Made by a program: the position numbers and the translations under genes
Source of the DNA: Piromyces finnis finn
Lineage: Eukaryota; Fungi; Neocallimastigomycota
Length of the DNA stretch: 64,000 nucleotides
NCBI GenBank assembly: GCA_002104945.1
Contig: MCFH01000083.1
Location: 104,387 to 168,386 of the forward strand
Reading direction: 5' to 3'
In this document: one piece after another, positions 1-64,000 of the stretch
Position numbering within the stretch: the stretch's first letter is position 1
Layout of the letters: every line of letters starts with the position of its first letter
The notes under the pieces: generated by a model
What the model was told of the DNA's origin: nothing
Database searches by the model: none
What the model saw: only the letters and a program-made list of their open reading frames with translations

Positions 1-433
1 TAAATATAGTTAAAATTTAAATCAATTTATGAAATAATGGAAAGGATTTATAATACAATATTAAAAGAAAATTTTATTTATCATTTTATATATTTTATAT
101 CAAACTTTGAATTAAATTTTAAAAACAAAGCATATTACAATTAACATATCGCTAATTTATAATTAATTAATTAATTAATTAATTTATTTATTAAAAGTAT
201 TTACAATTAAATAATTCTTTAATATAGTATTAAGTTAAAAAATAGGTAATTTATAATATATAAATTATTATATTATAAATTTATAGTAAATATATTCTAT
301 GTAATAAAATATAAAATAGGTTATATTTTAAAGTTAATGTTTTTTTTTTCTTTATTTATTAAATTATGAAATTCATATATAAATATATAGATATTTTTAA
401 TAAATTATAAATTATATTTAATGAGGATTTTTT

Positions 434-691
434 TTAAATAATCTTTTTACAATTTAAACAATAATATACTAGCGTAGCTTCTTCGTCACTACGACGAATT
501 TGTATACGTCTAATATCAATGTTGTTACTGTGACATCTTTTACAAAGTAACGAACTATTTGATATATTATTTATTTTATTTTCTAGTAATTCCAATTCTT
601 GTTGCTCCTTTATTCTATCTTCCTTAAACAAAGAGGATTCTTCAAAAAATTTATCTAATGAATTAATTGATAAATCAGCCATTGCTATCAA
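434..691 (-). CDS. TFIIS/Rpb9/Rpc11-type C-terminal zinc-ribbon protein (RNA cleavage/elongation factor); first ATG at 682
   Basis: CKRC...QIRRSDEE...YYCLNC matches the TFIIS_C ribbon (CxxC...QTRSADE...CxxC) with the acidic hairpin. Confidence 0.85.
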   Translation of the reverse strand: MIAMADLSINSLDKFFEESSLFKEDRIKEQQELELLENKINNISNSSLLCKRCHSNNIDIRRIQIRRSDEEATLVYYCLNCKKII

Positions 692-1064
692 ATAAAATTA
701 AATAGTTTAAATATAAAGTATAAAAAAAGATTTTGGTTAAAATATTAGTTATTAAATTATCTCTATTTTTATTTATGGTAATCTAAATAAAACAATAAAG
801 ATTTATATTATAATGAAATAAAAGATATTACAAATATTTTATGTATTTTATAAAGGTAATTAACTTAATATAAATTATAATAAAGATTTATAAATTAAAT
901 GATATTTTTCAATTTTTAATTTAACAAATATTTAAATATTTATTATCATTTTAGAAAAAAAATTTTTTTTTTTTTATTTTTTATTTATTTTTTTTTTTTT
1001 TTTTGAATTAATTTTAATGTTTTAAATAATTATATTAAATATTCAAAAATAAAATATATTAATA

Positions 1065-1073
1065 TAAAATGAT
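1065..1073 (+). promoter_or_regulatory. TAAAATGAT candidate early-promoter motif (representative copy; see findings for the others)
   Basis: The same 9-mer, or TAAATTGAT, lies in sense orientation ~45-165 bp upstream of 11 element genes. Confidence 0.6.
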
Positions 1074-1173
1074 ATTTATACAAGTTTAAAATAATAATAC
1101 TAAAATTTTCTGTATTATAATTGTTAATGTATTGTTAGTAAAATACAATTTTTTATTAGATAAACTTTAAAAA

Positions 1174-3372
1174 ATGGATATCATTCAATTAATTAATAAT
1201 TTATTAAGTAATAACAAATGCCTATCTAATGAATATGAAATAATAATAAATAATAAAAAATTTTCATTTTTTGAAGGAATCAATATAATTGACTGTAATA
1301 AACTTTCCAAAGATCAATATGCTGTTAAATGTAAAGATAATATAAAAGTTGACGCAAATTATTCATCATTTTTTTCTCTTTTTAACATATTGGAAAGAAA
1401 ATCAAAAGAGAAAATCTTCAAATATAATTTCGATTTAAAGGATACAACAAAAACAAGCTTTTATATTCCGGTCAATATTTCTATACATACTTTTAAAGAA
1501 GTGTATAATAAATTAATAAAATTAGATTTGCCGAATACTTGCCAATATGTCATTGGTTTTATTGGAGGATTACATTATTATCATTACTTTAATAATGATT
1601 GCTACACCGGATCATATAATTATAATCAAAATTTAATTAAAATGGATAGGGTTAAAGATATTGAAGATTTAGATAATTATATAATTATAAGATGTTGTCA
1701 TGATTGTATAAAAATCACCCATGATAAAATTGTGTTTTCCGAAAGAGATACGTATGACAATATTATTTGTAGAATATTGCCATGTTTTAATTACACAAAT
1801 GAACAAATACTAATTAGATTTACACCTTGTGATGCTTCTTTTATCTATCCAATATCTATAAACTTTCAATTATTTGATCTAATGCTCTATGAAAATGGTT
1901 TTTATCCTTATATATATGCCAATGAAAGCGATAGTTTAATAAAGTGCCAAGAAAAATTAGTGTATACAATGAATATTCTTAATAAATCCATTAACATGTT
2001 GCTTTACAACAAATACAAGCAATTTACAGAAACTATCCAATTTCAAGATTTAGAGTGGTATATGTACTCGGCTGTTAAAAAAGTGTTGAAATACCTATAT
2101 TTATTTTATATTGACTTCCATATACGTTATTATCAAAGAAATGAACCTTTCAGTACTCCAATTAAAATAAATTACAATAGATTATTTGGAAAATATTATA
2201 CTAGATATTTTAATAATAAAGATAAAGTATTGCCGGTGATTGCTGATAAGGATTACTGCGTCGAAAATAATATTCCGTATGTTCAATGGAATAGCAATTA
2301 CTATAGAGCTCCGGAAAATTCGGGATATAAAATAATTCTTTCAACAAATAAAAAATATACAGATAATAACGGAATTCCTAAATGTGTTAAAGTCATAAGA
2401 AAGTATAAGGAAAAAAGGGAAGTTGTCTACTTTAACATAACCCATGAACTAAACGAACATTGTAAAGGCCAATTCCCTTCAAATTTATTTATATCCTATG
2501 GCTTTGAATTACTGCATTTATACCGTGTATATTTCGATATCCCGGAAATATCTAGTAAATTTACCACTTGTCCTAAATGCAACACCTACATTAGCATTCC
2601 AAGTCAAAAAGACTTGGTAAATACCATAAAAGACTTACTTCATCACAACCAATTAAAAATACTAAATAAAAATTACAGTTTCAATGATGTTAACATACTT
2701 TCTTTTTCTATTGATAACGATATGAATGTATATCCGTATTGCGTTTTTAACCACGTTTACAGTTTTAATCCTTTCATTCCTTTTTTAATAGTTATATTAA
2801 ACACTTCTAAATTATATACATTTCCTAATTATCGATTTGAATTTGTGGTAGGCCCAAATGACAATTGGTTCAATTTTAATGATGATCTTGTACAGGCTAT
2901 ATTTTCTATGTATAAAAAAAACTCTATTTTAATTATGGATAGTACTAAATTAAATAAATGCATTAAGCAATACGTCTTAGATAATGACACTGCAACCACT
3001 ACTATTTTAATAGCAGAAAAAGAATATCCAAATGAAAATTTTTATCTATGGAGATCTATTTATTCAGAAGTAATACCTAAGATACCAATAATAAAGGATG
3101 CCGAAGAATTTCACAATACCCTGCCATCATTTTCATTTCTATGTAAAACGATTAAAAGTATATCTGCTTTTCATTACAATGCATTGGATGAAAATAATGA
3201 AAAATTCATGGTTTATGGTGTATGGGAAAATGAAATTTATTACCCATGTAAAGCATCATTGGAGATAGTAAAACCGGATAGCATTAATAAACCTTACTTA
3301 TTAATAAAAAGAAATTTAGATGGAACTGTTTATTCATTTACTAAAGATAGTTCTAATTTTATAGTTTTTTAA
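1174..3372 (+). CDS. Probable viral early transcription factor large subunit (VETF-L, poxvirus A7-like)
   Basis: Segment NRLFGKYYTRYF..LPVI..NYYRAP..GYKIIL..NGIPKC resembles the conserved LF..Y.R.C..QP.I..YY.CP..YPGL..N..P.C block of NCLDV VETF-L; context with RNAP, capping enzyme and D6/D11 helicase. Confidence 0.6.
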   Translation: MDIIQLINNLLSNNKCLSNEYEIIINNKKFSFFEGINIIDCNKLSKDQYAVKCKDNIKVDANYSSFFSLFNILERKSKEKIFKYNFDLKDTTKTSFYIPVNISIHTFKEVYNKLIKLDLPNTCQYVIGFIGGLHYYHYFNNDCYTGSYNYNQNLIKMDRVKDIEDLDNYIIIRCCHDCIKITHDKIVFSERDTYDNIICRILPCFNYTNEQILIRFTPCDASFIYPISINFQLFDLMLYENGFYPYIYANESDSLIKCQEKLVYTMNILNKSINMLLYNKYKQFTETIQFQDLEWYMYSAVKKVLKYLYLFYIDFHIRYYQRNEPFSTPIKINYNRLFGKYYTRYFNNKDKVLPVIADKDYCVENNIPYVQWNSNYYRAPENSGYKIILSTNKKYTDNNGIPKCVKVIRKYKEKREVVYFNITHELNEHCKGQFPSNLFISYGFELLHLYRVYFDIPEISSKFTTCPKCNTYISIPSQKDLVNTIKDLLHHNQLKILNKNYSFNDVNILSFSIDNDMNVYPYCVFNHVYSFNPFIPFLIVILNTSKLYTFPNYRFEFVVGPNDNWFNFNDDLVQAIFSMYKKNSILIMDSTKLNKCIKQYVLDNDTATTTILIAEKEYPNENFYLWRSIYSEVIPKIPIIKDAEEFHNTLPSFSFLCKTIKSISAFHYNALDENNEKFMVYGVWENEIYYPCKASLEIVKPDSINKPYLLIKRNLDGTVYSFTKDSSNFIVF

Positions 3373-3803
3373 TTTAATATATGAAAAAAAAATTGTAGTT
3401 ACAAAAAATTTTTAAATTAGAATTTCCTATTTATTTTTAAAATTTATATACTTTGTTTTTTTTAAATGATATAAATAATATATATATATTTTATTTTATT
3501 TTATTTTATTATATAAATAGTTATAAACATTAAATTTTGTCTTCAAAAGAATATTAAAAATAAATAAATGTATAAATAAATGATATAATAATTAATTACA
3601 AATAATTAATAATTAAATATACATCTACCTATCTTTCTAAATATATATGTATATATAATAAAATATAATTAATTAATTAAATAAATTGAATTTTGAATTT
3701 AATATAAAATGATAATTTATTTATCTGAATAATAATTAATCTATTATAAATATATAGTGTAAATTATATTGTAAATATTTTTTTAAATATTTTATAAATC
3801 AAT

Positions 3804-5453
3804 ATGAATTTGGAAGACTTTCCTGATAATGATATCGATTATATTTGTAATGAAATACATAAAAAATTTGAAAGAAATAAAAGCTTAATAACATATATTA
3901 ATCAAGTTAATGATAAAGTTAGAACCTTTTTAAAGAAAAAACATAAATCAGAAAAAATAGATTGTGATAAGTTTGTTAAATATATTGTTGATAAAATTGA
4001 GTTTCGTATGATAAAAGAAAATGTTCATGTTGGCATTTTAGCAGCTCAGTCAATTGGTGAACCGGTTACACAATCAGCATTAAGTTACTTTCATAACTTA
4101 ACTAGTAATAAAGAAAATATTAATGGATTGAAGGAACTGTACAATATAACCCATAATAAGTTGGATTTCAGCGTAGCTGAATTCTACTTCAAATCAAAAG
4201 ATTATGATAGAGTATTAAAGAAGACGGTAATGAGCAATATGGAATATAAGACTTTAAATGATGTAGTTTTAGATGTTGTATATGATGGTTTCATCCTTCG
4301 CTTTTATTTATGCCGCCATACTATATTTAATTTCAGATTTCATCCCCAAACTATTTTTGATGCTCTAAAAAAATATTTAAATGATACAAAAAATATATTG
4401 AATACATGGGAAGCATCTATAAATTTTTCGGATCTTTATATTCAATTTTCTCAACCTTCTTCAAAGTTTCTTGACTGGTTGGATGATCATCAAATTAAAT
4501 ATTTAGTAGATGTAGATATGATATGTGTTTATAAACAAAATGAAAATGAAAATGAAAATGAAAATGAAAATGAAAATGAAAATGAAAATGAAAATGAAAA
4601 TGAAAATGAAAATGAAAATGAAAATGAAAATGAAAATGAAAATGAAAATGAAAATGAAAATGAAAATGAAAATGAAAATGAAAATGAAAATGTTGATTAT
4701 AATAATACACATATTAGGGAAAACAATAATATAAACTATTTTGATATTAATGAACATAATATTGGAAATATTAAATTTATGTCAAATATTATAAAAAAAA
4801 GAAATTTTATTACTGATTATTTTGAAGACCATAAATTAAAATTCGAAGAAAATGATAAATATTATATACTTGATAGTGGCTATATTAATTTAAATAAAGA
4901 TGATATAACAAAAATATTAGATAATGTTGTATTATCAGGAACTAAAGGGGTTGTTAAAGTTGAAAAGAACTTTATTGGAGATGAATTATATTTAGAGGTT
5001 ACAGGATTAAACTTAAATTCTCTCTTTAATAATAAATATCTTGATAAGAATCGCTCTAGATATATCGTATATGGTAATTCAATGGACATTAACTTTGAAT
5101 TACGTAAACAAAATATTTTAATGCAATTACAAAGAATTGTGAATGTTGATTCTTCCTCAACCTATAATAACCAACATATATAATTATTAACTAATTTTAT
5201 GTGTCGTGATAACACAATTTTGCCAATGTCCCGTTTTGGAATGAAAAAAGGTAATTATTCTTTTATATCTCAATTATCTTTTGAAGATCCTTATAGCGTA
5301 ATTCAAGATGTATTCTATGGTGTCAAAGATAATTTAACATCTATATCTTCAAAGTTGATTACAGGAATATATAATGATAATGAAGAAGAAAATACTGAAA
5401 ATACTGAAAAAGATAAAAAGAATGATAAGAACGAGAAGAATGAAAAAGATTAA
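3804..5453 (+). pseudogene. RNA polymerase largest subunit, C-terminal part (A''-like; Rpb1 regions G-H), with in-frame TAA at 5181-5183
   Basis: GILAAQSIGEPVTQSALSYFH (region G). ORFs 3804..5183 and 5199..5453 are in the same frame, and reading through gives QHI*LLTNFMCRD..MSRFG..SFED (region H). No CTD heptads. Confidence 0.88.
4537..4692 (+). repeat. (AATGAA)n microsatellite, ~26 units, encoding an in-frame (Asn-Glu)n tract in the Rpb1 C-terminal gene
   Basis: Perfect hexamer array read directly. Confidence 0.97.
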
Positions 5454-5804
5454 ATACACTGAAAATAAATAAGAAATATTAGAAGAACTAGCATGATTTT
5501 ATTTTAATATTATTTTTATTTTATATTCTTAATTTTGATATACAAAGTCATATAATGTTATTACACTTTTTTTTTTTAAAAAAAATAAAATATTATCTTT
5601 AATTATAAAATATTTTTATTAATAAACATAATTAAATATTAGTAAGTAATTATAAATGTAGTTTTAAAAAATATATAATAGATATAAAAAATACTTTTTT
5701 TAAAAAAAATATATTTAGTGTATAAGAATATTATAAATATTTAAATAGTAAATTATTTTTTATTTCTTTCTAGATTAGTAATTATATTTATAACATAAAA
5801 TAAA

Positions 5805-8800
5805 TTATAATAAATCACTAATATTTGTATTTAAAACTTTTAATAAACTTTTGAATCCTGTTTCTACATAATGATAATAATAATATTGATAATCTAGTTT
5901 AGGCTTACTAATATTTTTATTTTTAGTAGCCTTTTCACATATATTTTTGTACAAGTCTAAAGATATCATTTTGTCTCCTAATAATTTTGAATTCTCATTA
6001 AATGCAAATGAATTGGTATCTATAATTATATATTCAACTTTTTCACCAACTTTATAATCCAAGTTATACATTTTATGGTTATTAACAAAGAGTAAAACAT
6101 AGTAAGACTTATTAACGTACTTTGGTCCAATAGACAATTTCATAATCAACTTTTCTAATGGTACATCACCAGAAAGCAACTTATTTTTCATTTCTAGTAC
6201 CTTATTACGTATCAGGTTTTCTGGATAATCAAAAAGTATCATATATAAAAATATTTTATAATAATCTCTAATGAAAATACAAGTATTCTTTTTAATAATA
6301 TCTATCCCTTTGATATACAATTCCGATGTATTTGCCAAAACACCACAGTATTTCTTTTTGGAAATAATTAACATTCTTTTAAATGTGTTTTCATATTTTA
6401 GATGCATTCCTTCGGGTAATTGATCGGTAACATATTCTGCTACTAATTTACAGTCTTCAATAAATTTATTAATATTAAAATCTTTAGTATCATGATATTT
6501 TTCGCTACTTTTATTTTCTACATCCTTCTTATATTCAATAAGACATGAATCTGTATCACCATAAATTACTCTAAATTTGGTATTTTCACAAATTAAGGCA
6601 ATCGTTTTATTCAAGTAGTTTCTTCCCATTCCTGTGGTACATTCAGCACCTGGTAGGAATCTTAAATACTTTAAAGAACCCGAGCCAAGACACCCATAAA
6701 TAGAATTAGCTTGTATCTTTAATGCATATTGACGTTTATCATATATAATATAATCGGATCCAGATGCCTTTTTCATCATGTTTTTATAGCGAATTCTTTC
6801 TGAAAGAAGTAACTTCATCATTCGAGGTAAGATGCCAACATGACTTTTTGTAAAATAATACACTTTATTCCCTATATCAATTTTATGATACTCATCTTCC
6901 GCATACTTTCCAATATCACTGTTATGAATTAATGTTGTATAGCATATATTATGCGTAATGATGACACTTGGATATAAACTTGTAAAATCCAGCATAGTAC
7001 AATAATTGTATACACCGGATAATGGTTCAATAACAGTAGCACCTTTATAGCTAGATATATCAGAATTATCAATATCTATGCAAATATTATTATCATAGCA
7101 ATATTTATATAATAAATTTGCAAATTTTTTACTCTGCCCGTTTTTATAAACTTCATCAACCCGGATTCTTGAAGTTTTGGCAATTTCTAAAAGTTGAATC
7201 CATTGATATGAAATGTTAAATATTTCTAGAGTTAGGATGGAATCCATAATACAATACATTGCCACTTTATTTAAAGAATCATTGGTATTTTCGTAAATTA
7301 AATAAAACATGTCTTTGAAGGGTAAATCGATTTTATGCTTATTTAATAGTTGCTCAGAAACATAATTTAAACTAGCCGATGGCATATTTAAAGATTTTGC
7401 GTATTTGAAAATATCAATTGTAATTCTACCTGGAATCTTAAGTTCAACTTCATTATTAGAAGTAGTCATGAATTTTGTTGGCATATTTAGAATTCTATTG
7501 GCCTTAAATGGTGAATCCTTCTGATCAATAATCGAATACATACCAGCTCTTTGGGCTAAGTATTTATAATCGAATCCAAAAGTATTATAACCGATAATTA
7601 GGTCCGGATCCAATTTCCGGATTTGATTAAAAAATTCACAAATTAAGTCATATTCTGATTCCACAAATATAATATCATATTTATCATTTAAAATATCACT
7701 TTTTAGAATTTTATCCTTTTTAGATTTTTCGTGTTTCATAATAAATTCTTCTATTGGTTCTAATGAGCTTTCTTCCTCTTCCTCTTTCTTTGTAAAACTA
7801 TTTAGAGAATTTTTAATCAACTTTTCATTTTTCAAACTATTATTTAGTATACTTTTTAGTCTATTAAATCTACTTTTAATATCACAATTATATGTGCAGT
7901 TATTATTATTTAAAAGCGCTTTTAGTCTATGATATCTTTTTTCCACCTCAATATCATTAGTTTTAATAATAACACTATTATTATTATTATCATTTTTATT
8001 ATTTTTATTGTTGTTAATACTTGTAGTAGGGTTAGTAGAGGAAAAAGAAGATAAGGTTGTTGTAGTGTCATTAATAAAAAATGAATTATTTATATCCATA
8101 CAAACTGATTTAGATTTACTACAATTAATTGTATTATCAACAGTGCTAGTATGAATTGAATTATTATAATCATTTATAGTATTACTCATATTACTATTGA
8201 TATTTAAACTATCCACTTTTTGTTTTTCTTTTGCAATTACTGAATTGCACTTAACACCAACATCTAATTTATCTAATTCAATGGAACCTTGGTCATCTTT
8301 GTAACTTTTATTAATATTATTAATATTATTAATATTATTGCTATTTTCATTTTCGATTTTTTTATCAAAAAATACAAAATTTTTGCACGAATTATTAAAT
8401 TTATTGATATCAATAAAAGATATAAATGAAGGACTAATTTCATTTAATTGTGACCGATTTACAATATTATTTTTGTCTTTGTACTTTACACAAATAGCAA
8501 TATTTCTTTGAATGTCTTTATAATGATATACAATACTAACAGTTGATATATAGTCATTATATAAATAGCAATTTGGAAAAGATTCAAAATCATGAGACAT
8601 GCATTCTATATCAAACGACAATATAGAGGGTTCCGGATAATTGTCTATTTTTTTTTCATGAATATCTTTATAGCTGATGATATATTCCTTATTGAAAGTG
8701 GTATATTTTTCCATTTCATTTTTTTGGTATACATTTGAATAAATCCATCCAATGGTATCTAGATTTTGAGTTGAAAGAAAAGATGACACTAAGTCAACAT

Positions 8801-9095
8801 TAAATAGAGTTGTATGAAATGAAGCGTATTCAGAATATTTTTTAAAATACACTTTATAAACTTTCTTTTCTCCATCGAGGTAATGACGTAATAATCTTTT
8901 GTGTAAAACTTCTTTTTTATTATTAATATAATTAAAATTATTCATATTTATGGATTCAGAATATTTAAACAATGGAAAATCCTTAATAACAACTGCTATT
9001 TTATCATTATTTTTGTTATACCCAAATCCGATAATAATAGGTGAATCGTCATTAATGAATAATTCCCAATTATAAATAAAACAAGTTAATACCAT
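5805..9095 (-). CDS. polB: Family B DNA polymerase, RNA-primed (delta/NCLDV) type, with 3'-5' exonuclease
   Basis: ExoI SFDIEC, ExoII GYNTFGFD, ExoIII YCIMD, motif A LDFTSLYPS, motif B KIQANSIYG, motif C YGDTDS; long N/S/K-rich insert between ExoI and ExoII. Confidence 0.97.
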   Translation of the reverse strand: MVLTCFIYNWELFINDDSPIIIGFGYNKNNDKIAVVIKDFPLFKYSESINMNNFNYINNKKEVLHKRLLRHYLDGEKKVYKVYFKKYSEYASFHTTLFNVDLVSSFLSTQNLDTIGWIYSNVYQKNEMEKYTTFNKEYIISYKDIHEKKIDNYPEPSILSFDIECMSHDFESFPNCYLYNDYISTVSIVYHYKDIQRNIAICVKYKDKNNIVNRSQLNEISPSFISFIDINKFNNSCKNFVFFDKKIENENSNNINNINNINKSYKDDQGSIELDKLDVGVKCNSVIAKEKQKVDSLNINSNMSNTINDYNNSIHTSTVDNTINCSKSKSVCMDINNSFFINDTTTTLSSFSSTNPTTSINNNKNNKNDNNNNSVIIKTNDIEVEKRYHRLKALLNNNNCTYNCDIKSRFNRLKSILNNSLKNEKLIKNSLNSFTKKEEEEESSLEPIEEFIMKHEKSKKDKILKSDILNDKYDIIFVESEYDLICEFFNQIRKLDPDLIIGYNTFGFDYKYLAQRAGMYSIIDQKDSPFKANRILNMPTKFMTTSNNEVELKIPGRITIDIFKYAKSLNMPSASLNYVSEQLLNKHKIDLPFKDMFYLIYENTNDSLNKVAMYCIMDSILTLEIFNISYQWIQLLEIAKTSRIRVDEVYKNGQSKKFANLLYKYCYDNNICIDIDNSDISSYKGATVIEPLSGVYNYCTMLDFTSLYPSVIITHNICYTTLIHNSDIGKYAEDEYHKIDIGNKVYYFTKSHVGILPRMMKLLLSERIRYKNMMKKASGSDYIIYDKRQYALKIQANSIYGCLGSGSLKYLRFLPGAECTTGMGRNYLNKTIALICENTKFRVIYGDTDSCLIEYKKDVENKSSEKYHDTKDFNINKFIEDCKLVAEYVTDQLPEGMHLKYENTFKRMLIISKKKYCGVLANTSELYIKGIDIIKKNTCIFIRDYYKIFLYMILFDYPENLIRNKVLEMKNKLLSGDVPLEKLIMKLSIGPKYVNKSYYVLLFVNNHKMYNLDYKVGEKVEYIIIDTNSFAFNENSKLLGDKMISLDLYKNICEKATKNKNISKPKLDYQYYYYHYVETGFKSLLKVLNTNISDLL

Positions 9096-9166
9096 ATTTG
9101 AAATATTAGAACAATAAAATTATATGTTTACCAAAATATGTATTTAAAATAAAAAATCAATTATAA

Positions 9167-9607
9167 TTATAATGAAACATATTTATCATTACCAATTAAA
9201 TTATATATATGTAAATAGCGAATAATATCAAAAGCATATTCCATATGACTTTCATCATTGTCCATTCTCATAATGTCTTTTAAAAGTTCATTAATTTTAC
9301 CCCTATAATTAGGATTATTAATGTCATTGGAATGAAATTTCGGATATTCATAATTCTTAATAATATAAATTAAATATAGCATCGAAATATTTAATTTATT
9401 GAAGCGATTTTCGTTTTCATTTGAATCACTACGATAAAATATATGAACCTTTAAGAAATCGATAAATTCATTAACGTATAATGAATTGCTATACTTTCCA
9501 GTAGTAGTACTTAACAATTTATAGTGAATTTGCTGATGGATACTTTTATCATAGCTGAAACTGTTTCCTTTTAATTGATGAGTAATTTTAGAAGAGTCTA
9601 AATTCAT
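9167..9607 (-). CDS. Hypothetical protein, 146 aa
   Basis: ATG-started ORF with normal composition, directly upstream of polB on the same strand; TAAAATGAT motif ~45 bp upstream. Confidence 0.7.
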   Translation of the reverse strand: MNLDSSKITHQLKGNSFSYDKSIHQQIHYKLLSTTTGKYSNSLYVNEFIDFLKVHIFYRSDSNENENRFNKLNISMLYLIYIIKNYEYPKFHSNDINNPNYRGKINELLKDIMRMDNDESHMEYAFDIIRYLHIYNLIGNDKYVSL

Positions 9608-10014
9608 TTTTATTTAACTTACTTTTTATCAAATGAACCTAATTATTTTAATCATTTTATATATTATAATCTATTACTAAATCAGTTAATTAACTAATTA
9701 ATTAAATTTTTTATTTAATTAATTATTTATAAACCTATTAATTTTAAATATATATATATCTAATTAAATGCATTTTTTTGTATATAATAAGATAAAACTT
9801 AATATTTATAATCAATTAATTGGTGTATTTAAAAATAAACAAATATATATTTGTTTATATAAATACTCAATGATATTCCATTCACAACAAATGATTTTTA
9901 TTTCATTTAATTAATATTTTATAAATTATAAATTAGAAAGTAAAGTTTCTGTTTTTTTTAATCCTTATAAATAAGAAAAACTAAAAAAAAAAAAAAAAAA
10001 GTATAAATCAAGAA

Positions 10015-10599
10015 ATGTCAGAAGTAGTAAAGAATCTATCTCAAATGAGATTAAATGAACTAAAGCGTACAGCAATTACTGACGCCATTACTCTTGTCTT
10101 AAATACGATAAGTAAGCAAGTTTCAATAACCAAAAAAGATAAATCTTTTACTGTTAAGAAATTAACAAAAACAATAGAATTAATGTACAAATTACTTGCT
10201 GACTTAAATAACGACCAATTCCCTTTGGATATTATTAGTTCATTGAAACCTCACATCACAAGCAGCTTAAGCAATACATTTTGTTACAAACCACCACTTA
10301 AAAGTAGTAGTAAAAAGGAAATCTTTGAAAGTACACCAATTATATTTACTCCTAATATTCAATTAGCTTTAGAAATTTCTTACAAAGAAATTAAAAAGGA
10401 TATCAAATTACAAAAATTGCCAGAGTATTATCACTTCTTTGTATTACCTTTAAATATTGATGATAAAGAATACATTATTACCTATGCTGAAGAAAACAAA
10501 TATTCAAAACGTGAAATTATTGAGATATTACTCGATAATGTCGAAATTAGTAAAGATGCACTTTCTAAGGAAATTAAAACTAAATATGAATTTATTTAA
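10015..10599 (+). CDS. Hypothetical protein, 194 aa (basic, predicted helical)
   Basis: ATG-started ORF with higher GC than its flanks; no recognisable motif. Confidence 0.7.
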   Translation: MSEVVKNLSQMRLNELKRTAITDAITLVLNTISKQVSITKKDKSFTVKKLTKTIELMYKLLADLNNDQFPLDIISSLKPHITSSLSNTFCYKPPLKSSSKKEIFESTPIIFTPNIQLALEISYKEIKKDIKLQKLPEYYHFFVLPLNIDDKEYIITYAEENKYSKREIIEILLDNVEISKDALSKEIKTKYEFI

Positions 10600-10640
10600 T
10601 GAAATTTTATTTATGCCCTAACCTTTTTAGCATAATAATA

Positions 10641-10788
10641 ATAATAATAAAAATCTTATAAAAATAATAAAAATCTTATAAAAATAATAAAAATCTTATA
10701 AAAATAATAAAAATCTTATAAAAATAATAAAAATCTTATAAAAATAATAAAAATCTTATAAAAATAATAAAAATCTTATAAAAATAAT
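10641..10788 (+). repeat. 20-bp tandem repeat (AAAATAATAAAAATCTTATA) x7
   Basis: Seven consecutive near-perfect copies with no spacers. Confidence 0.95.
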
Positions 10789-11246
10789 TTATTTAGTTAT
10801 TAAAAAGATATATTTATATATATTTGTAAATAGTTTAGTTATGACGTCATTAATTCATCTATTTTACTAATGTTATTGGATGTTTAAATTGGAATAATAT
10901 ATGTAATTAACATTAATTATAATAATGATAATAAAGAGAGTTATATGATGATTGATATATAAATAAAATTATTTGATTTATATAAATGAATATACATTAT
11001 ATTCTATTTAAATTTTTAATCTAAGTAAATAAATTATTATTAAAGATTAAAGTTATTTTTTTTTTTAAAAGTAAAAATTAATGTCAGTTTATGTAAGAAT
11101 TCTATCAATATAAAATGCATTAAATTCTCATTAACTTATAATTTAAATATATTAAAATTTTCAATTTTATTTTTAAAATGAAAATAAGTTTATTTTATTT
11201 TATGTTTACAAAGTCTTCTTTAATAATAATCTATTAATACAATAAT

Positions 11247-13040
11247 TTGTTAATGGTATCCTTAAGTACAAAAGAAATAGAGACAGATGGTATTAATATA
11301 TACCATCCAATTGTATACTTTTTATTTATCTTGTTAAAACATGATGAAACCAAAAAATCAAAATCTTATACATTAATTGCTAACTACCTAAAAACATATA
11401 ATGTACAAATTGATAAAAAAGATGAAAAAGATACAATGACAAATATAGAAATTGGAATTCTTAATAACCGATTAAATAATATAAAGATTGAGGAAAACAA
11501 TGCTTTGGAAAATAAAAAGTTCAAAAATGATATTATTGACATAATTTATAGTTGTATTGACGAATTTGGATTACGCATTGTAAATATTGCCCGATTAATG
11601 ACTATAAAAAAATATTACAGTAAAACAGTATTAACAAATCATTCCATATTCAATATATTTATTATTTTAAATTTGGGATATTTTGTATACAGTGATAAAG
11701 AATGGTATAAATTTTTCTATAGTCTTAATGGATGGGAATCGATTAGTTCTTACGATATAGCTAAAGAAATAAATTTATATTTAACCGGAAACCTTAAGAA
11801 TATGTGCCTCGAATACAATATATCTTTGGATGGCATCACTAATGAATTAATGAATTTCTTTACCAATCATACCATAATCTACAATCATTTGGAACAACTT
11901 GAAACCTTCTTTTATACATATGATTTTATTAAACGCATTGATAAAGGTAATGTATTAAGATTCGAAGATTATGTTTATGATTTTGGTATCAATGCTCCAC
12001 GTCCTGGACGTCCTAATGACTTTTGTCTGAAATCAACCAATTACAATTACTACAATGATAACAAAGATAAAATAGAAGAAGTCTATCAATTTCTAAGAGA
12101 AATTTTCGTTGAGGATGATTTAATAGAATATGTATTGAAAGTGATTGCTTCTACCCTTACTCTTGGTAATAAATTACGTTCCATTCTATTTTTCATTGGA
12201 TCTGGTCGTAATGGTAAAACTACCTTTACCAATATGTTGCGACTTGCACTTGGAGATTATGCTGCCACTCCAAACGTATCTTTATTTTTAGGAAAGTCTA
12301 CAAGCGCCGATAAACCTAGTCCTCATATGATGGATCTTAATAACTGCAGAATTTCGATATGTGAAGAACCAGATGCACGATCTATCAATATCACCGGTGA
12401 TGCTAAAGCCATTACAGGAAATGTCGGGTATATTAAGACTAGATCTTTGTATAAGGATTTGCAAACCGTTTATGTTGATTTGTTACCGATTATCAATACC
12501 AATGATAAATTAACTATATCCAATTTGGACAATGCTTTAATTGACAGAATCTTGGTAATTCCTTTCACTCAACGTTTTGTGAACAAGATGAATATTTCAA
12601 TATTATCCTCCACTCAAAACATTAACAATACCTCCATCAAGCATGCCAATACAATGTGGCAAGGTTCCCATGTTCAAAGTTATGCTGAAGCATTAATGCA
12701 CATCTTGATTCAAAATTATCAAAAGGACTATACGAATCTGGAGATCCCTCAAAGTGTAATTCATGCCACAAAGCATTTCATTATGAGATGTGATCATATC
12801 GCTCGATTCTTAGAAAAGTATATTATTGATAAAAATGACACTTTTGCCATTCCTATCGATGAACTTTATTCCTTATATAAAAATTGGTTTAAGCAATATG
12901 TTTCAACTAGAGCTATTAATTACAGTTTGGAAGATTTTCGTATGGATTTAATTAAATACAATATAAGAATAAACAATGTAATGACAACTGATACCAACCG
13001 TTCAATTGAATCTATTATTGGTTATCGAATATTAAATTAA
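11247..13040 (+). CDS. D5-like SF3 helicase/ATPase (D5_N plus P-loop); no primase domain evident; first ATG at 11253
   Basis: D5_N-like LRFEDYVYDFG..RPGRPNDFCLKST; Walker A GSGRNGKTT; Walker B ISICEEPD; motif C IINTNDK; A..DRILVIPF..RF. Confidence 0.93.
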   Translation: MLMVSLSTKEIETDGINIYHPIVYFLFILLKHDETKKSKSYTLIANYLKTYNVQIDKKDEKDTMTNIEIGILNNRLNNIKIEENNALENKKFKNDIIDIIYSCIDEFGLRIVNIARLMTIKKYYSKTVLTNHSIFNIFIILNLGYFVYSDKEWYKFFYSLNGWESISSYDIAKEINLYLTGNLKNMCLEYNISLDGITNELMNFFTNHTIIYNHLEQLETFFYTYDFIKRIDKGNVLRFEDYVYDFGINAPRPGRPNDFCLKSTNYNYYNDNKDKIEEVYQFLREIFVEDDLIEYVLKVIASTLTLGNKLRSILFFIGSGRNGKTTFTNMLRLALGDYAATPNVSLFLGKSTSADKPSPHMMDLNNCRISICEEPDARSINITGDAKAITGNVGYIKTRSLYKDLQTVYVDLLPIINTNDKLTISNLDNALIDRILVIPFTQRFVNKMNISILSSTQNINNTSIKHANTMWQGSHVQSYAEALMHILIQNYQKDYTNLEIPQSVIHATKHFIMRCDHIARFLEKYIIDKNDTFAIPIDELYSLYKNWFKQYVSTRAINYSLEDFRMDLIKYNIRINNVMTTDTNRSIESIIGYRILN

Positions 13041-13244
13041 AATTTCTTATCAAATTAAAATTTTAATATTATATAGTTACTCTATAGCTCTTGTTGATAT
13101 ATATATATATTTATATATATATAAATGTGATAATAATTTAAAATAATAAAATAATTTTTCACTATTTTATTAAATTTTTATAAAAATTAAAATATTGCAA
13201 AATTAAATGTTAGTTTTATAGGTTGAAAAGTACATGTATTATAT

Positions 13245-13850
13245 TGTAAAGATATCAAACGCCTCTGTTTGATATCTTTAATGTAACTTAAGCCACAAGT
13301 ATTATTGTTTAAGTTACACAAATTATATTCAGAAAAAGAAAATGAGACATAATTTATTTATTAATAATTAAAGTTTAAAACAAAATAAATTATTAATTTA
13401 TTTTTAATGTTTAACAAGTAAATTAATATTCTCAATTTAAATCCCTAGTTTTAGTATTGTTTTTTTTATAGAAATAGATAAATAATAAATGATTAATATA
13501 TCAATAATACATGGGCACATATTCAAATTAAATAGTACTTAATTTGAATTGCCAATTGTATTTTACTAAAAATAGTTATAGTTTAAATATTTATTAATAA
13601 TTAAGATTTTAGTGTAGATTTTAAATAATAATATATAAGAAATAAATAGTTATAATATAATATAAATGTATTTAGGAAAAATATAAATAGAAGATATTTT
13701 TCATCATTTTATCGATGTAATTGTTATTATTAAAATTCTATTATAATAAAAGATATTTTATAAAACAATTTTTTATTTTATTTTTTCAAAATCTTGTGTT
13801 ATTGTAATAGAATAGATATCCTAATCTATTCTTTCTGTGTCGCCATTACA
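13245..13850 (+). repeat. 5' LTR
   Basis: TGTAAAGATATC...CGCCATTACA; no difference from the 3' LTR found by eye. Confidence 0.97.
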
Positions 13851-13861
13851 ATAACAATTAC
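13851..13861 (+). promoter_or_regulatory. Self-priming (Tf1-type) primer binding site ATAACAATTAC
   Basis: Immediately follows the LTR; exact reverse complement GTAATTGTTAT at 13717-13727 inside the LTR; no tRNA-type TGG start. Confidence 0.75.
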
Positions 13862-13890
13862 CTAACGAAAACCAAGAATACGTTAGGGTA

Positions 13891-14017
13891 TCTACCGCCG
13901 AGTAAAAGAAGAAAAAGAAGGAATAACTACTGGGTTGAAATTGAGTCTACCGCCGAGTAAAAGAAGAAAAAAGAAGGAATAACTACTGGGTTGAAATTGA
14001 ATCTACCGCCGCCGAGT
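13891..14017 (+). repeat. ~55-bp tandem repeat (2 copies plus a partial third) in the retrotransposon 5' UTR
   Basis: TCTACCGCCGAGTAAAAGAAG...GGGTTGAAATTGA starting at 13891, 13946 and 14002. Confidence 0.9.
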
Positions 14018-14225
14018 GGGAAGAAAGGACCAAGAATAACCATTAAGGATTGATTAGTAGTACAAAACTTGTTCGACACTGCTTTTTGCAGAACGCGTCT
14101 GAATAACTTTTGTATTGTTAGATATACTAAAATTATCTTTTATAAATAATTAAAAAAAAAAAAAAAAAAAAAAAAATTACTTACTTGAAATAGTAGTAAG
14201 AAAACATTTTATTTATTTTAGTAAG

Positions 14226-17200
14226 TTGGAGGGTTTAATTAGTGAATTTGAAAATTTGAATTTGGAAATGGGTGATAGGAATGTGGGTGTTTCCGGGAAC
14301 TCGGGGAACATTATTAATGCTCCACCGATATTCTCTGGTAAACAACGTGAATTAGATGGATTTTTAACTAGAGTGGAGTTGGTATTTCGTACTCGACCGA
14401 CACTGTACAATACAGATCGAGTCAAGGTCGACTTCGTTATATCATACTTCTCTGGTAAACCTTTGGAATGGGCTTCAGTGTTGATGAAGAATAATAGTGG
14501 GGTTTTAAACCATTATGATGAATTTGTAGATAGGTTGAAGGCTAATTTTGGCAGTTATAGATACGATACCGTTGTAGCTAACGGAAAATTAGATAATCTT
14601 CGCCAAAGGAAACTTGGTCAGGTATTAGATTACATTACCGAGTTTCAACGTATTAGCCAAAATTCAAGCTTTAATGATAGCGCAAAAATCTACATGTTTC
14701 TGAAAGGTTTATTACCACCACTTAGGGAGAAGTTGGCTTTCATTGAATCAAACCCAACTTCAATTGAACAATTGATTTCTTCAACTATTTTAGTTGAAGA
14801 TATGATGAAAAGGAATTCTTTAAGTGAATTTTATTTTAATGGTAGAAGGGCTAATGATCCTATGGATGTGGATGTATTTAAAATTAGTAGAGAGAATAAA
14901 CGAAAAAGGTATGTGAATATTCAAGGATCAAGTAAAAATTACAATGAAAACATAGATAACTTTGAAGAAGAAAAGAAAAAAGGGTTATGTTTTCTTTGTA
15001 AACAACCGGGACATTTAAAATTTAATTGTCCTAATAGAGTAAAGCCCAGAAAAGTGTTAAGAATTGTTAAAGAAAGGACTCCAAAAATTGTTAATCCAAA
15101 AATTTACAAAGTTGGAGTTAAGGGAGTGAAAAGTGATTTAAACCTTGTGGACTTTTACTTGAGTACCAATGAAGTTTCGGAAGTTAAAATTAAGGTTTTA
15201 ATTGATTCCGGTTCTGAATTAAATTTCATTAATCCAAGTCTTGCTGAAGAACTTGGTATTAATTTGGAAAAAGTGGAACCATTCCGTGTTTCAGGTGTTA
15301 GTGATGGAGTTGTTAGTGTTTGGGAAAGGACTGAGAAGTGCATGCTCCGTTGCAAAAATCACTTCGAAGTAATTCAACTTTATGGATTACAAGTCCCCGG
15401 TGTTGATGTTATTCTTGGTTTGCCGTGGATAAAGAAGCATAATCCAAATGCTTTCTACGACTCTAAGAAAATCGCTTTTAGTTCTGGTTATTGTGCCAGA
15501 CATTGTAATAAAGGCAAAAGAAAGAGAAAACCAAGAAAGAAGTCAAAGAATGATCAGTTAGATCATGATGTTCTCGACCGAAGCTTGACCAAAAAGCCGA
15601 AAGTAGATCCCTCTGTCCCAAAAAATGAAGAAAAAGAATATGTTAAAGGCCGCCTTGTTAGAACCATCAATGATGAAGATGATAGCGATGATGAATATAT
15701 TAGTTTTAATAAAAAAGTTAAATGTATTGTAACAAAAATTAATGAAACATGTAATAATGATAACGAATCATGTAGTAATAATAATAATAATGGAAAAGAT
15801 ATTAATAAAGATAAATTGGTCGCCGTACCAACCCAATATTTAGAATTTAGTGAAGTATTTAATGAAAAAAATTGTGAAGTGTTACCTCCTCATAGACCTT
15901 ATGATTGTGAAATCAAACTTAAAGATGATTCGACTTTATTTTATGGACCTTTGTATCCATTAACTGAAGTTGAAAGAGAGGAACTTAAAAAATATATTGA
16001 TGATAATTTAAATAAAGGTTTTATTAGGAAATCATCGTCTCCTGCTGGTGCCCCAATTTTATTTGTTAAAAAGAAGGATGGCTCCCTAAGACTTTGTATC
16101 GATTATAGAAAGTTGAATGATATTACCATTCGTAATTCATATCCTTTACCTTTAATTAGTGACCTTTTGGATAGGGTGAAAAATGCTAAGATTTTTACTA
16201 AATTAGACCTTAAATCCGCTTATAATCTTGTTCGTATTAAAGAAGGTGACGAATACAAAACGGCTTTTCGTACTAGATATGGACATTTTGAATATCTGGT
16301 TATGCCTTTTGGATTAAAGAATGCACCTGCAACTTTTCAACACTTCATTAACGATGTCCTTAGTGACTATTTAGACGATTTTGTTATCTCATATATTGAT
16401 GATATTCTTATTTATTCTAATAATATCGAAGAACATCATGAGCATGTTAAAAAGGTACTTAAGAAACTACTTGAAAATAATCTTTATGTTAAATTAGAAA
16501 AATGTGAGTTTGATGTTGAGAAAACCACTTTTCTTGGTTATGTCATTTCAAAGGATGGATTGCAAATGGATGAAAATAAAGTTAAAGCAATTCTCGATTG
16601 GCCGGTTCCCAAGAATGTTAAAGAGGTTCAGTCTTTTATTGGTTTATGCAACTATTACAGAATTTTTATTAAAGACTTTGCTAAAATTGCAAACCCTCTT
16701 CACAAACTCACTAGAAAGAATGTTGCTTTTAACTGGGTGAAAGAAGATCAGGACGCTTTTATTTTATTAAAATCTCTGTTCACGTCAGCTCCTATTCTGA
16801 AACATGCGGATAGTAATAAACAATTTATTGTAGAAACTGATGCTAGTAATTATGCTGTCGGTGCTATTCTCTCTCAAGAATTTGATGGCAAATTACATCC
16901 TATTGCATTTCTTTCTAAAAGTTTGACGAGTTGTCAAAGAAACTATCCTATATATGACAAGGAACTTTTAGCTATTGTAGTTGCTCTTGAAGAATGGCGT
17001 CATTATTTAGAAGGTGCACGCCATCCGTTCATAATTTATACTGATCACAAGAATTTAACATTTCCTAGAAAACCTGAAATGTTATCTCAGAGACAAATTA
17101 GATGGAATTTGTTCTTATCCAGATTTGATTTTAAACTCATTTATAGAGCTGGAAAGAAATCCGGTAAGCCTGATATCCTGTCTCGTAGAAGTGATCATGT

Positions 17201-18818
17201 AGAGAATAATATTAATTCTGATGTTTCTTGTCTTACTATTTCGTTTCATCATAGCGATAACAAACCGTTAATCGATTCTATTTTATTAGAACTTAAAAAT
17301 GACGATTTGTATAATTCTATTGTCCAATTTAAAATGAATGGTTCTGCATGTAATGCACCTATTAAAAATATTGATAAAGTTATTATTGATAACGAGGGAT
17401 TTTTGTTATATAATAATCTTATTTATGTTCCTAAATCTCTTAGGACAAGAGTTTTGGAACTTCATCATGATTCTGTTGCTGCTGGTCATTTCGATATTAA
17501 GAAAACCACTGAACTGATTTCCAGAAACTTTTGGTGGCCAAGGTTTCATTCAGACGTTAAATCTTTTATCAAATCTTGCGTGACTTGTTGCAAATCCAAA
17601 GTCCCCAGACATAAGCCTTATGGATTGTTATCCCCTTTGGACACTCCCAGTAGGCCCTGGTCTGATATTTCTATTGATTTTATTGTTGATCTTCCTAAGT
17701 CCAGAGATATGACAACTCTCATGGTTGTTGTCGATAGATTTACTAAATTTGCTCACGCCATTCCTTTACGTTGTCTTCCTACTGCTTCGATTGCTGCTGA
17801 TGCTTTTATTGCTAATGTCTTCCGTTTGCATGGTCTTCCTGATTCCATCATTTCTGATAGAGGCTCGCAATTTACTTCTGACTTTTGGTCAAGACTTTGT
17901 GACCTTCTTAATATCAATCATTCATTATCAACTGCCAACCATCCGCAGACAGATGGTCAAACGGAGAGGGTGAACGGCATATTAGAACAATATTTCCGTT
18001 GTTTTATAAATAAAAAGCAGAATAACTGGGTTGATCTTATCCCATTTGCTGAATTTGCATATAATAATACTTTACAACAATCTATAAATCAATCTCCATT
18101 CTTTGCTAATTATGGTTTTCATCCAAAGTTCAGCTTAGAAATTCCAGCTAATGATAGACCTAGTAGAGCTGAACAAAGAGTAATTGATATGAATGAAAAC
18201 TTTAAATTATTAAAAGAAAACTTAGAAAAAGCAAAAGAAACATATAAGAAATATGCCGATATGAAGAGAATGATTCCCCCGGAGTTCGAAGTGGGAAAGA
18301 AGGTATGGTTATTGAAAGATTCTCCTGGAACTAACCTAAAGAGAAAATTAGCACCTCAAATGCTTGGCCCATTTGAGATAATTGGAAAAGTTAGTTCTCT
18401 CGCTTTCAAATTGAAACTTCCAAAGACAATGAGATGTCATCCAGTCTTTCATGTTTCATTGTTAGAACCATACTTTGAAAACAAGTTTAACGACAGGTCT
18501 AATCGTAGGAAGAGGAACATTCACCTTAACACAGATTTAATTGAAAAAATTCCAGAGAAAATTGAAAAGATGAAATCTGTTAATGGTGAAACATTTTATA
18601 AGTTATCATGGAAAGGATTTGACAAATCCACTTGGATTTCTGAAGATCAGATTCCAGATAAACAATTAATACAAGAGTTTGAAAGAAACTCTAAAAAGTC
18701 AAAATATAAGTCGAACGACTCCTCCATGAAAATTAGAAAGAATAAAGTTGGTAATCTAATCAAGCACAGATACCAACCATTTGTAATTGAAATTCCTTCG
18801 AGTAAAGATTCCTTATAA
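14226..18818 (+). CDS. Gag-Pol polyprotein (gag, CCHC knuckle, protease, RT, RNase H, integrase, chromodomain); first ATG at 14268
   Basis: CFLCKQPGHLKFNC; LIDSGS; YIDDILI; ETDAS; H..H..C..C; DFIVDL..SDRGSQF..E; C-terminal YKLSWKGF..STW chromodomain; uninterrupted frame. Confidence 0.97.
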   Translation: MEGLISEFENLNLEMGDRNVGVSGNSGNIINAPPIFSGKQRELDGFLTRVELVFRTRPTLYNTDRVKVDFVISYFSGKPLEWASVLMKNNSGVLNHYDEFVDRLKANFGSYRYDTVVANGKLDNLRQRKLGQVLDYITEFQRISQNSSFNDSAKIYMFLKGLLPPLREKLAFIESNPTSIEQLISSTILVEDMMKRNSLSEFYFNGRRANDPMDVDVFKISRENKRKRYVNIQGSSKNYNENIDNFEEEKKKGLCFLCKQPGHLKFNCPNRVKPRKVLRIVKERTPKIVNPKIYKVGVKGVKSDLNLVDFYLSTNEVSEVKIKVLIDSGSELNFINPSLAEELGINLEKVEPFRVSGVSDGVVSVWERTEKCMLRCKNHFEVIQLYGLQVPGVDVILGLPWIKKHNPNAFYDSKKIAFSSGYCARHCNKGKRKRKPRKKSKNDQLDHDVLDRSLTKKPKVDPSVPKNEEKEYVKGRLVRTINDEDDSDDEYISFNKKVKCIVTKINETCNNDNESCSNNNNNGKDINKDKLVAVPTQYLEFSEVFNEKNCEVLPPHRPYDCEIKLKDDSTLFYGPLYPLTEVEREELKKYIDDNLNKGFIRKSSSPAGAPILFVKKKDGSLRLCIDYRKLNDITIRNSYPLPLISDLLDRVKNAKIFTKLDLKSAYNLVRIKEGDEYKTAFRTRYGHFEYLVMPFGLKNAPATFQHFINDVLSDYLDDFVISYIDDILIYSNNIEEHHEHVKKVLKKLLENNLYVKLEKCEFDVEKTTFLGYVISKDGLQMDENKVKAILDWPVPKNVKEVQSFIGLCNYYRIFIKDFAKIANPLHKLTRKNVAFNWVKEDQDAFILLKSLFTSAPILKHADSNKQFIVETDASNYAVGAILSQEFDGKLHPIAFLSKSLTSCQRNYPIYDKELLAIVVALEEWRHYLEGARHPFIIYTDHKNLTFPRKPEMLSQRQIRWNLFLSRFDFKLIYRAGKKSGKPDILSRRSDHVENNINSDVSCLTISFHHSDNKPLIDSILLELKNDDLYNSIVQFKMNGSACNAPIKNIDKVIIDNEGFLLYNNLIYVPKSLRTRVLELHHDSVAAGHFDIKKTTELISRNFWWPRFHSDVKSFIKSCVTCCKSKVPRHKPYGLLSPLDTPSRPWSDISIDFIVDLPKSRDMTTLMVVVDRFTKFAHAIPLRCLPTASIAADAFIANVFRLHGLPDSIISDRGSQFTSDFWSRLCDLLNINHSLSTANHPQTDGQTERVNGILEQYFRCFINKKQNNWVDLIPFAEFAYNNTLQQSINQSPFFANYGFHPKFSLEIPANDRPSRAEQRVIDMNENFKLLKENLEKAKETYKKYADMKRMIPPEFEVGKKVWLLKDSPGTNLKRKLAPQMLGPFEIIGKVSSLAFKLKLPKTMRCHPVFHVSLLEPYFENKFNDRSNRRKRNIHLNTDLIEKIPEKIEKMKSVNGETFYKLSWKGFDKSTWISEDQIPDKQLIQEFERNSKKSKYKSNDSSMKIRKNKVGNLIKHRYQPFVIEIPSSKDSL

Positions 18819-18854
18819 ATTAATCTCGCAGGAGCTCGACTTAGAGAGAGAGAT

Positions 18855-19460
18855 TGTAAAGATATCAAACGCCTCTGTTTGATATCTTTAATGTAACTTA
18901 AGCCACAAGTATTATTGTTTAAGTTACACAAATTATATTCAGAAAAAGAAAATGAGACATAATTTATTTATTAATAATTAAAGTTTAAAACAAAATAAAT
19001 TATTAATTTATTTTTAATGTTTAACAAGTAAATTAATATTCTCAATTTAAATCCCTAGTTTTAGTATTGTTTTTTTTATAGAAATAGATAAATAATAAAT
19101 GATTAATATATCAATAATACATGGGCACATATTCAAATTAAATAGTACTTAATTTGAATTGCCAATTGTATTTTACTAAAAATAGTTATAGTTTAAATAT
19201 TTATTAATAATTAAGATTTTAGTGTAGATTTTAAATAATAATATATAAGAAATAAATAGTTATAATATAATATAAATGTATTTAGGAAAAATATAAATAG
19301 AAGATATTTTTCATCATTTTATCGATGTAATTGTTATTATTAAAATTCTATTATAATAAAAGATATTTTATAAAACAATTTTTTATTTTATTTTTTCAAA
19401 ATCTTGTGTTATTGTAATAGAATAGATATCCTAATCTATTCTTTCTGTGTCGCCATTACA
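18855..19460 (+). repeat. 3' LTR
   Basis: Copy of 13245..13850, preceded by the purine tract AGAGAGAGAGA. Confidence 0.97.
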
Positions 19461-21988
19461 TATATATGTATTTAATAAAAATATTATTAATCATATTATT
19501 AATAAAAATAAAAATAAATATTGTATATTGTACATATAGGAATAAATTTTACTTTATAGTTTTATTTAATTTTTTCATTGATAAATTTATAAATATATAC
19601 TCATTTGTCAATGGTTTTTATTATGATATTAAGCAATCTTTTTATAAATCTATTATTATATAAAATAAGAAAATATTTTAAATTGTATTTTTTTAAAAAA
19701 TCAATTAAATTATTTTTTTTTTTTAAAAAAAAAAAAAAACAACTGATATTAAGTTGTAAAATTTATAGATATTATTCATAGATATTATTCATACATAGTT
19801 GTTTGTATACCAATAGAATTTAAATATGAATTCATGATATTAAAACTATTTGATATTGTTAGAGATTTTGTTGCAGAATTACAGCATGTTTCTGATGTAC
19901 TTATTGAATGACAAATATTACAATATTTAATTTCCATAATATCTGTATTATTTCGAAACATATCTTTTAATATTGCATTGACTCCGTGTGCTACTAATGC
20001 ATCTTTTTCCATTTCTCCTATTCTCAATCCACCATTATTAGCTTTTCCTTCGGTTGGTTGTTTGCTAATAGAATTAACATTTCCGGTAATTCGATAAAAC
20101 ATTTTTTCTTCCACTTGATGTTGTAAAGCTGTATAGTAGCATACGCCTACAAACGCAGATCCTATATTCATTCCTGTTTTGGCATCAATCATTTTTTCCA
20201 TGATCGGTATTCCACTTTCAATAAATGTTGATCTGAAATTTTTTATATCATTACTTTCTATGGAAGCATCAAAAAATGTTCCAAATTTCTGAGGATCAAT
20301 CACCATACACTTACCGACGTACATTTCGATTAAATGGCCAACTGTCATTCTGGATGGAAAGGCATGTGGATTAACAATGATATCTGGTATTATTCCATGT
20401 TCCGTTTTAGGTAATACATCCTCTGGTAATATTGATCCAATGACTCCCTTTTGAGCATAGCGACTAGCAAACTTATCTCCTTGCTGTGGTTTATATATAT
20501 GCTGTACTTCCACACAACAATAACAAATATCATCTTTAATAAAGGTAGTACAGCGATCAACAATAACCGGCTTTCTAAAAATATTTTCTATATCTGAAAC
20601 TTCGTTTTTAATAAAATTGTATTTTCTAAATAATGGTTCATTACTACTGTATACATTTTGTGCAATCGGTGTATTTGGTTTTGGCAATCCATTTTCATAA
20701 TTTTCATTTATATTCAATAAAATTTCTTCCTTAGTATTGTAGGAAATATATTGGTATCTATATTTAATATTACTAAATAAGCCATTTTCTATACTTTTAG
20801 CATTGAATATGACACTATCTTCTTGATTATTTCCAAATGCCATAATAGCTACCACCACATTCTGACCACTAAATCTATGATAAGTATTATTATTTGTTAT
20901 TGCTGATGATGTTGTCGTTGAGTTATTATTACTGTTATTTTCATCTTTTTCAATGTTTATATTTGTAAGAAGGTCAATTCGGCTTCTAAATTCGTCGTTA
21001 TTTAATTTTATATTTTTTTTCAATTTAATATGACTATTTTTGTTAGTGTCATCTGAATAAGAATTGTTTTCATTTATCATTTCAAATCCGTTTTCATCAT
21101 TTTCATCATCAATATTTATAAATAGATTAAATAGATTATTCGAATTATTATTGGGATTGTTTAATAAAATGCTTAAGGGATGATAATGACATACTCTACG
21201 TGATAAAATAGATTCTAATTTGGTCATACAAAATGGACGTTGGGCATTAATTAATCTTCTTGAGTTATCATTAAATTGAAATATTGTACTATCATTCGAC
21301 ATACACTGTTTCGTCATACCGGCTTGAAATGTTAGTCTTGGAACATGATTGTTTCCTGGAAATGGTGAAAGTGCACTGATTAGACCAAACACAAAATTTG
21401 GATTTATTTCTTCATATTTATATTCAGTATTACATTTGTATTCAGAAATATCAATAAATCTTACGCCTATTTCAATTCCATCTTTTAAAACTTTTATTGG
21501 CCTCATAATTCTTCCTTCATCCGTAAATAGATAGAACGCTGTATTATCAAATAGACAACTAATAAATGGATAAGTTAATTTCAATTCTTTGTAGGTATGT
21601 TCGACAAAGTCAATGGAAGTGAAACCAATGAATCTGCTATTCAATAATACAGGATATTCCAGTAAGTCTTTTGAACAAGTATTCATGTGATCATCAATGA
21701 AAGAACGTAAAATTGATTTGTCTATTGAAAAGTCCGGGGCTACCAATACCGACAATCCAAAATATTTTACAAGGCCTACATCTTTAGATTCCGGTGTTTC
21801 AAAAGGACAAAAATACCCATAATCATAAGACATTCTCAATTCCGAATTTTCACTTTCCGTATTAATCGGAATTTGAATTCTTCGTAAATGCGACAATTTA
21901 TCATAGTAAGAGCGTTTGCTAAGGGTTTGTACAGCGATTGCTGAATAATCTTTAAAGTAAGACCGAACAATTCCTGTCTTAACATTAC

Positions 21989-22511
21989 TGTAACGTGTAT
22001 CTATATAAAAATTTACTAATATATGAATTCATAAAATTTATATAGAAAAATATTATTTATTTCCCTATAGGTTGATATAATTTGTTTAATTTTATTAGAA
22101 AATTGTTTTATTAATAATTATTTTTATTTTTTAAAAATTAAAGTTACAAGTTAATAAAAACACACCATTTAATTTTTTGATTCAAACCACTTCTATTTAT
22201 ACTTTTTCTAAATCTGAAGTGGCTAAATAAAAAATTCAATTTTCTTTCGAAATTATTCTTTAAATTAATTAAAAATTACATAAAATGAATCCCGTGATAA
22301 AAATACAATAAATATTTAATTTTTCGAATATTCGAACTTATTCTTTTTTCGAATAAGTTCTATAAGTTTCTATAAGTCATAAATTAAATTGTTAAATAAA
22401 TAATTTAAAATAAAATTTAGATCAGGGTGTGAGTCGAACCCGAGTGATCTATATTGATGTCTTAAATACTAACCATTAAGACAATATTAAATTTCTAATA
22501 GATTCGTTACA
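21989..22511. mobile_element. Solo LTR (or MITE-like) insertion inside the Rpb2 gene
   Basis: Ends TGTAACG...CGTTACA (inverted, TG..CA, imperfectly extending ~25 bp); 5-bp TSD ATTAC at 21984-21988 and 22512-22516; unrelated to the 606-bp LTR. Confidence 0.9.
22421..22484 (-). other. tRNA-like/Pol III A-box and B-box segment inside the solo LTR
   Basis: Minus strand TAATGGTTAG (22478-22469) and GGGTTCGACTC (22441-22431) at tRNA-like spacing; no convincing full cloverleaf. Confidence 0.4.
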
Positions 22512-24010
22512 ATTACTAAACAATTTAAAATTTAAATCTTTTACGAATTTATTTAACGGCGCTTTTTTATTTTCCAACGCGTAATATTTAATAAAGCGGT
22601 ACATTGAGTATGGGAAAGTATCAATGCGATTATTATAATGTTCCTTTGTATCATAAAGGAAAGCTCTTGCCATGGTCAAATAAGTATAAAATTTGGTATT
22701 ATTGTAAGCTGACTTATTTTCTGCTTCATTATCAATAACAGGATGGAGCGAGTCAGGAGTAAGATAACTATCTATTATTTTGTTAATTACAGTTACTATT
22801 TCGTCCTTGGATTCCTTTCGATGAGAAATGATGCTTTCAAATGTATCTTCGGGAAATGCATCCGGAATAATAATGTCAATATTTTTTGGTAGATTCTTTC
22901 CAATAACTGTAGAAATGATAATATTCTTTATTTCAGTCAATGATAATTCCGGTTTTAAATAGTGAAGAATATACAATAAAGAAATATTTTGTTTTTGATG
23001 AGATTTAATTCCTTTCACACGAAGATATTGGAAAAATAAAGAAAAGTAAACTCTTATATCTAGGTAAATATGTCTTTTAACTTCAGAAAGTTTTTTTTGA
23101 CGATCTTCATTTGAAAAGGTGTAATATATATCAAAATTTGTATGTACATTCTTGATTTGAAGGTTTCGATCATTTTCAGCAAGCACTCTTTTTAAATACT
23201 TGATATAATTATAATCGGTAAACATTTCCAACGATTGGAATTTCCCATACTGATTACATTCTTTGTATTCTATACAATCATCTTTATAAATAAAACAGGG
23301 TGTACAAAATATTTCCTGTGATATAATAACTTTCTCAACACCATCCACTATAAATACGCCATCAATAGGTGCAGGTATTTTTATTTCATAAGGTTCTTGA
23401 ATCAACGACACATAATAATAATCTTTTTTAACCATTAATTGATCATAATTGACATTCGGTATGGAAATGGTCAAATGATTTAATTCCGGAATAGTTTTTT
23501 CCAAAAATTCTTTTATATCATAGATTTTTTTTACGAATAATTTATCAATATTTGCAAATACATTGTATTTATCGATAAATTTTGTTAAATAATCAGTGGT
23601 AGTAGTAGTAGTTGAAGTAGTTGTTGTACTCATGTTGTGAGACAATTTCTTTGTAAAATATTTATAAATTGTTACTTTACATATGTAATCATTTTAAAAA
23701 ATAAATTTTATTTGAATTGCTGTTATATTATTTATATATAATTTAATTGTATAATAATATTGATAATAATAAATTTTAATAATTATATTAATTTTAAATA
23801 TAAATATTTCAAAATTATTTATTTCTACATTTCTACATTTTATTTAACTATTCAAAAAGTACAAAGTTTCTTGAGCTATTGACATAATTTAAAAAATTTT
23901 TTATATACTATAAAATTATTTAATATATTTTAAAGTAATTTTTATATATATATTTAATTAATATGTACATTTATTTTAAATTTTAATTGTTTTAGTATTT
24001 AATTGAAAAA

Positions 24011-26809
24011 ATGGATATTCCTACAAATAACTGTATATGTTTAAAAAAACAGCAATCTTTAAAAGAAATATTAAATAATATATATAATCAAATCGAGATT
24101 ATAAAGCAACATCCTAATTTTAATTCTAAAAATGTGACCTTTGAATTAGAATTTAGACTTCAGAATAAATATACAAATATAGATGTGGAAGAATTCGTAA
24201 AGTATAACTCACATCAATATTTCGAATATTTATTGAAGGAAAACCAATCTACTAAATATAGAATAATTTGCAATTCTCAATACATTTCTAACAGTACCGA
24301 AAGCCAAGCCAGTAAAGATATTCATGATAATAACGATATTAATAAAATCAACTATGACAGCATCAATAATAATAACGTTAAAGACGACAATATTCATAAC
24401 AATAATAATAATAATAATAATAATAGTAATAATAATAGTAATAATAATAGTAATAATAATAGTAATAATAATAGTAATGAGATTACAAATAACATCAAAA
24501 CTAATAATAATAATGATAATTTAAATGGATATAAGGAACATGACAACTCAAGTTCAAAGTTAATTAAATATATTATATCCAATAGTGAAAAAGAAATTAG
24601 TATTGACTTTGACCAACACGTAGAGTATACAAAAAAAATAGCACTAATAACAGCTTACTATTTTGTATTTAAAATAGCACTTAATATTGAAACATCTTTA
24701 AATACTGAAAATCTTTTAAATTATTTAAAGATTGATAACGATATTACTGATAATGATAATGATAATGATACTAATAATGGTGATATTGATAATTATGATA
24801 ATAATGATAATAATAAAAACAATGAAAATATTAATATTGCTACAACTACTACTACTACTAATAATAATAATAATAATATTAACATTAATGTTAATAATGG
24901 TTTTAATAAATTAAATAAAATTTTTATTAAAGAGTCAAAAGAAATTACTATTATAAATTTTACTGAGCCAGTTCTGAAAAAAAGACGGTCTTTTATAATG
25001 AATCAAGATGTTCAAGTAGATGTTACCCACTACAATGAAATTAGTCAATTTGAAATAGATTTCACAAAAAATATTTATCATGACCAATTAGATATGGTCA
25101 AAATGGTTCATGATGTTATGCAAATTATTGATATATCCGGTTTCATTATAGATTATTTATTTATGCTCTTACCCAATTTCGAATTTCAAAAACCGATTAC
25201 ACCATCTCTGGACATACTATTCAAAAATGCTGAAACATTGATAAAAGATTCTTTCTTCGTATCAGCAAAAACCGATGGTATCAGAAAATTAATAATTGTT
25301 ATTAATAATCAAATTTATAGTATAACTGAAAATTTTTCAGTAGAATTTATAAGAGAAATTGAAGGTAATTACCATCTAATATTAGATTGTGAATTTATTA
25401 ATAATACTTTTATTCCTTTTGATGTTTTATACAGTGAATCCGATTTAAGAAGTTACTCTTACAAAGAAAGAATAAACATTCTTAATTGTTTAGATTACCT
25501 TAAATTTGAAAAAATTATAGTTAAAAAGGTTATAAAATGCTGTAAAGATTTTCAAGATATTCAAACATTTATATCATCGGCGGAATTAGAAAATACCACA
25601 CCAAACGATGGTATTGTCATAACCAGCGGAGCATCAACCTATTTTGAAAATACTAAAGTTTATAAAATTAAAACTATTAACACAGTAGATATCGAGTTTA
25701 ATGGACGCTATTTTTTAGCTAGGGAGCATAGAGTGAATAAATCTCTTTTAAATTTATCAGTAGAAAAATATAAAAATATATGTAAATTGTATAATAAGTT
25801 TAAAGTACAAAATCGCAAAACTACAAACCCTACTGAAAAGTATTATTATAAAAAGAAAATAGAAATTATAGAAGGCGTACCATGCAACAAAAAAGTAGTT
25901 AAATATCATCGTATTAAAAATAAAAAAATAAATTTTATAATAGAGTATGATTTAGATAATAAAAAATTTGTAAAGGTTCGCAAAGATAAATTAGTATCAA
26001 ATAGCATAAATACATTTAATAGTATTTTATTGGCTTCCTATCAAAAAATCAATATTGATATTTTTTCACCTAAATCCAATGTTCTAATGCGTAAATACCA
26101 CAATATAATAAAGCAAAATATTTTAAATGATTTTAGAGGAACTTTATTAGATATCGGTACAGGCAATGGCGGTGATATACACAAGTGGAATCATTTCCGT
26201 AAGATCGTTTGTGTTGAACCAAACCATGAAAAATTAAAAAATTTAAATAAAAGAATTTCAAATTCAGAAATTAAAAATAGAATCAAAATTATCCCGAATA
26301 ATATTCAGGAAGCTACGTTAAATGATCATTTTGATATTGCCACATGTTTTTTTGCATTAAATGATATGACTTATACCGACATATCAAGAATGCTAAAAAA
26401 TATCAAAAATTGTATAAGAAAAACATTTATTGTATTATTTTTTGATTCTTCATTATTTAGTGAAAATATAACTTCACCATCACTAATTTATCGAAAATGT
26501 ATTATTAATGAAAATAATAAAATTATAAATACAATCGATAAATTATCATTAACCTATCTGTTAAGTTGCCTTAGATATACGCATGGTGAATGCGATAATA
26601 TAATGTATGTAAATATTGTCGATTCAAATGTAACGAATCACTATGAATGTGGTATTAGTTCCATAAAAGTAATTAATATATTTAAGGAAAATGGGTTTGA
26701 ATTAAAAAAGCAATATTCAATCGAAAATTTTCCATTACTAAATGAATATCAAAATAAATATTCTTCTTTTCTTAAAGTCATTGAATTTTCAAATACTAAT
26801 ATTCATTAA
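24011..26809 (+). CDS. Trifunctional mRNA capping enzyme (RNA triphosphatase, guanylyltransferase, N7-methyltransferase)
   Basis: CYTH-type ELEFRL; GTase motif I KTDG, III ILDCE, IIIa FDVL, IV DGIV, V KIK; SAM-binding LDIGTGNGGD; N-rich inserts. Confidence 0.95.
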   Translation: MDIPTNNCICLKKQQSLKEILNNIYNQIEIIKQHPNFNSKNVTFELEFRLQNKYTNIDVEEFVKYNSHQYFEYLLKENQSTKYRIICNSQYISNSTESQASKDIHDNNDINKINYDSINNNNVKDDNIHNNNNNNNNNSNNNSNNNSNNNSNNNSNEITNNIKTNNNNDNLNGYKEHDNSSSKLIKYIISNSEKEISIDFDQHVEYTKKIALITAYYFVFKIALNIETSLNTENLLNYLKIDNDITDNDNDNDTNNGDIDNYDNNDNNKNNENINIATTTTTTNNNNNNININVNNGFNKLNKIFIKESKEITIINFTEPVLKKRRSFIMNQDVQVDVTHYNEISQFEIDFTKNIYHDQLDMVKMVHDVMQIIDISGFIIDYLFMLLPNFEFQKPITPSLDILFKNAETLIKDSFFVSAKTDGIRKLIIVINNQIYSITENFSVEFIREIEGNYHLILDCEFINNTFIPFDVLYSESDLRSYSYKERINILNCLDYLKFEKIIVKKVIKCCKDFQDIQTFISSAELENTTPNDGIVITSGASTYFENTKVYKIKTINTVDIEFNGRYFLAREHRVNKSLLNLSVEKYKNICKLYNKFKVQNRKTTNPTEKYYYKKKIEIIEGVPCNKKVVKYHRIKNKKINFIIEYDLDNKKFVKVRKDKLVSNSINTFNSILLASYQKINIDIFSPKSNVLMRKYHNIIKQNILNDFRGTLLDIGTGNGGDIHKWNHFRKIVCVEPNHEKLKNLNKRISNSEIKNRIKIIPNNIQEATLNDHFDIATCFFALNDMTYTDISRMLKNIKNCIRKTFIVLFFDSSLFSENITSPSLIYRKCIINENNKIINTIDKLSLTYLLSCLRYTHGECDNIMYVNIVDSNVTNHYECGISSIKVINIFKENGFELKKQYSIENFPLLNEYQNKYSSFLKVIEFSNTNIH

Positions 26810-27288
26810 AAATAAAGAAAAACAATTAACGAAAATATAATAAAATATATAATAATTATTATTATGATCATTATTATTTCTTCATTTATAATATTTAAAA
26901 TTTTATTTCAATAAAAGGATTTATATAAAGATTTTTATTATTTAAAACATATATATATATAAATGAATCTTTAGAAATTATAATAAAATAAATTAAAAAG
27001 ATTATTAAATATATATATTATTATTTTTTAAAATTCAATTCTATTAACTATACCTATATATATTAAATAAATATATGTATGTATGATTTATTATCTTAAT
27101 GCATTAGTCTAAAATATATTATGATATAAATAAATAAATAAATAAAAATTATATATTAAATATGAATTTTAAAATTAAAAAATTTTAAATTGATTTTAGT
27201 ATATAAATATTATAAACATGTTAAAACCGTTTTTCTAATAAAAAAAAAATAAAATAATATATATTTTATTCAATTAATAAAAACACAA

Positions 27289-29451
27289 ATGTATCTAGAA
27301 TTTGATTTATATAGTAATGAACAAATAGAAAAACTTTCCATTCTAATTTCAAAAAAGTATGAATTAACTGATAATACCACGTCATATATATTAGATCCTC
27401 AATTACCATGTAAACAATGCAAAAAAGTTATTGAATGTCCTGGCCATTTAGGAAGGATTCCCATTTACCAATACATTGTCCACCCATTATTTGTAAATAT
27501 ATTATGTAAAGAACTTACTCATGTATGTCCTATTTGTAAAAAATATAATGTTGCTCTTGATGTTAAATCACGATGCTGTGAAACACGAATAAAAGGTACT
27601 TCATTTTCCTTGCACAAGTTTAATGTGAAAAATACCAATTCAAATCAAAGGGTAAATCAAATAAAAATAGTGAAAATAAATCTCAATCCGAATATGCATT
27701 TTTATTTGGAAATCAATGGTTCACCGTTGTTAGGATGTATGAATTAATTCATACCTTTGATTTCAGTGAAAACCCTGAACTGAAAAATAAAATGCTGAAA
27801 GTATTTCTCAAAAATATACCTGTTTTACCCATAAATATGAGACCTTCAATTATGGATTCCAACAATATCATGATTCATAATAATATAACATCCATGTATA
27901 TAAGACTGTTAGATTTAAACTATCAGTTTAAAAGCAACACCAACCTTATTTCGTATGGTGGATATGGATTAAAAGTATTCAATCTATATAAAAAAATTCT
28001 TGGAATCCATAGTTCCACCGATACTACCGAAAATTCCGATAAAAATTTCATTAAGCAAATATTATCTGGAAAAACAGGAATTTTTAGAAGTATGTGTTTA
28101 GCCAAAAGACAAAACTTTTGTCTTCGTAGCGTCATCGTGCCAAATATAAATATTCCCTTGGACAAAATATTGATACCAAAAGAATTTACAGATCAATTAA
28201 TTCCCCATGGATATAAGCCAAATGACTATGTAATTATTAATAGACAACCTACACTCCAAACTACTTCTATATTATCCGTTCGCTCCTTTCCTAGTAGCAG
28301 TCGAACCATCCAAATTAATCCTCTAATAGCCAGTGTTTTTCAGGCTGATTTTGACGGAGATGAAATGAATATTTTTTGGCTACCAGGAGAGGAATCTAAA
28401 AAGGAATTGGCTACTAAACTGAACATTTCAAATAATATCCGTTCATTTAAGGATGGATCACTCATGATTAAATTTATTCAAGATACCTTAACTGGCTTAT
28501 ACAATATGACAAAGGATCACAGTATTGTCGAACCCCATATTATCGAAAACATATGTAAACGATTAAAAATATCAAAAAAGGAATGGAATATATTTTGTAA
28601 ATATTATAAATCACGAATGAATACCGATAAAATACCATATAAGCACTTACTTTCATTGTTGATTCCAAAATCACTAACTTTAAAAATGGGTGATAAATAT
28701 TTAGTAGACCATGGTATTCTACTTCACACTATTAATGGTGCCAATCAAACTGTATTGTTAAATTTATTACTCACTATGGTAACGATTTTTACTTGAATTT
28801 ATGTGGGATGTACAACGTATGGTTCATGAATACAATTTATTTCACATTATAAGTATTTCCATTTCAGATTGTATACCAGACCCAAGCATTGAAAATGAAT
28901 TTACATCCATTTTGGAAAAAATTCCTGACACTTTATCGGCTATACAACTACCAAATTTAGATTCTTCTATTATCTCTCAAGACAAAGATAGTAAAGAAAT
29001 AAAAAAAATAAGAAAGTATTATTTAGAAAATTATCCATTATTAGAAAGTTTATCTAAATCGATTAGCAATAATCTAACCAATATTGTCAATAGTGGTTCG
29101 AAAGGGAAAATCGATAATGTCATTCAAATTTTAATGTCAGTAGGAGTTCAAGCCGTTTTGCAAAGTTGCTATATTAAGAGTTCCTATTCCGAAGGACTTA
29201 CAGCAAAGGAACTATTTATACATTCAAAATCAGGCCGTGCTGGAATTATTTCAACTTCTCTCAACACTTCTTCTACAGGCTACATGCAAAGAGAACTGGT
29301 CAAGAGTATGGAAGACCTTATTACCGATAAAGATGGTTTTGTACGTGATTATAATAATGATGAAATCTATTATTATCCTTTTTCTACAAACGTCCAAGAT
29401 ATAGATGATTCATTTTTGGAATATGCTTTTTCAATGTCGTTAAAAAATTAA
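27289..29451 (+). pseudogene. RNA polymerase largest subunit, N-terminal part (A'-like; Rpb1 regions A-F), broken by three 1-nt frameshifts (real lesions or read errors)
   Basis: CPGHLGRI, LSGKTGIFR..AKRQNFCLRSVI, NRQPTL, catalytic QADFDGDEMN, SGSKG, GYMQRELVKSMED. Adding one base in each of the runs 27628-32 (A5), 28758-59 (T2) and 28786-90 (T5) restores a single ~721-aa ORF. Confidence 0.9.
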
Positions 29452-30325
29452 TAAGTATTAAATATTTATATTTACATTTATATTTATAAAATTTATATTT
29501 ATTACATTTGAAAATTTATTTGGTTTTTATTTATAATTTATAGTAAATAGAAATACATGTATGTAGAACAATAAAATTATAGTTTATTATACTATTATTT
29601 AAATAGAATAATAACTTTTTTTTTATTTTATTTTTATGATGACCAATGAAATTAAATTTACTGTATATCTTTCCTTTAATAATACATAATTCACTCTTAT
29701 TAATTATTATTGTAAAACTAATAAAATTATTTAAAATTTAATAATATTTAAAAAAAATAAAAATAAAAATAATTATATAAATTTGTTAATTTGAATTTAT
29801 AATTGACACTTTGATAATTAAATCTAAATATCCTTAAAAACCTTTTATATAATGTAATATTTTTTAAAAAAACAATATTATTATATTATTATATTATTAT
29901 ATATATCTAAAAATTTTAAATAATTGAAATATTATATATTTAATATTTATTTTTTAAAATATAATATATTTCCAAAAGTATTTCCTATGAAAATACTATA
30001 AAGAAATAAAAAAAAGTATTTTTATTTCATTAAATTCATGAACCAATCATAAATAATAGCAACTTTTTTTTTACATTATTATATTAATGTCAAATGAAAA
30101 TAAATGACGATTAGTATTGAGATATCAAAAATATTTTAATTTTGGAAAAACCATTTTATAAAAACTTTCTCATATCCTTGATTTGTTTTATGAATAATTT
30201 ATTAAAATTAAAATAAAAAATTATATTTATTGATAGCTTTATCTTTATAATTTTGATTAATATTAAATATTAAAAAATTAATAAATAATAAAAGTTAAGA
30301 GTGAAAGTGGAAGAAAATAAAATTA

Positions 30326-30955
30326 GTGGTGACGCACATGTCTTGGGACGATTTCTTTATAAAAAATTCTAAATTAGTATTACATATATATAATCAGTTG
30401 AGAAATACTTATTTTACACCACCACTGGAAGATGTATTTGGAATCTTCAAGTATGTCAAGTTAAGTGATGTTAAAGTTGTAATGATAGGTGATATGCCGT
30501 ATAAAAATACTCGAGATATTTCAGACATAGCTTTTGGATCTAAAAACTGTAATCCACCATTATTATTGGAACGTATTTACAAAAATTTAGAAGATACAGT
30601 AGCTACTTTTCAGCGACCATACAATCATCACTTAGATAAATGGCTAAATAATGGAATATTTTTATGTAATTTTTGCTTTACACGAACTATTGCTGATCCT
30701 TTACCATATCATTATCATTTGTTGTGGGAACCATTTATTAATAATCTAGTACAGTATATTTCAAATGACCACCCTGTTGTTTTTATGCTATTTGGTACAA
30801 AAGCCATTTCAGTTCGAAAGTCTATTAACGAAATTAAGTCATCGGTTGTAGAAGTTCCGCATCCTATTTATGAATATAATGAATTTAAAAAATCAAAATG
30901 TTTTTGCAAAGCTCGTGAACTTTCTTGTGAGTTGGGTTTTACTATTCAATGGTAA
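30326..30955 (+). CDS. ung: Uracil-DNA glycosylase family 1 homolog with divergent catalytic motifs; first ATG at 30338
   Basis: VKVVMIGDMPY (cf. GQDPY), IAFGS, PPLLLERIYKNL, LDKWLNNGIFLCN, VFMLFG, HP, IQW terminus. Confidence 0.9.
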   Translation: MVTHMSWDDFFIKNSKLVLHIYNQLRNTYFTPPLEDVFGIFKYVKLSDVKVVMIGDMPYKNTRDISDIAFGSKNCNPPLLLERIYKNLEDTVATFQRPYNHHLDKWLNNGIFLCNFCFTRTIADPLPYHYHLLWEPFINNLVQYISNDHPVVFMLFGTKAISVRKSINEIKSSVVEVPHPIYEYNEFKKSKCFCKARELSCELGFTIQW

Positions 30956-31436
30956 AATATATATTTATGTTAATAATTTTAAAATGTCATTAATTTAAAA
31001 AAATATAATACTGCTAATCAGATAATATTTTGATGTATTTAATCTTACAATTACCTTTTTTTTATTTTAAATTAAAATAAATATTTTATTTTTTTACAAA
31101 TATCCCAAAAATTAAAAATTAATCTCTTTCTTTACCTTTTTTTTTTAAATATTCATTATATAATTACTAATAAAATATGTAAAAAGAGTCTTATACATTC
31201 TGAAAATAGTAATACACAAAGTCTTTATGATATTTTAATTTATTTATTAATTTTATGAATTTATTAAAATAATTTTATATATAAATTGATTATTAATTTT
31301 TTAAAATATATATATAAAAAAAAATAAATATTCATATTTTAATAAATTAATATAGTAATAGTATGTATATATGTTATTACTAAAAAATATTATACTATAA
31401 TAATTAGTTTTTATTTAAATTAATTTTGAATTAATT

Positions 31437-32090
31437 TTGAAAATGGTATTAATTAAATGTACTTTATTTTTATTAACAATTATTACTTTGGTATATTCTA
31501 ATAATTTATTTAATTCTGATGTTTTTAATAAATTAAAAAATGAATTAGATAATTCTGATGTTTTCAATAAATTAGAAAATGAATTAGATAATTCTGATGT
31601 TTTTAATAAATTAGAAAATGAATTAGATAATTCTGATGTTTTCAATAAATTAGAAAATGAATTAGATAATTCTGATGTTTTTAATAGATTAGAAAATGAA
31701 TTAGATAATTCAAACTTTAAATCCAAAACATATAAATCTAATTTAACTAATACAAAAAGAACTACTACAACTAGAATTTTAACTACAAAATTTATAACTT
31801 CTGAAAAGACTTCCTCAAAAAGTAGTAGTAGTGTATTTACTTATACTAATAATTTTACTGTTCCTGATAGAACTTATATTGTTGGTACTAAAACCTATTA
31901 TGCTAAAACAGTCTCAACTTCAAAAAATCCTCAAATTCCAACTATATTTTCTAATAGCAATTGTGGAAGTAAACAAGACGGTATCTATATATGCAAAAAC
32001 AATCAATGCTGTAGTATGTACGGTTATTGTGGTACAAGCAGTAAGTACTGTGGTACAGGATGTAAACCAAATTATGGAAAGTGTTGGTAA
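31437..32090 (+). CDS. Secreted chitin-binding protein: signal peptide, 5 x 13-aa repeat, S/T linker, CBM18; ATG at 31443
   Basis: Hydrophobic N-terminus; C-terminal CGS...C..NQCCSMYGYCGTSSKYCGTGCKPNYGKC hevein/CBM18 pattern. Confidence 0.9.
   Translation: MKMVLIKCTLFLLTIITLVYSNNLFNSDVFNKLKNELDNSDVFNKLENELDNSDVFNKLENELDNSDVFNKLENELDNSDVFNRLENELDNSNFKSKTYKSNLTNTKRTTTTRILTTKFITSEKTSSKSSSSVFTYTNNFTVPDRTYIVGTKTYYAKTVSTSKNPQIPTIFSNSNCGSKQDGIYICKNNQCCSMYGYCGTSSKYCGTGCKPNYGKCW
31512..31706 (+). repeat. 39-bp coding tandem repeat x5 (NSDVFNKLENELD)
   Basis: Five near-identical in-frame units. Confidence 0.95.
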
Positions 32091-32530
32091 TATAATTATA
32101 AATATTACAAAAAAAAAGTTTTTTAAAAAGATCTTATTTAACAAATTATTATTATATTTTTTTAAAAAAAAAAATTAAAACACATAATTTTCAATTATTA
32201 TTAAAGTACTTTATAATATATAAATTTACTTTATCACTTAAAAAATATTTTATAATATCAAAATTAATATTTTAATTATAAATATAAATACTATTTTTTT
32301 TTTAAAAAAAAAAAAAGCAAATGTTTTAAAAAAAATATTAATATATATTATATTATTAATATTTCTTTTATTTTATTTGACATATCATTCTACTTTTATT
32401 ATTATTATTTATTATTTTTTTTAATATTTTAAATATATAATATTATATAATATTAAAAATTGAAAATAATTAATATTTAATTATATATTATTATATATTA
32501 TTATTTATTATTACTGCTATTATTAATTTT

Positions 32531-35500
32531 TTAAGTAAATCTTTTTGTTTTTCTTATAGCTTTTTTCATTAATTTTAATACTTTATTTTTTAATTTATTT
32601 TTTAAACTTAATTTATTATTGGTAGAATTAACAGAACCTAATTTATTGAGGTTACTTAATTTTGATTCCAAATCATTAGAATTGTTCGAATTATCTCCAT
32701 TAGTTAATTTAGAATGGGTATTAAATAACATTTTGGCACCACTACTAATTTCATTAAATTCATTAATAGCTTTACTGAATTGTTCACTATTTTCTCTACC
32801 AGCAGATTCACACAATTTAAATTTAGCTCCTTTAATGTGTTTATATAATTCATTCATGGCATTATCGATGTTACCTTTGATTTCATTTAAGTTTTCTTTT
32901 ACTTGTTCCTTTTCAACGGCATTTAAAGAGTTTTCGAATTCATTTATTTCTAATAAAAGATCATTCATATTTGAAAATAGATCGTGATAATTGCGTATTT
33001 CTAGGTTTTTTTCATTATTATTGTATATAGATTTTAAATCGATAAATCCGTCCTCATTATCTTTAACTTTTTCGACATCTCCAACTGCGTAATCATCGTA
33101 TTTATTTACAGACTCTATAAAATTCATAAATGTTCTAAAATTATGTTCTTGATATGTTTCAATATTACTCCAATTTTTACTTATGGAAACAAGCTTATTA
33201 GAAACTGATACTACTTCATCAATATCTTTTGGATCTCTGCTCATTGGACTAGCATTCTTTACCAGATTAATTTTTAATTTAGCACTATCAGAAATTTCAG
33301 ATATTCCATATTCATTGGATGAATTTTCAATAATTTTGACCAAGGCTTCACCTTCACTATTAACAGGAGTCTTTAAGAACCTATTGTAATCTTTTAGAGT
33401 TCCTTTGTTAACACTGTCATTTCCAAATGTAAATTTGATAGAGTCATCTCCTGCAGTATTAATGAAATCTTCAAATCTTTCCTTATTTTCTTCATTGTTA
33501 AATTTTTCTGGATTTTCTTTAAAAATTTTATTTATACCTTCATTTGCTTTTTTAGTTGCAATATAATTCAAACGATTTTTTAATTCATTATCGCTTTCAA
33601 TGTCTATCGGATTTATATCATCGGTAATTCCATCATTATTAACTTTATTTTCATGTATGCATACAGAAACTAAATCATTATAATTATTGATCAATTCAAG
33701 TAGATGATCGGCTTCTTCAAAATGACCCTCAGCAGACGAATATTCTTTCATATTTTGTATTTTTTTCATAATATTATTTTCTAACAATTTCATATTATTA
33801 AAAATATCTTCACTTAACTGATCCTTGTTTTCACCTAGCATTAATACTTTTATTTTAAGATTATCAAAGAATAGCTTAATATAGGGTTTTGAATTAATAT
33901 CATTGGAAATATAATCAATGAAATTATCTTTATCAGCATTCACATGATCTAAATTAATGATATTTGTAGATTTTATATTACTATCATCGATTAATTGAAT
34001 AGATTGTACATCATTATCATAAAAGAATTCCTTTTTTAGTTTTTTAGCATACGCATTTCTTAGTTTAAGAACAACTTCGGAATTGTTTTTTATCTCATCA
34101 CTATTTGAATTATCCTCCTCAAATACACTCCATAATTTATCAAACTCATTAAAAAGATATAATAATTTATTTTTGAATTCTTCTTTATCCTTTTCATTAA
34201 TATTCATATTTTCAATATCTTCACATAAAAGATCAACTTCTTTCGTTCTGTCTTCATCAAATTCTTTATTATCTTTACCAAAATTAAATAACATGCAAAT
34301 GTGCATTTCCTCGGAATTTTCGTTTAATAAATTATAAGAATTATTAATATTTTCAATTAATTTATCTTTATATAATTTAGATTGTGAATTTTTGTTAAAC
34401 TCAATATCATTAATTAAATCATCGCCATTATCGTCAATTAAATTAGTTTCATGATATTTTTCATGAATATCTTTAACTTTTTGTAAATTTACTTCCAATT
34501 TATTTATATCATCTTCATTAATATTTTCAATAAATTTATTATTTGAAATTTCTGATTTAGAAATATTATTTCTACAACCATTAATAAATTCATTGAAATT
34601 CTTAATAAATTCTATACTTTCTTTTTCACTAAATTGGTCTATATTTTTAATATAATCATTTACTAACCCGTCCCAAACATCATTTATCTTTTCAGCATTT
34701 TTATATAGTTTCTTTAAACTTAAATATTTAATTTTTTCGTTATTCTCATTGTCGTAATCATTATCATCATTTTCATTATCATTATCATCATTATCATTAT
34801 TATCATTAATATAAATATCGTCATCTAATAAAATATTTGAATTAATCTTTTTATCGCGAACCATAATTAAAGTATTAATCAAAGGATTGTTTACATCAAA
34901 ATCGGTAACCAGCAATGATGAACGTTGACACGATTCTCCTGCTCTTTTTCTTAATTTATTAAATGTACATAAATTTCCAGTATTTATTAATGACTGAATT
35001 GATTGAGAAAAAGATAATGTATTTTTCAATTCAATAATATGATTATTTTCTTTAACTATTCCTTCAAACTTATTATTTGTTTTTATAGGAAACATTTTCA
35101 ATATTGATAATATTTTAGTTAAATTATTAATTTTTTCAAGTTTTGTTTGAGATATTAATCCTTTACTTTGACGTTCTTTTATAAATTCTAAAATAATACC
35201 TTCTAACTTTTTATAAACTGGATTACTTTTTGAGCAAACAATATTGTCATCGGGATTAATATTTGCTGGACTTGTAAGAACACTGTTTTTCGCAATATAA
35301 CCCTTTACAGATATTGAATTAAGTGTATTATCATTTACGAAATAAGAAGGATCATTTGAGTTATTAGGGTCATATCTATTACCATTCTTTTCAAGAATTG
35401 TTCCAAATTGATATATAATTCCAATTCCTGGATCTTGTACTCTATTACTTGTAGTATAGTGTTTATGATAACCATTATTATAGTTTATTACATCATTGTA

Positions 35501-36358
35501 TGTTATACTATTTGGAGAAAATGAACTATCTACTGAATAAATTATATTATTATTGCTATCCTTAGTTTCAATTAAAGTAAAAGGATGTGACAATATTTTT
35601 AATTCCCCATCATCTATAATAAATGAATGTTTAATAGTATTGCCATTTTTTGTTGTGATTATAAAAGTATTGAGTTTATCATTATTATTCTTATCAAAAT
35701 CGCGAGTACTTTCAAAGTGTATATCTTTACAAAATATACTGGCATTTATGCATTGAGCAGCTATAGCAGCTATTAGATCTGATTTAGAAGAATAATTTGA
35801 ATTGTTTGTATTTAATGTAAGTTTATTTGATGGATTATTGATGTTAACAGGTTGATTTTGATTTCCTTTAAGGTCATTTATACTTTTATTTTTAATATAA
35901 TTATAAATATGCTTATTTATATTACTTTTTGATAAATAATTTATTTCTTTATTTTCTAATCCCAAAAATAATGAAATAGGATTATTATTTGTTGATTTTG
36001 TTAAAACATTTATTAAATCATATGAATTAATAATGTCGGCTGGATTTGTTCCTGTTGGAAAATATGTGTTATATATTGTATCAGCTAAATCGTGTAATTT
36101 ACTAAAAGTTACTTTATTATTTCTTAAATTAGGAATAATATCCTTAATATCTATAATTATATCATGACCAGTTTGACCACTAACATTAACTTTAAGTTCA
36201 ATCTTTTTATTATTACTATCAACGTCCATAACAATATTTCCATCATCATCACTCACTGCATATGTTAATATTGCAAACAATTCTTTCATGTGATCATGAG
36301 CACTACTATAAACTTTAATTATGAACAATAATATTAATATGAAATAAAAGAACTTCAT
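32531..36358 (-). CDS. Large secreted protein, 1275 aa, with a Cys-flanked dibasic cleavage loop; candidate two-chain toxin/effector
   Basis: Signal peptide MKFFYFILILLFIIKVYS; C464-TFNKLRKRAGES-C477; acidic, helical-looking C-terminal two thirds; no family recognised. Confidence 0.8.
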   Translation of the reverse strand: MKFFYFILILLFIIKVYSSAHDHMKELFAILTYAVSDDDGNIVMDVDSNNKKIELKVNVSGQTGHDIIIDIKDIIPNLRNNKVTFSKLHDLADTIYNTYFPTGTNPADIINSYDLINVLTKSTNNNPISLFLGLENKEINYLSKSNINKHIYNYIKNKSINDLKGNQNQPVNINNPSNKLTLNTNNSNYSSKSDLIAAIAAQCINASIFCKDIHFESTRDFDKNNNDKLNTFIITTKNGNTIKHSFIIDDGELKILSHPFTLIETKDSNNNIIYSVDSSFSPNSITYNDVINYNNGYHKHYTTSNRVQDPGIGIIYQFGTILEKNGNRYDPNNSNDPSYFVNDNTLNSISVKGYIAKNSVLTSPANINPDDNIVCSKSNPVYKKLEGIILEFIKERQSKGLISQTKLEKINNLTKILSILKMFPIKTNNKFEGIVKENNHIIELKNTLSFSQSIQSLINTGNLCTFNKLRKRAGESCQRSSLLVTDFDVNNPLINTLIMVRDKKINSNILLDDDIYINDNNDNDDNDNENDDNDYDNENNEKIKYLSLKKLYKNAEKINDVWDGLVNDYIKNIDQFSEKESIEFIKNFNEFINGCRNNISKSEISNNKFIENINEDDINKLEVNLQKVKDIHEKYHETNLIDDNGDDLINDIEFNKNSQSKLYKDKLIENINNSYNLLNENSEEMHICMLFNFGKDNKEFDEDRTKEVDLLCEDIENMNINEKDKEEFKNKLLYLFNEFDKLWSVFEEDNSNSDEIKNNSEVVLKLRNAYAKKLKKEFFYDNDVQSIQLIDDSNIKSTNIINLDHVNADKDNFIDYISNDINSKPYIKLFFDNLKIKVLMLGENKDQLSEDIFNNMKLLENNIMKKIQNMKEYSSAEGHFEEADHLLELINNYNDLVSVCIHENKVNNDGITDDINPIDIESDNELKNRLNYIATKKANEGINKIFKENPEKFNNEENKERFEDFINTAGDDSIKFTFGNDSVNKGTLKDYNRFLKTPVNSEGEALVKIIENSSNEYGISEISDSAKLKINLVKNASPMSRDPKDIDEVVSVSNKLVSISKNWSNIETYQEHNFRTFMNFIESVNKYDDYAVGDVEKVKDNEDGFIDLKSIYNNNEKNLEIRNYHDLFSNMNDLLLEINEFENSLNAVEKEQVKENLNEIKGNIDNAMNELYKHIKGAKFKLCESAGRENSEQFSKAINEFNEISSGAKMLFNTHSKLTNGDNSNNSNDLESKLSNLNKLGSVNSTNNKLSLKNKLKNKVLKLMKKAIRKTKRFT

Positions 36359-36652
36359 TTTTACTTTATTATTTAATTTTTGTTAAATATCAAAGTTTAA
36401 TTAATAATCATTTTAAAAATATAATAAATAATTATAATTCAACTAATTTATTATTTTTAATATTATTATAATTATATATATAATAAAATACTATATTTTT
36501 ATCAAAAAATTTGATATGATTAAAATATATTTTAAAAATATGTTATTATCAAGTTATCAAGTGATTTTATTTTTTATAATAGTTAAATAAAATAAAATTG
36601 TTTAAAATTGGAATATTTTGTACTTTTTTTTTATAAATATATACTTCATTAA

Positions 36653-38098
36653 ATGGATAATACAGAATTATTTTATAAAGAATTAAATAGTACTTGTAAT
36701 CCTGATACATTATTAAAAATTGCAAAAAAAGGAATTTTTTTATATGAGCCTTTATTTACAAATAATAAAATAAAAGATCATGAAAATGTAATTGAAATCA
36801 GTATATTAGCTGGACAATATTTTATGATATTTAATAGAAAGCAGTATCAAAAACTAGTAGAATTAATTTCTCGGAAAGATTTCACAATTTATCCACATCT
36901 AAATAATCATTATATTATTTTTAATATATTTATTATAAATAAATATTTTATAGAACAATTAATGATCGAAAAAAATAATGATTTTTTATTATTAATACAT
37001 GAGCGTTTATCTAATAAGATAACAATATTATTGTATTTATATAAGTATAATTATATATCCACTAAAATATTTTATTCATTTTATTATTATGGTAATAAAC
37101 ATAATTATTTTAATTTTGTATTTGAGTTGTATGAATATTTTTACCATAATGAATTTAAAAATTTGTTTGAAAATACATTTGATGCTCTCGATATTACTGG
37201 TAAATCTAAAATAATTTCTGAAATGTTACTTTTTTATGGAAGAGATATTAATATATTTAAATATTGTATAAAGAAGATTAAGCAATATCATTTATATATA
37301 CGATATGATTATTTTCGAATACCTTTACATTTTCCAATAGAGTATTTAAAAGAATATAATGATGATGTATTTTTTCCAAATGAATTGTTTGTTACTTGTG
37401 AAGATAAAAAAATTGAAGAATTTATAAATACATTTTTTTCTGATTATTTCATTCTTGTATTAAGTAATAATTATAATGATAAATATAAATGTTATGAAAG
37501 ATTTTATTCAAGATATAATATTGATATTGACAAACTTTATAAATTTAAATATTATAAAAAAAAGGATATAAATTTAGATTATATATATAATTCAGAAGAA
37601 TATAAAAATTTCTTAGAAGGAAATAAGAATTTCAAGGGAATAACATATAATACAAGAGATAATATTATAAATTTAATTAATATAAAAAAAGAAAAGTACA
37701 AATACTATAAACTTAAAAGAATGTTTATAAAAAAGAATTTTAACAATTTATATTTTGTTAAAAAGTACTTGAAAGAGTATAATGAACTTGAAAAAATATT
37801 AAGTGATCCTGAATATATTTTAAGTCAAAATATTGAAATTTGCATTAATGAATATTATGTTATGTTATTTTGTTGTTCAATTTCAATGATTCACAATAAT
37901 TTTAATTATTTTATTATTAAAGCATTATTATATAATATTTTTGATAGTTCTTATTTTGATGTACTTGATAAGAAACTTGTTTTTTTTAAGTATACGTGTG
38001 AAGAACCATATATTAGAAAAATATTTAATATATTATGTTCAACTCCACATGAAGTATTTAATAATTATATTTTAATAAAAGATTATAATCCTAATTAA
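36653..38098 (+). CDS. Hypothetical cytoplasmic protein, 481 aa, rich in Y/F/N/K
   Basis: Long ATG-started ORF without signal peptide, divergent from the 1275-aa gene; very AT-rich codons. Confidence 0.75.
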   Translation: MDNTELFYKELNSTCNPDTLLKIAKKGIFLYEPLFTNNKIKDHENVIEISILAGQYFMIFNRKQYQKLVELISRKDFTIYPHLNNHYIIFNIFIINKYFIEQLMIEKNNDFLLLIHERLSNKITILLYLYKYNYISTKIFYSFYYYGNKHNYFNFVFELYEYFYHNEFKNLFENTFDALDITGKSKIISEMLLFYGRDINIFKYCIKKIKQYHLYIRYDYFRIPLHFPIEYLKEYNDDVFFPNELFVTCEDKKIEEFINTFFSDYFILVLSNNYNDKYKCYERFYSRYNIDIDKLYKFKYYKKKDINLDYIYNSEEYKNFLEGNKNFKGITYNTRDNIINLINIKKEKYKYYKLKRMFIKKNFNNLYFVKKYLKEYNELEKILSDPEYILSQNIEICINEYYVMLFCCSISMIHNNFNYFIIKALLYNIFDSSYFDVLDKKLVFFKYTCEEPYIRKIFNILCSTPHEVFNNYILIKDYNPN

Positions 38099-38309
38099 AA
38101 AAAAATATTCTTTTTTTTTTTAGATTTTTATAAATTGAAAGAATTGTTATTTTTATATATATGTATTTGGTATATATTTTACTTTATGTATATAAATTTA
38201 TATAATTTTTAAAAGGCAAATTTAATATGTTTTATCATAAATATTATAAAATGATTTTTTTACGAATTTAAATAATTAACAAACAAATTGTTATATATAG
38301 TATTTTATT

Positions 38310-38768
38310 ATGGATTTGCTATTAATATCGTTGATAACTTTTACATTTTTTGCTAATTATATTTTAGCGAAAATAGATAAAAAGGAGTTCTGTTTGCATA
38401 ACTATAATGGTATCACAAAAATAGTTGATCCCTTTTATATCAACTCTAAAAATGAAACGATTTATTTTGATACTATTGAAGAGTATTCGAAATACATTGG
38501 ACCTACATGGTTTGGCGTAGCCTATTGTGGTAATAATACTATTGTTAATAATGTAGGACGTTATTTTAAATATATTGGAGATGATGTTAATCCATCAACA
38601 GATACTACACCAACAGAAATAAGCGATAAATCAGATGAAGCAGAAACTGAAGGAGTATTTGAAGAAGATGACATGTACAACGATGATGCAAATGAAGTTT
38701 TTGTTGTTAATAAAGTAAGTTCCAAGAAGCAATCTAAAGTCAAAAGGTACATGAATTTTGTTAAGCGA

Positions 38769-38799
<31 letters not shown>

Positions 38800-41700
38800 G
38801 TGATAATGGTAATGATAATGGTAATGACAATAAAAATTTTTTGAATCTACATACCAAAGAAGAATTTACAAATTATTATAGTAATCTTTATGATAAGTTG
38901 ATGGATCCTGAAAAGCCATTAAAATGTGTTCCATTGAATAGTGTTAACCCAGCGTACAATCCCTATCATCCTTTATTGATTAGAACAACCAATAGAGAAA
39001 GAGCAAACATTATAAATAATATGGGTACAGTGTATGGAGGTAATAGTAATAAAATAATGGAATTTATTAAGGATAGTAAAGATATACAACCATGTGGAAT
39101 TGTTATGAAGATGAAAGATTCATCCATTTCGTGTAGTGTTCGAATTTCAAATACAATTGATGAAAGTGTAACTATTACGGACAGCAATGGGAAAACTTAT
39201 CATCAAGCATATGGAGTTGTTTATAGTGATACTAATTCATTTTCTGATGATATTAATACAGTTTTAGAATTGTCAGTATCTTCGACAGAGAGTAAATCAC
39301 TTTCATATTCCGAATCCGATACGGTTTCTAAATCAGCTGAAAGAGTGCTTTCATATACAAAATCCAAAGGTAAATCTGTTACAGATTCAAGTGAAGACAC
39401 TCACACTGATACTCACGAGAGCTCTTATGCTTATACAGAAAGTGAAGAACATTCTCATGCAAGAAGTGATGGTGGTGAAGTTGTTGATGAGACTAATTGG
39501 AGTAAAAGTGAAGAAATATCACATGTTGAAGAATATAGTCGAATGGAAAGGAAGGATTATGAAAATGCCAAATCAAAAGTAAAAAGAAATGATGTAGTAT
39601 CGTTATGCAAACGAGGAGGTATTTGTATTCCTTGTGATGTTGTTGATACCGTTACAAATGTAGTTGGTACTGCTGCTAATATAGGCTTGCAAATACAATC
39701 TAATAATTTACAAAAAGAGTCTAATGATATAGCCAGAAATTCCACAGAAGCTGCTTACATAGCTAATGATATCGCTAGAAATTCCACAGAAGCTGCTTTT
39801 ATTGCTAATAATATAGCAAGTAATGCCAATGAGATTGCAAAAGACGCTAATGCTGCTTCATGGAAGGCAAATAATTTAACGTTACAGTCGATAGAATCTC
39901 AAGAAGATATAGCAAGGAAAGACAGAGAATTGCAAAGAGAACTTAATGAACTTAATGCACAACAAGAACTTGCTATTGCATTTGCAGGTACAAGAACTAC
40001 AAGTGATAGTTATAGTACGGTTAAAAGTGAAGGTGGAAGTCATAGTCAGTCTGAAAATTGGTCTGATACCTATACCGATTCTACAGGTATTAGCAACACC
40101 TGGACTACATCTGATGGATATTCCGATTCACATACTCAAGGTCATTCGGAAACAACTACTGAAGAAAGTACTCGATCTGATTCTATTTCACATTTATTAA
40201 CAAATACATTTACTAAAGATAAAGGTTGGAGTTTTGAATCTTCTAATACTAATTCAGCATCCAATAGTTATTCTTACGGCAAATCAAATACAATATCCCA
40301 TACAAATGATATTTCCATAGACCAGTCTATTGAAGTATCGGCTGAGAGATCATATCAGAAATCGGTTTCAAGATCTAACACCGAAGAACATAGTAAAACT
40401 CTCGAATTCCATATTCCAGATAATGGTTGTTACAATCTAACAGCTGTTCCTTTATTTAGATCAGAAGTAAATATTTGGGCGTGTGGTGACTATGATATAT
40501 ACGGAAATTATTATACACGTTTTCAAAAAACCATTCATCCAATTGAATTAACAGATTTTGCCAAAACACCAATTGAATGCAATAAGGAGCAAATTGATCC
40601 AGTTATTATTGATAACAATTATCAGAATAGAAATTATATTCCTGATAACGGCATGCCTAAAAACACACTAATTTCAGGTCAAGTTTTAAATAAAGGCAAT
40701 AAAATTAAATCACGCAATGGTAAATATTATTTTGGATTATTGGATGATACAGGAGAATTAGCTTTATGTAAAGGTGAGTTCAAAAAAGAAAATATTGTAT
40801 GGAGTAATGGTATAGATTTTTTGAAAGATGATAAATACAATCTTAAATTTAAAGTAAATTATAACGGACATTTGGTTGTTACAGCAAAGAATATATTTTC
40901 AAGATATAGAGTAATGGATACTGATCAAAATAATGATGTAAATATTAATATTAATAATAATTCCAAGTTATCAAAGCGTCGTAGTCCATTAGATAGATTA
41001 TCTTCATTACTAGATAATAAAACAACAACAACAACGACAACAACTTCTACTACTACAACAACTACAACTACAATTAATACTACTACAACTAATGAAACTA
41101 ATTCTATTGCTATTACAACATCCACAATCGAAAATACAAATAAAAATACTAGTAAAGAGAGTTCAACATCTTCATCTAATTTAATTGTTTCAAAGGCAAC
41201 CGAGAATTTAAGTAGCTTAATATTTTCTAGTACTTATTCTACCACATCTAATGAACCTACATCGACTGCTGTTAACACATCTACTAATACAAGTAGTTCT
41301 GAACCAGTTAAAATGGCTAATTATAGAAATACCGAGGAATTCATTATATGGGATTCATTACCTAAAGATTTACCATTCAATGTAGGCTACTCAGATGGAT
41401 CGGGATACTCATTGGTCTTAAATGACGACGAAAATACCGATTATTGCACTTTAACATTATATGATGGTGTAGGTGTAAAAATTTGGGAAATTAAGCCAGG
41501 GCAGTATGATTATATAGGATATGCGTTTCCAAGAGAATATAATATGCCATTAGCATTCGAAACTAAAAAAGCTGAAAAAGATATTAGTAAGTATGATTTT
41601 CACAATGTTATTAGACCGGAAGTAAAAGATGTATTTATTCATAAAATGAGCTTCACTTGTGATACAAAGATGCGCGAAAATGAGGCGTTGGTATCAAGTA

Positions 41701-44700
41701 ATGGCAAATATAGATTTTATGTACAACCATCAGGTAATTTAGTTATTAAAGAAAATTCCAGAACGATGTGGTCTTCATTAACTGCTAATATTGAAATATT
41801 TGAGGCACCATATATTTTGTCATTCTCACCATTGGGCGAACTATTATTGAGAGATAAAAATAAGTTTTTAATATGGCACACTGTAAACGGAGATTCATTT
41901 AAAAATACAGAAAAGATTGAAGACATTCGTAAATTTTCCTTAATATTATCAGATGATGGGGAATTATATATCGAGGATAATTATCATAATATGTATTGGA
42001 GTTCATGGCCTGTAAGATTATATAATCAACATATACGATATGTTGAGCCAATGATTTATGATATATCCATATGTAAGGAAACTATAAGAAATAAATACAT
42101 CTACGATCTCTTTTCCAATCCAAATATTTATAATTATTATGAAGATCCAGATGACTCAACTACCTATGTTCGTAAATACTATGTTAATAATTTATTACCA
42201 AATGAGTCATTGCTTTCAATATACCATGCTACTTTAAATGTTACAGATACTGAAGTTGTATTTTATTATAAGTATAAAGATAAAATGCATTCAAAGGAAT
42301 TGGCCAGTTGCAGTAAAAATTCGAATGTTAAGGAATTGAAATTAGAAAAAAATGGTTTATATTTGTATTGTAATGATAACACCTATAAAACTATTGCTAT
42401 GGTACCAGAGAATCAAAAATATTATCGTCTTTCTATTGAGAAAAGATATAAAATGGATTATCCTGATTTAATGATATACAACACCAAAACTAAGGAGTTC
42501 TTATGGGGATTGAATCCAGTTAAATTTTTGTATAGTGTTGTTCCCAATAAAACTAAATATGGTGAATACAATAGAATTGTTACTGCTAATACATTTACAA
42601 CATTTGATAGATTAATATCTTATAATGGTGGTGGAAATCATGTGTATATGTCCAATTCTCATGGATTAGAATTGAGTAATTCAGCATACACTGAATTTAA
42701 GAGCTTATCCCTATTGGATGATAACTTTTATATTAATGATGAAATAATTATTAAGAATGAAAAAAATATGGAACTTTCTTATGATGGTATCAATGATAAA
42801 TTAATAATCACAAATGATGCCGATACATTGTGGGAATTATTTGGAAGAAAAAAATGTAATAAATTTATTTCTTCTGATGAAAATTGTAATACTCTATATT
42901 CCTTTAGTGAGTTTTACAATGACGAAAATGAAAAAACTTTTCATTTAGCTTCATATTGGCTATTATATAAAAGTAATACGTTTTATATTTTTAATATAAT
43001 AGAGTATCTTAAAACCATTAATGAGCCAATATTTTCAATGAAACTAAATGAAAATGGTGACATTACATTAAACAATAATAAATATATATTTCACAAAGAA
43101 TATTACAAAAAGGATCAATATTACGAATTAATTACCAATAATTATAATTTAATATTAAAATCAAGTACTGGAGAATATAAATGGGCACTTGGAGATATCT
43201 TCAACCGTGCCTATAATGCAGATATCTTAAAAATTGGAGATTCTTTCAAAGAAGGTGAAATGTTATTCTGTGATGATTATTCTCTAATTATTCTTGGCGG
43301 TAAATTATTGTATAGAGACCACAAAACATTTAATGAAGTCGACATTTTAAATTTAAAAAATAACTATGTTTCAAAATTAGCTATAGGATCTAGAAGTTTA
43401 ACATTCTTTGATAAAAGTAATGAACCAATTTATGCGATTATGTCACCTGATAGTGTTGATTATCCTGACAGCTGTCTTAAATGTGATAAAATCAATAAAG
43501 GAGTGTATTGGGATGACGGTAATGGAAATTCATTATGGAGTTATCCTAAGAATTTACCAAAAACCGATACTACTACAATTACTTCAACTACCACCACTAC
43601 CACCACAACCACCACTACTACTACTACTACTACCACTAGCATTATGCAAACTCCTCAAACTATTGTTTTTACTACACATGTTACTAACTACTCAACCGAA
43701 TATATAACAGAATCACAAACTAGTATAGCCACTAAAACTAGTTATAGTTATGCAACTTATACCAATGTAAGTTATCAAGGAAGTATTGGATCAAAGTATT
43801 ACCTAGGTATAAATGAATTAAAAGAATATGTCACACTTGAAGCTAAATATGGTGGAAATAATAAACAGCCAAGCAAGTATATTAAATGGTTAATTAAATC
43901 TGAAAAGGAACCTTCATATATGCATATAGTAAATAATAATGGTGAAATATCAAATTATTGTTTAGACGTAGGTAAAAGTAAAAACAAATATTCTTACTAT
44001 TTAAGAATTAGTAAATGTTCAGAAGACACTTACTTATTTAAATATAATGTGCCATTTACTGATTATGAAAATTCAAAAATAAATAATCCAAATAATATTA
44101 TTGTTTATAAAAACGATAATTCTTTATTTACTAATAGTAACGGTGTACCATATTGTATTTATTACAGCGATACATTGCGTATAGAAGAGTGTAAAGATCC
44201 TAAAGATTATGAAAATTTCAATTGGAAAAAATACAATAATGGCTATTTTACTGAAACTTCCACAAAGACTAAATTACAAACTTCTACTGAATATCTTACC
44301 AAGAGCACAGTAGTACCAACCATATTAACTTCAACAATAACTTCAATTTTATTACCTACTTTTTCACCTACTTTTTCACCAACTACGTCTACTACAACGA
44401 ATATAAGTAGTATTACTACTAAGGATATAAATCCTACACAATCCATTGATTTACTATTTATTCCTTTAACCTTTAAAGGTATACAAAATGGAAATTCCAG
44501 TATTTTCTTAAGTGTTCCAAAATTAGGAACAAATGAATCTTTTGATATGAGAATATCTGACAGCTACTATACATGGTTTGTTACTTCAACTACAAATCCT
44601 TCTTATCTTTATCTATCTGAAGGTATTTCAGGAAATATTGGAAATCCAACAAATTATTGTTTGGATTTAGGCGACTTTGTTCATAATGAAAAGGATAACT

Positions 44701-44933
44701 ATAATTATTTACGTATCGAAAATTGTTCTAATGTAAAGTATAAATTTATGTATAATGCTTCAGATAATGCTAAATATGGAACAATTAATGTTTACGATAT
44801 CAATGGTAATCCTCTTTCTATTAATAATGACTTTATGTGTATTTACTATTCAATGACACCTCGTGTCGATAAATGTGTTGATCCATCCCTTAATACTAAA
44901 ATGGGTTGGGAAATGTCTCTAATAAAAAATTAA
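38310..44933 (+). CDS. Giant secreted multidomain protein, 2207 aa: S/T-rich beta-pore-former-like region, bulb-type lectin domains, two ricin-B-like domains
   Basis: Signal peptide; several KR sites; alternating S/T strands at ~39130-40480; B-lectin-like blocks (SRNGKYYFGL..GEL, SSNGKYRFYVQPSGNLVI..WSS) at ~40670-40890 and ~41670-42010; duplicated NYCLD.G..LRI..C..W domains after T-rich linkers. Confidence 0.85.
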
Positions 44934-45526
44934 TAATAAATTAAATTATTAATTATTATTATCATCAAATAATTATAATTTATTCTATTAATTAATTAAA
45001 ATGTATAGATTTATAGAAAAAATAAAAAAATAAAAAAAATAGATAAAAATATAAAGATAGAAATAAAATAATAATAATAATAATAATAATAAAATATGAA
45101 ATATGAAAAATATTTAAAATAAATAAATAAATAAATAAAAAGATAAATAGAAAAAAACAAAAAAAAAAAAGAAATAAATAGGATAGGGTCAATAAAAAAT
45201 ATATATATAATAATAACAAAATTATATATATTTTTTAAAATTTTAAATATTTCTTTTTTAGTATCAGTTTTCTATCTTCATTTATTGTTATTTTTTTTAA
45301 ACCGTATAATATATTATTTATTATGATTATAATAACAAAATTTTCATGTAAAGAAATTATAAACTATTTTATATTTTTATATTACTTTTATAAAATGATT
45401 TTATAAGATTTTAATAAAAATAATTATAAAATAAAATAAATTAGAAATTACATATATATAAATAAATATATATATATATTTAAAAAAAAAACTATAAATT
45501 CAAGCAAAAATTTTTAAACAGAAGAA

Positions 45527-57493: not shown

Positions 57494-58250
57494 TTTAATA
57501 TATGAAAAAAAATTGTAGTTACAAAAAATTTTTAAATTAGAATTTCCTATTTATTTTTAAAATTTATATACTTTGTTTTTTTTTAAATGATATAAATAAT
57601 ATATATATATTTTATTTTATTTTATTATATAAATAGTTATAAACATTAAATTTTGTCTTCAAAAGAATATTAAAAATAAATAAATGAATAAATAAATGAT
57701 ATAATAATTAATAACAAATAATTAATATTTAAATAAATATCAATATTTTTTTGTAAAATTTTATTTAAATTTCTTTTAATATATTCATTGCAGCTATACA
57801 TATAATTAATGATTTTCTCATATTTAAAATAATAAGTTATGTTTTTGAACAAAATTAATTTTTATTATATATTTGTATTAATCCAGTTTTATTAGTTATT
57901 TTATTTTTATTTAATTTTTATTAATTTTATTCTTCATAAACTACTTATACAATAAACTTTTTAATATTTTTAATTTCAAATTAGAGTTTATTATTTTTTT
58001 GAAACTAGCATTAACTATATTTTATTTATAAATGCTAAATAATAATTTTATTTTTTATTTCAAAAAAATTAATAGTATATTTGAATAAAAATATTAATAA
58101 TAATTATTAGAAATCATAATAAATATTTTAAAATTAATTATATAGATAAATAAATTTCATATATTTTAAAATTTTACCACACAATCGAGTGCTTTAAAGT
58201 TTATATATTACACTTTAAACTTGTGATATTAAAAATTTATGAATTTTGGA

Positions 58251-58972
58251 TTATATTGATTGGAAAAAAGATGTTTCTATAAATGATATATCAATTGGAG
58301 AAAGAGGCGCACAAATATTATTTAAATCGTTTTCTTTACGAATTATTGAATTTCTTTCTATTATTTTATACTTTGAATTATATATATTATTATTCATTAT
58401 ATATTGAAAGTTAGATACATTATTAGTAGTTTCAAAACATCCATTATTACTATTTACAATTATTCCTGAAGGGGCCCATGGTTTATTAATAATGTTTTCC
58501 GATGGTGCACAAGGACTATAAATAATGTTCTCTGAAGGTGCACTAGGCACACTTATAATTAAATTTGGTGGTTCATTAGGTAATAATGCATTATTATTAT
58601 TAAAACTTTTTTTAAGTATATCTCTTTTCTACTACTATTTTTATTCGAATTTAAATTTGATGATATATTGATATTAATATTAGTTAAAATTTTGATATTA
58701 TTATTACTATTATTATCCTTTTCATTATTTATTTTATTTTCATTTGAAACACTTAGTTTTAAATTATTAACATTGTTAATATGTTTGTTTTTATCATTAT
58801 TTTTGTTCCTTTTTTCTTTTAAATTATTTATATTTTTGTTATAAACATTTTTTCTTTTATTAGTTATATAGATTATTATTATAGTTAAAATTCCTATAAC
58901 AATAGTTGCAACAATAATATAGTATATAATCTGTAAAACATTAATAATATTTAGGAATTCTTTTAAATTCAT
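58251..58972 (-). CDS. Single-pass membrane protein (~240 aa) with PSAP-like repeats, split by a 1-nt frameshift at 58625-58628
   Basis: N-terminal TM segment IIYYIIVATIVIGILTIIIIYI then KRK; one extra A joins it in frame to ..LPNEPPNLIISVPSAPSEN..PCAPSEN..PWAPSG. Confidence 0.6.
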
Positions 58973-61200
58973 TATATTTAAAATATTGTGATTATATATT
59001 TTTATTTAACTTCTTTATTTAATATGATTTCAATATTTTTATTTAAAGAAATAATAATAATTTCACATCTATATATAAAAAGTTTTTAAAAATTATTAAT
59101 TTTACAAAATTTTGGTTTTATTACTAATTATTTTGCTTATTTTATTAAGCTTAAATATAATAATTAAAATATAAAATATGTCATTCAATATTAATTAAAA
59201 TTAACATATAAAAATATCATTATAGTAAAATATAAAATTTAATATATCTAATATATTTAAACCAATAAACATAATTTATTTTTAAATTATGCTTATTAAG
59301 ATTCATGTTTTTAATAAAGTCTAAACCCTATTTTTTATAATAATAATAGTAATATGTAGAGATAAAAATTTTATAATATATTAATTTTATTTAAATTTTA
59401 TTAAAATATTAAATATATAATACTAAATATAGTATTTAAGTATAATTATTATATTAAATTAATCCTATATTAATTTCAAATTGTAAATTGTATTATTAAC
59501 ATTTTGTTACTCTCTCAATATTTTAAGTGAGAATTTTAATATTAATATTGAATTTAAATTATATATATTTCTTTTTAATAAGGGGAATATTATATGTTAT
59601 ATGAATATATGTGGTAAAGCTTAATGTATAAATAAAATGGTAGCAATTATTAATTATATACATGAGGCCTCTAGATCTATTATTATCCAATATTAAATAG
59701 TAGGGGAACATAACTACCTAGCATTTGGAAGCATTTAGAAGTAGTCAATATTTATTTAATAATTTAAATATTATTATAAAATAAAGAAATGGACTTGTCG
59801 GTTAAAAAAATATTACTTACAATTTATTATTAATCAAATAAATATTAAATAAAATTAAACAAATGTAAAATATCTTTAAAATATATAAATCATTCTTATA
59901 TTTTTTTACTTTATATTTTTATCAAATATTATCATATTATTATAGTTTAATTCTATCATTTTATATTATAATTAGTATATATGTAATTTTTAATTAAAAA
60001 TATAAATTATTTTAATAGTGTTTCATTTACATGCATACATATATGTAATTATAAAATAAAGTTTATTATATATTATAGATAAATGTATTTATAAATATAT
60101 TAAGCCATGCTTTATTTATATATAAATTGCATGTAAACAAAATTATATAAAAAAATTTCATTAAAACCTTTTTGTAATAAATATTATTAATAATTAATAA
60201 ATAAAAATATATATATTTAATAAAAATTAAGATATTATATATATATTTTTTAATTACTTGTAAAAAAAATTGATTTGATATAACTTCTCTTTTTAAAACA
60301 ATATTAATTAGTCAATTACTTAAAGAGTATTAATATATTATATTTTATCATTAAATAATGTTTCCTTTAAAAATATTATATATATAAACTTTATTTTATA
60401 TTGTTTTCTATTATATTATAATTATTAATATATTATAATTATTAATATATAATATCAATTAAAATTTAAAATACATGAAGAATTTCTTTATTATATATAA
60501 TTTGTAGCTTGATTCTATTATACTAAATGTTTTAATATAAGTAAATTAACACATAAATTGATAGGTTTCTATAACAATGTAAATTTTTAATTAAAATTAA
60601 TTTAATTATTTGTTATTAATAGTAATAATAAAAATGAATATAAAGGGTTTTTAATCTCAAGATATATTTTCAATTGTATATCTTTATTTTTTTAACTATT
60701 TTTATTCTATTTGTATTTTTTTTTAGATAAAAAAATTGTTATAATATAAAATTGTTATAAAAACCTTATTTAATAATATAATCGTATATAGTCATATTTT
60801 AGTAGATTAGTAAAAATAAATGATATGTTACTTACTAAGAATATAGGGCTCCATAAAAGAAATTATCATATTCATAGAAGATTAGAATTTATTTTAATAA
60901 TTTATACATATATAATATATAAGACATCTTCTAAATCCGATTAAAAGTAAGATTATATATATCTTTCAATAAATTGTTCAATTTAGAACTTCTTAAATTT
61001 TTAAAATTTATTTTTTAATATGATTTTTAAAGAATATTAATCATTTATATTTTATTATGAAACACTATTTATTTAAATAAAGAACTTTAATTGAATATTA
61101 TTTTATTATATTTTTATTATATATTAATATTTATAATAAATAATAGAATTCCATATTTTTAATATATTTATTAAGTTCTTTTATAATAAAAAATTTAATA

Positions 61201-61690
61201 TTATAATATTGTGCTCCACATCTTATCTTCTATATAATTTTCATATTCAATAGCAACGTCTGAACGATAATAATTTCCTTTATATTCAACATTCTTATTA
61301 ATAGTATAAGTATATATTTCATTAATATATTTATTATCACATTCCATTTTTAATATGAACATAAAAATTTATATTTTTATATTGAGAATCTAATATTTTA
61401 TTCCGAAGATATATTCCCATTGTGGATTATTAACTCTAGTAAATTCTGAATTAGCATCCCATAGTTCATAAGAGTATAAATCTCAATTTGAATGATTTAT
61501 TATATCTGGGTAATTTCCATTTTCATCTTCTATATATTCATTATATATATATGGTCAAATTAAATTTTTTAATTCATTAATATATGGAAACAATACCATT
61601 GGATTAAATATCTTATAAATAATATCTTTAACAATATTTTCAAATCGATTTGAATCATTTAATATTGATATTTCAATATTTATTTTTTAA
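61201..61690 (-). pseudogene. Degraded coding remnant of unknown family
   Basis: One minus-strand frame reads protein-like (..PYIYNEYIEDENGNYPDIINHSN*DLYSYELWDANSEFTRVNNPQWEYIFG..) with about four internal stops. Confidence 0.4.
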
Positions 61691-63079
61691 CGTTTTATTA
61701 AAAATTTAGTGAAAATTATTTACTTTTATACTAAATTATTAACTTTTTATAAATTCTAAAAAAATAATTATAAAACATCCGTTTCCAATTTCTATTATTT
61801 TCTTTATATCTATATACAAAATAATATATATTTTATATTAAAAATTTTTTAATAAAAAATAATAATAAATTACATATATAATAATATATCAAAATTAATA
61901 ATATTATTCTAATATTATCAAAATAGTATATATTATTGTAAAACACACATAATAAAATTTAAATAAAATTTATTTAGTTTTCAAAATATAAACTATATTC
62001 TAAAAAAATAATTTTATTAATTTAATTTTCTCCTTAATTTGAAAAAAAAATGTTACTATTTATTATTTCTGTATTTTTAAATTTAAATGAAAATTCAATA
62101 ATTTAATATTAAATAAATTTTATACTTAATGTGTAATACACAAAATATATGTAATATATGTAATAATTAAATTTAATACAATAAGTTTCACATTTTTAAG
62201 GAGCATATTCTATTATAAAGTGGATGTTTTTTTTTAATATAATAATAAATATGAAATATAAATTATTTTATAATTAAAATATATTATTTATATTTCATTT
62301 TCTTTTTAATTTCAATAATATATTAAATTTAAATAATTTTTTTTATATATATGGCTGTGCATATATATATTACATAACTTTTGATATACACTAAGGTAGA
62401 GAAATAAAATTGAATAATTGATTGGATTTATTACTTTTTTAAAAAATATATATATTAATTGATTGATTATTAAAGACTTATAACAAATATATCATGTTTT
62501 ATTATGAAATCATGCTTAAATTAAAACAAATTACTTTAAATTATCTATATATTATTATTTATTATCATTAATATATTTATTTATTTCCTTTTATTATATT
62601 AATAAACAATGATTTAAACTAAAACATTATCTATGTATCTATGATTATATTATCATATTAAAACTAAATAATTATTAAATTTATTAATTTTAGGTAAATT
62701 TTTTCTGTCAAATATATTTATTTTATAATAAATAAATTCTAAAGTATATATCCATTTTTAATGTAAGATTTATTTTCTACTTTTTTTATTATTATATTTT
62801 TAAAAATACCGATAATTTATTATTTTGTATAATTATATTTTTACTTTAATTTTTTTAAAATATATTTCAAATTATAAATTTAAAAAAAGTTTTTAAATAA
62901 TTTTATAATTTAAAAAGAATTTTTATTAATAAATAATAATTACTATAAGTTAATTTAATGTATTTTTTAATTAAATACTTATATTATACCTTAATAAAAA
63001 AAACCTTTTTATAAATCTTATTTAAATTCGTTTTTATTTTTTTTTATTTATTTATTTTTAAGCTATTTGCAATTTAACA

Positions 63080-64000
63080 TTATAAACAATGACCATAATT
63101 AGTTTGGCAACCTAATCCACAATATTCACTTGTTTTTCCACAATAGCCATAATACGAACAGCAATATCCAGAATGACAATTTCCGTATCCTAATCCACAT
63201 TTTCCATTATTTGATTTACTAGTAACTATCTCACAAGTGCCATAACTATCTTGACATCCTTTATTTGTCTTACAATTAGAATTATTTGAATTAATACATA
63301 AACCTTCTAAAGAACAGCATTCATTATTACTACATTTTTTATTTCCTGAATTTAATCCACATCCATGATACTTATTATCATAAGAATATACTATATGCTT
63401 TCCATTATTAATAAAGTAATTTGATTCTTCCGAAACACCAGAAATAATATTATAAAGACTTATTTTTTTTAAATAATCTAATACTATTTCCGTAGTAAAA
63501 TTTATATTTTGATTTTCACTCATAATAGTAGCAATAACACCTCCTACTATCGGAGCTGAAAATGAAGTTCCACCACTGTATGCATAGTCACAACTATCAT
63601 TTTTATTACAAAAATAATAATTAACATAATATGGTGCATATATATTTACACCTTTTCCGTAATTTGAGTTTTTATGCTTTCTATAAAATTTAGTTTTCAT
63701 TTTTTTGACTGAGCCTTCTTCATATGAAAGGGAGTAATTTTTGTCATTTCCACCAGCATTATCTATTCCCCCAACACATATCACATTTTCAACATAGCAC
63801 GGAAAATGTGCAATGTCATTTTCAATATCATAAACATTTTCTCCATTATTTCCTGCACTATTTACAAATATAATTCCGTATTTTGATAATAAATTTATAT
63901 AGTCTTTAATAAATTTTAAATCTTCATCATTGGAATTTTTAATACTATGTCTTTTTCCTAAGCTAACAACAATAACACTTTTGTTCACTCTAGCTATTGA
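63080..64000 (-). CDS. Subtilisin-like S8 protease with two C-terminal CBM18 domains (host-type gene; 5' part outside the window)
   Basis: VNSAGN oxyanion motif, ICVGG, IYAP, catalytic GGTSFSAPIVGG, two hevein-like Cys domains; frame stays open to the window edge. Confidence 0.9.
   Translation of the reverse strand, partial: SIARVNKSVIVVSLGKRHSIKNSNDEDLKFIKDYINLLSKYGIIFVNSAGNNGENVYDIENDIAHFPCYVENVICVGGIDNAGGNDKNYSLSYEEGSVKKMKTKFYRKHKNSNYGKGVNIYAPYYVNYYFCNKNDSCDYAYSGGTSFSAPIVGGVIATIMSENQNINFTTEIVLDYLKKISLYNIISGVSEESNYFINNGKHIVYSYDNKYHGCGLNSGNKKCSNNECCSLEGLCINSNNSNCKTNKGCQDSYGTCEIVTSKSNNGKCGLGYGNCHSGYCCSYYGYCGKTSEYCGLGCQTNYGHCL

What the first reader, a model, noticed from the sequence alone, without database searches (positions are those of the whole stretch)
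32531..36358. 1275-aa secreted protein with a C-x5-RKR-x4-C loop, the hallmark of disulfide-linked two-chain toxins
Seen: a signal peptide, a globular ~445-aa N-terminal region, then C464-TFNKLRKRAGES-C477 (34969-34928), then an acidic helical ~800-aa region. Established: A-B toxins (diphtheria-type) and Kex2-processed yeast killer toxins are nicked at a dibasic site, with the chains kept together by a disulfide. Inference: a Kex2-activated toxin whose N-terminal chain may be an unrecognised enzyme (nuclease, ADP-ribosyltransferase or similar) and whose C-terminal chain mediates translocation.
Basis: partly seen in the sequence, partly recalled or inferred. Interest (0 to 1): 0.7.

Follow-up and report, generated by a model that had tools for sequence, protein, structure and literature searches.

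The report
Gut-fungus two-chain toxin with immunity partner
A virus-like DNA element in an anaerobic gut fungus carries an intact gene for a large, likely secreted protein that is predicted to be cut into two disulfide-linked chains, next to a gene for a likely cytoplasmic protein whose variants track the fast-changing first chain; the pair likely is a killer toxin and its antidote of a family that matched nothing in our searches.

Summary
Observation confirmed: intact 1275-aa ORF with C464-TFNKLRKRAGES-C477 (2.2% of shuffles hold such a loop). The family (50 representatives; every named record looked up is Neocallimastigomycota) keeps a Cys-[KR]R-Cys loop at this junction in 9 of 17 units, down to ~26% identity; 4 more carry KR just downstream. 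AlphaFold models the N-chain confidently with the loop disordered, but neither chain matches a known fold, so no enzyme is identified; the C-chain has no hydrophobic helix and no HDEL. New here: the N-chain diverges faster than the C-chain (two alleles 48% versus 98% identical), and the head-to-head 481-aa neighbour without signal peptide appears linked in three other cases, its identities (58/50/50%) following the N-chain (63/50/49%), not the C-terminal part (78/78/98%). The locus lies in a ~54-kb fundsalphavirus-like unit with direct repeats. Best reading (0.5): a Kex2-nicked two-chain killer-type toxin with a cytosolic immunity protein. Cleavage, disulfide, toxicity and binding are untested; linkage rests on contig lengths and one fused gene model. 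The scan noted this element type before in this genome, not this protein or partner.

The parts
32531..36358 (-). 1275-aa secreted two-module protein (P0001), candidate protoxin
   Evidence: family
36302..36358 (-). predicted signal peptide, residues 1-19 (boundary by eye)
   Evidence: sequence; hydropathy; similar N-termini in homologs
34943..36301 (-). A module (residues 20-472): alpha/beta fold with no match found; variable between alleles; candidate effector chain
35729..35752 (-). conserved C203-x6-C210 pair inside A, likely intrachain disulfide
   Evidence: each Cys in 35 of 37 rows
34928..34969 (-). C464-TFNKLRKRAGES-C477 loop; predicted Kex2-type cut after K471-R472, chains predicted to stay linked by C464-C477
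32534..34942 (-). B module (residues 473-1275): acidic, all-helical, conserved; candidate carrier/entry chain
33701..33730 (-). most conserved B motif G-H-[FY]-E-E-x-x-H (H879 the only near-invariant column); role unexplained
32534..32668 (-). basic C-terminal tail (residues 1231-1275), no HDEL/KDEL
36359..36652 (.). 294-bp AT-rich spacer between the two divergent start codons
36653..38098 (+). 481-aa protein without signal peptide or family match, head-to-head with the protoxin gene; candidate cytosolic immunity protein
1..57735 (.). fundsalphavirus-like (NCLDV-derived) unit of ~54.1 kb including a Ty3 insertion, with direct repeats 1-3619 and 54130-57735 (99.4%); PolB, D5-like primase, split Rpb1/Rpb2, methyltransferase-bearing capping-enzyme-like ORF, SNF2-like helicase
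   Evidence: gene set compared with PMC7017919 section 4

Best explanation
The gene likely encodes a secreted killer-type protoxin that is predicted to be cut at K471-R472 into an N-chain (A) and a C-chain (B) held by a predicted C464-C477 disulfide, and the divergent 481-aa neighbour likely encodes its cytosolic immunity protein. Shown: intact ORF, loop conservation, faster divergence and mosaic exchange of A, co-variation of the neighbour with A, location in a virus-like replicon. Inferred: Kex2-type cleavage in the Golgi; B (conserved helical bundle, basic tail) binds and enters other gut-fungus cells; reduction frees A, which acts in the cytosol by an activity not identifiable from its fold; the allele-matched neighbour binds and neutralises A in carriers, so the element kills non-carriers or carriers of other alleles and maintains itself, as yeast virus-like elements do.
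For: Loop: Cys-[KR]R-Cys at the A/B junction in 9 of 17 units that span it (P0001-4, P0052, P0055, P0068, first units of P0087 and P0034), on several deep branches; 4 of the other 8 have KR about 30-45 residues downstream (P0046, P0047, P0049, P0050). Loop disordered in an otherwise confident model (pLDDT 86.6, pTM 0.83). A less conserved than B in 6 of 6 pairs of loop-bearing units, but in only 1 of 6 pairs of loop-less units. Alleles P0002/P0003: 48% in 20-463, 98% in 681-1230; A tree and B tree disagree (96/95; 100/99). Most AT-rich of 19 element ORFs measured (17% GC). Precedent: separate non-secreted immunity ORFs on yeast virus-like elements (PMC13442484 section 7).
Against: No enzyme fold or invariant polar residue set in A. 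B has no hydrophobic segment (best window 1.11) and no HDEL, so no known entry route is visible. 8 of 17 units lack the dibasic loop yet keep the A sequence; P0006 has neither Cys pair nor nearby KR. A tolerates insertions of several hundred residues (P0006, P0034, P0098), awkward for a translocated enzyme. KR sites are common in secreted neighbours too (7 KR/RR in the 2207-aa ORF).
Confidence: 0.5

Rival explanations
1. A nicked two-chain surface or secreted recognition protein (exclusion of a second element, self/non-self recognition or adhesion); A is the polymorphic specificity domain and stays outside the cell; the neighbour co-varies only by linkage.
For: No catalytic signature or toxin fold; weak resemblances of part of A are to cystatin-like and protein E sheets (Z 3.6-3.9, not significant); large insertions and tandem A-B-A-B forms; no hydrophobic helix in B.
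Against: No membrane anchor or GPI-type tail; accelerated divergence is confined to A modules with a cleavable loop; the neighbour has no signal peptide, which fits an intracellular target.
Confidence: 0.22
2. A toxin with reversed roles: A is the variable receptor-binding or pro-domain and B, released by nicking, is the active chain (helical membrane-acting or intracellular effector with a basic tail).
For: B holds the only near-invariant polar motif (H879) and a basic tail in 9 of 11 full-length members; A conservation is mostly structural.
Against: A cytosolic neighbour that follows A rather than the C-terminal B; B is hydrophilic and acidic; two alleles with 98% identical C-terminal B appear paired with partners only 50% identical.
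Confidence: 0.16
3. An element-encoded entry or transmission protein, processed like viral glycoprotein precursors, that helps a capsid-less replicon pass between cells; or an ordinary polyprotein whose KR site only separates independent modules.
For: Location in a virus-like unit with no capsid family hit among 23 ORFs; a second Cys-KR-Cys loop directly before an A module in P0057 shows such loops serve as general module linkers.
Against: No transmembrane anchor; no match among predicted viral structures; does not explain the co-varying cytoplasmic neighbour.
Confidence: 0.12

Closest known systems
Yeast virus-like-element toxin/immunity pairs (zymocin/KlORF3, PaT/PaORF4, DrT/DrORF5; PMC13442484 sections 6-7; PMC6211774 passages)
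   Same: Secreted processed protein and a separate non-secreted ORF of similar size (481 aa versus 353-452 aa) on a DNA element with its own RNA polymerase, capping enzyme and helicase; AT-rich partner gene.
   Different: One polypeptide rather than chitinase alpha/beta plus anticodon-nuclease gamma; no GH18, LysM or nuclease match; element is NCLDV-derived with D5-like primase and direct repeats, not a linear pGKL-type plasmid; host is Neocallimastigomycota.
K28 (and K1/K2) dsRNA-virus killer toxins (PMC5391188 passages; PMC13442484 section 6)
   Same: Signal peptide, predicted Kex2 processing, predicted alpha/beta chains joined by one disulfide, toxic chain N-terminal.
   Different: 1275 aa versus about 350; no excised gamma piece; no C-terminal HDEL; immunity would be a separate gene; DNA element; no sequence match.
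Diphtheria-type single-chain A-B toxins (features recalled, not from a call)
   Same: Dibasic protease loop bracketed by two cysteines between an N-terminal and a C-terminal chain.
   Different: No ADP-ribosyltransferase match for A, no hydrophobic translocation helices or beta receptor domain in B; eukaryotic secretory pathway.
Bacterial polymorphic toxin systems (search listings and abstracts)
   Same: Variable end plus conserved carrier, mosaic alleles, adjacent co-varying partner gene.
   Different: Mirror layout (variable chain N-terminal, partner upstream and divergent); A alleles are homologous variants, not unrelated swapped domains; eukaryotic.
Fundsalphavirus endogenous elements (Gong, Zhang, Han 2020, PMC7017919)
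   Same: PolB, D5, SNF2-like helicase, SAM methyltransferase, RPB2, RPB1 in N and C parts; anaerobic gut fungi among hosts.
   Different: The section read describes core genes only and mentions no secreted cargo, toxin or immunity gene (its supplementary gene maps were not read).

Membership tests
K28/K1/K2-type killer preprotoxins | Signal peptide and Kex2 dibasic site between the chains | tested here: met
   Present in sequence and conserved; actual cleavage not testable
K28/K1/K2-type killer preprotoxins | Interchain disulfide | tested here: inconclusive
K28/K1/K2-type killer preprotoxins | C-terminal HDEL (K28) | tested here: not met
   0 of 11 full-length members end in an ER-retrieval motif
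K28/K1/K2-type killer preprotoxins | Encoded on a dsRNA satellite with excised gamma piece | tested here: not met
   DNA element; a single internal KR
Yeast VLE toxin-immunity pairs | Separate non-secreted immunity ORF on the same element | tested here: inconclusive
   Candidate 36653-38098 linked and co-varying; neutralisation untested
Yeast VLE toxin-immunity pairs | GH18/LysM chitinase carrier plus anticodon-nuclease subunit | tested here: not met
   No such Pfam domain in P0001 or 37 homologs scanned; only a separate hevein-domain ORF next door
Diphtheria-type A-B toxins | Dibasic loop bracketed by two cysteines | tested here: met
Diphtheria-type A-B toxins | ADP-ribosyltransferase or other known enzyme fold in the A chain | tested here: inconclusive
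   Fold searches of a 601-residue model listed no such match; model above the size advised for single-domain search
Diphtheria-type A-B toxins | Hydrophobic translocation helices in the B chain | tested here: not met
   Best 19-residue hydropathy window in B 1.11
Polymorphic toxin systems | Variable toxin end on a conserved carrier, exchanged by recombination | tested here: met
Polymorphic toxin systems | Unrelated toxin domains on the same carrier | tested here: not met
   All N-modules joined to a B module matched one A profile
Polymorphic toxin systems | Toxicity neutralised by the adjacent gene | not testable with these tools
   needs bench test
Fundsalphavirus elements | Shared gene set (PolB, D5, SNF2 helicase, SAM methyltransferase, RPB2, RPB1n/c, RPB5) | tested here: met
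   All but RPB5 found by Pfam (D5 and Rpb1-C weak); list from PMC7017919
Fundsalphavirus elements | PolB phylogeny within the fundsalphavirus clade | not tested
   reference sequences not fetched

The most novel reading that the evidence does not exclude
A killer system of anaerobic gut fungi: a giant-virus-derived, capsid-less replicon encodes a polymorphic A-B toxin whose released A chain has a new fold and a new cytosolic activity, delivered by a hydrophilic helical carrier through an undescribed route and neutralised by an allele-specific immunity protein encoded head-to-head, the two forming an exchangeable cassette.
Probability: 0.35. Interest if true: 0.85.

Novelty: new variant of a known kind. 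Interest (0 to 1): 0.66.

Why it matters
If true, it extends killer toxin-immunity systems from yeasts to early-diverging rumen fungi and to NCLDV-derived elements, suggests why these elements persist as small intact units, supplies a toxin and an immunity family with no recognised fold, and gives a testable route for strain competition among the fibre-degrading fungi of herbivore guts. Even if not a toxin, it is a diversifying, lineage-restricted secreted family with a confident structural model and no match.

Tried and rejected
No family or structure hit for the protein: Pfam (one sub-threshold aminotransferase hit rejected; homologs), NCBIfam, PDB sequences (weak ACE2 helix hits rejected), ESM Atlas, Foldseek PDB and viral, VIA (72 best Z 6.3 on a helical bundle; 76 best Z 7.6; 117 best Z 3.9). 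Neighbour: Pfam 0 meaningful of 15, PDB none, Atlas only scores under 0.9. Genomic context could not be fetched: no own genome, viral contigs empty (14, 82; 81 no pattern), metagenome contigs gave one 2.6-kb fragment. Complex prediction of A with the neighbour was not available, so no verdict. P0057's Cys-KR-Cys loop was first counted as junction support and then dropped, since it lies before an A module; P0086 was dropped as truncated in the loop. A contig-length coincidence at 2497 bases (P0009, P0145; too short for both genes) was left out by the 5-kb floor and shows such coincidences occur. An HExxH reading of the B motif was rejected: only the second unit of the P0034/P0025 type has it. 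Literature searches listed no paper on this family, a toxin on fundsalphavirus elements or a killer system in gut fungi; the library lacks most subscription papers.
Full report
Observation. The minus-strand ORF 32531-36358 is intact, 1275 aa. C464-TFNKLRKRAGES-C477 is at 34969-34928; K471-R472 is the only internal KR/RR. Such a loop arises in 2.2% of 2000 shuffles. The N-terminus reads as a signal peptide by hydropathy; there is no other membrane-spanning window (best 1.47 in A, 1.11 in B). The last 45 residues are strongly basic and there is no HDEL.

Setting. The window is about 22% GC and holds PolB, a D5-like primase, Rpb1 and Rpb2 in pieces, a methyltransferase-bearing capping-enzyme-like ORF and an SNF2-like helicase, bounded by a 3.6-kb direct repeat 54.1 kb apart (99.4%) and interrupted by a Ty3 element with 612-bp LTRs. 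An earlier unreviewed note on this genome (e1-10593334) pointed to fundsalphavirus; the shared gene list in PMC7017919 (abstract and section 4 read; supplements not read, and its gene maps could bear on cargo genes) matches except RPB5, which I did not find. I built no PolB tree. A record identical to part of the neighbouring ORF is named Piromyces finnis. The gene lies in a cluster of four ORFs with signal-peptide-like N-termini (31443-46246).

Family. Word-indexed searches gave 2 homologs with the N-region and 5 with the C-region; a profile of six N-regions gave 50 representatives at E<=0.001 among 1.84 billion. Of 16 clusters looked up, 10 had organism names, all Neocallimastix, Anaeromyces or Piromyces; the remaining representatives were not looked up. 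Members are built of an A module and a B module, singly or as A-B-A-B. Of 17 units spanning the junction, 9 have Cys-[KR]R-Cys (P0001-4, P0052, P0055, P0068, first units of P0087 and P0034), 5 have a short Cys pair without dibasic site (three second units, P0049, P0050) and 3 lack the pair (P0046, P0047, P0006). Four of these 8 carry KR about 30-45 residues downstream. P0086 (truncated) and P0057 (loop elsewhere) were left out. Loop-bearing A modules lie on several long deep branches; 7 of the 8 loop-less ones group together (80/91, long-branch warnings apply). So nicking is a kept feature of a subfamily, and it is absent from all three internal second units.

Structure. AlphaFold2 on residues 20-620 with 45 rows gave pLDDT 86.6, pTM 0.83, an alpha/beta A module and a low-confidence loop at 463-476; the disulfide itself could not be measured. 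Residues 464-1275 are all-helical, pLDDT 65.3, pTM 0.43. Fold searches found nothing significant; both models exceed the size advised, so a single-domain match may be missed. Conserved A positions are mostly hydrophobic, Gly, Pro and Cys; no acidic, basic or His residue is invariant.

Asymmetric evolution. P0002 and P0003 are 48% identical over 20-463 and 98% over 681-1230; the A tree pairs P0001 with P0002 (96/95), the C-terminal B tree pairs P0002 with P0003 (100/99). Among four loop-bearing units A is less conserved than B in 6 of 6 pairs; among four loop-less units in 1 of 6 (pairs are not independent).

Partner. The 481-aa ORF 36653-38098 starts 294 bp from the protoxin start, divergently. 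It lacks a signal-like N-terminus, has 14 other homolog clusters and no family match. A Neocallimastix lanati gene model of the family (P0028) begins with this family's N-terminal motif, implying a same-strand copy or remnant upstream. Longest-contig lengths coincide for P0010/P0103 and P0003/P0130: 2 matches among 24 and 30 lengths of 5-21 kb, chance 0.002; I did not see that DNA. For the three pairs, partner identities are 58/50/50%, A 63/50/49%, N-terminal B 58/58/63%, C-terminal B 78/78/98%; the partner tree agrees with A weakly. The partner is the most AT-rich of 19 ORFs measured; yeast element immunity genes are above 75% A/T (PMC13442484 passages), but the whole element is AT-rich, so this is weak. 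Binding and expression remain open.

Mechanism. Most likely (0.5): secretion, Kex2-type nicking, disulfide-linked A-B dimer, uptake through B, reductive release of A into the cytosol, protection by the matched neighbour. I put nicking into two linked chains at about 0.75 and some toxin role at about 0.65. All these steps are inferred. Rivals: extracellular recognition or exclusion protein (0.22), toxin with B as active chain (0.16), entry protein or plain polyprotein (0.12).

Comparison. It would work like yeast virus-like-element toxin-immunity pairs (PMC13442484: abstract, section 7, first part of section 6 and passages read; PMC6211774 passages) and is processed like K28 (PMC5391188 passages), but fails membership tests for both and for diphtheria-type toxins (features recalled). 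PMC13533422 has no occurrence of Neocallimasti-, toxin or secreted; bioRxiv 2021.12.02.471044 passages mention only ricin-type modules in gut fungi (its supplements are closed). Nine paper searches listed no description of this family.

Verdict. Real feature; uncharacterised family; a new variant of killer-type toxin-immunity systems if the reading holds. Interest 0.66.

Noticed in passing
window:38310-44933 (+): 2207-aa secreted protein with 7 KR/RR sites, Ser/Thr-rich alternating stretches (aerolysin-like by eye only), bulb-type lectin domains (Pfam B_lectin 1.6e-7; putidacin-L family 7e-8) and a weak ricin-type lectin end; possibly a second, pore-forming toxin.
   Followed up: partly
window:45527-46246 (+): 239-aa protein with signal-like N-terminus and hydrophobic C-terminus (GPI-like), directly after the 2207-aa gene; could be a surface immunity protein or a captured host gene.
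   Followed up: no
window:31443-32090 (+): 215-aa secreted protein with 13-aa repeats and a hevein chitin-binding domain, tail-to-tail with the protoxin gene; chitin binding is part of yeast element toxins.
   Followed up: no
window:1-3619 and 54130-57735: 99.4% direct repeat holding an identical 732-aa ORF without family match, as expected from an integrated circular or terminally redundant ~48-kb replicon (after removing the Ty3 insertion); the left end may lie beyond the window.
   Followed up: partly
window:13243-19464: Intact Ty3/chromovirus-type retrotransposon with 99.8% identical 612-bp LTRs inserted inside the element.
   Followed up: no
window:19785-23633 and 27289-29451: Rpb2 in two ORFs and the N-part of Rpb1 in three ORFs in different frames, while the cargo genes are intact; decay or sequencing error.
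   Followed up: no
P0028, P0034, P0087, P0057 (protein records): Tandem A-B-A-B proteins whose second unit lacks the dibasic site; in P0057 a Cys-KR-Cys loop lies directly before such an A module, suggesting the loop-less unit can carry different cleavable partners.
   Followed up: partly
P0007, P0028, P0041, P0087, P0044 (protein records): Several named family members sit on 49-82-kb contigs in assemblies that also have megabase contigs, which would fit free replicons.
   Followed up: no

Follow-up and report, generated by a model that had tools for sequence, protein, structure and literature searches.

What would a protein of 2207 residues, with two long alternating Ser/Thr-rich tracts and a series of lectin-like domains, do for an anaerobic gut fungus? 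The window, by which we mean the whole analysed stretch of 64,000 nt from Piromyces finnis contig MCFH01000083.1, carries its gene as a single intact reading frame without stops, as had been proposed (Table 1). On balance we favour the answer that the protein does the targeting and forms the tube in a secreted killer system borne on a giant-virus-like element. The original prediction, a glycan-targeted pore or delivery subunit, is still the best reading and is partly supported, pore activity being predicted; the viral element and the candidate cargo gene are additions to it.

Table 1. Features of the locus (window coordinates; residues refer to the 2207-aa protein)
Feature	Position	Strand	Remarks
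Fundsalphavirus-type element	1..57735	.	left end beyond window
1275-aa likely secreted protein, candidate cargo	32531..36358	-	N-domain, Cys-KR-Cys loop, acidic C-terminal region, basic tail
481-aa protein without signal peptide, candidate immunity protein or chaperone	36653..38098	+	role inferred
2207-aa long-stem lectin protein, whole ORF	38310..44933	+	one ORF, no internal stops
Likely signal peptide, residues 1-20	38310..38369	+	KD19 1.4-1.8; inferred from hydropathy
N-terminal half of cap/core, residues 201-274	38910..39131	+	family motif C-x-P-L-x-S-x-N-P-x-x-N-P-Y-H
Arm 1 of predicted beta-barrel stem, residues 275-411 (137 aa)	39132..39542	+	gap-free 13/13; period-2 power 48
Insert in place of beta-tip, residues 412-558	39543..39983	+	KR 425-426 and 434-435; hydrophobic 436-461; heptad helix about 458-558
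Arm 2 of predicted stem, residues 559-706 (148 aa)	39984..40427	+	gap-free; period-2 power 60
C-terminal half of core, residues 707-770	40428..40619	+	pLDDT 67-79 over most; conserved C..P......W.C
Bulb-type (GNA) lectin blocks	40662..42035	+	first block split by KR site 889-891 and Thr-rich linker 903-1000
Two related 4-Cys domains on Thr-rich linkers, possibly beta-trefoil lectins	43773..44930	+	37% identical

The intron of database model P0014, which drops residues 725-748, was not adopted because contigs of three sequencing runs, possibly DNA, cross these residues uninterrupted. In four runs, conjectured to be RNA, contigs span the gene with no GT-AG joint listed, which is not proof of expression, and no run is on record as RNA among the listed holders of the gene. 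The claimed signal peptide corresponds to a hydrophobic N-terminus (KD19 about 1.8) and is probable from hydropathy; elsewhere KD19 exceeds 1.2, as it does at residues 1-5, only at 438 and at 1999-2001, the last being a Thr linker. The several KR sites noticed earlier lie at residues 145, 152, 425, 434, 889-891 and 1378. Pfam found no family in the undivided protein, its domains surfacing only when fragments were searched.

Both motifs thought to bound the stem region were located (39129-39173 and 40392-40451), its end falling at 40451 and not at 40480. The two alternating Ser/Thr/acidic tracts between them are real: none of 100,000 shuffles gave period-2 power as strong as the 48 and 60 of the arms, against 0.01-5.7 in three Thr-rich linkers of the same protein. 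The alternation is of small and large residues, however, not of polar and hydrophobic ones. The small face (142 positions) holds 106 S/T/G/A, 20 D/E, one K/R and no aromatic residue, and is predicted to line the barrel lumen; the distal ends of the arms have no hydrophobic belt. In all 13 full-length gut-fungal members compared (30-88% identity) the arm lengths are fixed at 137 and, measured to a conserved W, 164-165 aa. Stem pLDDT is below 50 in the models of both the window protein and its homologue P0092. The arms would very likely form an oligomeric barrel. A very long beta-stem is the best reading, as originally suggested, although not as one continuous amphipathic hairpin, since a helical insert replaces the beta-tip.

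This insert, in which the structure model of the window protein shows a long helix, contains a 42-nt DNA repeat, the reported 14-aa tandem repeat being present in two copies and a degenerate third. Its length varies from 119 to 283 aa among the 13 gut-fungal members, and a KR site is found in 12 of them, the exception being gene model P0022. In all 12 KR-bearing members the insert has its hydrophobic maximum, taken over 19 residues, downstream of the last KR, and in nine of them within 12 residues of it; this segment is only moderately hydrophobic (KD19 1.26 here; two other members have 0.47 and 0.72). Relatives without the insert (chytrid and unnamed) have stems of 241-517 aa, and in 16/18 of them, where 14% is expected, the most hydrophobic 11-mer falls at 0.45-0.55 of the stem, in a Gly-rich turn; these 18 were picked by eye and, being mutually related, do not count as independent. 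The amphipathic transmembrane beta-hairpin absent from the tip of the window protein is thus present in its relatives. In class I viral fusion proteins and Vip3-type needles a protease site is followed by a hydrophobic segment and then by a heptad helix, and the insert has the same order. Unlike class I fusion proteins, its helix would stand on a predicted beta-barrel, with no transmembrane anchor or second heptad region, and no homology was found.

The region carrying the N-terminal motif of the core is kept across the family, and its equivalent is confident in the P0092 model (pLDDT 83-92). A five-strand core with an insertion between strands 2 and 3 would fit the confident core and the strand order, with structural matches at Z 2.6-3.6 and rmsd 6-12 A. 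The window-protein model matches Dln1 with Z 3.6 (117 residues aligned, rmsd 10.6) and lamprey immune protein with Z 3.5; the top rows for P0092 are the pores of lysenin (Z 3.5), epsilon toxin (2.7) and aerolysin (2.6). In addition, a profile search gave lysenin at E 1.9, below threshold; the best Pfam pore-toxin score, PF03318 (ETX_MTX2), was 8.8 bits against a cut-off of 22 (E 1.8, residues 638-703); and the Aerolysin/ETX share among Atlas feature neighbours was 0.76 and 0.82-0.85. Neither PF01117 nor PF03318 exceeded its Pfam cut-off in the protein, its fragments or its homologues, and Foldseek of both models returned no PDB match at E <=0.001. For P0092 it ranked unrelated beta-pore families (MAC, leukocidins) first; therefore long strands by themselves draw such matches. 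A wider structure search with the window model yielded generic long helices, and the best BFVD match was an unnamed 194-aa protein (E 4e-5, TM 0.15-0.23, rmsd 34). Thus five aerolysin-type signals agree, all of them weak and each under its tool's threshold; together they suggest an aerolysin-type core, and we consider it probable that the core is aerolysin-derived. The pore-toxin fold of the original prediction is weakly supported to this extent, with no Pfam pore family over cut-off.

The bulb-lectin blocks were recovered by HMM (Pfam B_lectin, E 4.2e-7, 30.8 bits, 1.6 under the cut-off of 32.4); a local profile places them at residues 794-861, 1122-1191 and 1206-1235. A fold match (Z 5.7, rmsd 2-3 A) and a profile match to LlpA/pyocin L (E 1e-13) agree with this assignment, and 8/11 homologues have KR in the loop of the first block. 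The mannose site of bulb lectins has the motif QxDxNxVxY, which is nowhere intact in the 2207-aa protein, the nearest being QPSGNLV at 1139. The two ricin-B-like domains were not confirmed by the same HMM check (Pfam E 0.19 for the first, none for the second; local ricin profile about 0 bits), and a PDB search with the first gave no match. These two 4-Cys domains do align to each other (37% identity, E 1e-15), and several homologues have Ricin_B at their C-terminus.

The gene lies inside an element that has direct repeats at its borders, each at least 3.6 kb long (1-3619 and 54130-57735, 99.4%), and genes for PolB, D5 helicase, capping enzyme/methyltransferase, SNF2 helicase, a UDG-like protein, RPB2 and a split RPB1. 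According to the main text of Gong, Zhang and Han 2020 (PMC7017919), fundsalphavirus elements occur in Piromyces, Neocallimastix, Anaeromyces and Pecoramyces and encode D5, SNF2 helicase, SAM methyltransferase, RPB2 and RPB1 split into N and C parts; that text nowhere uses the word toxin or describes the secreted cassette. From the fundsalphavirus set (PolB, D5, SNF2, MTase, RPB2, split RPB1, RPB5) all but RPB5 were identified, and this copy may be decaying, because RPB1-N and RPB2 are fragmented. The gene is not an ordinary host gene in the window, in Piromyces sp. E2 (P0099, cassette only) or in two IMG/VR records, a count that leaves out chytrid homologues and five metagenome loci too short to show neighbours. 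No match to the family was obtained by tblastn against plasmids or in family-alignment scans of GTDB genomes and IMG/VR, these scans being pattern-limited, so that absence is not implied; the open-access literature yielded no paper on the family. A search for capsid family PF04451 extended to one 17-kb record only and matched no control, so it is uninformative.

The neighbouring 1275-aa protein has a Cys464-KR-Cys477 loop (34928-34969), a C-terminal region of net charge -60 and 12 K/R among its last 30 residues. It gave no informative family, PDB or Atlas match and no enzyme family or catalytic domain; its N-domain matched nothing in Pfam, PHROG, PDB or Atlas. The three-gene cassette is present again in Piromyces E2, where the 481-aa protein has a homologue of 34% identity. 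Moreover, a distant relative with a beta-tip occurs in a 35-kb record of 51% GC that has the same replication and transcription genes. This record also encodes a secreted protein of 705 aa with a Cys-KR-Cys loop and a basic tail, and where that protein aligns best with the 1275-aa protein, the aligned stretch is the loop itself (E 0.015). A Cys-KR-Cys neighbour is thus found in three elements, with the basic tail in both whole copies, although the loop alone is not rare (11/123 ORFs of at least 500 aa in the fetched loci). Tentatively, and at somewhat under even chances, this neighbour would be a cargo and the 481-aa protein its immunity factor.

The mechanism we propose is as follows. The protein would be secreted, cut at KR434-435 and attached to target glycans by its lectin domains. 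Subunits would gather into a ring whose 137- and 148-residue arms zip into a hollow beta-barrel of about 32-40 nm. Because this barrel has no hydrophobic belt, membrane entry would fall to the freed segment 436-461, carried on a helix of ~15 nm; total reach would be near 50 nm, over a wall or glycocalyx, and we hold this entry and reach together to be slightly favoured. In a step that may well be wrong, the basic tail would pull the 1275-aa protein into the acidic lumen, the 481-aa protein giving immunity.

Were the 1275-aa protein not cargo, lysis would be the work of the 2207-aa protein by itself, as a single-component pore comparable to the killer toxin K62, and the neighbour would be an independent toxin. 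We consider this rather unlikely, yet the complete beta-tips of chytrid homologues fit it, binding of the two proteins is conjectural, and K62 is described, in an excerpt of PMC12691639, as a fungal aerolysin-type killer toxin likely cut by Kex2. By contrast, the layout of acidic body and basic tail is kept in two distant elements, and the lumen charges are nearer those of translocating pores, which have acidic luminal clamps where lytic pores have charge pairs (PMC13462110, in part). A non-toxic tube or adhesin, in which a barrel stalk fixes the lectin heads on plant fibre or on partner cells and the segment sits in the fungus's own membrane, would suit the beltless arms, the many lectin domains on Thr-rich linkers, the want of a toxin family over cut-off and close variants (including P0107) that suggest multiple copies. 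It is nevertheless improbable: relatives retain the pore-type hydrophobic beta-tip, an acidic, basic-free inner face of small residues is a channel property needless in a stalk, and the gene is carried by a mobile element, along with that for another secreted protein cut at KR. Slightly less probable still is a transfer device of the element itself, a tube with a fusion-peptide-like tip that replaces the capsid and carries DNA or a DNA-bound protein between cells. No capsid family was seen among the window's 25 ORFs or those scanned from the 35-kb record, the order of KR, hydrophobic segment and heptads recalls class I fusion proteins, and the family is found in distant elements; however, an acidic lumen would repel DNA, the KD19 profile has no C-terminal transmembrane anchor, and other PolB-flanking loci (10-kb flanks, mostly of distant viruses) have no long-stem gene. 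Finally, a disordered or mucin-like spacer, which the low arm pLDDT might suggest, is largely refuted: none of the 13 members has an indel, period 2 holds strictly along 137-148 residues, and there is midpoint symmetry, all of them features missing from the true Thr linkers.

The favoured reading, a targeting and tube-forming subunit, can be compared with several known systems. Yeast killer virus-like elements (the pGKL1/2 zymocin system) resemble this replicon in encoding an RNA polymerase and a capping enzyme of their own, and the likeness extends to a chitin-binding protein, a candidate immunity gene and a toxin candidate that is secreted, KR-processed and disulfide-linked. They differ in that their polymerase is protein-primed, whereas the element here has PolB and a D5 primase-helicase of giant-virus type and would probably deliver by means of a beta-tube. 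As in the aerolysin/ETX-MTX2 group (lysenin, epsilon toxin, Dln1, lamprey immune protein, K62), two S/T-rich strands flank an insertion and further core strands follow, with lectin receptor domains, a Gly-rich hydrophobic tip in relatives, and weak fold and profile matches; no Pfam cut-off is reached, a KR-cut helical insert replaces the beta-tip here, and stems of 241-517 aa compare with the 25-aa insertion loop given for K62 (PMC12691639, in part). The analogy with binary-toxin translocases (anthrax PA, CDTb, iota Ib, Vpb4; Bacterial_Exotoxin_B) is functional: a long extramembrane barrel, acidic lumen, dibasic activation and possibly a separate cargo with a basic terminus. No PA14, calcium-domain or binary-toxin-B match was found by Pfam or PDB sequence, and with PA, CDTb and Ib 63 stem residues align and no more (Z 2.4-2.5). 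Against the 92 A reported for Vpb4Aa2 (excerpt of PMC13462110), the barrel predicted here is 3-4 times as long.

A broader generalization, which we regard as unlikely in its entirety, is that zoosporic fungi harbour capsid-less replicons derived from giant viruses, and that these are killer elements which equip the host with an injector of two parts. The translocation tube, 35-70 nm long, would be a stretched aerolysin core; in gut fungi a length-tunable coiled coil bearing a hydrophobic segment, set free by a protease, would take the place of the beta-tip; and a disulfide-linked, KR-released effector would be sent through cell walls, with an immunity gene alongside. To our knowledge, no longer beta-barrel stem has been proposed for any pore-forming protein, by far, and this one, if right, would be the longest (comparison figure 92 A). 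The family would also offer a natural case in which one scaffold changes from membrane entry by a beta-hairpin to entry by an alpha-helix, a change that the family tree shows in three places. If the reading is right, the persistence of the unexplained fundsalphavirus elements would be accounted for by their being killer systems, and for anaerobic gut fungi the system would be a candidate weapon, with rumen bacteria, methanogens, ciliates or other fungi as its targets.

The Ser/Thr-rich stem of the 2207-aa long-stem protein has, judging from sequence, the predicted anatomy of an oligomeric β-barrel with a membrane tip. A structured hairpin is argued for by arms of fixed, gap-free length, by their period of two, and by a hydrophobic 11-mer at the stem midpoint of relatives. 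Arm 1 (residues 275-411) is 137 aa long in all 13 full-length members with a helical insert (near-duplicates and fragments excluded), and arm 2 measures 164 aa up to a conserved Trp in 12 of them and 165 aa in one; between members the arms show 30-88% identity and need no gaps to be aligned, and the insert between them varies from 119 to 283 aa. Ser, Thr, and Gly recur with period 2 along the entire arms of the window protein (power 48 and 60; 0 of 100,000 shuffles), its three Thr linkers giving powers of 0.01-5.7. Alternation is also seen in both stem halves of all 18 insert-free relatives (power 7.5-87), a set picked by hand from 31 sequences with both anchors. In 16 of these 18 (stems of 241-517 aa), hydrophobicity over 11 residues peaks at 0.45-0.55 of stem length, against 14% expected, a count that carries no formal probability since the sequences are related. 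The small-residue face of the stem of the window protein comprises 106 of 142 Ser, Thr, Gly, or Ala, with 20 acidic, one basic, and no aromatic residues, and the large-side-chain face of its arms is polar at the distal ends. Reading the Ser/Thr region as a mucin spacer was rejected, being contradicted by the fixed arm lengths and the period of two. The rise per residue in known pores is 2.7-2.9 Å, at which 120-137 residues would form a barrel of 32-40 nm. The same estimate would give near 70 nm for the relative P0080; the stems of P0080 and P0055 are 517 and 542 aa between anchors. The barrel of Vpb4Aa2 is 92 Å according to PMC13462110.

The ORF has no internal stops, and the boundary motifs, KR (dibasic, putatively cleaved) sites, and 14-aa repeat of the original prediction were all found in the sequence. 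The bulb-type lectin blocks were likewise detected by fragment and profile searches; a Pfam search with the whole protein returned no family. The two C-terminal domains taken for ricin-B are indeed akin to each other (37%), but their ricin-B identity is unproven. A database model labelled Piromyces finnis matches residues 268-864, save one predicted 24-aa intron. Contigs covering window 38839-40450 are 95-99% identical with many substitutions, and contig joints skip 40479-44128; together these point to possible further near-identical or deleted copies of the gene in the same organism.

Mean pLDDT is about 50 in two AlphaFold models, one of residues 201-870 and the other of the relative P0092's pore module (cores 67-92, stems below 50). 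With both core halves matched, the former resembles Dln1 (Z 3.6) and lamprey immune protein (Z 3.5), and the latter the pores of lysenin (Z 3.5), epsilon toxin (2.7), and aerolysin (2.6), all of which we take to be aerolysin-type. Foldseek ranks other β-pore families ahead for the P0092 model. A profile search also brings up lysenin (E 1.9), arm 2 matches ETX_MTX2 (E 1.8), and Atlas yields Aerolysin/ETX clusters. Every aerolysin match is below threshold, and the window protein lacks the aerolysin-type β-tip, the hydrophobic hairpin at the stem midpoint. The protein would work like a β-pore protein, and its membership in the aerolysin group is likely.

Where β-tip relatives have their tip, the window protein instead carries KR425-426 and KR434-435, then a segment of moderate hydrophobicity (436-461) and, in the model, a helix some 100 residues long. 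N-x-I-A heptads make up this helix, and their number ranges from 0 to 21 across the members. KR occurs in the insert of 12 of the 13 members, and in all 12 the most hydrophobic insert 19-mer lies after the last KR, within 12 residues in nine. In a 35-row tree (P0038 removed), the gut-fungal insert group is a single branch (100/100). P0055 and P0094, with KR-plus-hydrophobic tips, are nested among β-tip proteins, which suggests that such tips arose repeatedly; the direction of change we infer provisionally, the root being a midpoint.

A 50%-cluster search gave 84 matches at E 0.001 or better. Gut-fungal relatives occur in Neocallimastix, Anaeromyces, Piromyces, and Pecoramyces, and more distant chytrid ones in Geranomyces, Rhizophlyctis, Thoreauomyces, Powellomyces, Cladochytrium, Irineochytrium, Globomyces, and Dinochytrium. 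They have in common an N-P-Y-H cap motif, the long Ser/Thr region, and bulb lectins, and differ in C-terminal modules (Ricin_B, PAN, LysM, GH16, WD40). In P0048, P0025, and P0076, the stem is absent or shortened (22, 224, and 242 aa between anchors); these may be truncated paralogues, or their gene models may be faulty. Neocallimastix models P0004, P0007, P0008, and P0011-P0013 end in a fragment of the arm 1 and KR tip of a second paralogue, suggesting tandem paralogues on the elements carrying them. A search of open-access literature found no description of the family or its cassette, and "toxin," "lectin," and "Neocallimastig-" do not occur in the main text of the Mycodnaviridae paper PMC13533422.

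The surrounding element (GC across the window 13-33%) encodes PolB, D5, capping/methyltransferase, SNF2, UDG-like, RPB2, and split RPB1 proteins, the fundsalphavirus gene set as given in PMC7017919. Its genes lie between direct repeats that measure 3.6 kb or more and are spaced 54.1 kb apart; the near identity of the repeats and their common ORF, which weakly resembles the DUF5757 protein of the IMG/VR element (E 0.079), suggest tandem element copies or circle integration. RPB1-N is split over three ORFs and RPB2 over two, each a single ORF in the IMG/VR relative, so this copy is apparently decaying or contains assembly errors; its secreted genes are intact. Capsid families were absent among the ORFs scanned in the window and the IMG/VR record. 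The hevein-domain protein brings to mind yeast killer toxins, which have chitin-binding subunits. A family search with the 239-aa protein gave no informative match.

Coordinates of the features discussed (window positions unless locus L006 is named)
Feature	Position	Strand	Remarks
Direct repeats	1-3619 and 54130-57735		99.4% identity; identical 732-aa ORF in each
Ty3/gypsy retrotransposon, intact	13243-19464		between D5 and RPB2; 612-bp LTRs 99.8% identical
Likely secreted protein, 13-aa tandem repeats, C-terminal chitin-binding (hevein) domain	31437-32090	+	inside element; adjoins candidate cargo
1275-aa ORF	32531-36358	-	candidate cargo
481-aa ORF	36653-38098	+	candidate immunity/chaperone
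Long-stem ORF	38310-44933	+	2207 aa
239-aa Cys-rich protein, hydrophobic N- and C-termini (GPI-anchor-like)	45527-46246	+	directly after long-stem gene
266-aa ORF without signal peptide	L006 18459-19259	-	head to head with 705-aa gene
705-aa secreted Cys-KR-Cys protein	L006 19258-21375	+	no match in family searches

The Piromyces sp. E2 model P0099 is a fusion of homologues of the 481-aa ORF (34%), the 1275-aa ORF (24-29%), and the long-stem protein. Two IMG/VR records (51% and 43% GC) carry a β-tip relative between SNF2 and RPB1-N. The 35-kb record (L006, L010, L045), a compact replicon of about 17 genes with dispersed intergenic repeats, has a matching replication and transcription set; its ends have a 116-bp direct repeat in common, which does not prove circularity. 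Its 705-aa protein has a signal-like start and shares with the 1275-aa protein a Cys-KR-Cys loop, a C-terminal region of acidic character (net charge -24 in the former, -60 in the latter), and a tail rich in basic residues (8 K/R against 12 in the last 30 aa). The best local alignment of the two is at the loop (E 0.015); the loop by itself is found in 11 of the 123 long ORFs that served as background. The 705-aa and 266-aa genes are a candidate second cargo/immunity pair. An acidic lumen marks translocating pores according to PMC13462110, which fits the basic-tailed candidate cargo.

Rival readings take the protein for a stand-alone lytic pore like K62 (PMC12691639), an adhesin with a structural role, or a device by which the element is transferred. 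As a β-pore protein, the long-stem protein would be secreted and cut at a dibasic site, bind the target surface through its lectin domains, and oligomerise, its arms zipping up to form a long tube; once released, the helix-borne hydrophobic segment would enter the membrane, and cargo would thread through the tube, or ions would leak.
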